Shown here: piece by piece, positions 1 to 64,000 of the stretch | How the letters are laid out: every line of letters begins with the position of its first letter | Numbering within the stretch: position 1 is the first letter of the stretch | Assembly (NCBI RefSeq): GCF_004010195.1 | Contig: NC_057718.1 | Location: 66,225,351-66,289,350, forward strand | Source: Chiloscyllium plagiosum | Lineage: Eukaryota | Length of the DNA: 64,000 nucleotides | Direction of reading: 5' to 3' | The notes under the pieces: model-generated | The model's database searches: none | What the model was told of the DNA's origin: nothing | Seen by the model: the letters and a program-made list of their open reading frames with translations, nothing else | Translations under genes and position numbers: made by a program

Positions 1-744
1 AAGCCCCTCAGAATCTTGTAAGTTTCAATAAGATCACTCTTTAATTTTTTTCTGAGCTCTAATAATAAAGGCTTGCCTTTTCTTGATAAGTCATCCTCTT
101 CATACCAAGAATAACCTAGTGGATTTTTTGATCTACCTCCAATGACATAATTAAATATGAAATGAAAACTGTACACAGTACTCCAGGTGCGTCCTCACCA
201 ACACCTGTACAGATGGAATGTGACTTATTTTTAAACTCCAATCCCTTAGCAAGAAAGACCAAACTTCCATTTGCCTTTATTAGTTGTGGTTCCTGCAAGC
301 TAACTTTTTTGTATTTCATGCACAAAATCACCCAAAGCTCTTTGTTTGAACTGTTTTGTAATTTAATGTGAGCAGATCTGAATTTTCCACTATAATTGAT
401 CTAATCAGATTTAGTTTGAATGTTGATTTAGGTAAAGCGGAATGACATAGATTTGCAGTAAACCTGTTTTGTTGATGTTTTCTTTGTGTGAGGGATAATA
501 TTGGGACTTTGAACACGATTGCAGTAGGTTGACCCACATCCTGTACTTTCTCTGTGTCCATGTTTCTCAGCAGAGACCGATCAGGTGGCAGTCTACACCA
601 TCTTCAGTGTCTCATTGGAGACACAGGTTTATCTTGTGTGTTTAGCCACCACACACTTTTTTTAACCTTCAATCCAGAAACGTCAGGCCGCTTATATTTC
701 CACCAGCCCCACCTCATGTATGTCCTAGCACTTTTTTGCGGAGC

Positions 745-1366
745 GAGTCATAGAGATGTACAACACAGAAATAGACCCTTTGGTCCAACCTGTTCGTGCT
801 GACCAGATATCTTAAATTTAATCTAGTCCCAATTGTCAGCACTTGGCCCCTATCCCTTTAAACCCTTCCTATTCATATACCCAGCCAGATGTTTTCTAAA
901 CATTGCAATTGTACCAGCCTCCCCCACGTCCTCTGGCAGCTCATTCCATACATGTATCACCCTCTGAGTGAAAATATTGCCCCTTAGATCCCTTTTAAAT
1001 CTTTCCCCTCTCATCTTAAACCTATGCCCTCTAGTTTTGGACTCCCTTGCCCTGAGAGAAATGTCCTTGTCTATTTATCCATGTTCCTCATTATTTTATA
1101 AGGTCACCCCTCAGCATCCAACTCTCCAGGGCAAATAGCTCCAACCTATTCAGCTTCTCCCTAAAGCTCAAACCTTCCAACCCTGGCAACATCCTTGTAA
1201 ATCTTTTCTGAACCCTTTCAAGTTTCACAACAACTTTCCTACAGCAGGGAGATCAGAATTAAATGAAGTATTCCAAACGTGTACAGCCACAACATGACCC
1301 CCCAACTCCTATACTCAATAATACACTGACCAATAAAGCAAAGTGTACTAAACACTGCCTTTTCTA
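745..1366 (-). mobile_element. CR1-clade LINE 3' fragment
   Basis: Reverse complement of the CR1 3' end seen many times in the window (tail ...gtacatctctatgactc). Encodes a degenerate RT C-terminus (WNELPE.., ERVQKRFTRMLP). Confidence 0.9.
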
Positions 1367-2603
1367 TGTTATGGACCAGGCCAGACCCCTCAAAACATTT
1401 CAAGAAGGTAGCCTAGACCCTAACTTTGTTATTTGATTTTTAACAAGTGTACAGTGGATATCCTAGGAGAGAATCAGCTGGTCAGACTACTTAGTTTTAA
1501 ATAAAACAATTTATTTACAAGCTTACTGAATGAATTTTCATGCAGAGGCTAATACATGTATGGAATGAGCTGCCAGAGGAAGTGAAGGAGGCTGGTACAA
1601 TTGCAATGTTTAGAAAGCATCTGGCTGGGTATATGAATAGGAAGAGTTTAGAGGGATAGGGGCCAAGTGCTGACAAATGGGACGCGATTAATTTAAGATA
1701 TCTGGTCAGCATGGACAATTTGGACCAAAGGGTCTATTTCTGTGTTGTACATCTCTATGACTCACTCCGCAAAAAATGCTAGGACATACATTCAGTTTGA
1801 GATTTTCCACATGACGTGGGGAAATATAAGCAGCCTGACGTTTCTGGATTGAAGGTTAAAAAAAGTGTGTGGTGGCTAAACACACAAGATAAATCCTGTG
1901 TCTCCAATGAGACACTGAAGATGGTGTAGATTGCCACCTGATCGGTCTCTGCTGAGAAACATGGACACAGAGAAAGTACAGGAAGTGGGTCAACCTACTG
2001 CAGTCGTGTTCAAAGTCCCGAACTGCTTTTCACAAGAATATCAACAGCAAAGAACAGAAAACAGAATATCAAATAACATTCCTACCTGAAAACCCAACAG
2101 ACTATCCCAACTTAATGATCCTGTTCTAAAATACTTTCTAAAATTCTAAAATAACAGTCCCCATAAACACTCCTGGGCACAAAAGGACAAATGAAACATA
2201 AGTTCTTACAGGAATGAAATCAGAGAGAGGGTCCAGCAGCCTTTGTGCGCACACACACACACACCAAAGAATAGCTGATCTGTGACAAGTGGGCAATCTC
2301 ATTTCATTATACAAGTGTTTTGTTTTCAACTTGGAGGTCTTCTGACTGAAGCATTATCTGTTCGCTGTAAACAAATTAGCCCTAAACTCTATGCATAACG
2401 CAGACTTCTTGGAACCTGTGTCATTTACAACCTCTCTGAGAAAAACCAAAGTTAACCTACCCATGTTTGTCAGACCCACCCTGTCTACCTCCATTTTCAA
2501 GGAAACTGTGAACCTACACTCCAAGGTCTCTTTGTTTGGCAAAACTCCCCAGGAACTTATCATTCATTGTAAAAGTCCTGCCAATATTTGCCTTTCCATA
2601 ACA
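1367..2603. mobile_element. Solo-LTR-like element, itself interrupted at 1534-2019
   Basis: Starts TGTTATGGA and ends TCCATAACA (9-bp inverted termini, TG...CA). Sits between two CR1 segments. No ORF and no target-site duplication visible. Confidence 0.6.
1534..2019 (+). repeat. Inverted duplicate of 503-975 (CR1 3' end plus flanking sequence)
   Basis: Direct reverse-complement match along ~470 bp, with scattered substitutions and one short non-matching patch. Confidence 0.95.
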
Positions 2604-2900
2604 CAGCACCTTGCATTTATCTACATAAAACTCCACCTGTCAGTCCTTGGTCCAACGATCCATCTGATCAATGTCCTGCTATACTGAGGAAACTTTCTTC
2701 ACTGTTCACGACACCACTTCCTGTATTCAGATCCAGATTCATTACATAAATGACAAAAAGCAATGGATCCAGCACAGATCCTTGCTGCACACTGCTGGTT
2801 AGAGGCCTCCAGTATGAAAAGCAATCCTCCAATGTCAGCCTCTGTCTCGTACCTTCTAGCCAATTTTGTATCCAAAAGGCTAGTATTCCATGGGGTTGAA
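2604..2900 (-). mobile_element. CR1 RT fragment, decayed
   Basis: cagcaccttgcatttatc...aaactccacctg matches the antisense of the CR1 'MEFNSDKCEVLHFG' region. Confidence 0.7.
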
Positions 2901-3627
2901 GATCGAATTCATTACTGCCAGTTCACTCTCTTTATTATGCTCCTTCAGCTCTCCTCTCTGGAGAAGTATTTTTCTTCAGCTGGATTCCTTCCATCCAGCT
3001 GTTGGGCTCATACACTTGTGTAAATAAGTTGACATTAATGGACTTGATGTCTCAGCCAATGTGATTTTAACCAATCTAAAGCATGTGGCAATGCATCCAT
3101 CATGCAATTACTATTTATGTACATCCTTTGTTTATGGAGTGGTTACTGTTGGGACCATGTAAGCTACAATAGTTCTGACTTTGCTTAGAATTAAAGTAAT
3201 TATTAATCTGAAATGAATCAGCAGAATTTTTTGCTTTCTGTATTCCTGATTTGAACAACCTTCAAAAACATCTAGCTATTAACAGCAATACCATTTTTGC
3301 TTAATGGATTTCACCCTTAAATATTAAACACATTTTACTTACTTGCAGTTTAGGGCAACCTGACAATAGCTTGTGTCGGATTTATTTATAGTTTCTCTTC
3401 CCATGCTCGTGCTACATTGAGTTGGCATAAAACAGTTGGGCAGGAATGTGCAACCACAATTCCTATGTTCTAAACACACTTTTAGCTTCAGTAAAATAGC
3501 AAACCATAATTCAGTTTTTGAACAAGAGATGATTATTGGTTAATTCCACCCTAGGAAGTGCTGCAAGATGAAAAACATATTTTTAAAACAGAAATATCAT
3601 ACTGAATAATGTTTAACCTCAAACGTC

Positions 3628-4345
3628 GGAATGGCATGGTGGCTCAGTAGTTAGCACTGCTGCCTCATAGCGCCAGGAACCAGGGTTCGATTCCAACCTC
3701 TGCCATCTTTGCACATTCTCCCTGTGTCTGTGTGAGTTTCCTTCAGGTGCTACAGTTTCCTCCCACAATCCAAAGATGTGCAGGTCAGGTAAATTGGCTA
3801 TGCTAAATTGTCACACAACACCAGGTTATAGTCCAACAGGTTTAATTGGAAGCACACTAGCTTTCGGAGCGTCATCAGGTGGTAGTGGAGGGCTCAATCC
3901 TAACACACAGAATTTATAGCAAAACTTCAGTGTGATGGAACTGAAATTATACATTGAAAAATTGATTGTCTGTTAAGCCTTTCATCTGTTAGAATACTGT
4001 GATAGTATCACTTCTTTCATGTGTAAATCACAAAACCTTTTTTTAAAAAAGTTGCATTCTCGGGTTAGCTGTTAACAATGGTGATAGCAAGACAATATGT
4101 TGAAGGTGTTGGCCCCATATGTTCTCTGTCTATGCCATGATGTTTAGATTGATTCTAATCTTAAAAAGTGAGATAACGGAGTTTTACATGAATTCATGCA
4201 GTTTTTGAGCTCAGAGTTATGTAAGTTAGGCACATTAGTTAGCAGTAAATATCGGGTAGGGGAATGGGTCTGGTTGGGTTACTCTTCAGATGGTCAGTGT
4301 GGACTTGTTGGGCTGAAGGATCTGGTTCCACACTGTAGGGATTCG
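3628..4345 (+). mobile_element. HE1-type tRNA-derived SINE split by a Penelope fragment
   Basis: A box (tggctcagtagttag) and B box (ggttcgattcc). Body matches 5630-5938 and resumes after ~4210. Confidence 0.85.
3811..4210 (-). mobile_element. Penelope-like terminal-repeat fragment (family C)
   Basis: Reverse complement of ~34510-34890. Contains a hammerhead-like motif with a deletion. Confidence 0.8.
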
Positions 4346-5629
4346 ATGAAACTGCAAGAATTGACTTTGCAAGGGATCAATAGCGAAAGCTGAGAGTTAT
4401 TGACACAAAATAATAAGCCAATGTGTAATCATTTGTGACAACTATTGAAAGCTAACAAAATGGTCAGACATTGATATGTATCTTAACCATTGATTTAAAT
4501 GAGTTAAAGCATTTAATTGAAATCAATTTGAAGTTTGACCATGTTAAAGCGATGGTGATTTCTTCCCTGTTTTTGAGCCTATTGTCTTGTTATATTTTGG
4601 ATCATTATTATTATTAATGTTGGACTGATGGAATGCAACTCTTTATAGATACACTTTGTACTATTTCAACTATTATGACAAGATAGTTCATCTTCCTTCT
4701 TTCATGTGCAATGGCTTTGGTTCTGGATTATTGACTTTGAGTTCAGAATATACCATGGCAAATTGTGAAAATGAATATAGTGAATGGGATAATTTTAGTG
4801 TGGGCACCAGGAAAAAAATCAATTATTAAATCATTTGCACAATTATTCTGCCATATGGAAAAAAAATGATGAACTATCTTGTCGTAATATTTGAAATTAT
4901 TATAAAATTCCAGCTGATTGATTGATTAATTCAGGGAAGGACTCAGTTATCCTTATCTAGTATGGTCTCATTATGACTTTAGCCTTGCATTATGTGACTG
5001 ACTCAGTGCAAATTTGAAAGGGGAATGGCCAATTCCTGTAATGTGCCACACTTAGAAAGAACTTGCTTTTAGATAATTCATTTAATGACCTTTGTATCAA
5101 GGTGCACCTCAAGCATTTAATTGAGTGATTTCTGTCGTAAGGAAATGTGGCAGACCATTAGTAACAGGGCCCACAAACAACAGCTGTAACTGGCTTTCGA
5201 TGATCTTGATTCGAGGGATAAATATTGTTTAGGATGTAGAGTGATCGCTCTCTTTGTCAAATAATGCTATGGACTCTTTCTCAGTAACCCGAGAAGGTAG
5301 ACACCGTCTTAGTTTAGTATTTCTTCTGATATGTAGAACCTCAAATTTACAGCACTCATTGTGCTAACATTGTGAAGATCAGTAATTTTAAAAAGAAATT
5401 CCAAATTCCCAGTTTTAATTGAAATAATTATCCAATGAAATTTCAGATTTTGAATGAAAGCGTTCACTGAACAAGTGTTTAAACAAAGCAAATAAACATC
5501 TAAACATTTGTACATTAAGGCTGAACATTTCAACAGAATGTATTCCATTCCACTTCTACTCAAGCGTTCCTTATACTTTATGGGATCTTGATGGTTTGTT
5601 CACTTCCGGTGAACAAACCATTCCGGTTT

Positions 5630-5938
5630 GGGCGGCACGGTGGCACAGTGGTTAGCACTGTTGCCTCACAGCGCCAGAGACCCGGGTTCACTTCCCGCCT
5701 CAGGCGACTGACTGTGTGGAGTTTGCACGTTCTCCCCGTGTCTGCGTGGGTTTCCTCCGGGTGCTCCGGTTTCCTCCCACAGTCCAAAGATGTGCAGGGT
5801 CAGGTGAATTGGCCGTACTAAATTGCCCGTAGTGTTAGGTAAGGGGTAAATGTAGGGGTATGGGTGGGTTCGCTTCGGCGGGTCGGTGTGGACTTGTTGG
5901 GCCGAAGGGCCTGTTTCCACACTGTAATGTAATCTAAT
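5630..5938 (+). mobile_element. HE1-type SINE, young and near full length
   Basis: gggcggcacggtggcacagtggttagcac A box, B-box-like gggttcacttcc, CpGs retained. 3' tail (ggccgaagggcctgtttcc) resembles the CR1 tails. Confidence 0.92.
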
Positions 5939-6084
5939 TCTCACCAACTCGACAAACATCCACTCCAGATGCCATCACCGTTCAGTTGCATTAGTGTGTA
6001 GCATCTACAAGATGCATTGCTGAAATTCACCAACGATCCTCAGATGTTCCATTTTCACTGCCAGACTACACCGACCCCTTGGCA

Positions 6085-6662
6085 TCATGGTAGCCCACAA
6101 ATCCACCAACACACTAAAACAGCAGCTAATGAACTTGAAAGACCTTATACAGACAACAAACAAACTACTGTAATTTACAAATTACCGTGCAAGAATTGTA
6201 ACAAACAGTACATTGGACAAACCGGCAGAAAACTAGGCATCAGGATACATGAACATCAACTGACCACGAAACTGCATGATCCTCTCTCATTAGTATCCTT
6301 ACATACAGATGAGGAAGGACAACACATCCATCCTAGGACAAGCCAAACTGAGACATGCAAGAGAATTCCTAGAAGCATGGCATTCCAATCAGAATTCTAT
6401 CAACAAACACATTGACTTGGACCCAATTTATCACCCCCTGAGAAAAAGAACAAGTAATGACATCACCATAGGAAAGGACATCACCAACTCAAAGAAACCC
6501 AACCATATAAACAGAAAGCAGGAAATATCAGTGGTGCTTCGTCCGGAGGCTCATTGAAGATGTAACCTAGTATGATGACGAAACATCTGAAAATGAACCT
6601 TCCAGCCCAGCGAGCCAATCTACATCCAGAACCTCAACCTGAACTACAAATCTTCTCAAAGC
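6085..6662 (+). mobile_element. Penelope-like element 3' part (GIY-YIG endonuclease remnant, family A)
   Basis: VIYKLPCKNCNKQYIGQTGRKLGIRIHEH and 'AREFLEAWHS', frameshifted, followed by the terminal repeat. Confidence 0.9.
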
Positions 6663-6859
6663 TTCCTGATATTGCAGCTCCTTTACTACCATTGAGTCAA
6701 AATCCTGGAATTCTCTCCCTAACAGCATTGTAATGTAGATTTCTGCAGTTCAAGAAGGCAGTTCAAAACCACCCTTCGCAAGGGGGTGACCTGCGACAGG
6801 CAATAAATACCAGACCAGCTAGCAATGCTCACATCCTATGAGTGAATCTAAAAACAAAA

Positions 6860-7045
6860 ATCTAACCAAAAGCAGAGTGCTGGAGAACACTGCAAGTCTG
6901 GCAGCACTTGTAGACAGAGAAACAGAGAATGTTTTTCATCCAATGAAGAGTTCTGTAGAGGTCAGTGGGCTCAATATTAACTCAGCAGCTCTGGCAACAT
7001 CTGTGGAGAGAGAAACAGTTTCTCCAGCAATTTGCTTTTGTCTTC
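6860..7045. mobile_element. Old Penelope-derived fold-back fragment with an internal micro-inversion
   Basis: tgctggagaa...ttctccagca termini. Similar to 35885-35965. Confidence 0.6.
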
Positions 7046-7399
7046 GACCTCCCTATGAGCTACTTCTGACTGCCCCAGGAATCTCTAATCCTCTACTATA
7101 CTATCTCTGTAATTATGTATTTCCATGCAGTGGATGTAATCTGGAAGTTAGTGTTTTTTTTTTAAGTAGGCTGTCAAAGAATTTAAAAAGTTGCACCCAA
7201 AATCTGCCTCAGGACTTGATCACATTTGTTGCTGTTGTACTGTCTGTGTGGAGACTGAGAATCTTTCAAGAAGATATTTGAATTTCTAATAACCAACTTA
7301 AAGGCATTACATAATGAAATTTAATTTTGATTATGTAACAAACTTTAAAAAGCAATAAGGACAAAACATTACTTAGACAACTGCTTTTATCAAATGAGA

Positions 7400-7745
7400 A
7401 TGGCAGCACAGTGGTTATATCCCTAGTATTCAGCCTAATGGTCTGGAAATGTGAATTAAATGTCTGTAATATTACCATATCTGCATTGAAAGTATCTCAG
7501 TCAATAATAGCCATGGCAACTCATTTGCTTTTTTAAAAAAAAGCACGTGGTTTCCTAATCCCCTTTAGAGAAGGTCGCATGTCATCTTTCCATGATCTAG
7601 TCTACATGTGACTCCAGATTCACAGCAATCTGATGACTCATGTGCCATGTATAATGGGCTAGCAGGACACAGCTCAAAGGCAGCTGGGCATAGGCAACAA
7701 TGCTGGCCTGGTCAGCAACATTTGCCTTCCATGAAACAAAGAAAA
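7400..7745 (+). mobile_element. Old Deu-domain/SacSINE-like SINE
   Basis: Similar to 38255-38690 and 40110-40430 (ctacatgtgactccaga...; aaatgctggcc tail). Confidence 0.55.
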
Positions 7746-8065
7746 AAGCTAATCATCTCGACTAAAGAAACAATAATCCCACTGTGCATATTTACCTTCC
7801 AGTATGTTATGGTTGTTTAAAATACACCAACAATAGTCACTGCTTGGGTTCACATCTCCCTATTTGACTGTGTTGTAACATTTGAGTGATAGGTGCTTCC
7901 CTCATATTTGAAGAATTCCCTTTCTTCCTCCAAAGGAGGAAGTCTCATTCCAGTGATTCCTCCTTCTGGCATTGCCAGGGCAAATCTGGAATCTTTGTGG
8001 AGTACCTTGGGATGTAGTGACTGTCAAATGGTCATCTATTTCCTCTGTGCCAGAAAAAATTTAAG

Positions 8066-9830
8066 CTATAGGAAAAGGTGGCATGAGATAGCTTTGACAA
8101 ATAGGGTTAAGGAGAATCCAAAGGGATTTTACAAATACATTAAGGACAAAAGGGTAACTAGGGAGGGAATAAGGCCTTGTGTGTGGAGCCACAGGAGATG
8201 GGGGAAGATACTAAACAAATATTTTGCATCCTTGTTTACTGTGGAGAAGGGCATGGAAGATATAGAATGTGGGGAATAGATGGTGACATCTTGAAAAATG
8301 TCCATATTAGTGGAGGTGGTGCTGGATGTCTTAAAACACACAAAGGTGGATAAATTCCCAGGATCTGATCAGGTATATCCCAGAACTCTGAGAAGCCAGC
8401 GAAGTGACTGCTGGGCCCCTTGCTGAGATATTTATATCATCAGTAGTCACAGGTGAGGTGCTGGAAGACTGCAGGTTGTCTAATGTGGAGCCACTATTTA
8501 AGAAGGGTGGTAAGGACAAGCCAGGGAACTATCGACCAATGAGCCTGATGTCTGTGGTGGAGAGGGAATCCTGTGCATGTATTTGGAAAGGCAAGGACTG
8601 ACTAGGGATAGTCAACATGGATTTGTGTGTGGGAAATCAAGTAACAAAGTGGATTGATGAGGTCTGAGCAGTGGAAGTGATCTATATGGACTTGAATAAG
8701 GTGTTCGACAAGGTTCTCCATGGAAGACTGGCTAGCAAGGTTAGCTCTCACGGAATACAGAGACAACTAGCCATTTGGATACAGGAGCTGGCCTGAAGGT
8801 AGAAGACAGAGGATGGAGGGTTGGTTTTCTGACTGGAGGCCCGTAACCCGTGGTGTGCCACAAGGGTCAATGCTGGGTCCACTACTTTTCATCATTTATG
8901 TAAATGATTTGGGTGTGAGCATAAGAGGTATTGTTAGTAAGCTTGCAGATGACACCAGAATTGGATATGCAGTGGACAGTGAAGGAGGTTACCTCAGATT
9001 ACAGCAGGATCTTGATCAGATGAGCCAATGGACTGAGGAGTAGCAGATGGAGTTTAATTTAGATGAATGAGAGGTGCTGCATTTTGGGAAAGCAATCTGA
9101 GCAGGACTTACACTTAATGATAAAATCCTGGGGAGTGTTGCTGAACAAAGAGACCTTGGAGTGCAGGTTCATAGTTCCTTGAAAGTGGAGTCGCAGGTAA
9201 ATAAGATCGTGAAGGCAGCGTTTGGTATGCTTTCCTTTAATTGGTCAGAGCATTGGGTAAATGAGTTGGGAGGTCATGATGCCGCTCTACAGGGTCAGGC
9301 CACTTTTGGAATATTGCGTACAGTTCTGGTCTCATTAGTATCAGAAAGATGTTGTGAAATTTGAAAGGGTTCAGAAAAGACTTACAAGGACGTTGCCATG
9401 GTTGGAGGATTTGACCTCGAGGGAGAGACTGAATAGTCTGAAGCTGTTTTACTGGGAGCATTGAAGGCTGAGGGGTGACCTTATAGAGGTTTATAAAATC
9501 ACAGGCATTGATAGAATAAATAAAAAGGTCTTTTCCTTGGGGTGGGAGGGTGTAGAACTAGACGGCGTAGGTTTAGGGTGAGAGGGAAAAGATAAAAAGG
9601 AGCTAAGGGGCAACGTTTTCACACAGGGTGGTATGGAATGAGCTGTCAGAGGAAGTGGTGGAGGCTGGTATAATTGCAGCATTTAAAAGGCATCTGGATG
9701 GGTATATGAAGGGTTAAGGGGAATATGGTCCAAATGCTGGCAAATGGGACTAGATTAGGTTAGGGTATCTGGTCAGCATGGACGAGTTGGACTGAAGGGT
9801 CTGTTTCCGTGCTGTGCATCTCTATGACTC
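8066..9830 (+). mobile_element. CR1 LINE, 5'-truncated RT region, disrupted
   Basis: GNYRPMSL, GVPQGSMLGPLLF, KLADD motifs with stops and frameshifts; ctatgactc tail. Confidence 0.95.
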
Positions 9831-10099
9831 ATCTCCTGACATGACATATCTCTATGGTCATCTCCTGAGATAAGCTATCAACATAGTTTACAACCTTGCA
9901 GATTCATCAGTGTTGCTAGCTGCTAGTGAAGCATCAAAACAATAGTTTATAGTCCTTCAGCTGACGTTTGCTTTATATGTGGTTTTCTTGGCGAAGTGGT
10001 GTTCTGGAGTATCCATGTGGTGAATGATATGTATTTGATGGTACTGGGTGACATACAAAGATTTGCCTAATTTAGTTATCATGTGAACTGATCTGGAAG

Positions 10100-10448
10100 G
10101 GTAGCGCGGTGGCTCTGTAGTTAGCACTGCCTCACAGTGTCAGGGACCCAGGTTCGATTCCAGCCTTGGGTAACTGTCTGTGGAGTTTGCATGTACTCCC
10201 CATGTCTGCGTGAGTTTCTGATTGGTGCTCTGATTTCTTCCCATAGTTCAAAGGTGTGTCAGTTGGGTGGATTGGCCATACTAATTACCTATAAGGTTCA
10301 GGAATGTCTAGGTTAATTGGGTTAGCCATGAGAAATGCAGAATCACAGGGATGGAGTAGGGGTATGGGTCTAGGTTGGATGCTATTTGGAGAGTTGATGT
10401 GGATAGTTGGATTGAATGGTCTGTTTCCGCACTGTGGGGATTCTATTC
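10100..10448 (+). mobile_element. HE1-type SINE, diverged
   Basis: A/B boxes and body similar to 5630-5938. Confidence 0.85.
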
Positions 10449-11539
10449 AAAAAATACTGAAGACTTGAGTCAAAAATATGTTCACACTTGACTACATTTT
10501 AAAACCTGCCAAAATAAACTTATCAGATCACAAAGTAAATTTTTGGTTAACCCAATGTCCAAACTGAAGACAAAAGTACAATGGCTTTTCTCTCTTACCT
10601 TTGATGTCACTTGTAGTTCTATTGCCAGTTATGTCACTGCCAGCTCTCCATTGTGGGTCCAGTTCCCATATTGGCTGAAGTCACCATAAAAGCCCACCCT
10701 CTCAATGTCTCTTCTCACTTGAGGTTCAGTGACCCTCTGATTCACTTTGCCATTAGCCATCAAATGTGAGAGCTGTCTTTTGGGCCGAGGGCAGTTTCAC
10801 TTTCCTGCAGTTAAGGACTAATCTCTATCTAGGGCTGTCTCTTCTGCTCTCTGCTGCCACAGTTCTCCTCCAGCTGCAGCTCAGATCCCTGCTTTCTATT
10901 GCTCCAAGACCACGCTAGATTTTTGTCAGATCTCTGGAGTAGGGCATGACCCCATGCTCTTGTAATCTGAAGTGATAATGTTATCAGTGAATGAAGATTG
11001 GCACCTGTTAATTAAATTCATTAATTTAAAATATTCAAATGACATATCTCAGAGACTTGTATTGTTGTTAGAATTTCCACTTTTTGGCTTAAATTAATGA
11101 TTTATTGGAAAGAACAAGTTGATGGCCCTCAGTGTTTTAGTACTGTCTGTAAGACTGCTAGGTGCGGAGTTATTTGCAACATTCAAAGGGAAGTTGGATA
11201 AATATTAAGGGGAGAAAGTTAGAGCCAAGGGAAAACAGTGGGGAGAATAGAATCAATTGGGTAGTTCTTTCAAAGAGTTGGCATTGTCACAATGGGCAGA
11301 ATGGCCTACTATGTGCTGCAAAATTGTATAGTTGCATTATTTATTGGTTCCAACTGCCTAAGTTTACAAACTGACGTACAATAAAACAAGTGGCTCCTGG
11401 TCTATACTCTTACACAAGCATTGAGTCATTGGATGAAAACTCATCACTTCGAATTATTGACATTTTCATGAATGATTTATCAACTACTAGGCTTGTCAGA
11501 TCCTTGTATTTGGAGGATATTTAATTTCTTGATGTTTTT

Positions 11540-11835
11540 TTTTAGATTAGATTACTTACAGTGTGGAAACAGGCCCTTCGGCCCAACAAGTCCACACCGA
11601 CCTGCCGAAGTGCAACCAGACCCATTCCCCTGCATTTACCCGTTCACCTAACACTACGGGCAATTTAGCATGGCCAGTTCACCTAACCTGCACATTTTTG
11701 GACTGTGGGAGGAAACCGGAGCACCCGGAGGAAACCCACGCAGACACTGGGAGAATGTGCAAACTCCACACAGAGTTGCCTGAGGCGGGAATTGAACCTG
11801 GGTCTCTGGCGCTGTGAGGCAGCAGTGCTAACCAC
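11540..11835 (-). mobile_element. HE1-type SINE, young
   Basis: Near reverse complement of 5645-5938. Confidence 0.92.
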
Positions 11836-12652
11836 TTCTTATGTCATTTAACCATTATTGAAATTTCTTCTTTAAAGATGCAGTATCTTCTATAGTTAGT
11901 CAAATTGAGAAATGCGTAAAAGCTTCAAAAATAGGTTCAATAAAATTTCTGATTCTTTCTTATCATATTCAGACTTAAAGGCAGTGTTGATTAAATATAA
12001 AATGCAGCCCTTTTTGTTAAATATGCTAAATTGACTTGAGTTATGGCAAGATGTATTTATGTTGAGTGCAAAAATGCTATAAATTGTTTCTGAGGTCACT
12101 GCAATTCAAAAATGATCAGCTGTTGAGATGCCTGTTGCACAGTAAGAAGCTGTGGTGCTTTAGAGAAAAGAAAAGGCATGTGTTGAACTGAAATACTTTT
12201 TTTTACAGTGGCATTAAGAATATGGAAAACAATTATAATTTTGTAGTGTATTTTGCAATATCTGGAAAGGAAAACTGGACCATTTTATTTCATGATAGTC
12301 ACTCCGTCATCTATGGTTATGGGTGGCTACTGTACAAACTAACTCCGAATAATGTATTTCAACAAAGTTTATCTTTTTCCATGCCATTCTCTTACATAGT
12401 ATTCTGCTCTCTTCCATGCTGACAGTTATGCGCTGTGGTTCCACAGCTATGACACCAACAGTCCCTTGGTAATTTAGTAAAGCCTCTTTGTTAAGTGTGT
12501 GTATCATGCCTAATTGTTTACAAATGCTTTAATATTATAGCTGAGCTAGACCAGATCCATATTTAGCAATTTAAGTAAACTTTCCAGCACAGGTCACTTG
12601 ATATTTCAGAAACAAATTCAGATTCTAGAGAACTGTCCAGGAGGTAGGAACA

Positions 12653-13000
12653 GGGAGAAAGTGAGAACTGTAGATGCTGGAGATTAGAGTTGAGTGTGGT
12701 GCTGAAAAAGCACAGCAGGTCAGACAGCATCCGAGAAGCAGGAGAATCGATATTTTGGGCATAATCCCTTCATCAAGAATGAAGCTTGTGGACCGGGACT
12801 GAGACATAAATGGGAGGGGGAGGGGTTTGGCTTCCTCCAGGCATTGGGTGGTTAGGGTTTGGTGATGGAGGAGGCCCAGGACCTGCATGTCCTTGATGGA
12901 GTTGGAGGGGGAGCTGAAGTGTTCAGCCATTGGGCTGAGGGGTTTGGTGGTGTGGGTGTCCCAGAGATTTTCTCTGAAACAATCTGCAGGTTGACATCCT
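12653..13000 (-). mobile_element. Penelope-like 3' fragment (family B)
   Basis: 'AEHFSSPSNSIKDMQVLGL' and a terminal repeat shared with 22960-23423. Confidence 0.85.
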
Positions 13001-16000
13001 GTGGGTGGTAGGAACAGTCAGGTGAGTGATTTTTGGCTAAAGAGTGGTTGCACTTTTTCAAATTGCACACGTGGTCGTGTTGGAAAGTTATTTCCCAAGT
13101 GGATTTTTTTTCACAGTACAACATTTTGTTTCAGTTGGTTTAGATTTCAGCATCATTAAGTCTGGTCAGACTGAGGAATTAGAAAAATCTGTGGAAAATC
13201 TCAATTCATCCATTCCACAGGAGAAAGGGTGCCCAGTCAAAGATTAAAACACACTTTGTTGAGTCACAGATGTGTTGGCAGAAAAGCTATGTGATGTGGA
13301 TAACTGATGGGTAAAAAATTAATCATTTTAAAAATAATTAGTAGAACAAAGCCTAAAAGATAGGAGAAACCAACTGTTCCACTTTAATTCTAATTAGTTT
13401 GTATAGTAACCCCATTAACAATTTAACTAGCAGAACAACCAAACTCTCTTCCTTTTTAATATTGTACTCATCCTGCAATGGTCCCTGAAGACACTTTTAA
13501 CTCTGGGCCTTGCACTAAACCAGCAGAGCTGTAGGCAGTTATGCTGTTGTGTTTGTAATTTTAAAACATCATTACATTCCTGATTGATCCCCAGCATATT
13601 TAAAAAAAAACTCTATTATACTAACTTGCACAAGAATGTTAATTAAGATCAGTCTAGGCTAAATTGAGTTTCATCTGTGGGATTTTAATTTTTTTTACTG
13701 GTCGTTGCACTCTTCAATAACATGATTCAGATCTGAATCAAGATAATTAAATATTGTCAATTTTTGTATATAGTCTAATTTTTTTTTGACCCTAACACAC
13801 ACACATTCTCTTGGACAATGAATACATTCTTACACTGTGAGCTAGGAGAGTGAACACGCAATGTTGCAGTGTACATCCTGGGTTTTTAAAGTTCAAAATA
13901 TAAGGAAATTTGAATTTGACTTGAAATATTTAGAACTCTACATCCCCGTTTCTCTCAGAACTAATTTTATTTAATTTTGTTGCACAAAATGTAGAAAGCT
14001 GTTTTATGGATTCAAATACGTTGCAAAATAATGAAAAGTTTTTGAGTCCAGTATTATGTTAATTTCACAAATTCAGATTTCCAGTTAAATGTCTTGTGCA
14101 AAATTTAGATCCCAATATTGCTCAAAATTGATTCTTGTCAGAGGGCTGTGTAATCCTGCTTGGGGAGATGGAGTGAAGAGATCACAAGGATGTAGCTAAG
14201 CAATCCACAGAAATGTCAATCGGTTCACGTTTTGGGTTACAAAAGCACAATGTTAATAGCCTCTGAGTTGATCAGCCTGTTTATGTATTGTAAGAGGTTA
14301 CAGGTTATAGGTACTCACTTTTAACTGTGATCCATTCTAATGGGTTTGCATTATAATGAAGGATAATTACCATCCTTCATTGTTTCTAAAATTAGTCGCT
14401 TTATCTTCAGTGAAATTTAATATTTCACCCTTAAATTAAAGTATTTCCAGATAAGCTGGATGGATGGGGGGTAATCCATCCTTAGGTTTCAACAATTTAA
14501 TTATTTTAATGTCTCATTTCCTTTTAAGAACTCATCACTGCTGAATTTTCATCCCTTTTATTCTCCCTCGTGCTAAATGTGTATATGCAGCTTTCTCTAA
14601 AACTGATTGTGTAATAAAATCTTGATTTTTAAACCATAGTAACTATATGCTTTATTAACTGCTCTGTCCATCTGTCTGACTGCCTTCAATGATCTATCCA
14701 TATATACACCCCAGGTCCATCTGCTCTTGCACCCCTTTTAGAATTGACCTCCTATTCTTTCAATGTTCTTCCTACCAAAATGCATCACCACACACTTGTC
14801 TGCATTGAAATCCATCTGACACCTATCCACCCATTTCTACTTACCTGGAATTAATTTTTGGGGCCTTGTGATCACATCAGAGACAATTGACCAATTGTAA
14901 GCAATTTTCAAAAAGCCTATTAAAAGTTTTTAAGCAGCAGCTGAGATACAATACACTATCCTATTAGAAAATAAATACATAACCTGTGAATCCTTAACAG
15001 TTGTTCAATGGGTATCATGACCTCCTCAATGATTCTTGTGATTCTCCCCTGTTGGTTAATATGCGAGAAACTTGGAAAGTTTGTTACTGGTGTAATAGTT
15101 AAATAAAATCTCGTGCTACACAGTAAGTATTGGAAATTCAGTTTTAAAGGAATGTGTTCTCTTTTTGGAGTTCTACACTGTCCTCACATTTTATAACCAT
15201 CCAAATGGCCCCTGCATACCAAGATCTAGATCGTTAATATATGTCAGGGAAAGCAAGGATCCTTTTAACCATACTCTGGGGAACTTCACTACAAATCTTC
15301 CCTCAGCCTGAAAAACATTCATTGACCACTACTTATGTTTCCTATCACTCAGCCAATTTTCGTATTCACGTTACTACCGTTCCTTTATTCCACCAGCTGT
15401 AACTTTAACTTGGCTGTAGAACTAATTATTAAGTGAGTTTAAATATCACCTGTGATTGCTAGTTCTCAAACATTTCAAAGATCTCATATTTGGACAAAGA
15501 CTTGGAGCTGTTTTGATCTGTTAACACTAAGTACTGTATATTCACTTTTTTGTTTTCTTGGGACAAGTGTACTCTGACTACAGTAAACATCAAAATGTTT
15601 CTCCATGATATGGCTTGTGTTTCACGCATCTGCATAAAGTCAGCAATCTCTATTGAGGCATTACATGGTCCTGCTTCTTGGAGGTCTTCCCTTGTAAATC
15701 CGTCTGTAATAAAGCTTCACTTTGCTTGGTATGACTGATCGAAAATCAAATTAGTGAGAAATTGTTTTGATTCTAATATTTCCCATGTAGGATCATTGTA
15801 CCTATCAGCAACAGCTTCTGCAACAACAGGAGTTGTTGACATATTTGCAGTCATACAAATTCAGTGCAGAGTTCAGGTTATAGAAAGGCATCATCAAGCC
15901 ACGGAGAAATAGCAAGCTCCAGTGCTGCCACACAGACTACAGAGGGAGAAGTTGCAGGCAGGAGTCCTCCTCACAATGCAGAGGGTATTGAGGGGACCAG

Positions 16001-16449
16001 AATTTACTGTCCTTGCTCTCATTTCTTCATCTGACACTATGGTGGTGTAGACTGAGGATGTCTCTGGACACCATAATAGAACTGTTGTCATCTACTGGCA
16101 CAGGACATATACTTGGAAGGAAAGGGTAGCCAGCCTTTCTCAGTTACCTTCAAGCAGGCATTGATTTTTAGGCTGAGTTTCTAGGTGAAGCAAAGGACTG
16201 AAAGGAAACGGATGTCATTTTCAAGTGTAGTGAAGTGGCTGCCTGTCCAAAGACGGCATAGCCTGAATGTAGTTTGCACAATAGAATTTATGTAACTTTC
16301 TTCCAGCAGCCACCTCCTTTCTCCCACGACCCCTGTGATCTCCATCTTCCCCCCCCCCCACCTCCCCAATCACTCCTAGATACAGTAGTCACATTTCTCA
16401 CTGTGTTCCTGGAGTAGTTGGCCTTGTCTCCCAACCCGTATTCTTGTTG

Positions 16450-17400
16450 TAAGTATAACCACCTAGCCTGTCCCAGTACAGTTGGAGCCCACAGTTGCTT
16501 TGCCTCCCTGATACCTTTTTGGAATGCAATAACATCACTTCCAGGCTCCCTGCAGTCTGTCATATCATTGCCAGGTAATGTCATTGGTCATGCCACTCCA
16601 CACATGCCATATATAATGTTATGGATAATAACTTTGTAGTTTTTATGCAATTGGCTTGTTCTAAGAATGTACTGGGGATCTGTGTGGAATCTGCTAGTCC
16701 TTAGACCACAAATGCTTCAAGAATGTTACAAATGCGATTTGTCCCAGATAAGACTGTTTCATCTCTTCCCCTTGACAAAATCAGCGCTACAGCCTAGGTG
16801 GTCGGCTTTGCTACCATGCTGTTTCATCCCAGATGATGGGTGCACATACATATTATGAGGACTGTATTTATTGATTGATTAAGTGAAATGTTTTACTGTC
16901 AGTCACTGTCTAACCTTTGTGATCATAACCAGCATTTCCTCTAATTCTTTACTTTTCAATATGAGCCTCCATGGTCTGTGACCCACATCAGCACACTGTT
17001 GTGTACTATGCAGTTTAGAACGTTATGCAGTTTAGAACGTTATGCATAGCTACTGCATCTTCGAGATCTGTGTCAGTATCCTGGAAACTGCCATGATGCT
17101 TCAAGTTCTTGCCTCATTTCAAGATCTAGTTGTCATGAGTAGATGGCTTGTGGGAGTTGAGGGCCATTCTTTCCAGCCATGCTTGACTTCCTGTTTTGAT
17201 AGAACTCGCCAAGTGCAGGTACAGTGCTGCCCATTCTTCAACTAGGGGCATCACGGACCAGATGATGGCTGCTCAAGATGAGATTCCAATGCTTGGATCG
17301 ATCTGAATTGGCCTTGCAGTACATTACAGAGAGAGAGTATGCTGCATAATATTGGAATGCTGTGCGCTCAACAACTGGAACAGGGAAGAAACAATGTTTT
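16450..17400 (+). mobile_element. Very old LINE (L2/CR1-like) RT remnant
   Basis: Faint RT-like peptides ('RPQMLQEC', 'FDRTRQVQV'); heavily decayed. Confidence 0.35.
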
Positions 17401-17479
17401 GGATACGTCAGTGCTGGGACAGCAGCAGCAGTAGTCTTTCAAGGAGGAAGATGATAAGCAGGTGAAATTTCGTTTTTAG

Positions 17480-18385
17480 TTCTTGATAGTGATGCAGCAC
17501 TGGGTGCAAGAATGTAAATATTTTTGTTTTGCTGACATTGAAAGAGATTTGATATCATTGCACCACAACACCAAAACGTCTATCTCGTTCCCCTATTCTG
17601 ACTGTTATTTGATATCCATCCTACCACAATGGAGTCATCAGCAAACTTGTAAGTGGTGTTTGTTTGGAACTTGCCTACACAGTTGTGGGTGTGTCAGGAA
17701 TACAGTAGGGAGCTGAGAACTCATCCTTTGGGGTCTCCAGTGTTGAGGATTATCATGAAGGAGGTGCGGTTGTCTATCTTCACTTTGCAATCTGTGGGTC
17801 AGGAAACTGAGGAGCTAGTTGGAGAGTAAAGCCGAGACCTAGGTTTCAGTTTTAAGATTAGTCTAGAGGAGATTATATTGATGAAGGCGGAGCTGTAGTT
17901 GATGCGTATGGTGTCCTTCTTGGTGATGTAGGTGTCCTTTTATCCATATGTTCCAGGAAAGAGTGTAGGATTACGAAGTGGTGTCTGTTGTGGACCTGTT
18001 TTGTCTTTAGGCAAATTGCAGGGGATTGAGGCCGACTGGGAGGCTAGAGTAGATGTGGGCCATGACCATCTTCTCAAAGCACCTCCTTATTACAGAGTCA
18101 GAGCCACTGGGTGGTAGTCATTAAGGCAAGTTGCATATGCTTTCTTTGGTACTAGGCTGATGGTGGTGGTCTTGAAGCAGGTGGGGACCTCAGTTTGTAG
18201 GAGGGAAAGGTTGAAGATGTCAGTGAATATGTCAGGCAGCTGGTCCGCACAGGATGTAAGTGCATGGTCGGGAACTTTGGGCATGTTGCTTTCCTTTGGA
18301 TGACTCCCAGGAAGTGGTGATAGAGAACAGGTGCGGCCAGGGCTGTTGGGGCAGATGACACTGCACCACTGGCAGTCTGCTCCAA
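17480..18385 (-). mobile_element. Rex1/Babar-type LINE RT fragment
   Basis: CADQLPDIFTDIFNLSL..VPTCFKTTTISLVPKK..CLNDYHPVALT, followed by degenerate TG.P.G.VLS and YKFADD motifs. Confidence 0.85.
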
Positions 18386-20229
18386 TCGAGCATAGAAATA
18401 TTTGTGCCATTGTCAAGCTACCAGAAAATTAGGTTCCACTGCAATAACTATCCTTCTTGGTCAAACAGCTTGAAGAGTGATTGATTGCTTCAGTAAGATA
18501 GTGAATACTGCAGGCCTCTGTAGAAATCTACTGCAGTATGGGACTGTGTAATGAATTGAGGAAAGAAATGGGGAGGAAGTACTTAAATTATACTTGGGAT
18601 AGAGTGATTAAAAAGGGTTACTGAGGAGTCTGCAGCAAATCTAATTTTGGGTACCGATAAATCATTTGGAATAAAGACTGCATAATAATACTATGAATAA
18701 TAGACTTTTGGATGGAAGGCTTTAAATAACTAAGTCACCTTTTCAAAACGGCACATGTAATTTAACTTAGCATCAGGTTTATATTATACATTTTCACAGA
18801 GCCCTTAGTGTTTCAGTGAAAATTTGGGAGAATGCACATGTAACCTAAAACTTACATTACAGTCCCTAACCCAAATGGAATCATCTCATTGAAAAATCTA
18901 ATGCTGTTTGGCAGCATTACAAAGGAATAGATTTTAAACTAACGCAGAATACTGCAAATGCTTTTTTTTAAAAATAGATTTTAGCCTATTATATAAACTG
19001 ACACCAACTACTTGGAAGGCAGTAAAAGAGTTTGCATTCTAAAGTAGAAGTATACAGATAGATGTCTGGACCAGATTGGGAGGGAGTTATTAGAATTTGA
19101 TCCAGCGTTGGAGTTGTTTGGTTTATCTGGTCTGTGGTAATTCTTCTGAATAACTTTTGAAATAGCTGCATTCTGCTGCCCCTTTCCCTTCAAAGATTTA
19201 TCAATTTCTATTTTGAAAAGTCATTGCTGAATCAGGTTCCACCACCTTTTCAGATAATGTATTCTAGATCATAACTTCATTTAAAAAAAAAATCTCTTAC
19301 ACTTCACTATAGTTGTTTTGCCTGTTGCTTAAGCCTGAATCTGGTTAATGCTGCTATTATTGGAAATAATGTCCCTTTTCTTTGTTATTTGATTATTACA
19401 TGATTTTGAACACCTGTCAAATCCTCCTTTATCCTTCTCTAGTGTTATGAACGATCCCAGCTTCTCTACTCCTTTTTTTTTTTCCCCTCATAACTGAAGC
19501 TGTACATACAGTGAATGTCAACTGCAGCTTGTCTAAGGCCTTGATATTCTGTCCAAGTATAATGCCCAAAATTGGGTGAAATATTCCAGTGAGAACCTAA
19601 ACATTAATTAAAGTGTCAGCATAGCTTCTTTGCTGCTGTGTGTAATATTCGTTTTTCAAGACAGTGGAGGGATGGTGGTAATGAGGTCTGGGGTCCCATA
19701 TGCTTTTACTTGCAACTGAAAAGACTTTTCAACTTGTCTAAGATTATGTAGATAAACCATGAGGTGTCTCTGCAGCACCCCCTTTAAAGTTGTGTCATTT
19801 AGTTTCTTTCTTTGAAATTGCATCAATTGGCATTAATTGTTTCTGCCCACTTTGTGAGCTGTGATTGATCCATAGTGAACAACATGCAGACTTCTCTCCA
19901 GTCTAAAAAATCGGTATGCCAATTTTTAAAAAATCCATGCCACCACTTCTCCTTTTGATATTTTGCATCAATCAGAATTATTTATGACTTTTAAACAACA
20001 TACACTTTTAAAATACTTTCCAATTATTATAATAGTCATAGAGCATGAAAACAGATCCTTTGGTCCAAATCGTCCTTGCCAGCCAGGTTTCTCAAACAAA
20101 ATTTAATCAACCTGTTCAGAAATGTTAAGAGACACCTATGGAGCAGTTAGGACTTGAACCTGAGCTTCCTAGACCAGAGTTAGCGACACTGTCACTGTTC
20201 CACAAGATTCCTTCCAAACAGGTCTATTA

Positions 20230-20542
20230 CATGGTACTGCTACCTTACAGTGCCAGGGACCTGTGTTCGATTCCAGCCTCTGGTGACTGTGTGGAGTTTG
20301 CACATTCTCCCTGTGCCTGCAAGGATTTCCTCCCACAATACGAAGATGTGCAAGTCAGGTGAATTGGCTATGCAAAAATTGCCTATAATGCTAGGGGAAC
20401 GTGTAGGTTAGGTTAGGTGTATTAGTCGGGAAAATATAGGATAAGAGAGTAGCAGAATGGGTCAGGGTGGGTTACTAATCAGCAGGTTGGTGTGGACTTG
20501 TTGGGCCAAAGGGCATGTTTTCCCATGGTAGGGATTCTATGA
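20230..20542 (+). mobile_element. HE1-type SINE, diverged
   Basis: gttcgattcc B box; body similar to other copies. Confidence 0.8.
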
Positions 20543-20664
20543 AATGCCCTCTGAGAGTTAATTTACACATCAGCTGTATTAACTTAATACTTTCCATTAG
20601 TTCATTGAGGTCAATCAGTACTTAATTCAGTACATCCTTAACAGATTCTTTGTTTTTGCAAGGT

Positions 20665-21380
20665 TTGTGAAGGTTTGTAGCTCAGGTTGAGGTTTAGGGT
20701 GCAGGTTTGATATCCAGACGTTTCATTACCTGGCTAGGTAACATCATCAGTGGCGACCTCCAAGTGAAGCGAAGCTGTTGTCTCCTGCTTTCTATTTATA
20801 TCTTTCTCCTGGATGGGGTTCCTGGGGTTTGTGGTGATGTCATTTCCTGTTCGTTTTCTGACTGGTTGATTGATGGCATCTAGATCTATGTGTTTGTTTA
20901 TGGTGTTGTGGTTGGAGTGCCAGGCCTCTAGGAATTCTCTGGCATGTCTTTGCTTAGCCTGTCCCAGAATAGATGTGTTGTCCCAGTCAAAATGGTGTGT
21001 TTTTTTTTCATCCGTGTGTTGGGCTATGAGGGAGAGAGGGCCGTGTCTTTTTGTGGCTAACTGGTGTTCGTGTCTCCTGGTGGCTAACTTTCTTCCTGTT
21101 TGTCCTACATAGTGTTTGTGACAGTCGTTGCATAGAATTTTGTAGATGATGTTGGTTTTGTCCATGGGTTGTACTGGGTCTTTTAAGTTTGTTAGTTTTT
21201 GTTTGAGAGTGTTGGTGTGTTTGTGTGCTACTAGGATTCCGAGGGGTCTTAGTAGTCTGGCTGTTATTTCTGAAACTTCTTTGATGTATGGTAAGGTGGT
21301 TAGGGTTTCTGGCTGTGTTTGATCTGCTTGTCGTGGTTTGTTCCTGAGGAATCTGCGGACTGTATTTTTCGAGTATCCGG
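20665..21380 (-). mobile_element. Penelope-like element 3' part (GIY-YIG, family A)
   Basis: ORF 20734-21165: NIIYKILCNDCHKHYVGQTGRKLATRRHEH...REFLEAWHS. Homologous to 6085-6662. Confidence 0.92.
20714..20753 (-). ncRNA. Minimal type I hammerhead ribozyme motif (PLE family A)
   Basis: CCA-CUGAUGA-U-GUUACCU(AGCC)AGGUAAU-GAAAC-GUC-UGG: intact core, 7-bp stem II, stem I CCA/UGG. Confidence 0.75.
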
Positions 21381-21425
21381 AGAAGAACGGAATGAATTAA
21401 AGGGCCATGTAGAACTAGGGGGTTG

Positions 21426-21930
21426 TAGAACATAGAGCTGTAGCACAGAAGCGGGCCCTTTGGCCCACGATGTTGTGCAGAAGATGACGCCAAATGAAAT
21501 TAATCCCTTCTGCCTGCCCTTGGTTCATATCCCTCCATTCCTTGTATATTTCACATGCTTATCCAAAAGTCCCTTAAATACCCACATTGTATCTGCCTCC
21601 TCCACCATCCCTGTAGCACGTTCCAGACTCCTAGAACTCTGTTTTGTAAATACAAACTTGCCTCTCCCATCTCTCTCCTTAAATGCATGCCTAGATTCAG
21701 ACATTTCAACTCTGGGGACAGAGAAAGATTTTAACCATTAACCCTCTCTACGCATCTCAAACTTTATAGACTTCTATCAAGTCTCCCCTCAGCCTCTGCT
21801 GCTTCAGAGAAAACAATTCTGGTTTTCCTAGCCTCTCCTTATAGTTCATAGCCTCTGATCCAGGCAGCAATCTGGTTGACCTCTTCTGCACCCTCCAAAG
21901 CCTCTACCTTCTTCCTTTAGTGTGATTACC
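21426..21930 (-). mobile_element. CR1 3' fragment (ttctatg-tail type), decayed
   Basis: tagaacatag tail and antisense CR1 C-terminal motifs. Confidence 0.8.
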
Positions 21931-22959
21931 AGTAGAATAAAAATAAGAGGTCCCACATTTAATACTGAGGCAAGGAAGTGCATATTCTAAGGATGGAATG
22001 CCTTTTGAGGAATTCCTCCTTAGCCATGATATAATTGAATGGTGGAGTAAGCCTACTCTTACTTGTTTGTATTGTATAACTAGGTAAAAATCCTTTCTCT
22101 CAAAACTGCACATCACAAAAACAGCTTTTCCCTCTTGTGTTTATTCCTTGCAAAGTTCACAGCAATTGGAAAAACTGAAATCTGTGCTCTTTTTAAAGAA
22201 AGTTCTAATCCTGAGGTGAACCTGCAAAATGGCACAGATTGTAATTTGAAAATTTACCTAATTATTACACTACATGGTGTATGCTGTTAGTATTGTTTAA
22301 AACCTTAAATGTGATGCCATTTTAAGGAATATAATTCTGCATAATGATGTGTTCTCCATTTTGCTATAGTTGGATATCTTATTCGCAATCAAATTTCCAT
22401 TATGTAACCCAAATTAAAATCCATACCATTTCTATTGCTTCCAGCATGATGCTGCTAGTACCCACCTCTTTCCCTTCCCCTTCTCGAATGCTGAGACTGA
22501 CCTCTACATTTGGGAGACACAAGCAAGTACTCATTTTACGTGTTCATTATTGACATGTCTCCAGAGGAGAGAGCCAAGAATACTTGAATTGTCTCTATAT
22601 TTTGGAATGCCTGTGCTTGGGCTTTCTAATAAAATTGAGATGAATTTATTTGTCAAATATTCATTTATCAAACACATTAGGAGTTCATTGTTTTGATTTA
22701 TAAACTAAATAATCATTCTGTGATTTTGTTAAGACAAGTATTTAGGATTTTTTTTAAAAAGGGCAACATGTAGAACAGAAATGCTTTACAGAAGGATTGA
22801 GAAATAGTCTGTACTGGAGAATTGTTTTGATAATATGGAGCAGATTCGACTTGAAATATGGCTTCTGTTGGTATGTATGCATAGAAACAATTCTGGATTG
22901 AATAGTCTTGAGTAAATTTGCAAAAATCAGTCAGGAGGAATTCCTGGTTTTACTTTTAT

Positions 22960-23423
22960 TCCACATCCATCAAAGTTTTACCTGCACATCCACTAATATA
23001 ATTTATTGTATCCGTTGCTCCCGATGCGGTCTCCTCTACATTGGGGAGACTGGACGCCTCCTAGCAGAGTGCTTTAGGGAACATCTCCGGGACACCCGCA
23101 CCAATCAACCGCACCGCCCCGTGGCCCAACATTTCAACTCCCCCTCCCACTCTGCCGAGGACATGGACATGGAGGTCCTGGGCCTCCCTCACCGCCGCTC
23201 CCTCACCACCAGACGCCTGGAGGAAGAGCTACTTTCTCCCCACACCCACCCTCCTCTAGCTTATCTCTCCTTTGCCTTTGTTCCACTGCCTTTATTCCTG
23301 ATGAAGGGCTTTTGCCCGAAACGTCGATTTCGCTGCTCCGTGGATGCTGCCTGAACTGTTGTGCTCTTCCAGTACCACTAATCCAGAATCTGATTCCCAG
23401 CATCTGCAGTCATTGTTTCTACC
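22960..23423 (+). mobile_element. Penelope-like 3' part (GIY-YIG, family B), internally deleted
   Basis: FTCTSTNIIYCIRCSRCGLLYIGETGR...VAQHFNSPSHS, then the terminal repeat. Confidence 0.92.
23294..23329 (+). ncRNA. Minimal hammerhead ribozyme motif (PLE family B)
   Basis: UC-CUGAUGA-A-GGGC(UUUU)GCCC-GAAAC-GUC-GA: intact core, very short stem I. Confidence 0.65.
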
Positions 23424-23891
23424 TCATAGATAAGGAGATACTCTTACCACTTATAAATAGATTGAGAATGAGAAGGCACATATTTAGTGATTTACAAAAT
23501 AACCAACTGCAAAGTGAGCAAAGACAGATTGAACATGTGTGGCTTCTGTCTGGAATGTGCTCCTTAGAAATGGGTAGAAACAGCTTCAATTGATGTATTC
23601 AAAAGACTACGAAATGTTTCTATTCTAACGATGGGTAGGGCTGTGGAGGAAAAAATGAGACTAGACAATTGCAGGAAGTCAGAATGCTAATTCATAAAGC
23701 CATTGCAGATGTAGCTGGTCAAATGGTGGTCCCTTGCTCTGGGAATCCGTGAACTATACAGTTAAGTCATGTATTTTCTATATCACTGGTTGACACAGAT
23801 TTCTTATTATTGAGGATGGTCCTATATATAGTCTTTGATTTGATTTATATTTCTAAAGGAAGGAATCTATAATATTTTATAATATAATACA

Positions 23892-24373
23892 GCAGGAGCT
23901 ATGCCGCTAATCTTATGGTCGCCATATAAATTTTGTATTTGCCAAAAGCTAAACGTCTAACAATTATAACTACGTTTATTCATGATTTCTGAGCAGTTGA
24001 GTTAAATCAAATTTTGCCATACATAAGTTATACAATGAAATATGTTTGGCAGGTGCGACCTTTTTAAAAAAAGCATTCTATAATCAGTTGTTGTATTCTA
24101 CTGAAATGCACTGCCGCCTTAGTAGATTTTGCTCTTGTACCATCATGCATAGTGTAAGTTGAGAATTGTTGGGTTGTTGTACTCAAGCCCAGTTCCTGTA
24201 ACACCACAGACAGCCACTCCTTTGTATTTTGTCACTAACTGCTTGCTGTTGGCAGTGATGTCTCCCCAGGAGGTAGAAGAACAAGGTTATGCATCTCTCT
24301 GCAGGAGCTATGCCACTAATCTTATGGTCACAATATAAATTTTGTATTTGCCGAAAGCTAAACTTCTAACAAT
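23892..24373 (+). repeat. Dispersed 73-bp direct repeat (23892-23964 and 24301-24373)
   Basis: 68 of 73 positions identical by direct comparison. Confidence 0.9.
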
Positions 24374-24896
24374 GATTCAGACTACATCTGTTGCATTCTG
24401 TGCCTCTTACTGTTGTGTATAATATTGCAGGAAACAAAAGGTGCAAAATGTAATTATGCTCTCTGTAATTGAAAGTTAGCCACAACAAAGAAGTAATTTC
24501 ATTTGATCTACATACAGTCTATGATATTAATGAATGGCTTTGTTTAAAATATAATTGAGTCAGACAAGAAAGGGCATATATAAGCAATAATTGGCACCTG
24601 CTTGCGAGTTTATTATTTCAAATAGCAATTCACTGTCCAACACAGCATGTGAACTCTTCAAAGAAGACTCTGATATTACTTAATCTCATCGTGTATTATG
24701 CAGACTTACCTGATTTATTTTCTACAACATGACTAAACATCATATTGTAGTTTGGAAAATCAGTATTACTTGGCAATAACACCTTGCATGTCATCAGCAC
24801 TGAAATATAATATAAAATACATGTTCTGTTGTAGAGCAGTTTGATGCCTAGTTGTACAGTTCTTGGTCCAGGGTAGATCTGACTCCAAAGAGAGGA

Positions 24897-25135
24897 ATGA
24901 TTTGGGGATGCCAGTGTTGAACTGGGGTGTACAAAGTTTAAAGATCACACGACACCAGGTTATAGTCAAACAGGTTTAACTGGAAGCACTAGCTTTCGGA
25001 GCAGCGCTTCTTCAGGTGGGTGTGGAGGACACAGTTGTGTACTCCACAACCACCTGATGAAGGAGCATCGCTCCGAAAGCTAGTGTTTCCAATTAAACCT
25101 GTTGGACTATAACCGGGTGTTGTGATTTTCAACAA
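24897..25135. mobile_element. Penelope-derived fold-back mini-element (family C)
   Basis: ~87-bp inverted arms (24941-25027 / 25042-25130), the same sequence as the termini of 34075-34898. Confidence 0.85.
25051..25085 (+). ncRNA. Minimal hammerhead ribozyme motif (PLE family C)
   Basis: CAC-CUGAUGA-A-GGAGC(AUC)GCUCC-GAAAG-CUA-GUG: intact core, stem I CAC/GUG. Confidence 0.75.
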
Positions 25136-25647
25136 AGAGAGAAAGTTCAAGATATATGACAGTCTTACACTGTTGGGGTCTTGCCAATTCGAGTACGGCA
25201 ATTGATCTGAATGTTTGATACAATTGATGTGGAGGAGCCAGTGTTGATACAATTTGGATATTGTTGGCTGCATGTTTTTTTTTTAAAAACCTAATTTGAT
25301 CATGTGAAAGACTCCACATGGGTATGCTCATCAAGGTATAACTGATTGTATTATTGGAGCTACGTAAAATAAATAAGGATTTCATTGAATTTTTTTTGAG
25401 TTAAAGTGCAGACTTTCTTTTGAAGAACTATGTACAGTATAGTCAAATTAGTGAGCCACTCAGTTTGAGGGCAGCTATGGACGGGTGATAAATGCTGGCC
25501 AACCAGCAACATGCATGACTCATGAATGAATAAAGAAGAATCCACTATTGTTGAAAACGGTGAATGTGGCAGTTATTTGCTTTTTGATCCTGATCAGTCA
25601 TTTAATGAACACTTTATGAAGAGTGAAAGAGCCTCTCAGTTCAGTTA

Positions 25648-27252
25648 GACCATAGGACAATAAGACATAGGAGCGGAAGTAAGACCATTCGGCCCATCGA
25701 GTCCACTCCGCCATGGGTGACGGGCATTTCAACTCCACTTACCCGCATTCTCCCCATAGCCCTTAATTCCTTGTGACATCAAGAATTTATCAATTTCTGC
25801 CTTGAAGACATTTAGCGTCCCAGCCTCCACTGCACTCTGTGGCAATGAATTCCACAGGCCCACCACTCTCTGGCTGAAGAAATGTCTCCGCATTTCTGTT
25901 CTGAATTTACCCCCTCTAATTCTAAGGCTGTGTCCACGGGTCCTAGTCTCCTCGCCTAACGGAAACAATTTCCTAGCGTCCACCCTCTCCAAGCCATCTC
26001 TCAAGGAATTAAGGGATATGGGGAGAGTGCGGGTAAGTGGCGTTGAAATGCCCATCAGCCATGATTGAATGACGGAGTGGACTCGATGGGCNNNNNNNNN
26101 NNNNNNNNNNNNNNNNNNNNNNNNNNNNNNNNNNNNNNNNNNNNNNNNNNNNNNNNNNNNNNNNNNNNNNNNNNNNNNNNNNNNNNNNNNNNNNNNNNNN
26201 NNNNNNNNNNNNNNNNNNNNNNNNNNNNNNNNNNNNNNNNNNNNNNNNNNNNNNNNNNNNNNNNNNNNNNNNNNNNNNNNNNNNNNNNNNNNNNNNNNNN
26301 NNNNNNNNNNNNNNNNNNNNNNNNNNNNNNNNNNNNNNNNNNNNNNNNNNNNNNNNNNNNNNNNNNNNNNNNNNNNNNNNNNNNNNNNNNNNNNNNNNNN
26401 NNNNNNNNNNNNNNNNNNNNNNNNNNNNNNNNNNNNNNNNNNNNNNNNNNNNNNNNNNNNNNNNNNNNNNNNNNNNNNNNNNNNNNNNNNNNNNNNNNNN
26501 NNNNNNNNNNNNNNNNNNNNNNNNNNNNNNNNNNNNNNNNNNNNNNNNNNNNNNNNNNNNNNNNNNNNNNNNNNNNNNNNNNNNNNNNNNNNNNNNNNNN
26601 NNNNNNNNNNNNNNNNNNNNNNNNNNNNNNNNNNNNNNNNNNNNNNNNNNNNNNNNNNNNNNNNNNNNNNNNNNNNNNNNNNNNNNNNNNNNNNNNNNNN
26701 NNNNNNNNNNNNNNNNNNNNNNNNNNNNNNNNNNNNNNNNNNNNNNNNNNNNNNNNNNNNNNNNNNNNNGGGGTTACAACAGCGGTCTTCCAATCATCCG
26801 GGACTTTCCCTGACTCCAGTGATTTTTGAAAGATCTCAACCAACGCCTCAGCTATTTCCTCAGCTTCCTCCCTCAGAACTCTAGGATGTAGCCCATTGGG
26901 GCTAGGAGATTTATCAATTTTAAGACCTTTTAGGTTTTCTAGCACTTTCTCTTTTGTAATGGCAACCATACTCAACTCAGCCCCCTGACTCCCTTTAATT
27001 GTTGGGATATTACTCATGTCTTCCAATGTGAAGACTGACGCAAAGTACTTATTAAGTTCTCCTGCTATTTCCTTATCTCCCATCACTAGGCTTCCAGCAT
27101 CAGTTTGAAGTGGCCCAATGTCTACTCTTGCCTGTCGTTTGTTTCTTATGTATTGAAATAAACTTTTCCTATCATTTCTAATATTACTGGCTAGCCTACC
27201 TTCATATTTGATCCTCTCCTTCCTTATTTCTCTCTTTGTTATCCTCTGTTTT
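25648..27252 (-). mobile_element. Young CR1 LINE spanning the assembly gap
   Basis: Open RT-upstream frame at 26770-27250 (KSPSPNGLHPRVLRE..GKVPDDWK) and C-terminus (TRGHSLRIRG..WNSLP) plus tail at 25648-25995. Confidence 0.85.
26092..26769. other. Assembly gap (678 N)
   Basis: Run of N. Confidence 1.
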
Positions 27253-27569
27253 ATTAATGAATTCATGAATATTACAGTGTAAATAATTTCTTATTTGCCT
27301 ATTTTAATAACTGTACTTAGTCATTGTGAAATGTATAGAACAGTTTAAACTTCAACTTCTTTCCTTTTGCCATTTTGCCTTTCCCAACAGAGGAAATTAA
27401 TTTCTCATCAGAGGTTTGGTTTCGGAGTTGTGCATTATTTAGTTCTGAAAGTGATGATATGCTAGGTTATTTTTAAAATGCTTGGTTTTGCAGGATTGTG
27501 CAGTCAGTCACTTAATGCTGTTAACTCAGAGTTTATACTAGTGACTGTTCTATGGGCTGTTCCCAGGGA

Positions 27570-28230
27570 TACACAACAAGGCAGACATCAACACAGAAAG
27601 CTAGCACACGAGTGCAGCAGGTAATGAGGAAGACTGATGTGATGCTGGTTTCTTAGATCAAGGGAGTTGGAGTATAAGAGTCAGGTTGTTTTAACTGTGA
27701 CTGTACAAGATGTTGGTGAGACCACATGGAGCAGTTTTTGTCCCCTTCATTGAAGGAAAGATATTTAATTGGAGGCAGTTCAGTGAAGGTTCTCTCGGAA
27801 AAATCCCCAGTATGGAGAGATTCTCTGAGCAAAGACTACAAAGGTTGGGACTCAATTCACCAGAGTTTAGAAGAATGAGGTGATCTTATTGAAACATAAG
27901 ATTCTTAAGGGGCTTAACTGAGTAAGTGTTGAGAGGATGGTTCCCCTCATGGAAGAATCTAGAATCAGAGGGCATAGTCACAAAATAATGGGGTGCTAAA
28001 TTACAATTGAGATGAGGAATTTCCTGAGGGTTCAGTGTCTTTGAAACTCCTTGTCACAGAGCTGAGGGGGCAATCTTTATGTATATTTAAGACTGATTAG
28101 GTTCTTGATCATTAGGGGAAGTAAGGACTGTGGAGAAAACGAAAAATGTATATGTGAGTAATATAGGATCAGTCATAATTCTATTGAATGGTACAGCAGG
28201 CTCAAGGAACCAAACCTATGCTCCTTTTCA
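27570..28230 (+). mobile_element. Old CR1 3' fragment
   Basis: Degenerate gagtttagaagaatgag..gatcttattgaaac and tctagaatcagagggcatagt motifs. Confidence 0.75.
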
Positions 28231-28857
28231 AATTTCTAATGATCTTAAGCAGCTGGAAGACCGATTCAGTGAAAGATGTTCAGTTTTCCAGCGCAAGGAT
28301 TGTCCTTGACAGTGTTGTCGAGACTGGCACATGATAAATTGTAAATATACTGAACATGGTGTACAGAGGAAATCTTTTATCTGTTGCACTTTGTGATTTC
28401 CAATTTGTTTTGCACTTGAGCTGTCTCCTTGACAAGGAATGATTTTACAAATCTTACGTTCATTCTGAGTGGAACATCCTGTATGGGAATAAGTTGAGTT
28501 TTCTTGCAAATTTTGTAACATTCAAGTAAAATGTTATGAATAAAGTATATTCTTGGGAAGGAAGAGTTATGATTCTATTGGGCCAGTATGAGGAAGGCTA
28601 ATTGAGGAGAGCTGCACCCCAGAGATCTCCAATTTATCAATGTTGAACTTATGAATATTTGTAAATCCGAGTGAGATCCCATGATAATATTTAAATTTGA
28701 GGACGTTTGCTTGTACTTGCAAATGGATATTTTGTACTGTGCAGTATTGTGCTTGTTTGTGTAAAAGTCTTATGAATGTATACAGGAACATAAATCGTTT
28801 GTAATCTGGGGATGTCCTGTACTGATCATTTCACATTGATGTATATCCAGAACCACT

Positions 28858-29388
28858 TTAGAACATAGAACAATACAGCGCCGAACAGGCCCTTCGGCCC
28901 TCGATGTTGCGCAGACCTGTGAACTATTCTCAGCTCGTCCCCCTACACTATCCCAAAATCATCCGTGTGCTTATCCAAGGATTGTTTAAATCTCCCTAAT
29001 GTGGCAGAGTTGACTACATTGGCAGGTAGGGCATTCCACTCCCTTACCACTCTCTGCGTAAGGAACCTGCCTCTGACATCTGTCTTAAATCTATCACCTC
29101 TCAATTTGTAGTTATGCCCCCTCATACAAGCTGACATCCTCATCCTAGGAAAAAGACTTCCACTGTCTACCCTATCTAATCCTCTGATCATCTTGTTTCT
29201 CTCTATCAAATCTCCCCCTTAGCCTTCTTTTTTCCAATGAGAACAGGTTCAAGTCTCTCAGCCTTTCCTCATAAGACCTTCCCTCCATACCAGGCAACAT
29301 CCTGGTAAATCTCCTCTGCACCTTTGTCAATGCTTCCACGTCCTCCCTGAAATATGGCGACCAGAACTGTACACAATATTTCAGGTGT
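28858..29388 (-). mobile_element. CR1 3' fragment, relatively young
   Basis: RGHNYKLRGDRFKTDVRGRFLTQRVVREWNALP; tagaacatagaac tail. Confidence 0.9.
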
Positions 29389-30330
29389 AGAAACTTGTTG
29401 AAACATCAAAGTGACGGTGTAAGAATGCAGTGCCATGTTTTACCCAGGGATGAACTTCTGATCACCCATGTCGGTTACACTGCCAGATATCCTAATTCTA
29501 CCTTTTGTGGCATATCCCTGCCACTTGCAGAAATCCTTGCTGAAATTGCCATCCAAGCCTTTATTATTCCAGTGCTTTCCTGGATGGGCCCCCATCTTGC
29601 CCCCTATTGTAACCTGAACTCATCTAAAACTGTGCTGCCCACATTTGAACTGGCATCACATCCTACTCTGCCATCACTCATGCACTCTCCAATATCTATT
29701 GCCTTCTGTCTCCATTTTAAAAATTGCATTCCTGATATCAAGTTGGTCTCACTGTTTCGATAAACTCCTCCTGACCTAAAATCCTAGAAGATACCTGTAC
29801 TCCTAATCTGGCTTTCTGCTGATTGTGTTACCATAGGTGGTTATGCCTTTAATTAACCAGGCTATAACCATTATAATTATGTCTGTAAACCTATCCACAT
29901 CTATATTGCTTTAAGATTTTCTTTAAAAACTTTTTTTTTGGACCAAGCTTTTGCTCCCAAGTCCTTATGTGGTGTGGTGCCACTAAAATAGAGATAACTG
30001 CCTTATGAAGTGTCTTAGGTTGTTTTTAATAGGTTAAAGGTGCTGTACAAATGTAGTTCTCATCATAGAGTTTCAGAAAGTTTGAGGCCAAAATGATTGA
30101 AGCAATGGAGTCCTTAGAAACAAGGGTTGAGGATTTTCAAACTGGGAATTCGGTTCACTTTCGGAAACAGTACTTTAGACTTTAATGTCCATATTCCCAT
30201 CAAGTATACTCTGGGGGCGGGGAGGGGGAGGAAGGAGAATGTTGGAGTTTATTCCTACCTATCCAAGTAGGAAAAGAGGAATGAAATGGATGTTCTAGTA
30301 TGTAAATAAAAAAAATTTACAGCAGAACAG

Positions 30331-31075
30331 TACTTACACACTCAATGGTAAGGTCCTAGGGAGTGTTGCTGAACAAAGAGACCTTGGAGTGCAGGTTTGA
30401 AAGTGGAGTCGCAGGTAGATAGGATAGTGAAGAAGGCTTTTGGCATGCTTTCCTTTATTGGACAGTGTCTTGAGTACAGGAGTTGGGAGGTCATGTTGCA
30501 GCTGTACAGGTCATTGGTTAGGCCACTGTTGGAATATTGTGTGCAATTCCGGTCTCCTTCCTATCGGAAAGTTGTTGTGAAACTTGAAAGGATTCAGAAA
30601 AGTTTTACAAGGATGTTGCCAGGGTTGGAGGATCTGAGTTACAGGGAGAGGCTGAACAGGCTGGTGCTGTTTTCCCTGGAGCGTCGGAGGCTGAGGGGTG
30701 ACCTTATAGAGGTTTACAAAATTGAGGGGCATGGATAGGATAAATAGGCAAAGTCTTTTCCGTAGGGTTGGGGAGTCCAGAACTAGAGGGCATAGGTTTA
30801 GGGTGAGAGGGGAAAGATATAAAAGAGACCTAAGGGGAAACTTTTTCACGCAGAGGGTGGTACGTGTATGGAATGAGCTGCCAGAGGATGAGGTGGAGGC
30901 TGGTACAATTGCACCATTTAAGAGGCATTTGGATGGGTATATGAATAGGAAGGGTTTAGAGAGATATGGGCCGGGTGCTGGCAGGTGGGAGTAGATTGTG
31001 TTGGGATATCTGGTCGGCATGGATGGGTTGGACCGACGGGTCTGTTTCCATGCGGTACATCTCTATGACTCTAAC
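30331..31075 (+). mobile_element. CR1 3' fragment, young
   Basis: LYRSLVRPLLEYCVQF, TRGHRFRVRGERYKRDLRGNFFTQRVVRVWNELP; ctatgactct tail. Confidence 0.95.
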
Positions 31076-31467
31076 TATCTATAATGTAAACTCTATCATT
31101 TCATTTAACAATATAATGTTACCTAAACAAAAGTTCCTTCGGGTGGAACCTTTTGAATTGTATGTACTAATGGCTTTACCTGACATCGAAGAAGTGGTGG
31201 GTCGAATTAGTTGGTCGTGGTGAGAAATTCCTCTTTGAAGGAAAATAAATATCCAAGTCTGCAACAATTAGTTTTTTCATCTGTTTGCACCTAGGTGGGT
31301 TTTCTGGAAGTTAAAAAGTTCCTTTAGTTTAAAAAAAACTACCCTTTTCTGGATAGTTGTCATTCTTGTAAGATACTTTATGGTCAATTTATTAACACTG
31401 GAGTTTAATTTCTGAATCAAATGTTCATCCAATCCATCAAAGTACCTTAGATTTATATTTTCGAATA

Positions 31468-31582
31468 TGAGGTGCTGGAAAAACACAGCAGGCTAGGCAG
31501 CATCCGAGGAGCTCCTGGCCTGTGTTTTTCCAGCACATTTTTCAACTCTGGCCTCCAGCATCTGCTGTCCTCATTTTCTCCC
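31468..31582. mobile_element. Collapsed Penelope family B fold-back remnant
   Basis: gtgctggaaaaacacag ... ctgtgtttttccagcac inverted arms; the hammerhead region is deleted. Confidence 0.7.
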
Positions 31583-33394
31583 ATTTTAGAATATGAGTCT
31601 AGGTAAAAGCGATAGAACATCATTGCATGCAAAGTATCTTGCTTTAGTCATCTAAATTTCCACATTGCAGAATAAATGCCCCTTTTTTATTATAGCAATG
31701 TATAATTGCTAGGCATGCTGTAGTTGTAAGATAAATCTGGAGTAAGATTCACCAATGTACAGCACAAGCGATCACTGTTTTGAAAGTCAGTGTTTCTGAC
31801 ATGGGTTGACAATTTTTCCCACCGTGTCTGAAATGAATCCATGGATTCATTGCATTCCATAAGCAGGGGGTAAGAATGTTTTGAGCACAAAATGAGGGTA
31901 AGTTACAAGGCCTTGAACCTTAAGTGAGAATTTTGTGTTAACCTTTTATATGACTACAATTGTCTTATGACAGCGTGGAACAATACAAATAATACAGGTA
32001 CAGGCAAACTTTAACTGTCATTACAGACAGTGCTTCAAAAATTACAGTATTTTAATGTTGGAATGATTAACCCTGGGAATATACTAAATTGTTTCAATTT
32101 TGTAAGGGCCCGATTTACATTTTGATTGAATTAATTTGCAATTAGTTTCAGTAAAAAGAGAAAATTGAATCATCAGCCAGCTTAGCATCTTAACCAGGTT
32201 TGCGTGCACCTGTTGAAAAATACACGATATTGAGCATTGGGTCTCTGTTTCTGCCTTAATTGTATGACCATCACCCAATCGTTATTCTGCCAGCATTTAT
32301 ATGGGTAGCACTATTCCCCCATAAATATAACTTTAAACTTCATACTTAATTTAAACATCATGGAATTGGTTCTGTATTAAACAAAGCCTGCTAGCACTAA
32401 ATGATTACTTTATACCTCATGCTATTTTTATTCTTGCATAATAGATCATTCATTTTATTGTCACCTCTCAAACCCTATTGATTTTTGTCAGCTTGAGCTG
32501 GTCTTCAGCCTGATTTACATCACCCCTGTGGTTTTAAACAGTTGGTCACCTGCATCTACTGCAGAGCTATACTGATTCATGAGCCCATGTGTACATTGAC
32601 CAGATGGATCCTCATGAAAAGCACTGATGGGAGTATAAGCTGAGTCTGCTACTCAATGGTGACCTCAAGTGCTTGGCATCAAAGGACAATTTTAAGTATT
32701 GCTTCTGTTCACCCAGGAGCGGGAGTTTGCAATGTTTTTCCTTGTGGTAAAACTAAATTGGTGGTTTCTTAAGGGACAGTTCGCTTTAAGACCAAAGCAC
32801 AAATATCAATTTGTGGATTTTTAAAAAAAAAATTACTATACATTTAATCTCTTGTTAAAATAACTGTTACATTTATGAAATAGAGAAGATGGACTTTATT
32901 TAAGAGGAGAGCAATAATATGTTTTTATTAGAACAAAAATGGTGGACACTTGTTAGAAGCTTTCAGAAAAAAGAATTTATATGAAAGTGCATAACTATTT
33001 CCACTGGAAGGCATAAATTTTAAGATCCACAATAAAAGTGAGCTTCAAAGAGATTATATACTGAGGCAATGGAATGACTTAAACTAATAGTAATGACATT
33101 TTCACGTTAAGGAAAACTAAAATAATAAATGTTTAACTAGTTTTTATACGACAAATACTTACCTTGGGAGTGTATATAATATTTGCATGAATTTGAGGGT
33201 AACCTCAAGTAAAAGGACATAGTGTCCCAGGTCTAGTTGGAGAATAATCCCGATTTATACTTTGTTTTGTAGCTCAGAACTGCATTATTTGGTGAATTTG
33301 CGCAGTGAGCTAGCAAATTTACTGAGCATCACTATTTTAACTTCTGTTCCAGTGAAATACTTGAGACAATTTGATTTGTATGTTTACCTTTTAG

Positions 33395-33451
33395 AGCCAT
33401 CAGTCAATCATGGGGGTGTGAATGGGACGTCTGGCTCCACTTCAATTTAAG
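33395..33451 (+). other. Candidate 57-nt host-gene exon
   Basis: tgtttaccttttag acceptor and AAG|gtaatt donor within TE-poor sequence; gene not recognised. Confidence 0.4.
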
Positions 33452-34074
33452 GTAATTATCTCATCTGTAACACTGGTAAATCTTGGCCTTGTCATCTTTG
33501 TTTGGAAACTCTTTGATATAATTCAGATACTTTATCATCAAGACAATGAACGTTTAAGTTAGACAACTGACACAGGCTCCAGAACTTTGACTGTAAGACT
33601 AATGTTTTAATGTTCCTGTTGTTGTATATGTTAATGTAATACCAGTGCTAAAATGTGTGTTTGTAAGTTCACTAATTTGTAATTGTTTATATGTATAATT
33701 GGTTTTCTTGGTGTTTAGTATTTGCTCTCCTCCCTCCCAGCTTCTGTATAAAGAACTGAAGCTGTTTTCCGAAAGGAATACTCCAGAAGTTGTGACCTAA
33801 TTCTCAATCATAAAGTCAGTATTATTGTTTTGAAAAAAATGTTTTATGGTCTCTGTGCACAACATCCAGTTAATTTTCTCATTGACTTTGAAATATGGGA
33901 GTTTATCATTTAACTATGGCTTCAATCATTTTCTGCAGCTTTTTACTTTAAATGGATATTCAGTCTCCTTTTAAACATGAGGTGGTAATTGAAACAGTAT
34001 ATCTATCATGCAGTGTGTAAATGATCTGTATGTTGTGGTTCTCATGGGAAAGATTCTAGGTGTGATCTGTATTT

Positions 34075-34898
34075 GGTGTTGGACTGGGGTGGACAAAGTT
34101 AAAAATCTCACATCACCAGGTTATAGTCCCACAGGTTTTTGCAAGCACGTGCTTTGGGAGCATGCTTCTTCATCAGGTGGTTGTGGAGTATAAGGTCGTA
34201 AGACATAGAATTTATAGCAAAAGTTTACAGCGACAAAAGGCAGACTTCAGGACAGGCAACAGTGCAAAATGGCCGAACTAAGGCTGATAGCCAAGTTTGG
34301 TACCCATGGGGATGGCCTCAACCAGGACCTTGGGTTCATGGCTGCAGTAGACACATGCACCAAGCTCTGACTTTTTTTCACTCTCTCTCGCTTGCTCTCC
34401 TACACGCTCACACAGACCCTCTCTCATACACATATAGGCCCATATGTGTGCACACATAGGTTTGTGGGGTGAATTTGTACTTGCAGAATTACGTTTTATT
34501 TTGCTCAAAAACAGCATGAATCCATGTGAATCCCCTTTTTAAAGAAATAGAATCAGTCTGAACATTGAGGCACAGACAGACTTTAGCCTCACACCTTCAA
34601 TGCATTTTCTGAGCTGACATGGCTCCTATTGTTAGAGTTCACTTGAGAATGTATCTTTTTAAAAGTTCTGTGATTTACATGTGGAAGAAATGAAACCAAC
34701 ATAGTAATTCTAAAAGATGAGACTTGACAAACAATCAAGTTCTTTTTCAATATATTATCTCAGCTGCATCACACTGTAAACTTTTGCTATAAATTCTGTG
34801 TCTTACAATCCACAACCACCTGATGAAGGACCAGAGCTCCTCAAGCTAGTGCTTCTGAATAAACCTGTTGGAATATAACTGGTGTTGTGATTTTTAAC
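34075..34898 (+). mobile_element. Penelope-like element (family C) with inverted 5' terminal repeat
   Basis: ORF tail GRLQDRQQCKMAELRLIAKFGTHGDGLNQDLGFM at ~34239-34340; arms ~34097-34230 and 34774-34898 are inverted. Confidence 0.85.
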
Positions 34899-35265
34899 TG
34901 TAGATTTGATCTGAGATGGGTAAGGCAGGTGGTGGTCAATAGGCTTGCAATATTGTATTGAGAAAGTAAACTACTGTTCTTGGACCATTTCTCCCCCACC
35001 CCACCACTTTTCAGGTGGTGCACACACGACATATGGTGAGATTGGGGGAAGGGATGGATTCAGGCGGGAGTGGAGGAGGGTTCCAGAAGGCCTTGGGTAC
35101 CTCCCAAGTTGATGTATCTTGTGAGCCTTGATGCCTGAAAGGAAAAGAGAAAGTTTCTTGTTAGCACAGAAGGGACCAGATGATGAAGTGAAACTGTGGA
35201 GTGGTGCAACCCTGAGCAGCATAATGCATTGCTGTTGGAGAGAGAGGTCAAGAGTGAGCATATGA

Positions 35266-35501
35266 TGCTGCATGGCACTGAGTGTGGATCTTAGGATATG
35301 GTGAGAGCAACTGTCTGTGGAATGTTTAGCATCCCAGATACCTGTGATCTCAGGTGAATTCCAAGCACGAGGGATGAAACTGGAATGCTGCATGGCACTG
35401 AGTGTGGATCTTAGGATATGGTGAGAGCATCTGTGGAATGTTTAGCATCCCAGATACCTGTGATCTCAGGTGGATTCCAAGCACGAGGGATGAAACTGGA
35501 A
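35266..35501 (+). repeat. Tandem duplication, 120-bp and 116-bp units
   Basis: The units differ by a 4-bp deletion and one substitution. Confidence 0.95.
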
Positions 35502-35554
35502 GTGGAATCTACATGGGGTGAGCCTGAAGGAGGCAGTCACTGAGAAATGTGATA

Positions 35555-35965
35555 TGGCTCACTATCCACTTGGGAACCCTGCAGCCCTCTGGACTCAATA
35601 TTGAGTTCAGTAATTCTAGGGCCTGAACTCTCCCATGTCCTAGCCCCCAATCCCACACACCAGGCCTTGTTATCACATAGCCTGCCATTACACACTATCT
35701 ATTGTTAGCCACTAACAGTTTCCATTAACAGTTATTCACTTTCCTAGCCAGATCATTATGCACTCCTTTGTCCAACTATTCTACTCTCTCTTTGGGGTCT
35801 ATCCCCACCTATCGTTTACTCCTGACCTTCCTCACTCCATCCTATACTTTGCATATAAACCAATATCTTCCTAGTTAATGTCAATTCTGAGGAAGGGTCA
35901 CTGGACTTGAAACGTTAACTCTGATTTCTCTTCACAGATGCTGCCAGACCTGCTGAGCTTTTCCA
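35555..35965 (+). mobile_element. Penelope-like 3' fragment with hammerhead-like motif at 35884-35919
   Basis: gggaccctgcagcc..ggactcaatattgagttc ORF tail; CUGAGGA-A-GGGUC(ACUG)GACUU-GAAAC-GUU. Confidence 0.75.
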
Positions 35966-36236
35966 GGATGACACAAGTGATGTGTCATGGGGTCAGAACT
36001 GGGACCTCAAATCTTTGCAATTTATATGAGTGATTTGGTTGAATGAATTGAAGGTATGGGAGCTAAATTTCCTGGTAACACAAAGTTAGGTAGAAAATAG
36101 AGTTGTGAAGGGAAAAAAACTTTTCTCGATCCCTTTTGTAGTCTTAAGTGAATGGGCAAAGATCTGGCAAATAGAGTACAATGTAGTAAACTATGAAATT
36201 GTCCATTTTGACAGAGCGATAAAATGGTTTTTAAAT

Positions 36237-36950
36237 AGTCATAGAGATGTACAGCATGGAAACAGAGATGGAAATGTGTTGCTGGAGAAGCGCAGCAGGT
36301 CAGGCAGCATCTAGGGAACAGGAGAATCGACGTTTTGGGCATTAGCCCTTCTTCAGGAATGAGGAAAGTTTGTCCAGCAGGCTAAGCCAGGTGGATGGTG
36401 TGTGTTGGAGGCGGGAGAAGGGGTCGTCAGAGGGTGGGCGGGAGACCCTTCGGTCCAACCCGTCCTGCCGACCAGATATCCCATCCCAATCTAGTCCTAC
36501 CTGCCAGCACCCGGCCCACATAATTTTGTAAACCTCTATAAGTTCACCCCTCAGCCTCCGATGCTCCAGGGAAAACAGCCCCAACCTGTTCAGCCACTCC
36601 CTGTAGCTCAGATCCTCCAATTCTGGCAACATCCTTGTAAATCTTTTCTGAACCCTTTCAAGTTTCACAACATCTTTCCGATAGGAAGGAGACCGGAATT
36701 GCACGCAAAATTCCAACAGTGGCCTAACCAATGTCCTGTACAACTGCAACATGACTTCCCAACTCCTGTACTCAATACTCTGACCAATAAAGGAAAGCAT
36801 ACCAAACGCCTTCTTCACTATCCTATCTACCTGCGACTCCATTTTCAAGAAGCTATGAACCTGCACTCCAAGGTCTCTTTTCAGCAACACTCCCTAGGAT
36901 CTTACCATTAAGTGTATAAGTCCTGCTAAGATTTGCTTTCCCAAAATGTG
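36237..36950 (-). mobile_element. Young CR1 3' fragment, tail split by a Penelope piece
   Basis: ORF 36342-36890 RDLGVQVH..RPLLEFCVQF; the tail is interrupted at ~36267-36441. Confidence 0.92.
36267..36441 (-). mobile_element. Penelope family B terminal-repeat fragment
   Basis: Matches 23290-23380 in antisense; hammerhead motif at 36325-36360 with G12 changed to A. Confidence 0.8.
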
Positions 36951-38254
36951 GTGAGAAGATGCAGAGAGATCTAGTTGTCCTCTTGCATTTTGCTTCAATC
37001 ACAGAAGTATGCAGGTCCAGAAAATAATCATTAAATCTAATGGAATGTTCTGTTTTAGTGCAAGGGGAATTGAATGTAAAGGTAAGGAGGTTATGCTTCA
37101 ATTACACAGGACATTGGTGAGACAGCCCAGCACTCTGTACAGTGCTAGTTGTGTATGGAAGGATATCAATGCATTGGAAGCTGTTGAGAGAAGGTTTAAC
37201 CACATTAGTTCCTGAAATGAACATACAGCCTGTGTAGCCTTGTGCCATAAGGCCTGTATCCTCTGGAGTTTAGAGTCAGTGATTTAACCGAAACACACAA
37301 GATTCTGAGGGGACTTGACTGGGTGGAAGTTGAAAACATGTTTTCTCTTGTGGGAGAATTCAACTATAACCAGAATTTTAAAAATAAAGAGCTGTCCATT
37401 AAAACAGATGAGGACTTTGTTTTTGTCTGAATGTTGTCACTCTGGAATTCCCATCCTGAAAAGGCGACGGATACAGAATCTTTTAAATATTTTTTAAGGC
37501 AGAGATCGATTAGAGTCAGAGATCTACAGCAAAGATAAAGATCCCGTATACATTGTGTCCACACTGGTCAAAAAACAACCATCTAACTATTCGAATCTCA
37601 TTTTCTAGTACTCTGCTGATAACCTTGCTTGCCTTGGCATCGCACTGCACATCTAAATACTTCTAAAATGTAATGAGTGTTTTTTAAAAAATGCAAATCT
37701 ATTTCTGCCTTTAAAAAATTGTTTAGAATAAATTGTAAAGAGTGATAAAATTCAGACAAACTTTCCTCATCTGTTTTAAATGGACAATCACTTATTTTTA
37801 AACTATGACCTATAGTACTCCATCCTTACAGGCAGAACTCCAGATTGCCATCATCCTCTGGATGAAATTGTTTTCCTCCCATCTTCTCTAAACCTTTCAC
37901 CTCTTACCTCAAATCTGTGTACCTGGTCATTGATCCCTGTATCAAAGGGAGAGGTCTCTTCCCCTTTCATAATTTTATGCATCTCAATCATGTCCCATCT
38001 TAGCCTCTGCGCCTAAGGAAAACAGCCCTAATCCAACCAGTCTCTCTTCATAACAGAAATTCTCCAGCCCAGGAACCCAGGTAAGTTTTCTCTGCACCCT
38101 CTCCAGTGCTATCACATTTCTCCTATGAGGATTTCAGAATTGCACACTAACTGATGTTTTTATACAGTTCTAGCATAACCTGTATGCTCTAAAACTCTAT
38201 GTCTCGACTGATAAAGGGAAATATGCTATCTGTCTTGTTAAAAATGCGAGTAAG

Positions 38255-38690
38255 CGATGGCCTAGTGGTGTTATTGCTAGACTGTTAATCCAGAGACCCT
38301 AAATTGCTTGAAAAGCTCAGCAGGTTTAGCAGCACCTGTAGAGAGAAATCAGAATTAATGTTTCAGTAGAGTGACCTTTACTCCTCTAACATGTTGGGTA
38401 TCTGGGTTCAAATCCTGCCATAGCAGTTGGTGAAAATTAAATTCAATAATAATCTGGAAATAAAAGTCTATTGTGGCTATGAAACCATTGTCGATTGTCA
38501 GGAAAAACCCATCTGTTTCACTGGTGTCATTTATGGAAGCAAACTGCCATCCTTACCTGGTCTGGCCTACATGTGATTCTAGATCCATAGCAACATGGTT
38601 GATTTTTAACTGCCCTCTGGGCAATTAGGGATGGGAAACAAATGTGGTCTAGCCAGGCATGCCCACATCCCATTGATGAATTAAAAAGCA
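38255..38690 (+). mobile_element. Deu-domain/SacSINE-like SINE with a short Penelope insert (~38305-38385)
   Basis: tggcctagtgg A box, gggttcaaatcc B box, ctgccatccttacctggtctggcctacatgtga core. Confidence 0.7.
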
Positions 38691-40109
38691 TTATCTACCT
38701 GTTCTGATATGTTAAGGAGTCAGTAATATGCACACCAAGGTCCATCTGATCCATGCTGCTTTCTGGGATCTTATTGTTCGTCATATATTTCCTTGCCTTG
38801 TTTATCTGTTCCAAGTGCATTGCCTCATGTTTATCAAGATTTGAATTCCTTTTGCTACTGATTAGCATATCTGACCAGCCCATTCTATCCTCTTGTAGTC
38901 TAAAGGATTAGAAATGGATTAAAGAGGGAATATGCAAAATGTAGATTTGAGGTTAAAATCATATCAGCCATGATCCTATTGAATGATGGATCAGACTTCA
39001 AGGGCTGAGTGGTCTGCTTTTGTTCTTTGTCTGTATCTTTAATATGTCAACCTTACCCTGTCAAGCAACATCTTGATTTTAGAAAATCCTCATCCTTAAT
39101 TTCAACTCCTTTTCTGGCCTTGCCTTTTCCTATCGCTAATCTTCACCAAACCATATCTCAAACCGAAGGCTGATGTCTTGGTTTATAGGACAGCAGTGAT
39201 TCCTACAGGCCTATGATCCTTGAGGATTTTGACAACATCCAACAAAGACCTCTTGAATTTAAATCATAACACTGTATTGATTACCATACTTCCTGTTGCT
39301 TTGCAATAAACTCTTGAATTTTCTCTCTCAACCTCCCCACCTCACTTTCTCCCTTTAATTCATTACTTACAACCTTTTTCTTTTTGACTGTGTGTGACCT
39401 AATATTATCATATGTGGCTTAATGTTGTATTTGGTTTCAGAATTGCTCCTGTGAAGCAATTTGCTTTACTTTATTACTTTTGAAGAGGTCACATAGGCTG
39501 TTGCTATTAGCAATTTTGTCATCTTAGTTTTAGACCAAAGAATCTAAGAAGAAACCCAGTGTTCTTTGCATGACCTGGAGGCCTCTAGAGTTGGCCAGGG
39601 GCGGGGGGGGGGGGTCTGGGATGGTGGATAAAAAACAAATGATGCACCATCTGCTCTTGTGGTTCTTTCTAACACATCCAAATTGTGCTTATCTGGGTGG
39701 GAACTAATTAAACAATTTATAATCTTTCTCAAAAATGAATCTGGCAGGAAATGCACTCACTTTTAAAAAGTGAAATTTAAACTCTTTTGTAATTAAGAAC
39801 AGTCAAAGAGATTGCAGAATAATCATTTTTTATTTGAGGATATATATTACAAAGGAAATGCAGCTAAAAGCATGGAAAATTTCTTTTACCAAACTAGCCT
39901 GGGGCACCTTTGTTTCCTGCTTGCTGAGGCAAGCTGGAAAAACAATGGTACTTAGTGAATTACTTTACCAGAAGTTGAATAACAATAACTTCGCAAGCTG
40001 ACTATTGGCATCCTTCTAGATTATAAACATTCTATTATTCTAGATTGAGTATTCTAGCTCCCCTGAATATTCTGTTGGTAAAGGCAATAGAGACCCTCAA
40101 GATTAAGGG

Positions 40110-40430
40110 AGGCAATGGTGTAGTGGCAGCATCATTGGACTAGTAGCCAAGAATACCAAGGTAATGTTCTGAGGGGACAAAGGTTCAAGTACCAGTGGGG
40201 CTATATCTGTAATTAAAAAGCTAGTTTAATGGTGACCACATATCCACTATTGATTGTCATTTTAAAAAAATCTGATTTGCTGATGTCCTTTTTTATGGAT
40301 ATCTGGCTTACTTGTGACTCCAGAGTCACTAATATGATCAACTCATAACTGCCCTCTGGGAAATTAGAGATGGGAATTAAATACTGGTCTCGCCATCAAC
40401 TTCCACATCCCATGAAAGAATAAAACAAAA
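40110..40430 (+). mobile_element. Deu-domain/SacSINE-like SINE
   Basis: Homologous to 38255-38690. Confidence 0.65.
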
Positions 40431-40709
40431 ATCCCAGCTTTGTTTTGATGGAACTGATTTCAATGAGGACACTTACAGAAGCTGTTCAATGAACATTAGT
40501 GCTTGAATATTAGAAATAAAAGAACAGTAGCTGACCATTCGTGCCACCATTGACTGAAATCATGGCTGAACTATGACCTAACTTCATCCACCTGCCTTAG
40601 CTGAAATTTCATTTTTGCTAGCCAATAGTATAACAGAATCTAATTTTAAAGAAAGTGGTTTAACATCTGCTTTCTCTGGGAGAGAAATCCACACTTCTGT
40701 TACTTATTT

Positions 40710-41515
40710 CATAAGAATATAAGAACTAGGAGCAGGAGTAGACAATTCAACCCCTTGAGATTGCTCTGCCATTCACTTTGATCATGACTGATCTTATTTT
40801 GGTCTCAAGTCGACCTTCCTACCAACTTTCCATAACCCTTCAACCCTTCACTAATTAAAAACCTGTATCTCCTCCCTAAATTTACGCTGTATCATTGCAC
40901 CCACTGCACTCTGAAATTCCACAGATTCATGGTCCTTTGAAAGAAGTAATTCCTCTTCATCTGTTTTAAATCTTCTACCCTTTATCTTAAAACTACAGCC
41001 TCTTGTTCTAGATTGCCTGACATGAGGAAACTTCCTTTCTACGTTTACTTTGTCAATCCCCTTTAGCATCTTGTATACCTCAATTTGAATCCCTGAATGA
41101 GAGGAGATCTTCGATAGTAACACCATTGAATGTCAAGGGACGATGGTGAGATTGTCATTGCCTGGCATTTATATGGTGCGAATGTTAGTTCCAGCTGTCA
41201 GCCCAAACTTGAATGTTGTCCAGATCTTGTTGCATGGACTGCTTCAGTATCTGTGGAGCCATAAATGGAGCTGAATGTTGTGCAATCATCAGTGAACATC
41301 CCCACTTCAGACCTTATAATTGGAAGGTCATGGATGATGCAGCTGTCTAAACCCCACATGATCATACATTTTGTGTGACTTTTTTTCTTAAATGTTGCCT
41401 TGAAGTCCACATACACTACCTCCACAGGATCCCCATTATCCACTTGGCTAGTTACATAATCAACAAGATCCAGCAAATTAGTCAAATATGATTTACCCTT
41501 CATAAATCCATCCAT
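40710..41515 (-). mobile_element. Mosaic of decayed CR1 fragments
   Basis: GFMKGKSYLTNLL..VYVDF, MFTDDCT, SRTRGCSFKIKG; ataagaatataagaa tail. Confidence 0.75.
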
Positions 41516-42019
41516 TATATCAGCTCCATGTAAAGTAATGTCTGTAAGTCATTCTATGAACTTCTCTGAATTCCGATTTCCAAGCTTTGGCATTTCACTT
41601 GGCATATAAGTCAGATGGCACTTTTTTTTTGTTTCCCTCCATACCACATTTCCTTGTTCCCCACTGATACAAAAGGTGGGTACCTTGCCTTCCTTGAAAA
41701 TGGGTGCTAGTCACTAATTTTTAGTTACTATTTACTAGTACTTAATTATAGTCTCATTGGCTTGCTGTCTCTTATCCTTATCCTAAAGTACACTCTGAAG
41801 TGTTTTGTTTGAAATTCGAAACATAATATCTGGTAAATATACTACACGCAACACCATTAAACACCATGTGTTTATTTAGCATGTGATTTTTGTTACTGGT
41901 GGAAAATAATCCTTTAAAAGACAAATTGTTAGACATTTATTAATAACTTCTTTTGACAACCACCTGTAGTTACATGGATTTACTAGTTTATATGACTTCT
42001 CAGCATCACTGCACCACAG

Positions 42020-42915
42020 CATCTCAGCAGTACCAAAATTAGAGGTGTAGTGGACAATGAAGAAGGTTATCTCGTTTACAATGGGATCTTGATCAGATGG
42101 GCCAATGGGCTAAGGAGTGGCAGATAAATGTATATTTTGGAAAAGCAAATTTTAATAGGACTTAATGGTCCTCATGATAATGGTCCTTTGTTCAGCAACA
42201 CTCCTGGGGAGTGTTGCTGAACAAAGAGACCTTGAAGTGCAGTTTCATAGCTCCTTGAAAGTAAAGTCGCAGGTAGATAGAATAGTGAAGAAGGCATTTG
42301 GTATGCTTGCCTTTATTAGACAGAGCATTGAGTATACAAGTTGGGAGGTCATGTTGTGGCTGTACAAGACATTGGTTCGGCCACTTGTGGAACATTGCAT
42401 GCAGTTCTCGTATCCCTGCTTTAGGAAGGATGTTGTGAAATTTGAAAGGATTCAGAAAAGGTTTACAAGGATATTGCCAGGTTTGATGGATTTGAGTTAT
42501 AAGGGAGAGGTTGAATAGACTGGAGCAGTTTCCCCTGGAGTGTCGGAGGCTGAGGGGTGACCTTATCATGGTTAATAAAATCATGAGGGACACGGATAGG
42601 GTACATGGATGAGGTCTTTTTCCTGGGGTGGGGGAATCCAGAACTAGAGAGCATTGGTTCAGGGTGAGAGGGGAAAGATAAAAAGGGAGCTAAAGGGCAC
42701 ATATTCATGCAGAGGGTAGTGTATGGATGGAATGAGCTCCCAGAGGAAGTGGTGGAGGTTGGTGCAATTACAGTATTTAAAAGGCATCTGGATGGGTATA
42801 TGAATAGGAAGGGTTTAGAGGGATATGGGCCAAGTGCTAGATTGGGATATTTGGTTGGCATGGACAAGTTGGCCTGAAGGGTCTGTCTCAGTGCTGTACA
42901 TCTGTGACTCTGACA
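42020..42915 (+). mobile_element. CR1 3' fragment
   Basis: LGSVAEQRDL..LYKTLVRPLVEHC; tgactctgac tail. Confidence 0.92.
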
Positions 42916-42934
42916 CTACTTTAGTGGTTTTAAA

Positions 42935-43800
42935 GTAGGCAGGCAGGAGGCTGGAAGAACATGGCAAGCCAGGCAGCACCAGGAGATAGAGAAGTCGATG
43001 TTTCGGGTGTAACCCTTCTTCAGAACTGGGGTGGGTGGAGGGGGAGCTGCAGGTAAAGGTGGTGGCGGGGGCAGATGGTGAAGTGGGGTTAGGGGAAGAT
43101 AGGTAGAGGGTATGACCTGGTTGGTCAGTAGGAGGAATGAATCTGGTTGGTAGCTGGGAGGAGTGGAAAGGATGGGGAGGGGCTGTGAAGGGAGTCGGGG
43201 AAGGTGAAGGGAGGATATTTGAAATTGGAGAACTCCATATTGAGTTTTCAGGGCTATGGCAGTAGTGTTCCTTCAATGTGCGAAGTGGTTCATTTTGGCA
43301 ATGGAGGAGGCCAAGGATGGTCATGTTGGAAAGGGAGTGGGAAGGGGAATCGAAATGGGCAGTGACTGGGAGGTCCAGTCAGTCCCTGCGGGTCCGGTTG
43401 AGATGCTCAGCAAACTGTTTCCTAAGTTTACGTTCATTCTCTCCAATATCAAGAAGTCCACATCGGAAGCACCTGATGCAATACACTAGGTTGGAAGAGA
43501 GGCAGGTGAACCTCTGTCTCACCTGGAAAGACTGTTTGGGACTCTGGATGGAGGTGAGAGGTGTGGTGAGCTGGTAGCTTTCACATCTTTTGTGGTTGCA
43601 GGGGGGCGGTGGGAGTGTGGCACAAACCAAGGACTGCTGAAGGGAACAGACCTTGTGGAAGGCAGAGAGGGATAGGGAGGGGGAAGATGTTCTTGGTGGT
43701 AATGTCTAGATGGAGTTGGCAGAAGTATTTAAGGATTATGCTTTGGATATGGAGACTGGTGGGGTGGTAGATGAGGACAAGGGGCTTCTGTCTTTCTGGT
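42935..43800 (-). mobile_element. Penelope-like 3' part (GIY-YIG) with hammerhead-like motif at 42994-43026
   Basis: FQVRQRFTCLSSNLVYCIRCFRCGLLDIGE; GUU-CUGAAGA-A-GGGU(UAC)ACCC-GAAAC-AUC-GAC. Confidence 0.88.
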
Positions 43801-45029
43801 TTTAAAGAGTCATCAGGTTTGTAAGTATGTTAGCTGCTTGAAAGTCAAGTTTTTCTTAATATGGTAGATACCATAGACTTTGAGTCTTCAGATTAGAATT
43901 TGTGAACACTAGCACTTTTGTGGAACTTTTGAAATTGAAAAATTTCAATGTTGGGCTTTTTGGGGGAAAAAATGAATATAGCACTGACCATAAGTAATAT
44001 TTGTAGATGTTTGCATATACTTCATTGCATTGGTATTTGTGACTAAGTACAAGATTTTTTGAAAAGTGCAATAATCTCACCCTTTTTTTTAGCATGTTTA
44101 TGCTTAAACTCAGATTGGAGACCTAAAACGACTAGTTAATGATCCTGCAGATTTAGTCTGGTGATTTGGTAAATCAATAAATTTAGAAATTTTAGTTTCT
44201 GAATTTTACAAGTACTGTCAGCTGTAGAATACAAGTTTCTGAATTTATGGACAGCTTGTGAGGAATCACAGGTCATAATCACAGAACTGACCTAACATTG
44301 ATAGCTTTACATTGGTAAGTTGCTTTCTAATCATCATATTATAAGACTGCTTCCTCTATCAAGATTTAACTCCATCCCATCTTCCCAGCAAATAGTCCCA
44401 TCAGGAACATAATTAGAAATGTAATAGCCATTCCAGAGACGTCATTACAGAGTTACTGAATCTGGGAGCTACATATTGCTGGAAAATTGACTTTTAGGGA
44501 GTGGCAAAATAAGCAAAAGAAAAGGATTAGCTTTGATAAAGGACTGGATAGAAACAGTGGCGAGAAGATGCTCACTCAGAAAAACAAAGATGGAGAATAG
44601 GTGGAGCTCAGACCACAATAATGTGAAAAGACACTCCTAAGCTTAGTTCCCTAATGGCAGTTACTGTCAAGTAAAGCGTAAATCAGGAAATTGAAGTGCA
44701 TATATTAAGGATAATACAGCCACGGGGGAACTTTAATCTTCCAGTGTTCTGGGAAAACTAAAGGTGTGGTAATTGTGAATTTATGGAATGCATTCAAGGT
44801 AGTTTCTAGATCAGTAAGCTGAGAAGTCAACAGTCTATTTTAATTTACCATGTCTTATTGCCAAATGGTAAAACTAACAACCTTGTAGTAAAGGAGCCTT
44901 TGGGCAAGACTGTAAAATAATACTTCAAATTTGAGTAATTTTGCTAAGGTCGTAAAGCTGATTTAATTTAATTTATGAATTAAGTTTTTCACAAATTTCC
45001 TGGACTCATGGCCTATATTCTGTTTCTTT

Positions 45030-46552
45030 CAAAGAGGGAACGTGTGCCTAGAATCTGAAGAGCTAGGGGAGGCCCTAAATAGCTGTTTTGCTTCAGTATT
45101 CACTAGAGAGAGTGACGTTATTGACAGTGAGAACACTGTGGACCAGGTTAATAGGCTTGAACAGATTGATATTAAGGAAGTGGATGTACTAGAAATTCTG
45201 GGAAGCATCAAGATGGATAACTCCCCAGATATATCCAAGGTTACTGCGGGAAGTGAGGAATGAGTTTGCTATGCTTCTGGCAATGATCTTTGCATACTCG
45301 CTCTCCACGGGAGTAGTATTGGATGATTGGAGGGAGGTGAATGTTGTTCCTCTGTTCAAGAAAGGGAATTGGAAAATCCCTGGGAATTACATACCAGTCA
45401 GTCTTTCTTCTGTGGTAAGCAAGATACTGGAAAGGATTCTGGGTGTTAGGATTTATGACTATTTGGGAAAAATATAGCTTGATTAAAGGTAGTTAGCACG
45501 GCTTTGTGAGGGGCAGGTCATGCCTCACAAACCTTTTGAGTTCTTTGAGGATATGACATGACAAATTGATGAAGATCGAGCAGTGGATGCGGTATATATG
45601 AATTTCAGTAAGGAATTTGATAAGGTTATCTATGGTAGGCTCTTTCAGAAAGTTAGGAGGTTTGGCATACAAGGAGGTTTGGCTGGCTGAATATAGAATT
45701 GGCTGGCCAAAAGAAGACAGCCAGTGGTAGTGGATGGAAAGTATCCTGCCTGGATGTCAGTGACGAGTGATATCTTGCAGGGATCTGTTCTTGGGCCTCT
45801 GGTCTTTAAAGATTTTATAAATGAGTTGGTTGAAGAAGTGGAAGGGTGGGTTGGTAAGTTTGCCAATGCCACAAAGGTCGGTGGTGTTATAGATAGTGTT
45901 GAGGGCTGTTGCAGGCTACAACAAGACGTTGACAGGATGCAGTGCTGGGCTGAGAAGTGGTAGATGGAGTTCAACCTGGATAAATGCAAAGTGATTTATT
46001 TTGGTAGGTTGAATTTCAATGCTGAATACAAGGTTAAAGACAGGATTCTTGGCAGTGTGGAGGAACAGTGGGATGTTGGGGTCCATGTCCATAGATCCTT
46101 CAAAGTTGCCACCCAAGTTGATAGGTTGTTAAGGTGTATGGTGTTTGGCTTTCATTAACAAGGGGATTGAGTTTACGAACTATCAGATTTTACTGCAACT
46201 CTATCAAACCCTAGTTAGACCACACTTGGAATATTGTGTCCAGTTCTGGTTGCCTCATTATAGGAAGGATGTAGATGCTTTGGAGAGGGTGTAGAAGAGA
46301 TTTCCTAGGATGCTGCTTGGATTGGAGGGCATGTCTTATGAAGAGAGATTGAGTGAGGTCAGGCTTTTCGCACTGGAAGAGAGGTGACTTGATAGAGGTG
46401 TACAAGGCAATGAGAGGAATAGGTAGAGTCGATAGCCAGAGACCTTTTCCCCAGGGCAGAAATGGCTGTCATAATTTTAAGGTGATTGGAGGAAGGTATA
46501 GGGGAGATGTCAGAGGTAGGTTCTTTAAACAGAGAATGGTGGGTGCATGCAA
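45030..46552 (+). mobile_element. CR1 LINE RT region, disrupted
   Basis: PGNYIPVSLSSVV, ILQGSVLGPLVF, MEFNLDKCKV motifs. Confidence 0.93.
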
Positions 46553-46859
46553 CATAGTAAGTGATAAAAACATAACGCAGGGGTTTTATACATCACTGTC
46601 ATACTTTTTTTTTGAACCACACTAATCACTTAAATAATGTAACTTTGCCTTGAATGACATTTACCAGCAGAGAGCTTTCTCACTCTCACACACCCTCAAC
46701 TGACTCCTTGGACATTGCAGAAGTTGTGATAATACAGTACACTATTGATATTTGAGGTATATAACTTTTGGTTTATCAAGTGCTGGTTTATAAGGTGCTA
46801 GTTAAAACAAAGTTTGCTGTGTAGGGAAATGAAGGGTATGAAGATTTTCTTGTACACTA

Positions 46860-47245
46860 ATCAAGGAAAATGAACAGGCAGACGCAACAAGCAATTATGA
46901 AGACAAATGGTATATTGACCTTCATTGCAAAAGGATTTGAATTCAGAAGTCAGGGTGTCTTATTGCAGTTACACAGGGCATTGAGATCCAGCTAGAGTAT
47001 TGTGAGAGAGTGAAACAAAGGTTCACTAGGCAGACATCTGGGATGACAGGACTGTCCTGTGATAGGTCAGTTCAACTGGCCTTGTATCCACTAGAGTTTA
47101 GAATATTGAGGGGAGACGATTTAAATCGGGCTGGAAAGACTAGATGCAGGGACAGTGTTTGTTTTTTTTTCCCTGCTTGGGGTGTCTAGAACCAAGAGTC
47201 ACAGTATCAAAATAGTGGGTAAACCATTTGGGACTGAAATTGGGA
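46860..47245 (+). mobile_element. Old CR1 3' fragment
   Basis: ccttcattgcaaaaggatttga..., tctagaaccaagagtcacagt motifs. Confidence 0.7.
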
Positions 47246-47666
47246 GAGGGGAGCGATGAACAAGTGGGAACAGGGTGTCGGGTGATGGGAATGGTGAGCA
47301 GGAAGGGATAAGGGAGAGCTGGAAAGAGAAGAGACAGGAAGTGCTTTATAAAAGCAGACTAAGCATGTACAAGTATGGCACAGTTCTTGGCGCATCTGTA
47401 GAAATTGCGCTAAAATGAAAATGGACATCATGGGGCCATGGCTGGCACAACTATTCAGATAAGTTCCCTAATTTGCAAACTGCTCAAACAAAGCACACTG
47501 CAAGAAGACACTTTAAATGATGGATGTGTGTGTTCCAAAGGGTAGTTATCCCTGGTGTCCTGGCCAAACTTTATCCCTCCAACTAATCAGATGATCTAGT
47601 CATTATTGCACTTTTATTTTAAGAATTGGTTTCCAACAATACAGCAGTTGACTGCGTTTTAATAAA

Positions 47667-49194
47667 TTAACCTGGATTTGGTTGCAAGAAAGCGAATTAT
47701 CCATGCATGTGGCTAATCTTATCATACTTACCTGGTACCCATGAATTATGTTTCTTAATACTTGTGTAGTCCTTGTACCCTCCTACCCACCTTTCCCGTT
47801 CTTTCTTCCTTTTTTTTTCTTCCATTTCTACAGCTGAATTTGGACAGTTGAGACTTCCATAAAACTCTATAACCTGGGTGCTTTGTAGCCGAGCAAAACA
47901 GATGATATCTGTGACTCCTCACTTCATCCCATTAACCGTGCCCTATCATCATCATCAAGTAAATCTTAAATAAACTACCAAACTAGAATGTTCTGACAAA
48001 ACATTCAGAGCTTTGGGGTGGCATGGTAGCTCAGTGCTTAGCACTGTTGCCTCAGCACTAGGGACCCGAGTTCGATTCCTGCCTCTAGCGACTGTGCAAC
48101 TCCACACAGACATTCTCCCCATGTCTGCTTGTTTTCTCTGGGTTCTCTGGTTTCCTCCCACAGTCCAAAAGATATGCAGGTTAGGTGAATTGGCAATGCT
48201 AAATTGTCCATTGTGTTCAGGGATGTGTAGGTTAGGTGCATTTAGACAGGGGAATGGGTCTGGGTGGGTTACTCTTCAAAGGGTTGATGTGGACTTGGGC
48301 CAAAGGACCTGTTTCCACACTGTCGGGATTCTAATTCTCAAAATTATTTATACCTGCAAATTGAATGTATGAATGATTTTAAATACTGTTATAGTCTATT
48401 AGAACTCTTAATTATGATTTTAATTTAGATTTGCAGTATTGAAGCTCTAAACTTTAAAATTAATCCTGTAGTATGGAATTTCTTAAGTCTAAACAGTTTA
48501 ACAACTGAATTCTTGCATTTTTCTCTCAAAGATTTACATACTTAGCCTCATGTTGTGATACAGGAAGCATATAGATTCATGATGACGTTCCTGCATCTGC
48601 TTGTAATAAACTCCTACAGAAATTGTGTTTCCTTTTGTATTTGGATTTAGGAGAGGAGATGTTTGAGGTGAATGAAACAAATATTGAAGGGGCACCAACA
48701 ATTGAGCTGAGTGGACTGAAATTATCAAACTAAACTTTCATAAATAGAAATGTTTGTTGCTTTTAAACATTGCCTTGACTCAGTAACATTTTAAACATTG
48801 TATGAACATGGAAATTCTGTGGCAGAGTTGAATTCACTACTTAATTCGTATTGAATCATTCAAACTCCCTTGACAGCCCAAGGTCTAGCGTGACTGAAAC
48901 ATTTTAGACTGAAAGTTGTGGTTTCAATCTACAGTCTGTACTCGCTCAGCTAATCCCAGCCTAGGCAGCAGTTAAAACCACACAATTATCCTCAGCTTTG
49001 GGCTACAAAGATTAAAACAAAGTTGGGCTCCTTAGCTTGGCCAGCTTTCTGTAGCCTCTTGTGAGCATCCTGTGAAGGCAGAATCTCATCATTCTCAGGT
49101 ACCTCTACCCTACCACAGTGCTTTGTTAGGTAAGTATGATAAGATTAGCCACATGCATGGATAATTCGCTTTCTTGCAACCAAATCCAGGTTAA
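47667..49194. repeat. Perfect 67-bp inverted repeat pair (47667-47733 / 49128-49194)
   Basis: Exact reverse-complement match checked base by base; outer ends TTAA. Confidence 0.97.
48015..48335 (+). mobile_element. HE1-type SINE, diverged
   Basis: A box (tagctcagtgcttag), B box (gagttcgattcc), typical body and tail. Confidence 0.88.
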
Positions 49195-50709
49195 GTGCCC
49201 CAAGGGGGAGGAAGACCCATTAATAGAACTTCACTGGTACAAGATTTTCATGGAGACTGATAGTGTTAGTAAACGTAGGATGTGGGTTTCTTCTGGGATT
49301 TGAATTCCACTTGTCCAGTAATCAACTGTCTGTAATTGACCACCACTCTCTTCTTTTGTAGGTGAGGTTTTTGAACAATATTGTTGTCCAGGTTGTCATT
49401 TTGTGAATAGGCAGACATCTGTTCCAATCTGTCATTTAAAGGGAGCAAATTTCATTTGCCGCAAAATCAGGAGCATAAGGCACTCATTTTAGTCACTGCT
49501 GTTCACACCTACAGACCATTTTAGGAAACACTGAGTGAAAAGGACTTGCCTCCACATGTGTGCACTCAACAGCTCTTGAAGGTTAATACCGGCGTTTTAG
49601 CCTGATTGGGCTTTTCTATTTGAAAGTATATTTTAAAATTTTTAATGTTTAGAGTATCAGGAATGTTGGAAATGCTTATTTGGCCCTGTTCCTACTACCT
49701 CATCCCTATCCCTGTCCAGCTGCTGCTATGCATTCCACTTCAGCTTGGATGAAACATTGCACATGATAGTTCACATAAGAAACAAAAACCAATAGTTGAA
49801 ATTGAAAATAAGTCAAACTTGAAAAACTTTCATACATGTTCATCAGAATTGTTGTGGTCTCATTATAGTTAGTGTAAAAACAATGCATTTTAAATGTATT
49901 GTGAGAGTTTTTGATACAAAAAAAGGAAGAACTATCATTAGGAAGTAGTAAATCTATTTTGTGTAAGAAGGCAATAGATAATAGAGCTAACTTAATTCTA
50001 TGTTAGCTTGCCGTTTATTAGAAAAGTAGGTGGAACTATTCAAGATGGAAAAAAAATCTACACACTCTATCACAATTTTTGCATAACTTCTACCCAAGTT
50101 CTTGAGTGGTGATGAGGTCAGAGAAAGAAAAATTCAGTATTTTGGGGAGCGTGCTCATGCTCCTGAATTGTAGGTAAGGAAAAGCAATTGTATGCTGGAC
50201 CCAAATTTGAATCCTGGAAAATGACTGAGAAAATGATCTAACCTGTGATTTAGATTCTGCATGAGTAACATCAGAGGTTGCGGGACAATAGATAAAGTAT
50301 TTCAAAAACAGAAATGTTGGCAAAAGATAAGACTACTGTATGGAATATCTAAGTTTTTGTTTTCTCTTTGTCTTTAAGGCATGAGTATGATTAGTGACTT
50401 GTGTGTACTCATACCAGAATCTGGCCTCGAACAGAATACAAATCAGATGTTGTCCACATCAGATGGTGGCTTTCAACCAAATGGATTAAAACAATAATTT
50501 CCAGATAACTGGCAAAACTACTGGAAAACATTCATCATGTCCAAAAATATTTTTAAAGTCACCTTTTTTGATGTTACAGAAATTAAATGTTCTAGGATTC
50601 AATGATTAATGCAATAGCATCAAACCCCTCATGGCAGAAGATAACAACATTCTGATATTCACTTATGATTCTCTTAATTGTCCTTTAACTTTTTGTTTTG
50701 TTTGCCCAG

Positions 50710-50822
50710 GTTTCAACCAGCACTCAAATTTGCGTGGAGTCATTCTTTGTATAACGGTCAGGCAAATGTAATTGTTTCAGGAAATGTATTCATTTAAACT
50801 TGCCCTGGAATTCCTTCATGAG
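50710..50822 (+). other. Candidate non-coding (UTR-type) exon
   Basis: Strong acceptor (ctttttgttttgtttgcccag) and GAG|gtaatt donor; stops in all three frames. Confidence 0.3.
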
Positions 50823-53800
50823 GTAATTTCCTTCAGTTGAAACGACTGCAGTGACTTTAGGGGCCTGATGTGGGAGGTGCAGATTGCCTTTCATAAACTA
50901 AATACCATTCATGTGAGCAGAAAATAGAGATGAGCTTTTCTTCAGACACAATTTTAAAAAGTTACTGAAAGCAATACAGTAGTTGTATTTCTTTCCTGTG
51001 GATTCTTGGACTACTAAAGTGAGCAATTTAATTGTGCAGTTTTTTTTAGACGTTTAGTAGGTACAGATTCTGAAAACTGGTAACATCTAATTCAATTCTG
51101 TTTGGATGGGTACCAGAATCTGTGCACAGAATATACAAAATTATACATGTTGATTTTAGTTTGCATTTGTTTCTGTGTATTCAAGATGTTACGTGTGTGG
51201 TTTGCGCTGCCCCATTTTTTGAGGGGGGTGGTCAGGTGACTCAGACAGGAGCTCGGGGAGGCAGTTTAGACCTGACACTCGAGCTGCGAGGTTGCATGAA
51301 GTATTCCCTTTCAAGTTTACCCTTAGTCTACCTCATGTTCTATTTATGTTTCCAGTGAACTACAAACATAATACAAGATCCACACTACAATAAATTGTTT
51401 TCTTATTATGCAGTTCCTTCCTTTGTCAGTGATTTAACATGTATGTGCTAATCATTTGTTTACTGCAAAGGCTTTCACTCTTTGCTCCTAGTACAATTCA
51501 CATGCTACCTACAAAGTATAACTTTAATTAGGTTGATTCCAAAGGCACTGAAGTAGTTGTAAAATGATTGTAAAATACATATAAACTTGTTTATTCCAGT
51601 TTGTAATATGTTATCTTTGACCATTCAGCAAAATTTAAAAGCTTTTATATAGCTTGTGCTTTGCTTATTGTACTTCATTTTCACTTTTCAAAAATGCACT
51701 TAATTTATGTAAATGTCCATCACAGTGTAAATGGCATGAGTGGTTTCTTTGCTTTAAACTGATTAGGGCAGTATGCTACTTATCCCTGCTGTTATGCTGA
51801 AGGGTGTTTAAATTAGTGCAAAAGTTTGTGAATGCATATCACTTTATTGTTTGCTTTAAGCCAAGCAGAAATTTTTCTTTTGCATTTCTGTTCATTAAGA
51901 CAAAGCTGTTGGCTCACTTACTGGCAGGCACCTGCTAGTCTCTACTAATGACATTTTAATTGGCCATTGACTAATTGTTCACTAAAGCGCAAGGCAAATG
52001 CATGAAATTTGTAGCCACAAAATACCCCATCTTTATTTTTAGTTCACAATTTTTCTTCTCTTGTGAACTCCTTTTGTAATTTGCACCACAACACACCATT
52101 TGCATCTCTTGTCTTAATTGTAGTTGCTGAATGCTGCTGCTTTATGGCAAATGCCAAGCAGCTGTGTGCAATGATTATCTCACTGATTTCAGTACGTAAC
52201 TTTATCAATAGGTGGGTCAGACATTGGTTGCACTGTTTGAGGGTAGGGTTTAGCAGTAGCAGTACTCTTGGTACGATGTTTAATTGTACAATTGGAAGTT
52301 GCTATGCAGTGCTGCTGTTTAGACACCTGATGAGGCAGCAAGTGTGTCGCTGGCTCTCCTATCAATTGACCACTCAAGGATTTGGCAACACAAACATTCT
52401 AGAGAGGGGGACAGAGTTCCACCCTACTTTTTCCAGTGTGTTGGCAGTAACTTGTTGAAAGCAAACTAAACTTGTACTGTTAGCTTAATGGTGCCTGTAT
52501 TGGATTTTTCAGGTAATTATCTAATTTTATTTGTGTTGCTTTATAAGGTTTATATTTTGTGCATTTTTGCATGATTTCTATGAGGCTGGCAAACCCATGT
52601 ACTATTTAACAGACTGCTAACATGACAGGAACATTTTCTGTGAACAATGAACTTGGCCAGGGAAGTCAATTAAGTGAGGTTTATTAATACAGTGAAAACA
52701 ATGGAGCACATTCACTTTTGCTTTGTGGAAACAGGGTTGGAGTTTGAACAACTGTTTTATGAAGTGTCTAGCCACTGGGATGCATTAAAACACACGGGAG
52801 ATGTTGGTGTGAGCAACTTTTGATACAGAAGTAAGTGTTATTTTGAATTCTCTTTAAACTGCTTTACAAATGTTTCAGTGTCTATATTTAGCTGTTGCTG
52901 TCTTAAAGTTGTTATGGGTTGCATATTCTGAAAATGCATAACTTTTCTTGTAACTAAAAACTACACAGATTGGTGGTTTTGGCATGGGTAGACTTGTGTC
53001 CTTCCAGTTTAAAAGCCTAATTTCAATATTGAACTGTTCCAGCTTGTGACAGTTGAACAATGAGATTTATTTTATACAAAAGAAGTTTCATGAAGTACTG
53101 ATTTATGATATGTAATCCAAATCAACAATTGTATAAGTGGGCTTCTGGAATGATTCTATCTATGAAATTGAATTGAAACTCTGTTGGAATTTGTTCCACT
53201 TATAGTTTTAGTGAAACACATCTTTCTTATGCCTCTCATGCAAAGTGTGTGCATGAGAGAGAGAGAGAGACTCTCACAAGTTCCAAAGGAAATAACAAAT
53301 AACTTTTGGATTGTTGCATGATCTTGCCACTCATCTGCCTGTTGAAACAAGGGAAGTAGTTTCTTTGCCATTTGCAATATGTAGTGGAGAATTGCAGGTG
53401 TGCTGTTCAAGGTTTTTTCCATCCTTTGACTTTGAGAGATAAGTGTATGATATGATTATAATTTTCTAATGTGCATCTGTGTGATATCTATGGCATATAT
53501 ATATATTAAGTTTTTAGTTCCCAGTGTTGCCTTGCGTATGGATGTTGCAGATAAAATGATTCTCTTGAGTTTTGCAACATCAATGTATTAAATCCTATTA
53601 ACTTGATTTCTTGACCAAGAGAACAGTTAGATTTGTATTAACTAACATGCACATCACATGCAGGTACTCTTAACATCTAGATTTATGATCATAATCTTTG
53701 TATAAATTTTTTTTGAGGTTGAGGTTTATCTATTGTACCAAATAAAGTAGCATTTTGAGCTTGAATTAATGTGTAATTTTGGTCTTTGTACCTTTTGAGA

Positions 53801-54336
53801 AGGAAGTCATCAACATGTTTCAAAAGGTAGTTCCCACTTTTGTTTGAGTGGATGGATGAACTCAATGCAGATAGGAGCTTTATGTGGCTTTTTCAGGTAG
53901 GCAGTCTTCATGGACGTATCCTTGGAGGTAAATGTAATATCTTGACATGATTTGCTGTATGTTTGTGCTATCTGTGTATAATGTGTATTCCAAAACTACT
54001 TGAATGCTCCAAATATATGTCAGCACTGCGCTTGTGGAAGCAATGAATGTGTTTTTCAGCCTAATGGCCACACATGGCAATGGAAATTTTATCGGGGTAC
54101 GGCCAAATATGCTTGAGGAATAAACTAATATAATAGATTTTAGTACAAATAAACATGATTGTGATAATTATACCAAAATTAACAATGTAATGCATACAAC
54201 AGTGAATCCAAATGTGTACACACTTCCACACAGTCTTGGTTTAACATGAACGATGCACTTAGTCACTCTCTTCTTTGCAAAAGCATCAAAGTGCAACATC
54301 ATATTTTTGTCTTTCACAGATGATCCCTGAACTGGT

Positions 54337-54680
54337 GAGTCATTGAGTCATACAGTACAGAAACAGTTCCTCTGGTCCAACTCGTCCATGTCAACCAGAT
54401 ATACTAACCTAATCTAGTCCCATTTGCCAGCTCTTGGCCCACATTTCTATCGACTCTTCCTATTCATATACCCATCTCGATGCCTTTTGATGTAATTGCA
54501 ACAGCTTCCAACAACCTCTGGCAGCTCATTCCATACTTGCGCCACTCTGTGTGAAAAAGTTGCCCCTTAAGTCCCTTTTACGTTTTCCCCCCTCTCACCC
54601 TAAACCTATGACTCTAGTTCTAGTTCCCCCACCCCAGGGAAAAGACCTTGTCTATTTACCCTATCCGTGCCCCTCATGAT
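54337..54680 (-). mobile_element. CR1 3' end
   Basis: gagtcattgagtcata tail and antisense CR1 C-terminus. Confidence 0.88.
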
Positions 54681-56283
54681 CCAGTATTTTTCTGATTTTT
54701 TTTTCAGACTGCTAGCATCCACGATATTTTACTTTTGGCTTGACAACATAGTTGCTGTTTACTGCAGTCTACAATCTGGTGTTAAGAACCACGCAGAGGG
54801 AAAATAATTGAGAAAAAAGAGATGAAAAGACATCACAACTTGTGGAATACAGTAATCTGTAGCACATCTCTACATCTTATTTCTGAAACTGTGGATTTAG
54901 TAATAACAGTACTTTTGTTTTAAAGAGGAGCTTCCAAGCACTTTTATTCTACATCTTAAGACTAGGCTAATTTTAATTTTGTAAAATCACAATTGAAACA
55001 TAAAGCCATGTCCTCTCTTTATATTTTCTATTACAGTCATCATCCTACTTTTTAACAATCTAAAAGTTAGATATATCTCTGGCAGGAATAGAGGCTGCTT
55101 TTTCAATTCTTATTTTTGAAATGCATAAACAACTATTCACTGAGATGAGCTTCTCAGTGATAAAATAAGATTTTAGTAGCATTTTTGCTAAGATAGTTCA
55201 ATCGCTTGTCCATCATCAGGATTGTAGTTTTTTATTACCAGTTTACAAATCTATTGTTCTTGGATTCTTTTGCCATTTGCTTTAAATCTGTGTCATAATT
55301 AAAAGATTACTGCAGGTTCTGGAAATCTCATCACAGTTGCTTCTTTATTTTTAATCTTACACCACTATTTAAATCTACCCTAACTACTACTAAGGAGAAC
55401 AAGCAGAGCTTTACTCGTCACTGTAATCACTGAAGTTCAACATCCCCCATCTCCCTGTAAATATAGTTCTAGGAATTTATAATGTTCGAAATTGACAGAC
55501 TGTGTGCAGAGATGCAAGATTTATCATATGTTATAGATGTATTATAATTCCAGTGGGTGTATCAGTAGGCTAATATAGACCTGAAAGTGCTAGAGTGAAA
55601 TCCTGGACTGCTTGCACTATTGCCTCAGTATTCAGTAAGAATTAACACCTTCAGCGAGGGAATGAAAAACACTCTGGAAACAGTTATGTAACAGCTGACT
55701 TGCATTTTAATACCACTTATGAAAAATAATGTGTTAAAGTTTTGAAAGTATATAAAATCAAAACTGAAATAACTGCATAATCTAAAAATAATATTGAATA
55801 CACACCTTGTCCAGCTCTCATTGCTTAGTTATGCCTATTTGACTAACTTGGCGATTGCATGCACACTGAAAGAATAGCCCACATCCAGCCCCATATCATT
55901 GGTTAACTTCAACTTTTCTTTCATGGGCATTGCTGGCAAGGCAGCATTTTATTCTCATCTTCATTTAAGTACTTCCCTGAAGCTCCCAGGATCTCTAATT
56001 TATTTTCACAACTACTAAACAATTTGAGAATGCACACTAGATTTGCACTGCATCTACTGTACATTTTGTGATTTTTCTGATGCTGCAGGAGACCAGATTA
56101 GAAGCATAAATGGGCTGTAATTTGCGGTGTGAAAGAAGTGCATTGCTTTTAAAGAAATTGTGATTTTTATAATGCAAATTGAAGCCATTTGAAAGCATTT
56201 TTACTTTGATAGCATATCGTACATTGAATTTTTAGAAGAACCTAAATAGTTAATGAAGAACAGGAAAAGCTACACATAATATG

Positions 56284-56500
56284 CAAAGTTAAAATTCACA
56301 ACCCCAGATTATAGACCAACTGATTTATTTGGAGGCGCTGGCTTTTGAGGCGCTGCTTCTTCATCAGGTGGTTCATCAACTACCTGATGAAGAAGCAGCG
56401 CTTCAAAAGCTAGTGACTCCAAATAAGTCAGTTGGTCTATAACCTGGGGTTGTGATTTTTAATTTTGTCCATCCCAGTCCAACACTGGCTTCTCCAAACC
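56284..56500. mobile_element. Penelope-derived fold-back mini-element (family C)
   Basis: ~90-bp inverted arms (56284-56373 / 56378-56467) around a 4-nt loop, with a hammerhead-like motif on each arm. Confidence 0.88.
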
Positions 56501-59500
56501 ATAATATGCAAGTCAGTCTGCATCTACAGAAAGAACACATGGGTGGAATCTTTTGCTTCTGCAAGTGGTGATTTTGGAGATAGGAAAGGGACTGAATTAG
56601 CTTGGGTGTTGGCTTACCCAAACCCCATTGTCTTCTCAACTCTGCCGGAATTTGTTTTGGGATAAGAAACTCTACAGTTCACAGACGCCTGCCGTTCCCT
56701 GTTGCTATGTAAGGATCTCAGTTCACTGCCACTGGGATACACTCGGCTACAGATGAGCTTGGTGCCATATTATGTGCCTGACAGGTGGAAGTTTGTAGGT
56801 AGCTTCCCCCTCCCACCCCGGGAAGGTCATTCTGCTTTTCAAAATTAAGTACCTGCTTGATGGTCTGGGCATAAGGCATGGGTTATCTTCTGAAAGCCAA
56901 TAGTCTTAATGCCCCCCCCCCCCCACCCGACATGCGCACACTCGCATGCACACGCACACCTCTTACTGCCCATCCCACTGCAACTTGCATTACTTTCACG
57001 TCTTCCAAGATCTTGGCTGGCTGTGCTGGTATCAGCCACAGTCGCCTGTGCTGGCTTCAGATTGGCCAGAAACTTTCCCTGGACTTCTGTCCAATGATGT
57101 CTTAATTCCAGGTGAAGGCTTGCCGATGGCCTCATCAATTTCTGATTGCATTAGGTCGAGAAGGCCCTCCAACTCTCTGAAGCAGTTTTTGGGCTACATT
57201 CTTTCACGTCGTCATTTGAGTAGTGTGATGCTGGATAAGACACAAGCCTGAAAAACACATCTCTACAGAAATTGTTTTGATATTGCTAAGTCACTTTGTT
57301 CTCTAGTCTATTTAAAGCTAAGTGGTTAAATGTACTAATAGTTGAATAGTTTTTTTAAAACATGGTGCAAACAGTAGGTGTGAGATAGTTGACCTGTACA
57401 TGCCTCTTTACAGAGTTTCTAAAAGGGGCTGAAATGCAGGAATGTTGGGCCATATTTTGAAGAGATGCCACTTGATGCAGACTGCAACCTTTGGCCTTTC
57501 GTTTTCTTATACGAGGATGGGAGCTCTGCATTCTGATAGGAGATTCCACTCAGAAATGTGGAGTTGTTTCCATTTCTGACACTTGCTTCATGGCATAGAA
57601 TTGTCAGGGGAAAGGAGACTACTCTTTTTTTTGCAGCAGTCAGCTGTCACATTCTGAAATGTAAATGTTCTGACTGCCAATTTATTGCTGCTGTCAACCA
57701 TACGTACAAAAGGTCAGTGTAATGTTCAGCTGCTGGGAGAGTAGGGTGTTAGAAGGATACGGGTGATTGGGTACCAGGTCAGCTAGGGAAGGGTAAGGTG
57801 CCAGGAGTTGGATGCCATTGGTTAGGCATATGGTGCAGGTTCATTAGGTGTGAAATGTGTAGAGTGCTTGGAAGGTAGGATGCCATAGAGTTTGGGGATT
57901 GGGTCTGGTGAAGGGGGTTGTGTGCTGTGAAAGGGTTGGGTCCAGCATAGGAGGGCAAGAGAGCAGACTGGGCTTGGAGTCCAGCATTAGGTATTATTGG
58001 GACTGGTTGAGTATGGCAGGGGAATTGGTCAAGATCTGCCAGCAAGGTGGGATTGGGGGGGGGGGGCGCAGTTTGGCTCTGACTGCAGAGGACTGAGTTG
58101 TTTGGCTGAGGTTTGGCACATTGTACACTTGGCTGTAGAAGGGAATAAGGTGTCATCCAGTCCGGCAGTGGGAATTGCGGTGTTGGCTCCAGAGTATCAG
58201 ATATCGAGTTGAGCGGAAAGTGATGGATTAATGGGGGGGGGTGGTGTGATAAGTATGGGTTCTGTTAAATAGCTGCTTGAGAGTTCGACTGAGCAATTTT
58301 AGTAGAATTCTACCAAAACCTTGAATGTTTGGGACATGGAGAAATTGCCCAGCAGAAAATTCGATTCCCTTGGCAATTCCTCAGGTGTGTGTTGTGATGG
58401 GGATTATACAGGTTTACCATGTGCAACTCTTCTCTCTCCTGGCATTATGCCTGTGTCGAGTCTGTGCGAAATGTATACTACTTACGTTTATCCTCAACTC
58501 CTAAAGTATTTACTGAGATTATCTCGGGAATATTAGCATGATTAGGAACACAAAGGTGATGTTGCGGAGAGAGAGAGAGAGCGACCACTCTGTATATAAA
58601 GAGAAAGCTGTTAAAGTGAGTAAATGTAAGTGCAAGAGGATTATGACAATATCAAAAAGAACCTGAATGGATTTGTCTTGCATTTGTATATAAATCCTTG
58701 AAGATAAGGATAGATATTAACTGAATGCAGACAAAAGAATTATTCCAGATTTTAATGAGCAATAAAGTGCTGGAATGTCACCTGCAATAATTTCTCTTCC
58801 TTTCTCTCCCTCACATTCCCAGATACTGAGATGAGAAAGGTGCATATTCTTAGGCCTGCCATTGCTGCTCTTGTAACTTTATATGGGAGGTGTAGTGGCT
58901 GACCCAGTGTGTGGCTGCTATTCTGATTTATTTTTTCCGCCTTTTATGGATTAGTTGGGGGCAAGACCTTGCCATATAAATAATTCCAGGCTTGTGCCAT
59001 GGATACAGGTTTATCAATTAATGTAATGCAGTATTGTGATGTTCAAATATTGTAACAGAAAAAGAATTGTACAATCTGTCACTCTTGAAGACCTTTTTGA
59101 AAAAAATCGTGTTTCAAAAGTAAGAATTAAAATTATTTAAGAATTGGATGCCACAGTACATTGAAATGAAAGGATGGCAGTCAGAGAACCAGTTTCTTTC
59201 CAGCATAGAAAATAAGAATGAAGGTCTCCTGATCATTGTAATGGCTTAGAATTGGTTGTGACATTTTAACTGGTAGCAATTTTAGCTCAGTTTCCATTTG
59301 CTGTAACATGGGTATTTTCCATGTTGCTATCAGAAGGCGCTTAACACTCAAGGTCATAAGGAAAGAAGCTGTTGCATTAATGAAAGCTGTTTTTGGTTGA
59401 GTGCATGCTTTGTTGTTAATACAATGTAATATTTCTTTTTCATGATTTGCATGATAAACTGAACATTTTTTCTTGTCATGTCATACAGGGGTAAAGCCCT

Positions 59501-60519
59501 GGAAATTAAGCCCTGCTATTCCTGGGCTTGTCACAAAAGTTAAATGTGTTACGGAATTGTGAAAAATTTCTTCAGTCTACCTGTTTGTAGACCAAAGTTG
59601 GCAGAAAGTATGGGCCAGGTTTCTCTACTCAATAATTGTTCCTACTTCTTACAAATAAATCGATTCTTGCTATAGGTAAACGTTATGAACAATTGATATA
59701 TAACTCTACTAGTTAATCTCTAACCACTTTATAAAATTCCCTTTGCGTGTGCACACAGGCAAAGAAAAAGGTGTTATGGGTAGAGGGAAAAACTAGGAAG
59801 ACAGTTCAATTATTCTTTTTCCACTATGTTCATAGAGATGATCCTTTGGCTGGCTCGGATCTGCTGCTGCTCAATCTCTGTCCTCTGTATATGTTCAGGA
59901 GGCACAGTGACTGGTTCATACATGTGATCACTGACACAGCTTACATAATTGGTGAGGGGAATAAATTGGTGGTCTTCAGGCTTAGCTTTTTATTTAAAAC
60001 TGCAGAGAAAAGGACACCAGTTTCCCTTCCAGAAGTTTTTGACCAAGTCATTTACATTCACAAGCTGTTCAGTTACCTTGCAGCCAATCCCATTGTTATT
60101 GGCAGAGCAGGCAAAAGATCATTGACAACTGCTCAACACTCCTCAGACCAAGCAGCTACTGATGGCCATGTCACAATTTGTGGACACGTGCTGGTACCAG
60201 TGTGCTGCAACCAAATTTCTGCACTGGTTGAACAAACAGCAGTGCAAACAGCACTTGAAGTAAGATCTGGTTGCGTGCTTTTTAAAAAAAAATGCAGCAA
60301 TCCCTTCCACAATCCTTAGTTTTTAAAACAAATTTTACCAATTTCAGTCCGTAATCAACAGTACAGAAAAATTAATAAATATGGTTTTGACATTCTGTAG
60401 ATTTACAGGTTAGATTCAGTAATCTTAAATACTAATCTAGGCCAAAAAATCTAGTTCAGAAAAACTGATTTTGTTTAAACTACAAATTTGCTTAAATATG
60501 TATTTCTGCTGCATCTGTT

Positions 60520-61200
60520 GTGATGATGTCGTCATCATCCACTGGGATGCCTCTCATATGTCCTCCTTTCTCCTTATCCAAAGATTCCTTGTCCCAGTGG
60601 ATGATGGAGCCCTCAGCTAGGTCTATAACACCATAAGATGTATGAGTAGAGTTAAGCCACTTGGCCTATTTGAGTCTGCTCCACCATTCAATCATGGCTG
60701 ATATGTCTGTCGCATTTCCTGTCTTTTCCTTCCTTGATGAGCAAGAGTTCCCCCCGTCCTCATTTTCTGTCCCATCAACCTTCACATTCAAAGGATCATC
60801 TTCTGCCATTTCTACCACCCCCAGTAGGATGCCCCCATCAAGTACACCTTCCCTAACTCTCCATTATCAGCAATTTTGCAAGAACCGTTGCTCTGATATC
60901 TTGGTCCACTCCTAATATGTTTGCCCTCCCCCGGCACCTTTCCATGTCACAAGAGAACGTGTAGCACTTGTCCTTTTAATTCCACACTCCTCATGGTCCA
61001 AGGGCCCTACACACTCTTGAGGTAAAGCAGCACTTTACAATAATTCCTTCAACCTAGTCTGCTGTATTCACCACTCGCACTGTTGTCTCTGTTACATAAA
61101 CAAAATGAGACAGATCCAGATTGGATGGCTGGAGATCACCTCTGCTCTTTCAAAATGAATGAATCCCACCTTCCAGTTACTTGGCATTTTAATACACTAC
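60520..61200 (+). mobile_element. Old Penelope-like fragment interrupted by a CR1 tail (~60628-60720)
   Basis: Degenerate match to the GIY-YIG-upstream region of the other PLEs (aacctagtctgctgtattcac). Confidence 0.6.
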
Positions 61201-61204
61201 CTTG

Positions 61205-62790
61205 GCAGAAATTGAGGACTGCAGATGCTGGAGATTAGAGTTGAAAAGTGTGGCACTGAAAAAGCACAGCAGGTCAGGCAGAATCTGAGGAGCAGGAGAG
61301 TTGACATTTTGAGCATAAACCCTCCATCGGCAATGTAGGGGAGGAAAATGGGCTGAGAGATAAATAGGATGGTGGAGGGGGGAAGGTAGCTGGGAAGGCA
61401 ATAGTTGGATGCAGGTGGGGGAATGATAGGTTGGATGGGAGGGTGGAGTGGACACTTGGCAAGGAAGATGGACAGGTAGGACAGTTCAAGAGGGCAGTAC
61501 AGAGTTGGGGGGTTGGATCTGGGATGACGTGGGGTGGAGGAGCGATTAGGAAATTAATGAAGTTGATGCCATATGGACAGAGGATCCCAAGGTGGAAGAT
61601 GAGGTATTCTTCCTCCAATCATCCGGTGGCTTGGATTCGGCGGTAGAGGCAGCCCAGGATTTGCATGCCCTTGGGGGAGGGGGGAGGGGGTGGGGTTGAA
61701 GTGCTCAGTCACAGGGTGGTGGGGTTGTTTGGTGTGTATACCAAAGATGTTCCCTGAAACGTTCTGCCAGTTGGCATCCTGCCTCAGTGTAGAGGAGACC
61801 ATGTCAAGAGCAATGGACACAGTAGATGAGGTGTTTGGATGTGCAGGGAAATCTCTGCCAGATGTGGGAGGATCCTTTGGCGCCTTTGGACATAGATGAA
61901 GGCGGGGTGTGTGGGTGCAGGTTTTACACCTCGTGATGGCAAAGGAAGGTGCTGACAGTGGAGGGTTGTTTGGTGGGTGGGTGCATGGACCTAACGGAGT
62001 CACTGAGGGAGCGGAAGCTGTGGAACGCAAGGGTGGGGAGGAAAATATATCTTTGGGGTCTGATTGTAAAAAATAATGGAGAATAATGCACTGTATCTGG
62101 AGATTAGTGGGGTGGAAAGTGAGGACCGGGGGGGGAGGTTTACCTTGTTGCAATTGGAGGAGTAGCGTTCAAGGGTTGAGGCGGGACGTGGAGATACGCT
62201 GTTTGTTGATCACGTGGGAGGGGAAATTGCAGTCCTTGAAGTAGGCCATCTGGGATGTCCAGGTGTCTAATTTCTCCTTCTGACAACAGATACAGCAGAA
62301 GCATTAGGAGTAAGGGATAATGTTTTTACAGAAGAGGGTGCAGGGGTTGGAGGAGGTGTAGTCCAGGTAGTGGGAGTCAGTGGGCAGGCATAGCTGGGGC
62401 CCATGCAGGTGCCCATGGCTACCCCTCTGGTCTAAAGGAAGTGGGAGGATTTGAAGGAGAAGTTGTAAGGGTGAGGCCTAGTTCTGCCAATTGAATGTGT
62501 GTTGGTGGAAGGGCACTGTTTGGGTTGGTGGGAGAGGAAAAAATGGAGGGCTTGAAGGCCTTTGCCAAAGGGGATGGATGTGTACAGGAACTTGGGTGTC
62601 CATAGTGAAGATGAGGTATTGGGAGCTGATAACATAAAAGTCATTGAGGAAGTGGAGGATGTAGGTGGTGTCCCGAATGTATGTGGGGAGTTCCTGGACC
62701 AAGGGGGACAAGATAGTGTCAAGACATGAAGAGACGTATGGTGGACAGGAACAGGCGAAGACATTAGGTCAACTAGGGCAGTCAGGTTTG
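61205..62790 (-). mobile_element. Penelope-like element (family B) with RT and GIY-YIG remnants
   Basis: LVQELPTYIRDTT..LIFTMD, GVAMGT.MGPSYA, 'VLTFHPTN', 'EEEYLIFHLG..GIN', then the terminal repeat. Confidence 0.9.
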
Positions 62791-62792
62791 TG

Positions 62793-63768
62793 AAGGATCG
62801 GTGCTATAGGTCCACTATTTCATCATTTATATAAATGACTAGGATGTGAGCATAAGAGGTATAGTTCGTAAATTTGCAGATGACATCAAAATTGGAGAAG
62901 GTTACCTCTGAGTACAACAGGATCTTGATCATATGGGCCAATGGGCTGAAAAGTGCAAGATGGAGTTTAATTCAGATAAATGTGAGGTGCTGCATTTTGG
63001 GAAAGCAAATCTTAGCAGGACTCTTACACTGAATGGTAAGATCCTAGGGAGTGTTGCTGAACAAAGAGACCTTGGAGTGCAGGTTCATAGCTCCTTGAAC
63101 GTGGAGTCACAGGTAGATAGGATGGTGAAGAAGGCACTTCATATGCTTGCCTTTATTGGTCAGAGTATTAAGTACAGGAGTTGGGATGTCATGTTGCAGC
63201 TGTACAGGTCATTGGTTAGGCCACTGTTGGAATATTGCATGCAATTCTGGTCTCCTTCCTATCGGAAAGATGTTGTGAAACTTGAAAGAGTTCAGAAAAG
63301 ATTTACAAGGATGTTGCCAGGGTTGGAGGATTTGAGCTATAGGGAGAGGCTGAATAGGCTGGTGCTGTTTTCTCTGGAGTGTCCGAGGCTGAGGGGTAAC
63401 CTTTATAGAAGTTTATAAAATCATGAGCGGCATGGATATGATAAATAGACAAGGTCTTTTCCCTGGGGTGGAGAGTCCAGAACTAGAGGGCATAGGTTTA
63501 GGATGAGAGGGGAAAGATATAAAAGAGACTTAAGGGGCAACTTTTTCACAGAGGGTGGTGCATGCATGGAATGAACTGCCAGAGGAAGTGGTGGAGACTA
63601 GCATAATTGCAACATTTTAAAAAGCATCTGGATGTGTATATGAATAGGAAAGGTTTGGAGGGATATGGCCAGGTGCTGGTAGGTGGGAGTAGATTGTGTT
63701 GGGATATCTGGTCGGCATGGACGAGTTGGACCGAAGGGTCTGTTTCCGTGCTGTACATCTCTATGACC
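62793..63768 (+). mobile_element. CR1 3' fragment, young
   Basis: KFADD, MEFNSDKCEVLHFG ... [13 protein letters not shown]; ctatgac tail. Confidence 0.95.
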
Positions 63769-63899
63769 GAAAGGTTTATTGAGTTCTACAGCACGGAGAT
63801 AGGCCTTTTGGCCCAAACTGGTCTCTGCTGACCAAAACGTCCAGCAACATTAATGCCATTTCCATGCATATGGCCCATAAACTTTCCTATCCATGTATT

Positions 63900-64000
63900 T
63901 AGACCGTAAGACCATTAGACATAGGAGCAGAAATTAGGCCGTTCAATCATCGCTGATAAGTGTTTCAACCCCATTGTCCCACTTTCTCCCTGTAACCCTT
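63900..64000 (-). mobile_element. CR1 3' tail, cut by the window edge
   Basis: agaccgtaagaccattagacataggagcag matches the tail at 25648. Confidence 0.75.

Follow-up and report, generated by a model that had tools for sequence, protein, structure and literature searches.

Minimal type I hammerhead motifs in the pLTRs of three Penelope-like element families of a shark

The window, i.e. the whole stretch analysed, comprises 64,000 nucleotides (64 kb) of the Chiloscyllium plagiosum genome. No host gene was identified in it, because the Pfam matches in 150 of the 155 stop-free stretches of at least 70 amino acids are to repeat-derived domains only; short exons would escape such a search. It contains insertions of three families of Penelope-like elements (PLEs), here called A, B and C, each with a hammerhead motif.

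20652..21396, minus strand: family A, 5'-truncated 3' end of a probable Poseidon-type PLE, thumb/GIY-YIG endonuclease and then pLTR
20714..20753, minus strand: hammerhead A, predicted cut after GUC (20717/20716)
22959..23424, plus strand: family B, 5'-truncated PLE 3' end with GIY-YIG endonuclease, an internal deletion near 23227, and pLTR
23294..23329, plus strand: hammerhead B, predicted cut at 23325/23326
24897..25133, no single strand: family C insertion, extremely 5'-truncated and inverted, a hairpin of about 240 nt made of two pLTR ends
25051..25085, plus strand: hammerhead C, predicted cut after CUA (25082/25083)
25092..25097, plus strand: ATTAAA, the poly(A) signal in the pLTR of family C, with a GU/U-rich stretch downstream
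25109..25112, plus strand: poly(A) addition sites of family C, placed at family level by RNA reads that stem from copies other than this locus

The sequence read at each place agrees exactly, in position and letters, with the three motifs of the original prediction. All contain the core CUGANGA / GAAA / UH. Stem II has 7 bp in A, 4 bp in B and 5 bp in C, and the extra base claimed between A9 and stem II is present (U in A, A in B and C). Stem III is, as proposed, a loopless palindrome, ACGU in A and B and AGCU in C; the covariation claimed for it stands in that the palindromes differ by family, but it amounts to one single change between families. The 10.1-11.1 pair is G-C in B and C and in sister subfamilies of A, and G-U in the window copy of A and most of its subfamily. 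This G-U pair and the short stem I (2 bp in B, 3 bp in A and C) are the weak points of the motifs.

A strict descriptor (core, stem II of at least 4 bp, stem I of at least 2 bp, Watson-Crick pairs at 15.2/16.2, UH) that allows a loopless stem III retrieves A, B and C. It gives four matches in the window versus none in 300 Markov shuffles. An Rfam scan of the window returned 13 matches at E<=10, none of them to a hammerhead family; the microRNA-like ones are the family C hairpins. The monomer folding z-scores range from -0.6 to -1.2, and for A and B the predicted monomer fold pairs up the core.

Linkage of reverse transcriptase (RT) and GIY-YIG endonuclease was found for all three families, with GIY-YIG matches that lie under the Pfam cut-off and motifs that are visible. 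The stop-free frame of family A (20737-21396, 220 aa) has a weak GIY-YIG match (E 0.03). The window copy is 89-93% identical to loci L025 and L027, the latter having, in frame with the endonuclease part, a DKG sequence of the RT side, as well as an RVT_1 match (E 0.016). A CX2-5CxxC linker ahead of the GIY motif is absent from family A, as in the Penelope/Poseidon clade. None of eight loci is a full-length family A element with an intact upstream motif; two retain the 3' half of it. The first bases of stem II in family A overlap an AUG that lies 28 nt upstream of the cut; one broken copy (L064) suggests that this AUG is tied to the ORF.

In family B, frame 22902-23351 matches GIY-YIG with E 0.0056, and 23251-23423 is 87.6% identical to L023, where RT motifs (YIDD, by eye) lie upstream on the same strand. 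The CX2-5CxxC linker is found in loci L013 and L035 of family B and in L049 and L053 of family C, as in the Neptune or Nematis clade. No poly(A) signal was seen in family B. For family C, locus L051 has an RVT_1 match (E 2e-07), and the full-length members L022 and L055 carry a hammerhead at both ends, on one strand and 2.5-3.0 kb apart. Along a family C element, about 300 nt separate the stop codon from the hammerhead, behind which come the poly(A) signal, the tail and the next start codon. Judged from sequence, one family appears to be Poseidon-type (A) and two Neptune/Nematis-type (B, C). The window copies of A, B and C are 5'-truncated inserts; 5' truncation, an inverted 5' copy and a one-sided tail of 30-40 bp are present, as in endonuclease-bearing PLEs. 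As the original prediction had it, the motifs are minimal type I hammerheads of three PLE families; they are positioned 3' of the endonuclease, and they covary between subfamilies.

The exact patterns occur 2,126 (A), 18,306 (B) and 14,857 (C) times in the genome, with no match to the reversed controls. A relaxed core pattern, which leaves base pairing aside, has 208,833 matches versus 980 for its control, i.e. roughly 200,000 cores or 59 per Mb. The covariation claimed at family level is borne out by five motif types in the window and by a U-A, U-G, C-G series in the A group. At a stem II position that the search pattern does not constrain, about 96 of 100 copies of this group pair among the matches listed (by eye; U-A 20, U-G 12, C-G 64). 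This covariation is imperfect, because in the commonest subfamilies the next position is mismatched (A-G or G-G). The A-group subfamilies are not independent events. A candidate family with an A/U palindrome (6,580 matches, control 1,081) was rejected, those listed resembling decayed ACGU copies.

In total, 16 hammerhead copies are found in the window at E<0.01, none of them in tandem units. The seven further copies that had been described as decayed all exist, but the core at 35884-35919 is intact, and the list was incomplete, as six more copies had been overlooked (marked new).

3827..3897, minus strand: C copy, 8 nt of stem II deleted (new)
6551..6590, plus strand: older A-type copy, decayed, C3 and palindrome changed
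12745..12780, minus strand: B copy, decayed, C3, G12 and palindrome changed
24987..25018, minus strand: C hammerhead in the inverted arm (copy 24961-25038), stem II damaged (new)
34122..34192, minus strand: C copy, inverted partner of 34817-34851 (new)
34817..34851, plus strand: C copy, decayed, G12 lost
35884..35919, plus strand: motif type D (the fourth), with GUU triplet and intact core, fourth match to the strict descriptor
36325..36360, minus strand: B-subfamily copy, G12 changed
38329..38384, minus strand: D copy, decayed (new)
42994..43026, minus strand: motif type E (the fifth), with ACAU as a decayed palindrome
56284..56467, no single strand: another family C hairpin, in which both hammerheads have decayed
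56381-56415 (plus) and 56310-56374 (minus, new): C copies within this hairpin
61274..61339, minus strand: B copy, decayed, end of a B-family fragment (new)

Core protection was evaluated on 85 non-seed copies, of which 8 were dropped and 77 kept, and no significant signal was obtained. G12 is changed in 22 of 67 unselected B and C copies, compared with 19 of 84 CpG positions in the flanks (P 0.20), and the non-CpG 3' core in 8/307 versus 113/2,708 in the flank (P 0.22). A filtered version makes the core appear more conserved (non-CpG core 32/690, flank 189/2,438, P 0.004), but its filter removes copies with mutated cores and so biases the result. An earlier version (core 93/715, flank 194/2,291) was biased by assigning all intact copies to the seed class.

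The family C hairpin has a self-match at 24938-25132 (82.5%), a minimum free energy of -130.7 kcal/mol (z -18) and, when boundaries and arm ends are compared, a tail of about 40 bp on the left arm only. A propagating MITE-like hairpin subfamily was considered and rejected, since hairpin centres and arm ends differ, though a few centres recur. Of the 37,768 cores of family C, 32,200 have AWTAAA about 10 nt downstream of the cut. In one sample (run X19, a poly(A) library), 1,390 reads (612 + 778) carry non-templated poly(A) 27-30 nt beyond the uncut C site. Genomic A-tails were rejected as their origin: an A-run is absent at these sites from all 37 of the 37 copies, and there were no genome matches, with simple repeats maybe under-searched. 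The poly(A) site of the family C pLTR is therefore used, at family level and in this sample, and our analysis adds that the family C hammerhead stands directly before it. A used poly(A) site right after a hammerhead was not found in the PLE literature searched.

Can the window copies act together? Hammerhead A is on the strand opposite to B and C, and no two intact same-strand copies of one family exist in the 64 kb. In a double hammerhead stem I is intermolecular, so cross-family pairs lack it (A-B 0 bp, A-C 0 bp, B-C 1 bp). Since strands, stems I and palindromes differ, A, B and C cannot partner each other, and the double-hammerhead topology is predicted to be possible for homodimers only. 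In a nearest-neighbour model that omits core contacts, the double hammerhead lies 2-10 kcal/mol above two folded monomers. Within the 240-nt hairpin the modelled stem II probability of C is 0.0, versus 0.98-1.0 alone; according to this model, transcription of both arms would trap the C hammerhead in pairing with its inverted twin. The suggested cleavage by intact window copies through palindrome pairing is not supported.

We consider it probable that these minimal type I hammerheads in the pLTRs of three PLE families have the following role. In a few source elements the motif would be selected as a conditional self-cleaving site. The monomer would be inactive, cutting only as a same-family pair in tandem transcripts, via the palindrome and stem I; alternatively, an element protein may help the hammerhead to fold. 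Cutting would trim element RNA from longer transcripts. Since the insertions span both sides of the cut and pass the C poly(A) site, they would be templated by uncut, read-through (or re-ligated) RNA. Most insertions would have ended early, so that pLTR ends were left behind singly or as inverted pairs. The window copies are most likely neutrally decaying leftovers, without partner and without function.

The same motifs might instead have no useful cutting in vivo, serving a PLE protein as fold or binding site or being carried along as a passenger, which we regard as unlikely. Catalytic mutants of the anole element leave in vitro insertion unaffected, with no RNA ends at the cut (PMC11167929), Naiad PLEs thrive without canonical hammerheads, and our poly(A) reads pass the C site uncut with no pile-up listed. 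However, catalytic core and UH triplet are retained in five motif types with different stems, a C3/G8 double mutant partly restores cleavage of the anole element (PMC11167929), and the 30-nt 3' cleavage product would escape detection in X19. A mere chance likeness in repeat DNA would fit the lack of Rfam matches and the weak folding z-scores. It is refuted by the shuffles, by the genome counts over control and by the fixed place in PLE pLTRs, and has a negligible probability.

It is also very improbable that dispersed intact copies pair up, cut host pre-mRNA or mRNA and affect host genes. The copy number is very high, therefore long introns will sometimes contain two same-strand copies, and two same-strand pairs within 3 kb are seen (by eye) among the first 100 family C matches listed. 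Family RNA is present in X19, run X4 (presumed RNA) has low-depth contigs in unique flanks, and Xenopus introns are reported to be depleted of retrozymes. Among the listed datasets that contain the stretch, none is recorded as RNA. Against this, the same 100 matches hold 11 inverted pairs, and inversion buries the motif; the window offers no compatible partner, cross-family stems I fail to form, and core protection is not significant. Dimer activity is low in the 2014 description (PMC4209133). In X19, the one poly(A) library, only 33 of 4,937 reads have at least 99% identity, the unique flanks have zero depth, with no host transcript, and no read ends pile up at the predicted cuts; therefore the proposed cleavage of host pre-mRNA is unsupported.

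The finding itself matters little, because it is a rediscovery, in a shark, of a result described in 2014 (PMC4209133); the original prediction rightly treated this kind of motif as established. Its use, of some value to specialists, lies in the roughly 200,000 cores as a large natural set to ask whether introns select against intact sense copies, and in the layout of family C, which lets the role of PLE hammerheads be tested, since cleavage would remove the poly(A) tail at a defined nucleotide. A doubtful extension is that the family C pLTR might be a portable, ribozyme-gated poly(A) site. If so, in about 32,000 genomic C copies a functional poly(A) junction would follow the hammerhead cut at a distance of 27-30 nt, and the ribozyme, activated by a second copy or an element protein, would remove the tail from those element or host RNAs that end there, sorting RNA into translated, destroyed and read-through (insertion template) fates.

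The closest known system is the min-HHR of metazoan PLEs (Cervera and de la Pena 2014, PMC4209133). Four traits are shared with that description, namely the core, the missing loop III, the palindrome at 15.2-16.2 and the base between 9 and 10.1; so are the presence of several covarying families in one genome, a predominance of solo copies, and opposite-strand pairs 100-700 bp apart. By the same text, the shark differs in the shorter stems of B and C (stem II 4-5 bp, stem I 2-3 bp) and in the G10.1-U11.1 pair of the window's A subfamily. The shark also has far more copies, 208,833 by our core pattern, in which pairing plays no part; the survey's descriptor counted about 4,000 for coelacanth and 9,000 for Xenopus, so the figures are not like for like. 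No shark is named in the consulted parts of the survey.

In the anole Poseidon element PAc (Frangieh et al. 2024, PMC11167929) the motif needs protein in order to cut, insertion proceeds mainly from uncut RNA, and RNA ends do not pile up. Family A resembles it as a Poseidon-type element with a tail past the motif and an AUG at the beginning of stem II, whose distance to the cut is 28 nt compared with 26 nt in PAc; cutting by the family A hammerhead is a prediction. Families B and C resemble the Neptune/Nematis PLEs (Craig et al. 2021, PMC8557442) in their CX2-5CxxC linker, inverted 5' copies and one-sided tail; the poly(A) site used directly after the hammerhead sets family C apart from what the papers searched describe. 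Non-LTR retrozymes, with up to 120,000 copies in axolotl (PMC7229834; bioRxiv 10.64898/2026.07.22.740005), likewise combine type I hammerheads tied to PLE pLTRs with very high copy number, but they form tandem arrays, whereas the copies in the window occur singly or in inverted orientation, with coding remnants retained in A and B.

Reading of the window sequence confirmed the hammerhead motifs of three Penelope-like element (PLE) families, with the sequences and places originally predicted: A (20714-20753, minus strand), B (23294-23329, plus strand) and C (25051-25085, plus strand). A strict descriptor matched four window motifs, these three and 35887, and nothing in the shuffles (0/300). With window-derived queries, nhmmer finds 16 hammerhead copies in the window at E<0.01 (A 2, B 4, C 7, D 2, E 1). 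All seven further copies of the original prediction are among them, but the one at 35884-35919, which had been called decayed like the rest, has an intact core. Rfam gives no hammerhead match in the window. Exact patterns have 2,126 matches for A, 18,306 for B and 14,857 for C across the 3.56-Gb genome (reversed controls 0), and a relaxed core pattern, applied without a check of stem pairing, matches 208,833 times vs 980 for its control. That A, B and C resemble the hammerhead by chance is practically out of the question. Other features of the window are:

35884-35919: type D motif, GUU triplet
42994-43026: type E motif, 4-bp stem II with 3-nt loop
503-975 / 1534-2019, 8876-9830, 30325-31071, 62809-63767: abundant repeat family, many copies, once an inverted pair
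3632-3812, 5613-5943, 10099-10455, 11539-11836, 20236-20544, 47996-48344: ~300-bp repeat, six copies, SINE-like by size
47667-47733 / 49128-49194: perfect 67-bp inverted repeat, 1.4 kb apart

The 3' flanks of types D and E are like those of family B. The abundant repeat family, which includes part of an RT at 8771-9040 (RVT_1, E 5.7e-08), is probably a LINE.

Across families, stems of differing length and sequence all remain paired, as predicted. The covariation claimed for stem III is seen (palindrome ACGU vs AGCU), but it is just one event, and the 2-bp length of stem I in B is a caveat on between-family covariation. In the A group, a pattern-free stem II position pairs in ~96 of the 100 copies listed, counted by eye (U-A 20, U-G 12, C-G 64), vs ~84 expected with independent sides, copies within one subfamily not being independent. 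At the adjoining position, A-G and G-G mismatches are frequent.

Judged from sequence, the carriers of A, B and C are PLEs, their clades being assigned by motifs only. Motif A comes directly after a frame of 220 aa in which a GIY-YIG motif is seen (E 0.03, a weak Pfam match). Loci L025 and L027 share 89-93% identity with the window's A element, and in L027 RT-side sequence shares a frame with the A-type endonuclease region. The family A element is without the CX2-5CxxC linker, an absence that marks Penelope/Poseidon in the available text of PMC8557442, and A is therefore assigned to this type. Motif B lies 3' of a GIY-YIG frame (E 0.0056); the window copy matches locus L023, which has RT motifs upstream, and the linker was found in family B loci. 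At the family C copy in the window there is no coding DNA. Two family C loci (L022, L055) carry a motif at each end on the same strand, spaced 2.5 and 3.0 kb, with RT sequence between, and a third (L049) has the order linker, GIY-YIG, stop and, after 305 nt, motif. Among named proteins, the nearest relatives of the family C protein come from sharks, with identity up to 92%. Part of the family C ORF recurs at 85% identity in P0024, a shark protein whose annotation is that of an epn2 isoform, either through exon capture or as an artefact of annotation. The extra U of family A falls within an AUG (A9-U-G10.1, 20742-20744, minus strand), and the frame opened there crosses the motif, as it likewise does in anole Poseidon. 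At locus L064 this frame, with one stop inside, reaches an N-terminus-like stretch ~255 codons before the DKG motif.

In a double hammerhead, stem III and stem I both form between two copies. The core is paired in the predicted fold of the A and B monomers, and predicted homodimers have a stem III of 4 bp and a stem I of 2-3 bp. For the A-B pair, stem III is predicted to be possible and stem I absent; in A-C and B-C the palindrome is broken. No two intact same-strand copies of one family occur in the window. In the folding model, stem II of C has probability 0.0 with the inverted arm and 0.98-1.0 without it. The original prediction of cutting through pairing of these copies is not supported, for lack of a compatible same-family, same-strand partner in the window and by the predicted loss of C stem II, and cleavage of host RNA by dispersed copies is highly improbable.

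The inverted arm belongs to the hairpin 24897-25133 (-130.7 kcal/mol, z -18), half of which is the family C window copy. Its tail is on a single arm, the inverted form with one-sided tail described for PLEs in the available text of PMC8557442. The genome holds 2,010 tight family C hairpins (centres <=30 nt) with mostly differing centres; hairpins in the window lie at 24897-25133 and 56284-56467. The inversion point of the tight hairpins is <=30 nt from the motif, and many show short local duplications at the centre, which suggests an origin by snap-back priming. By eye, the first 100 family C matches listed include 11 divergent pairs within 2 kb and 2 same-strand pairs within 3 kb.

RNA was read from X19, a single-cell poly(A) library from one sample, of which ~2% was used; it shares the species label of the DNA run X15, which matches unique window flanks at 0-2 differences. 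Only 33 of the 4,937 X19 reads matched to the window reach >=99% identity and depth is zero across the unique flanks 21986-22909 and 23526-24757, so the signal stems from other copies. Low-depth contigs of X4, RNA by guess, cover part of these flanks. The mate direction in X19 is alike on the B endonuclease part (22910-23217) and the A element (20600-21369), which lie on opposite strands, and B-family RNA thus appears mostly antisense.

At the family level, the family C poly(A) signal is in use in X19. Directly 3' of the hammerhead, the family C pseudo-LTR has a poly(A) signal and a GU-rich stretch (25092-25112 in the window, and family-wide), with AWTAAA 3' of the core in 32,200 of 37,768 family C cores; by eye, A and B have no comparable signal. 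Among the positions listed, poly(A) follows 25109 in 612 reads and 25112 in 778, which is 27/30 nt beyond the predicted cut and 12-15 nt past ATTAAA. The tail is non-templated, since an A-run is absent at this position in 37/37 copies and the poly(A)-bearing junction has 0 genome matches. Given a read length of 150 and a loose length of 68-69, these reads cross the predicted cut. Beyond 25042, 598 reads extend 5' into family-pseudo-LTR-like sequence. No pile-up of read begins or ends is present among the positions listed, in a library that would miss a 30-nt cut product. A ribozyme-gated poly(A) site in family C is unlikely.

Decay was followed in 141 distinct copies retrieved by their 3' flanks, of which 77 were used after excluding 56 that matched the fetching pattern and 8 without stem II. 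G12 is changed in 22/67 CpG cases vs 19/84 flank CpGs (P 0.20), and the non-CpG 3' core in 8/307 vs 113/2,708 in the flank (P 0.22). Under an alternative filter, which favours intact cores, the core is more conserved (P 0.004) and all 11 core bases are kept in 33/69 copies. As the sample is small, weak selection on the core may be present. In genomic family C copies the sequence on either side of the cut is present, and the copies extend 21 to ~60 nt past the poly(A) site; because they span both, the insertion template would be uncut read-through or re-ligated RNA. The ribozyme would be selected in source elements for conditional RNA processing and inert in dispersed copies, a reading we regard as quite probable. 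That the hammerhead is kept as passenger or binding site, with no cutting, is unlikely.

The motifs are real, and their kind is ordinary and already known. The available text of PMC4209133 already describes a palindromic stem III without a loop, the extra base at 9/10.1, families that covary, copies standing alone or on opposite strands and low dimer activity, with Poseidon and Neptune as fish carriers. No shark-specific report was found in the open literature, although the supplements of PMC4209133 could include shark motifs; one cartilaginous fish is included in the preprint 10.64898/2026.07.22.740005, as far as its text was available. No paper describing a PLE hammerhead with an adjacent poly(A) signal was found in the accessible texts, subscription papers being outside the scope. 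The comparison also took in parts of PMC6765202, PMC2377424 and PMC3846280, and of PMC7229834, where axolotl retrozymes reach up to 120,000 copies. An uncut or re-ligated template is in line with the work on Poseidon of the anole (PMC11167929), in whose available text the ribozyme cleaves with protein only, insertion is unaffected by ribozyme mutants and no RNA ends are mapped at the cut.

Follow-up and report, generated by a model that had tools for sequence, protein, structure and literature searches.

A perfect 67-bp inverted repeat with one arm as a young, apparently segregating inverted copy of a nearby 66-nt segment

The window, that is the whole stretch of 64,000 nucleotides analysed here, contains a perfect inverted repeat whose upstream arm is a young copy of the segment 49129-49194, placed in reverse orientation 1.4 kb away and apparently segregating in species A, to which the window belongs. 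This copy probably arose by a DNA template switch or a break patch, in one recent mutational event in the germline of species A.

Structure and ancestral state of the inverted repeat

The original prediction described a perfect 67-bp inverted repeat, and indeed 47667-47733 and 49128-49194 are reverse-complementary at 67 of 67 nt, with sharp edges. The coordinates also bear out the claimed distance of 1394 nt between the arms, TTAA is present at both outer ends (47667-47670 and 49191-49194), and the enclosed SINE was rightly called diverged when compared with three other copies in the window (identities are listed below). Outside both arms the similarity falls to background in a self-comparison of the window, and about 1e-30 repeats of this kind would be expected by chance in 64 kb. 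Within the 64-kb window a third copy of the arm was not found, and Rfam gave no match at the gathering score. Contigs derived from raw reads support the repeat as well, in that the 67-mer is a collapsed repeat in the same-species run X1. The features of the locus are as follows:

47667 to 47732, plus strand: derived 66-nt segment, reverse-complement copy of 49129-49194, which replaces 21 other letters of the relatives (net +45 nt)
47733, plus strand: single base common to the old flank and the template (1-nt microhomology), which pairs with 49128 and extends the arm to 67 nt
47734 to 47755, plus strand: inner flank that is complementary in patches (17 of 24 columns) to 49080-49103, a segment lying 24 nt ahead of where the copy begins
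47734 to 49127, no strand: spacer, ancestral DNA rather than cargo, in the same order in B and C
about 47996 to 48343, plus strand: old tRNA-type SINE copy, which predates the repeat, 72.7-74.2% identical to the other copies
49126 to 49127, plus strand: T-run adjoining the source boundary; the window has one base fewer here than the X1, B and C contigs
49128 to 49194, plus strand: source segment and downstream arm, ancestral and single-copy, in place in all three species
49171, plus strand: dating site, T in the window and in X1, C in both relatives

The SINE presumably belongs to an HE1-like family, and contigs of the locus in B and C extend into it from either side. The orientation of the spacer in carriers is given by the assembly path only; k up to 67 cannot resolve this orientation.

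Twenty runs of three organisms contain the stretch, namely runs of A (shared words 0.60-0.92), B (0.40-0.42) and C (0.27). Contigs over 47500-49600 were obtained from four of 24 runs, X1 (A), X9 (B), X16 (C) and the RNA run X21 (A), and the scope of the comparison is one same-species genomic run and one run per relative. The shared words (0.42 vs 0.27) together with the difference counts given below point to the tree ((A,B),C).

In B, record 16 covers 47502-47666 (record positions 335-500) and 47733-48046 (1-313) with 21 letters between the two parts. Record 9 of C likewise covers 47502-47666 (407-574) and 47733-48120 (1-385) with 21 letters between them, and the alignments of the B, C and X1 contigs all restart at 47733. 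The depth of the upstream-arm bin (47642-47712) is 2.35 in B and 7.73 in C, and the values computed from the flank alone are 2.35 and 7.75. Unbroken contigs of both relatives hold the spacer together with the downstream arm (48296-49599 in B, 48309-49600 in C), and the depth of this arm (5.9 in B, 29.4 in C) equals that of its neighbours, which indicates that it is single-copy. According to the original prediction, one arm only in orthologs would support a recent templated inverted copy, and this is what was found, since B and C possess the downstream arm only. Because both relatives have the spacer and the downstream arm and 21 other letters at the upstream site, the upstream arm is, as judged from the contigs, the newcomer, and the downstream arm is old.

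B differs from the window at 34 of 1304 positions (approximately 2.6%) and C at 41 of 1292 positions (approximately 3.2%). The dating site gives a relative age for the copy. Its partner in the upstream arm, 47690, is complementary to the derived T, and therefore the copy is younger than the change at 49171 in the A lineage. The stretch 48894-49095 is apparently free of variants, which was considered as a sign of conservation and rejected, since the variant table comprises the best 40 of 116 rows and, for the long contigs, 13 of 34 differences in B and 25 of 41 in C. Compared to the window and X1, both relatives have 8 extra letters at 47779, which is 46 nt away from the insertion; this is apparently a small deletion in the A line that is older than the insertion. 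In the joint table of contigs, SINE copies predominate, with 15 of 241 rows listed. A 24-nt flank query against metagenome contigs gave no matches.

The window as a whole is vertebrate DNA rich in repeats, among them LINE remains and tRNA-type SINEs, and other duplications were detected in it. An inverted duplication of 470 nt (503-975 vs 1534-2019, 90.6% identity) takes in sequence that does not look like LINE beside LINE tails (503-745 and about 1760-2019, with 975-1534) and may be an older fold-back or inversion scar. A direct duplication of 76 nt (23892-23967 and 24301-24376, 92% identity, 409 nt apart) is probably an older local templated copy, and approximately 120 nt are duplicated in tandem at 35265-35501 with 95.9% identity. 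Inside a LINE copy there is a gap of 678 N with an inverted overlap just before it (25692-26091 / 26092-26769), which is a sign of short-read scaffolding. The stretches 59735-60319 and 15600-15860 look like coding DNA in decay, with an open frame of 194 aa on the plus strand and broken frames on the minus strand, and the Pfam scan of these two stretches gave no match.

Two alleles in the same-species run

The contigs of X1 end at 49157 and restart at 49165, in both cases 30 nt into the downstream arm as seen from the respective side, and the depth of the arm, which forms the repeat node, is about 21 (21.0-21.3) compared to 11-12.5 for the single-copy flanks. Since this break pattern and this depth are those of a collapsed repeat, a second copy of the arm is present in the X1 reads. 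On the left side, the X1 contigs terminate at precisely 47666 and resume at precisely 47733, which are the points where B and C diverge.

In a k=31 simulation, whose placeholder allele was built to differ at the first and the last letter and whose counterpart are Logan contigs that are not pure unitigs, mixed alleles reproduced the X1 breaks at all four of four positions (47666, 47733, 49157 and 49165), whereas neither pure state did. With the arm as the only state, breaks are expected at 47696 and 47704, and with no arm, no break is expected at 49157/49165. The depths of two bins can be solved for the two alleles in X1, which assigns approximately 7.9 to the arm allele and 6.4 to its counterpart, assuming that there are no stray contigs in the bins.

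Breaks and depths taken together strongly suggest that X1 contains both alleles, either as a heterozygote or as a mixed sample. Most likely, X1 is a heterozygote that carries the upstream arm on one haplotype; since X1 may be the source sample of the assembly, it does not amount to proof from another individual. At 48887, 49126-49127 and 49274, within approximately 1840 nt covered by X1 pieces, the window deviates from all of X1, B and C. These three differences private to the window, one substitution and two one-base losses, are either variants peculiar to the assembled haplotype or errors of the assembly.

Origin of the copy and alternative explanations

In the probable course of events, a break or a replication restart would have occurred at 47667 with the loss of 21 bp. 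DNA synthesis would then have left its template, copied 66 nt of the opposite sense of 49129-49194, and rejoined the far side of the gap, leaving the source intact and one inverted repeat as the result. In four-point notation this would be a 1-4-3-2 / 3-2-1-4 event. The youth of the copy accounts for the perfect match of the arms, and the upstream TTAA is simply the copied last four bases of the source. We infer a DNA template with either a polymerase switch (of the MMBIR/FoSTeS or polymerase-theta type) or the capture of a copied fragment; the sequence does not allow the enzyme itself to be named. In all likelihood, the allele is neutral.

The ancestor already contained the sequence of which the derived segment is an exact reverse complement, and the direction of the change is polarised by B and C and by position 49171. 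There are also aspects that count against a template switch. The junction microhomology is thin, with 0 nt at the outer junction and a single nucleotide at the inner one, and fits such a switch poorly; in the available part of PMC8421209, at least 1 nt of microhomology is given for 138 of 155 and 135 of 148 resolvable germline MMB-TI junctions. The 1.4-kb jump exceeds the "short-range" events for which such surveys were designed. The start of the copy 1-2 nt before a strong donor is left to chance by the model (approximately 5% given a donor in the copy), and an inversion would yield identical junctions. As for priming, the homeology score of the inner flank is matched by 1.9-18% of null segments (nine parameter sets) and that of the outer junction by 44%; the homeology at the inner flank may thus fit microhomeology priming, but marginally. 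A target-primed LINE insertion was considered too and was rejected, since there is no duplication and no tail and 21 bp were lost.

Instead of an insertion, the locus could have undergone a 1.46-kb inversion (47733-49194), with a staggered break on the right and a blunt break with the 21-bp loss on the left. Fill-in would then have duplicated the 66-67 nt between the nicks, the spacer would be flipped in carriers, and the window would combine two haplotypes in a mosaic path. An inversion shares both new junctions and every k-mer up to k=67 with an insertion, and the near-blunt joins fit end joining after fill-in, as in the model found in the accessible text of PMC1885836, where the shortest staggered-break duplication is 46 bp. 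Moreover, one T is missing from the window right at the source boundary, where fill-in would begin. However, the spacer is in ancestral orientation in the assembly, so that an inversion requires a mis-join, and the missing T is one of the three window-private differences in about 1840 nt and may be unrelated to any inversion. We therefore regard an inversion as unlikely; k or reads above approximately 69 nt separate the two models.

A different origin is suggested by the position of a donor-like motif in the source. The original prediction noted AG|GTAAGTAT from 49128 after a pyrimidine-rich stretch. The motif with its GT at 49130 is in place, whereas the preceding pyrimidine stretch amounts to a weak acceptor at 49130 (3.1 bits). 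All bits given for splice sites are from a matrix of approximate frequencies, with a cut-off of 7.5 for strong sites. The motifs in question are:

49128 to 49135, plus strand: consensus donor-like motif AG|GTAAGT, with GT at 49130 (11.0 bits)
47726 to 47735, minus strand: new donor-like motif, formed by the join of copy and old flank, with the donor at 47731 (12.6 bits)
14839, 24704, 33157 (-) and 38079 (+): four further AGGTAAGT donor motifs beyond the arms, with no exon identified

The exact 8-mer AGGTAAGT has six matches in the window compared to 2.15 expected, and four of 100 shuffles reach as high a count. Near the minus-strand motif, the 400 nt scanned upstream contain one weak acceptor only (5.1 bits, 47992). 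The resemblance of 47724-47735 to the 5' end of U1 is a consequence of this segment being the reverse complement of a consensus donor; its final two letters belong to the old flank. A fair acceptor motif (7.3 bits) is located at 49119-49129, 11 nt upstream of the donor motif. With the extra base present in the X1, B and C contigs, the stretch from acceptor to donor would comprise 12 nt, keep the frame and look like a microexon.

The search for coding sequence gave no Pfam match at the cut-off in 282 ORFs, comprising 281 of 389 stop-to-stop frames of at least 45 aa in unmasked DNA and one of 39 aa; the 108 frames left out are mostly retroelement-like, and short exons would be missed. Weak matches below the curated cut-off were obtained for nine of 148 frames, and matches at E 0.001 for none of 134. 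A crude exon scan with approximate splice-site frequencies resulted in nine pairs above the cut-off, none of them at either arm. The RNA run X21 (single-cell poly(A), about 2% of it read) covers five of 30 bins, all of them SINE, and gives no evidence either way on donor use, expression or editing.

It is conceivable, if improbable, that the copy is a patch templated in cis by the nascent intron RNA of the locus itself. The 3' end of the plus strand at 47666 would have been extended by a reverse transcriptase on plus-sense intron RNA until it ran off at the first base of the intron (49130), and after one untemplated base it would have been joined to the far end, so that the donor was pasted backwards upstream. 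Synthesis from 47667 stops 1 nt beyond the donor GT, and both direction and end point agree with an RNA template. The end of a random 66-mer falls within 0-2 nt of an equally strong donor in 0.04% of cases, or in approximately 5% given that the repeat was noticed for holding a donor. Strand skew is linked to transcription, and the skews here (T>A in eight of eight bins, G>C in seven of eight) suggest transcription of the plus strand. RNA-derived break patches as such are described in the available part of PMC5110952. However, 49130 gives no sign of use as a donor, with no Pfam match at the cut-off and no strong exon pair ending there, and the donor 8-mer occurs at four other places of the window besides the two arms. 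The extra base equals the G on the exon side, which a DNA template explains directly, and the outer junction has no homology that could have primed synthesis on RNA.

A literature search by titles and the beginnings of abstracts found no RNA-templated copies starting at a donor, by which their absence from print is not shown, and the accessible portion of PMC9457163 has no bearing on such copies. If the template was indeed intron RNA, the locus would matter more, since RNA-templated patches that form naturally in cis are difficult to recognise, and the present patch would bear a run-off mark at the donor. In carriers, a 67-bp RNA duplex would then hide the donor, and the segregating allele would silence a splice site that is not annotated, whether cryptic, micro- or recursive.

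The remaining explanations fare worse still. It is very improbable that the repeat is an assembly artefact. The assembly has an estimated gap of 678 N, X1 could be its source sample, and short junction contigs are not among the rows listed. Against this, the graph derived from the X1 reads collapses the 67-mer, with 1.7-fold depth and with breaks where a second copy predicts them.

We attach as little credence to the idea of a cis-antisense element that evolved to switch splicing by masking the donor. If the plus strand is transcribed, the arms would pair with a mean probability of 0.99 (67 pairs in a 1.58-kb fold, -120 kcal/mol), and the duplex would bury the donor motif and offer an editing substrate in carriers. 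However, the upstream arm is absent in two of two relatives at approximately 2.6% and 3.2% divergence and apparently present on one haplotype only in X1, by which the masking duplex, one of the readings put forward in the original prediction, is refuted as a conserved device. Compensatory changes are impossible to score, and no exon was found. Since both alleles seem to segregate, a heterozygote is a built-in test of what a new 67-bp duplex does to splicing and editing.

Finally, a non-autonomous piggyBac-like element with a TTAA target and captured DNA, as originally proposed, can practically be dismissed. Like piggyBac-derived MITEs, which have TTAA at both outer ends and adjoining CC, the repeat has TTAA at both outer ends followed by CC. 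However, TTAA is palindromic and common (454 sites in the window, 0.7% of positions), and the locus has two TTAA ends because copying one palindromic TTAA gives two. Unlike such MITEs, it has neither an empty site nor a dispersed family: B and C keep the whole interior and one "terminus", the downstream arm with its TTAA, as ancestral sequence, and the arm has single-copy depth in both relatives and 1.7-fold depth in X1 (88% likeness), with no other copy in the window. As the locus illustrates, neither TTAA ends nor a masked donor is proof of a transposon or a switch.

Comparison with known systems

The closest counterparts are template-switch mutations (PMC7954356; 10.1101/2021.11.26.470150). 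In the available part of PMC7954356, the four-point pattern 1-4-3-2 / 3-2-1-4 leaves a single inverted repeat, and according to the accessible text of 10.1101/2021.11.26.470150, template-switch variants segregate in humans, the longest with 318 bp. As in the cases described in these portions, a short stretch is replaced here by the reverse complement of a nearby one with the source left intact, one perfect inverted repeat results and segregates, and the 66-nt copy is within the reported length range. In contrast to them, the template is 1.4 kb off, which is beyond the local range of the methods as far as these texts describe them. In the assembly, the sequence between the switch points is in its ancestral orientation, a point that k=31 contigs cannot resolve.

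MMB-TIs occur as germline variants as well, according to the part of PMC8421209 at hand. The locus shares with them the inverted templated insertion as a germline variant and a possible microhomeology near one junction, but differs in its exact microhomology of 0 and 1 nt only. It also resembles the class 2 TSIPs, as presented in the accessible part of PMC5110952, in being an apparently polymorphic patch of 66 nt without target duplication or poly(A), with a micro-deletion at the target and an intact donor site. Since the templates of the TSIPs in that part are distant, whereas the present one is local (1.4 kb) and inverted, we do not file the copy as a TSIP. With the staggered-break inversions, as far as the available text of PMC1885836 goes, it shares the same two junctions and the duplication of unique sequence at one breakpoint; however, the assembled spacer is not inverted here, and the cases in that text are large inversions in flies. 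A recursive splice site, in the accessible portion of PMC5126111, is a functional acceptor fused to a donor (YAG|GT) inside a long intron; at 49130 the motif TAG|GT is present with a weak acceptor of 3.1 bits.

Overall, the locus appears to be a new case of a known kind of event, a recent templated inverted insertion that is apparently polymorphic. As a natural case, it shows cleanly how a long perfect inverted repeat can result from a single copying error.
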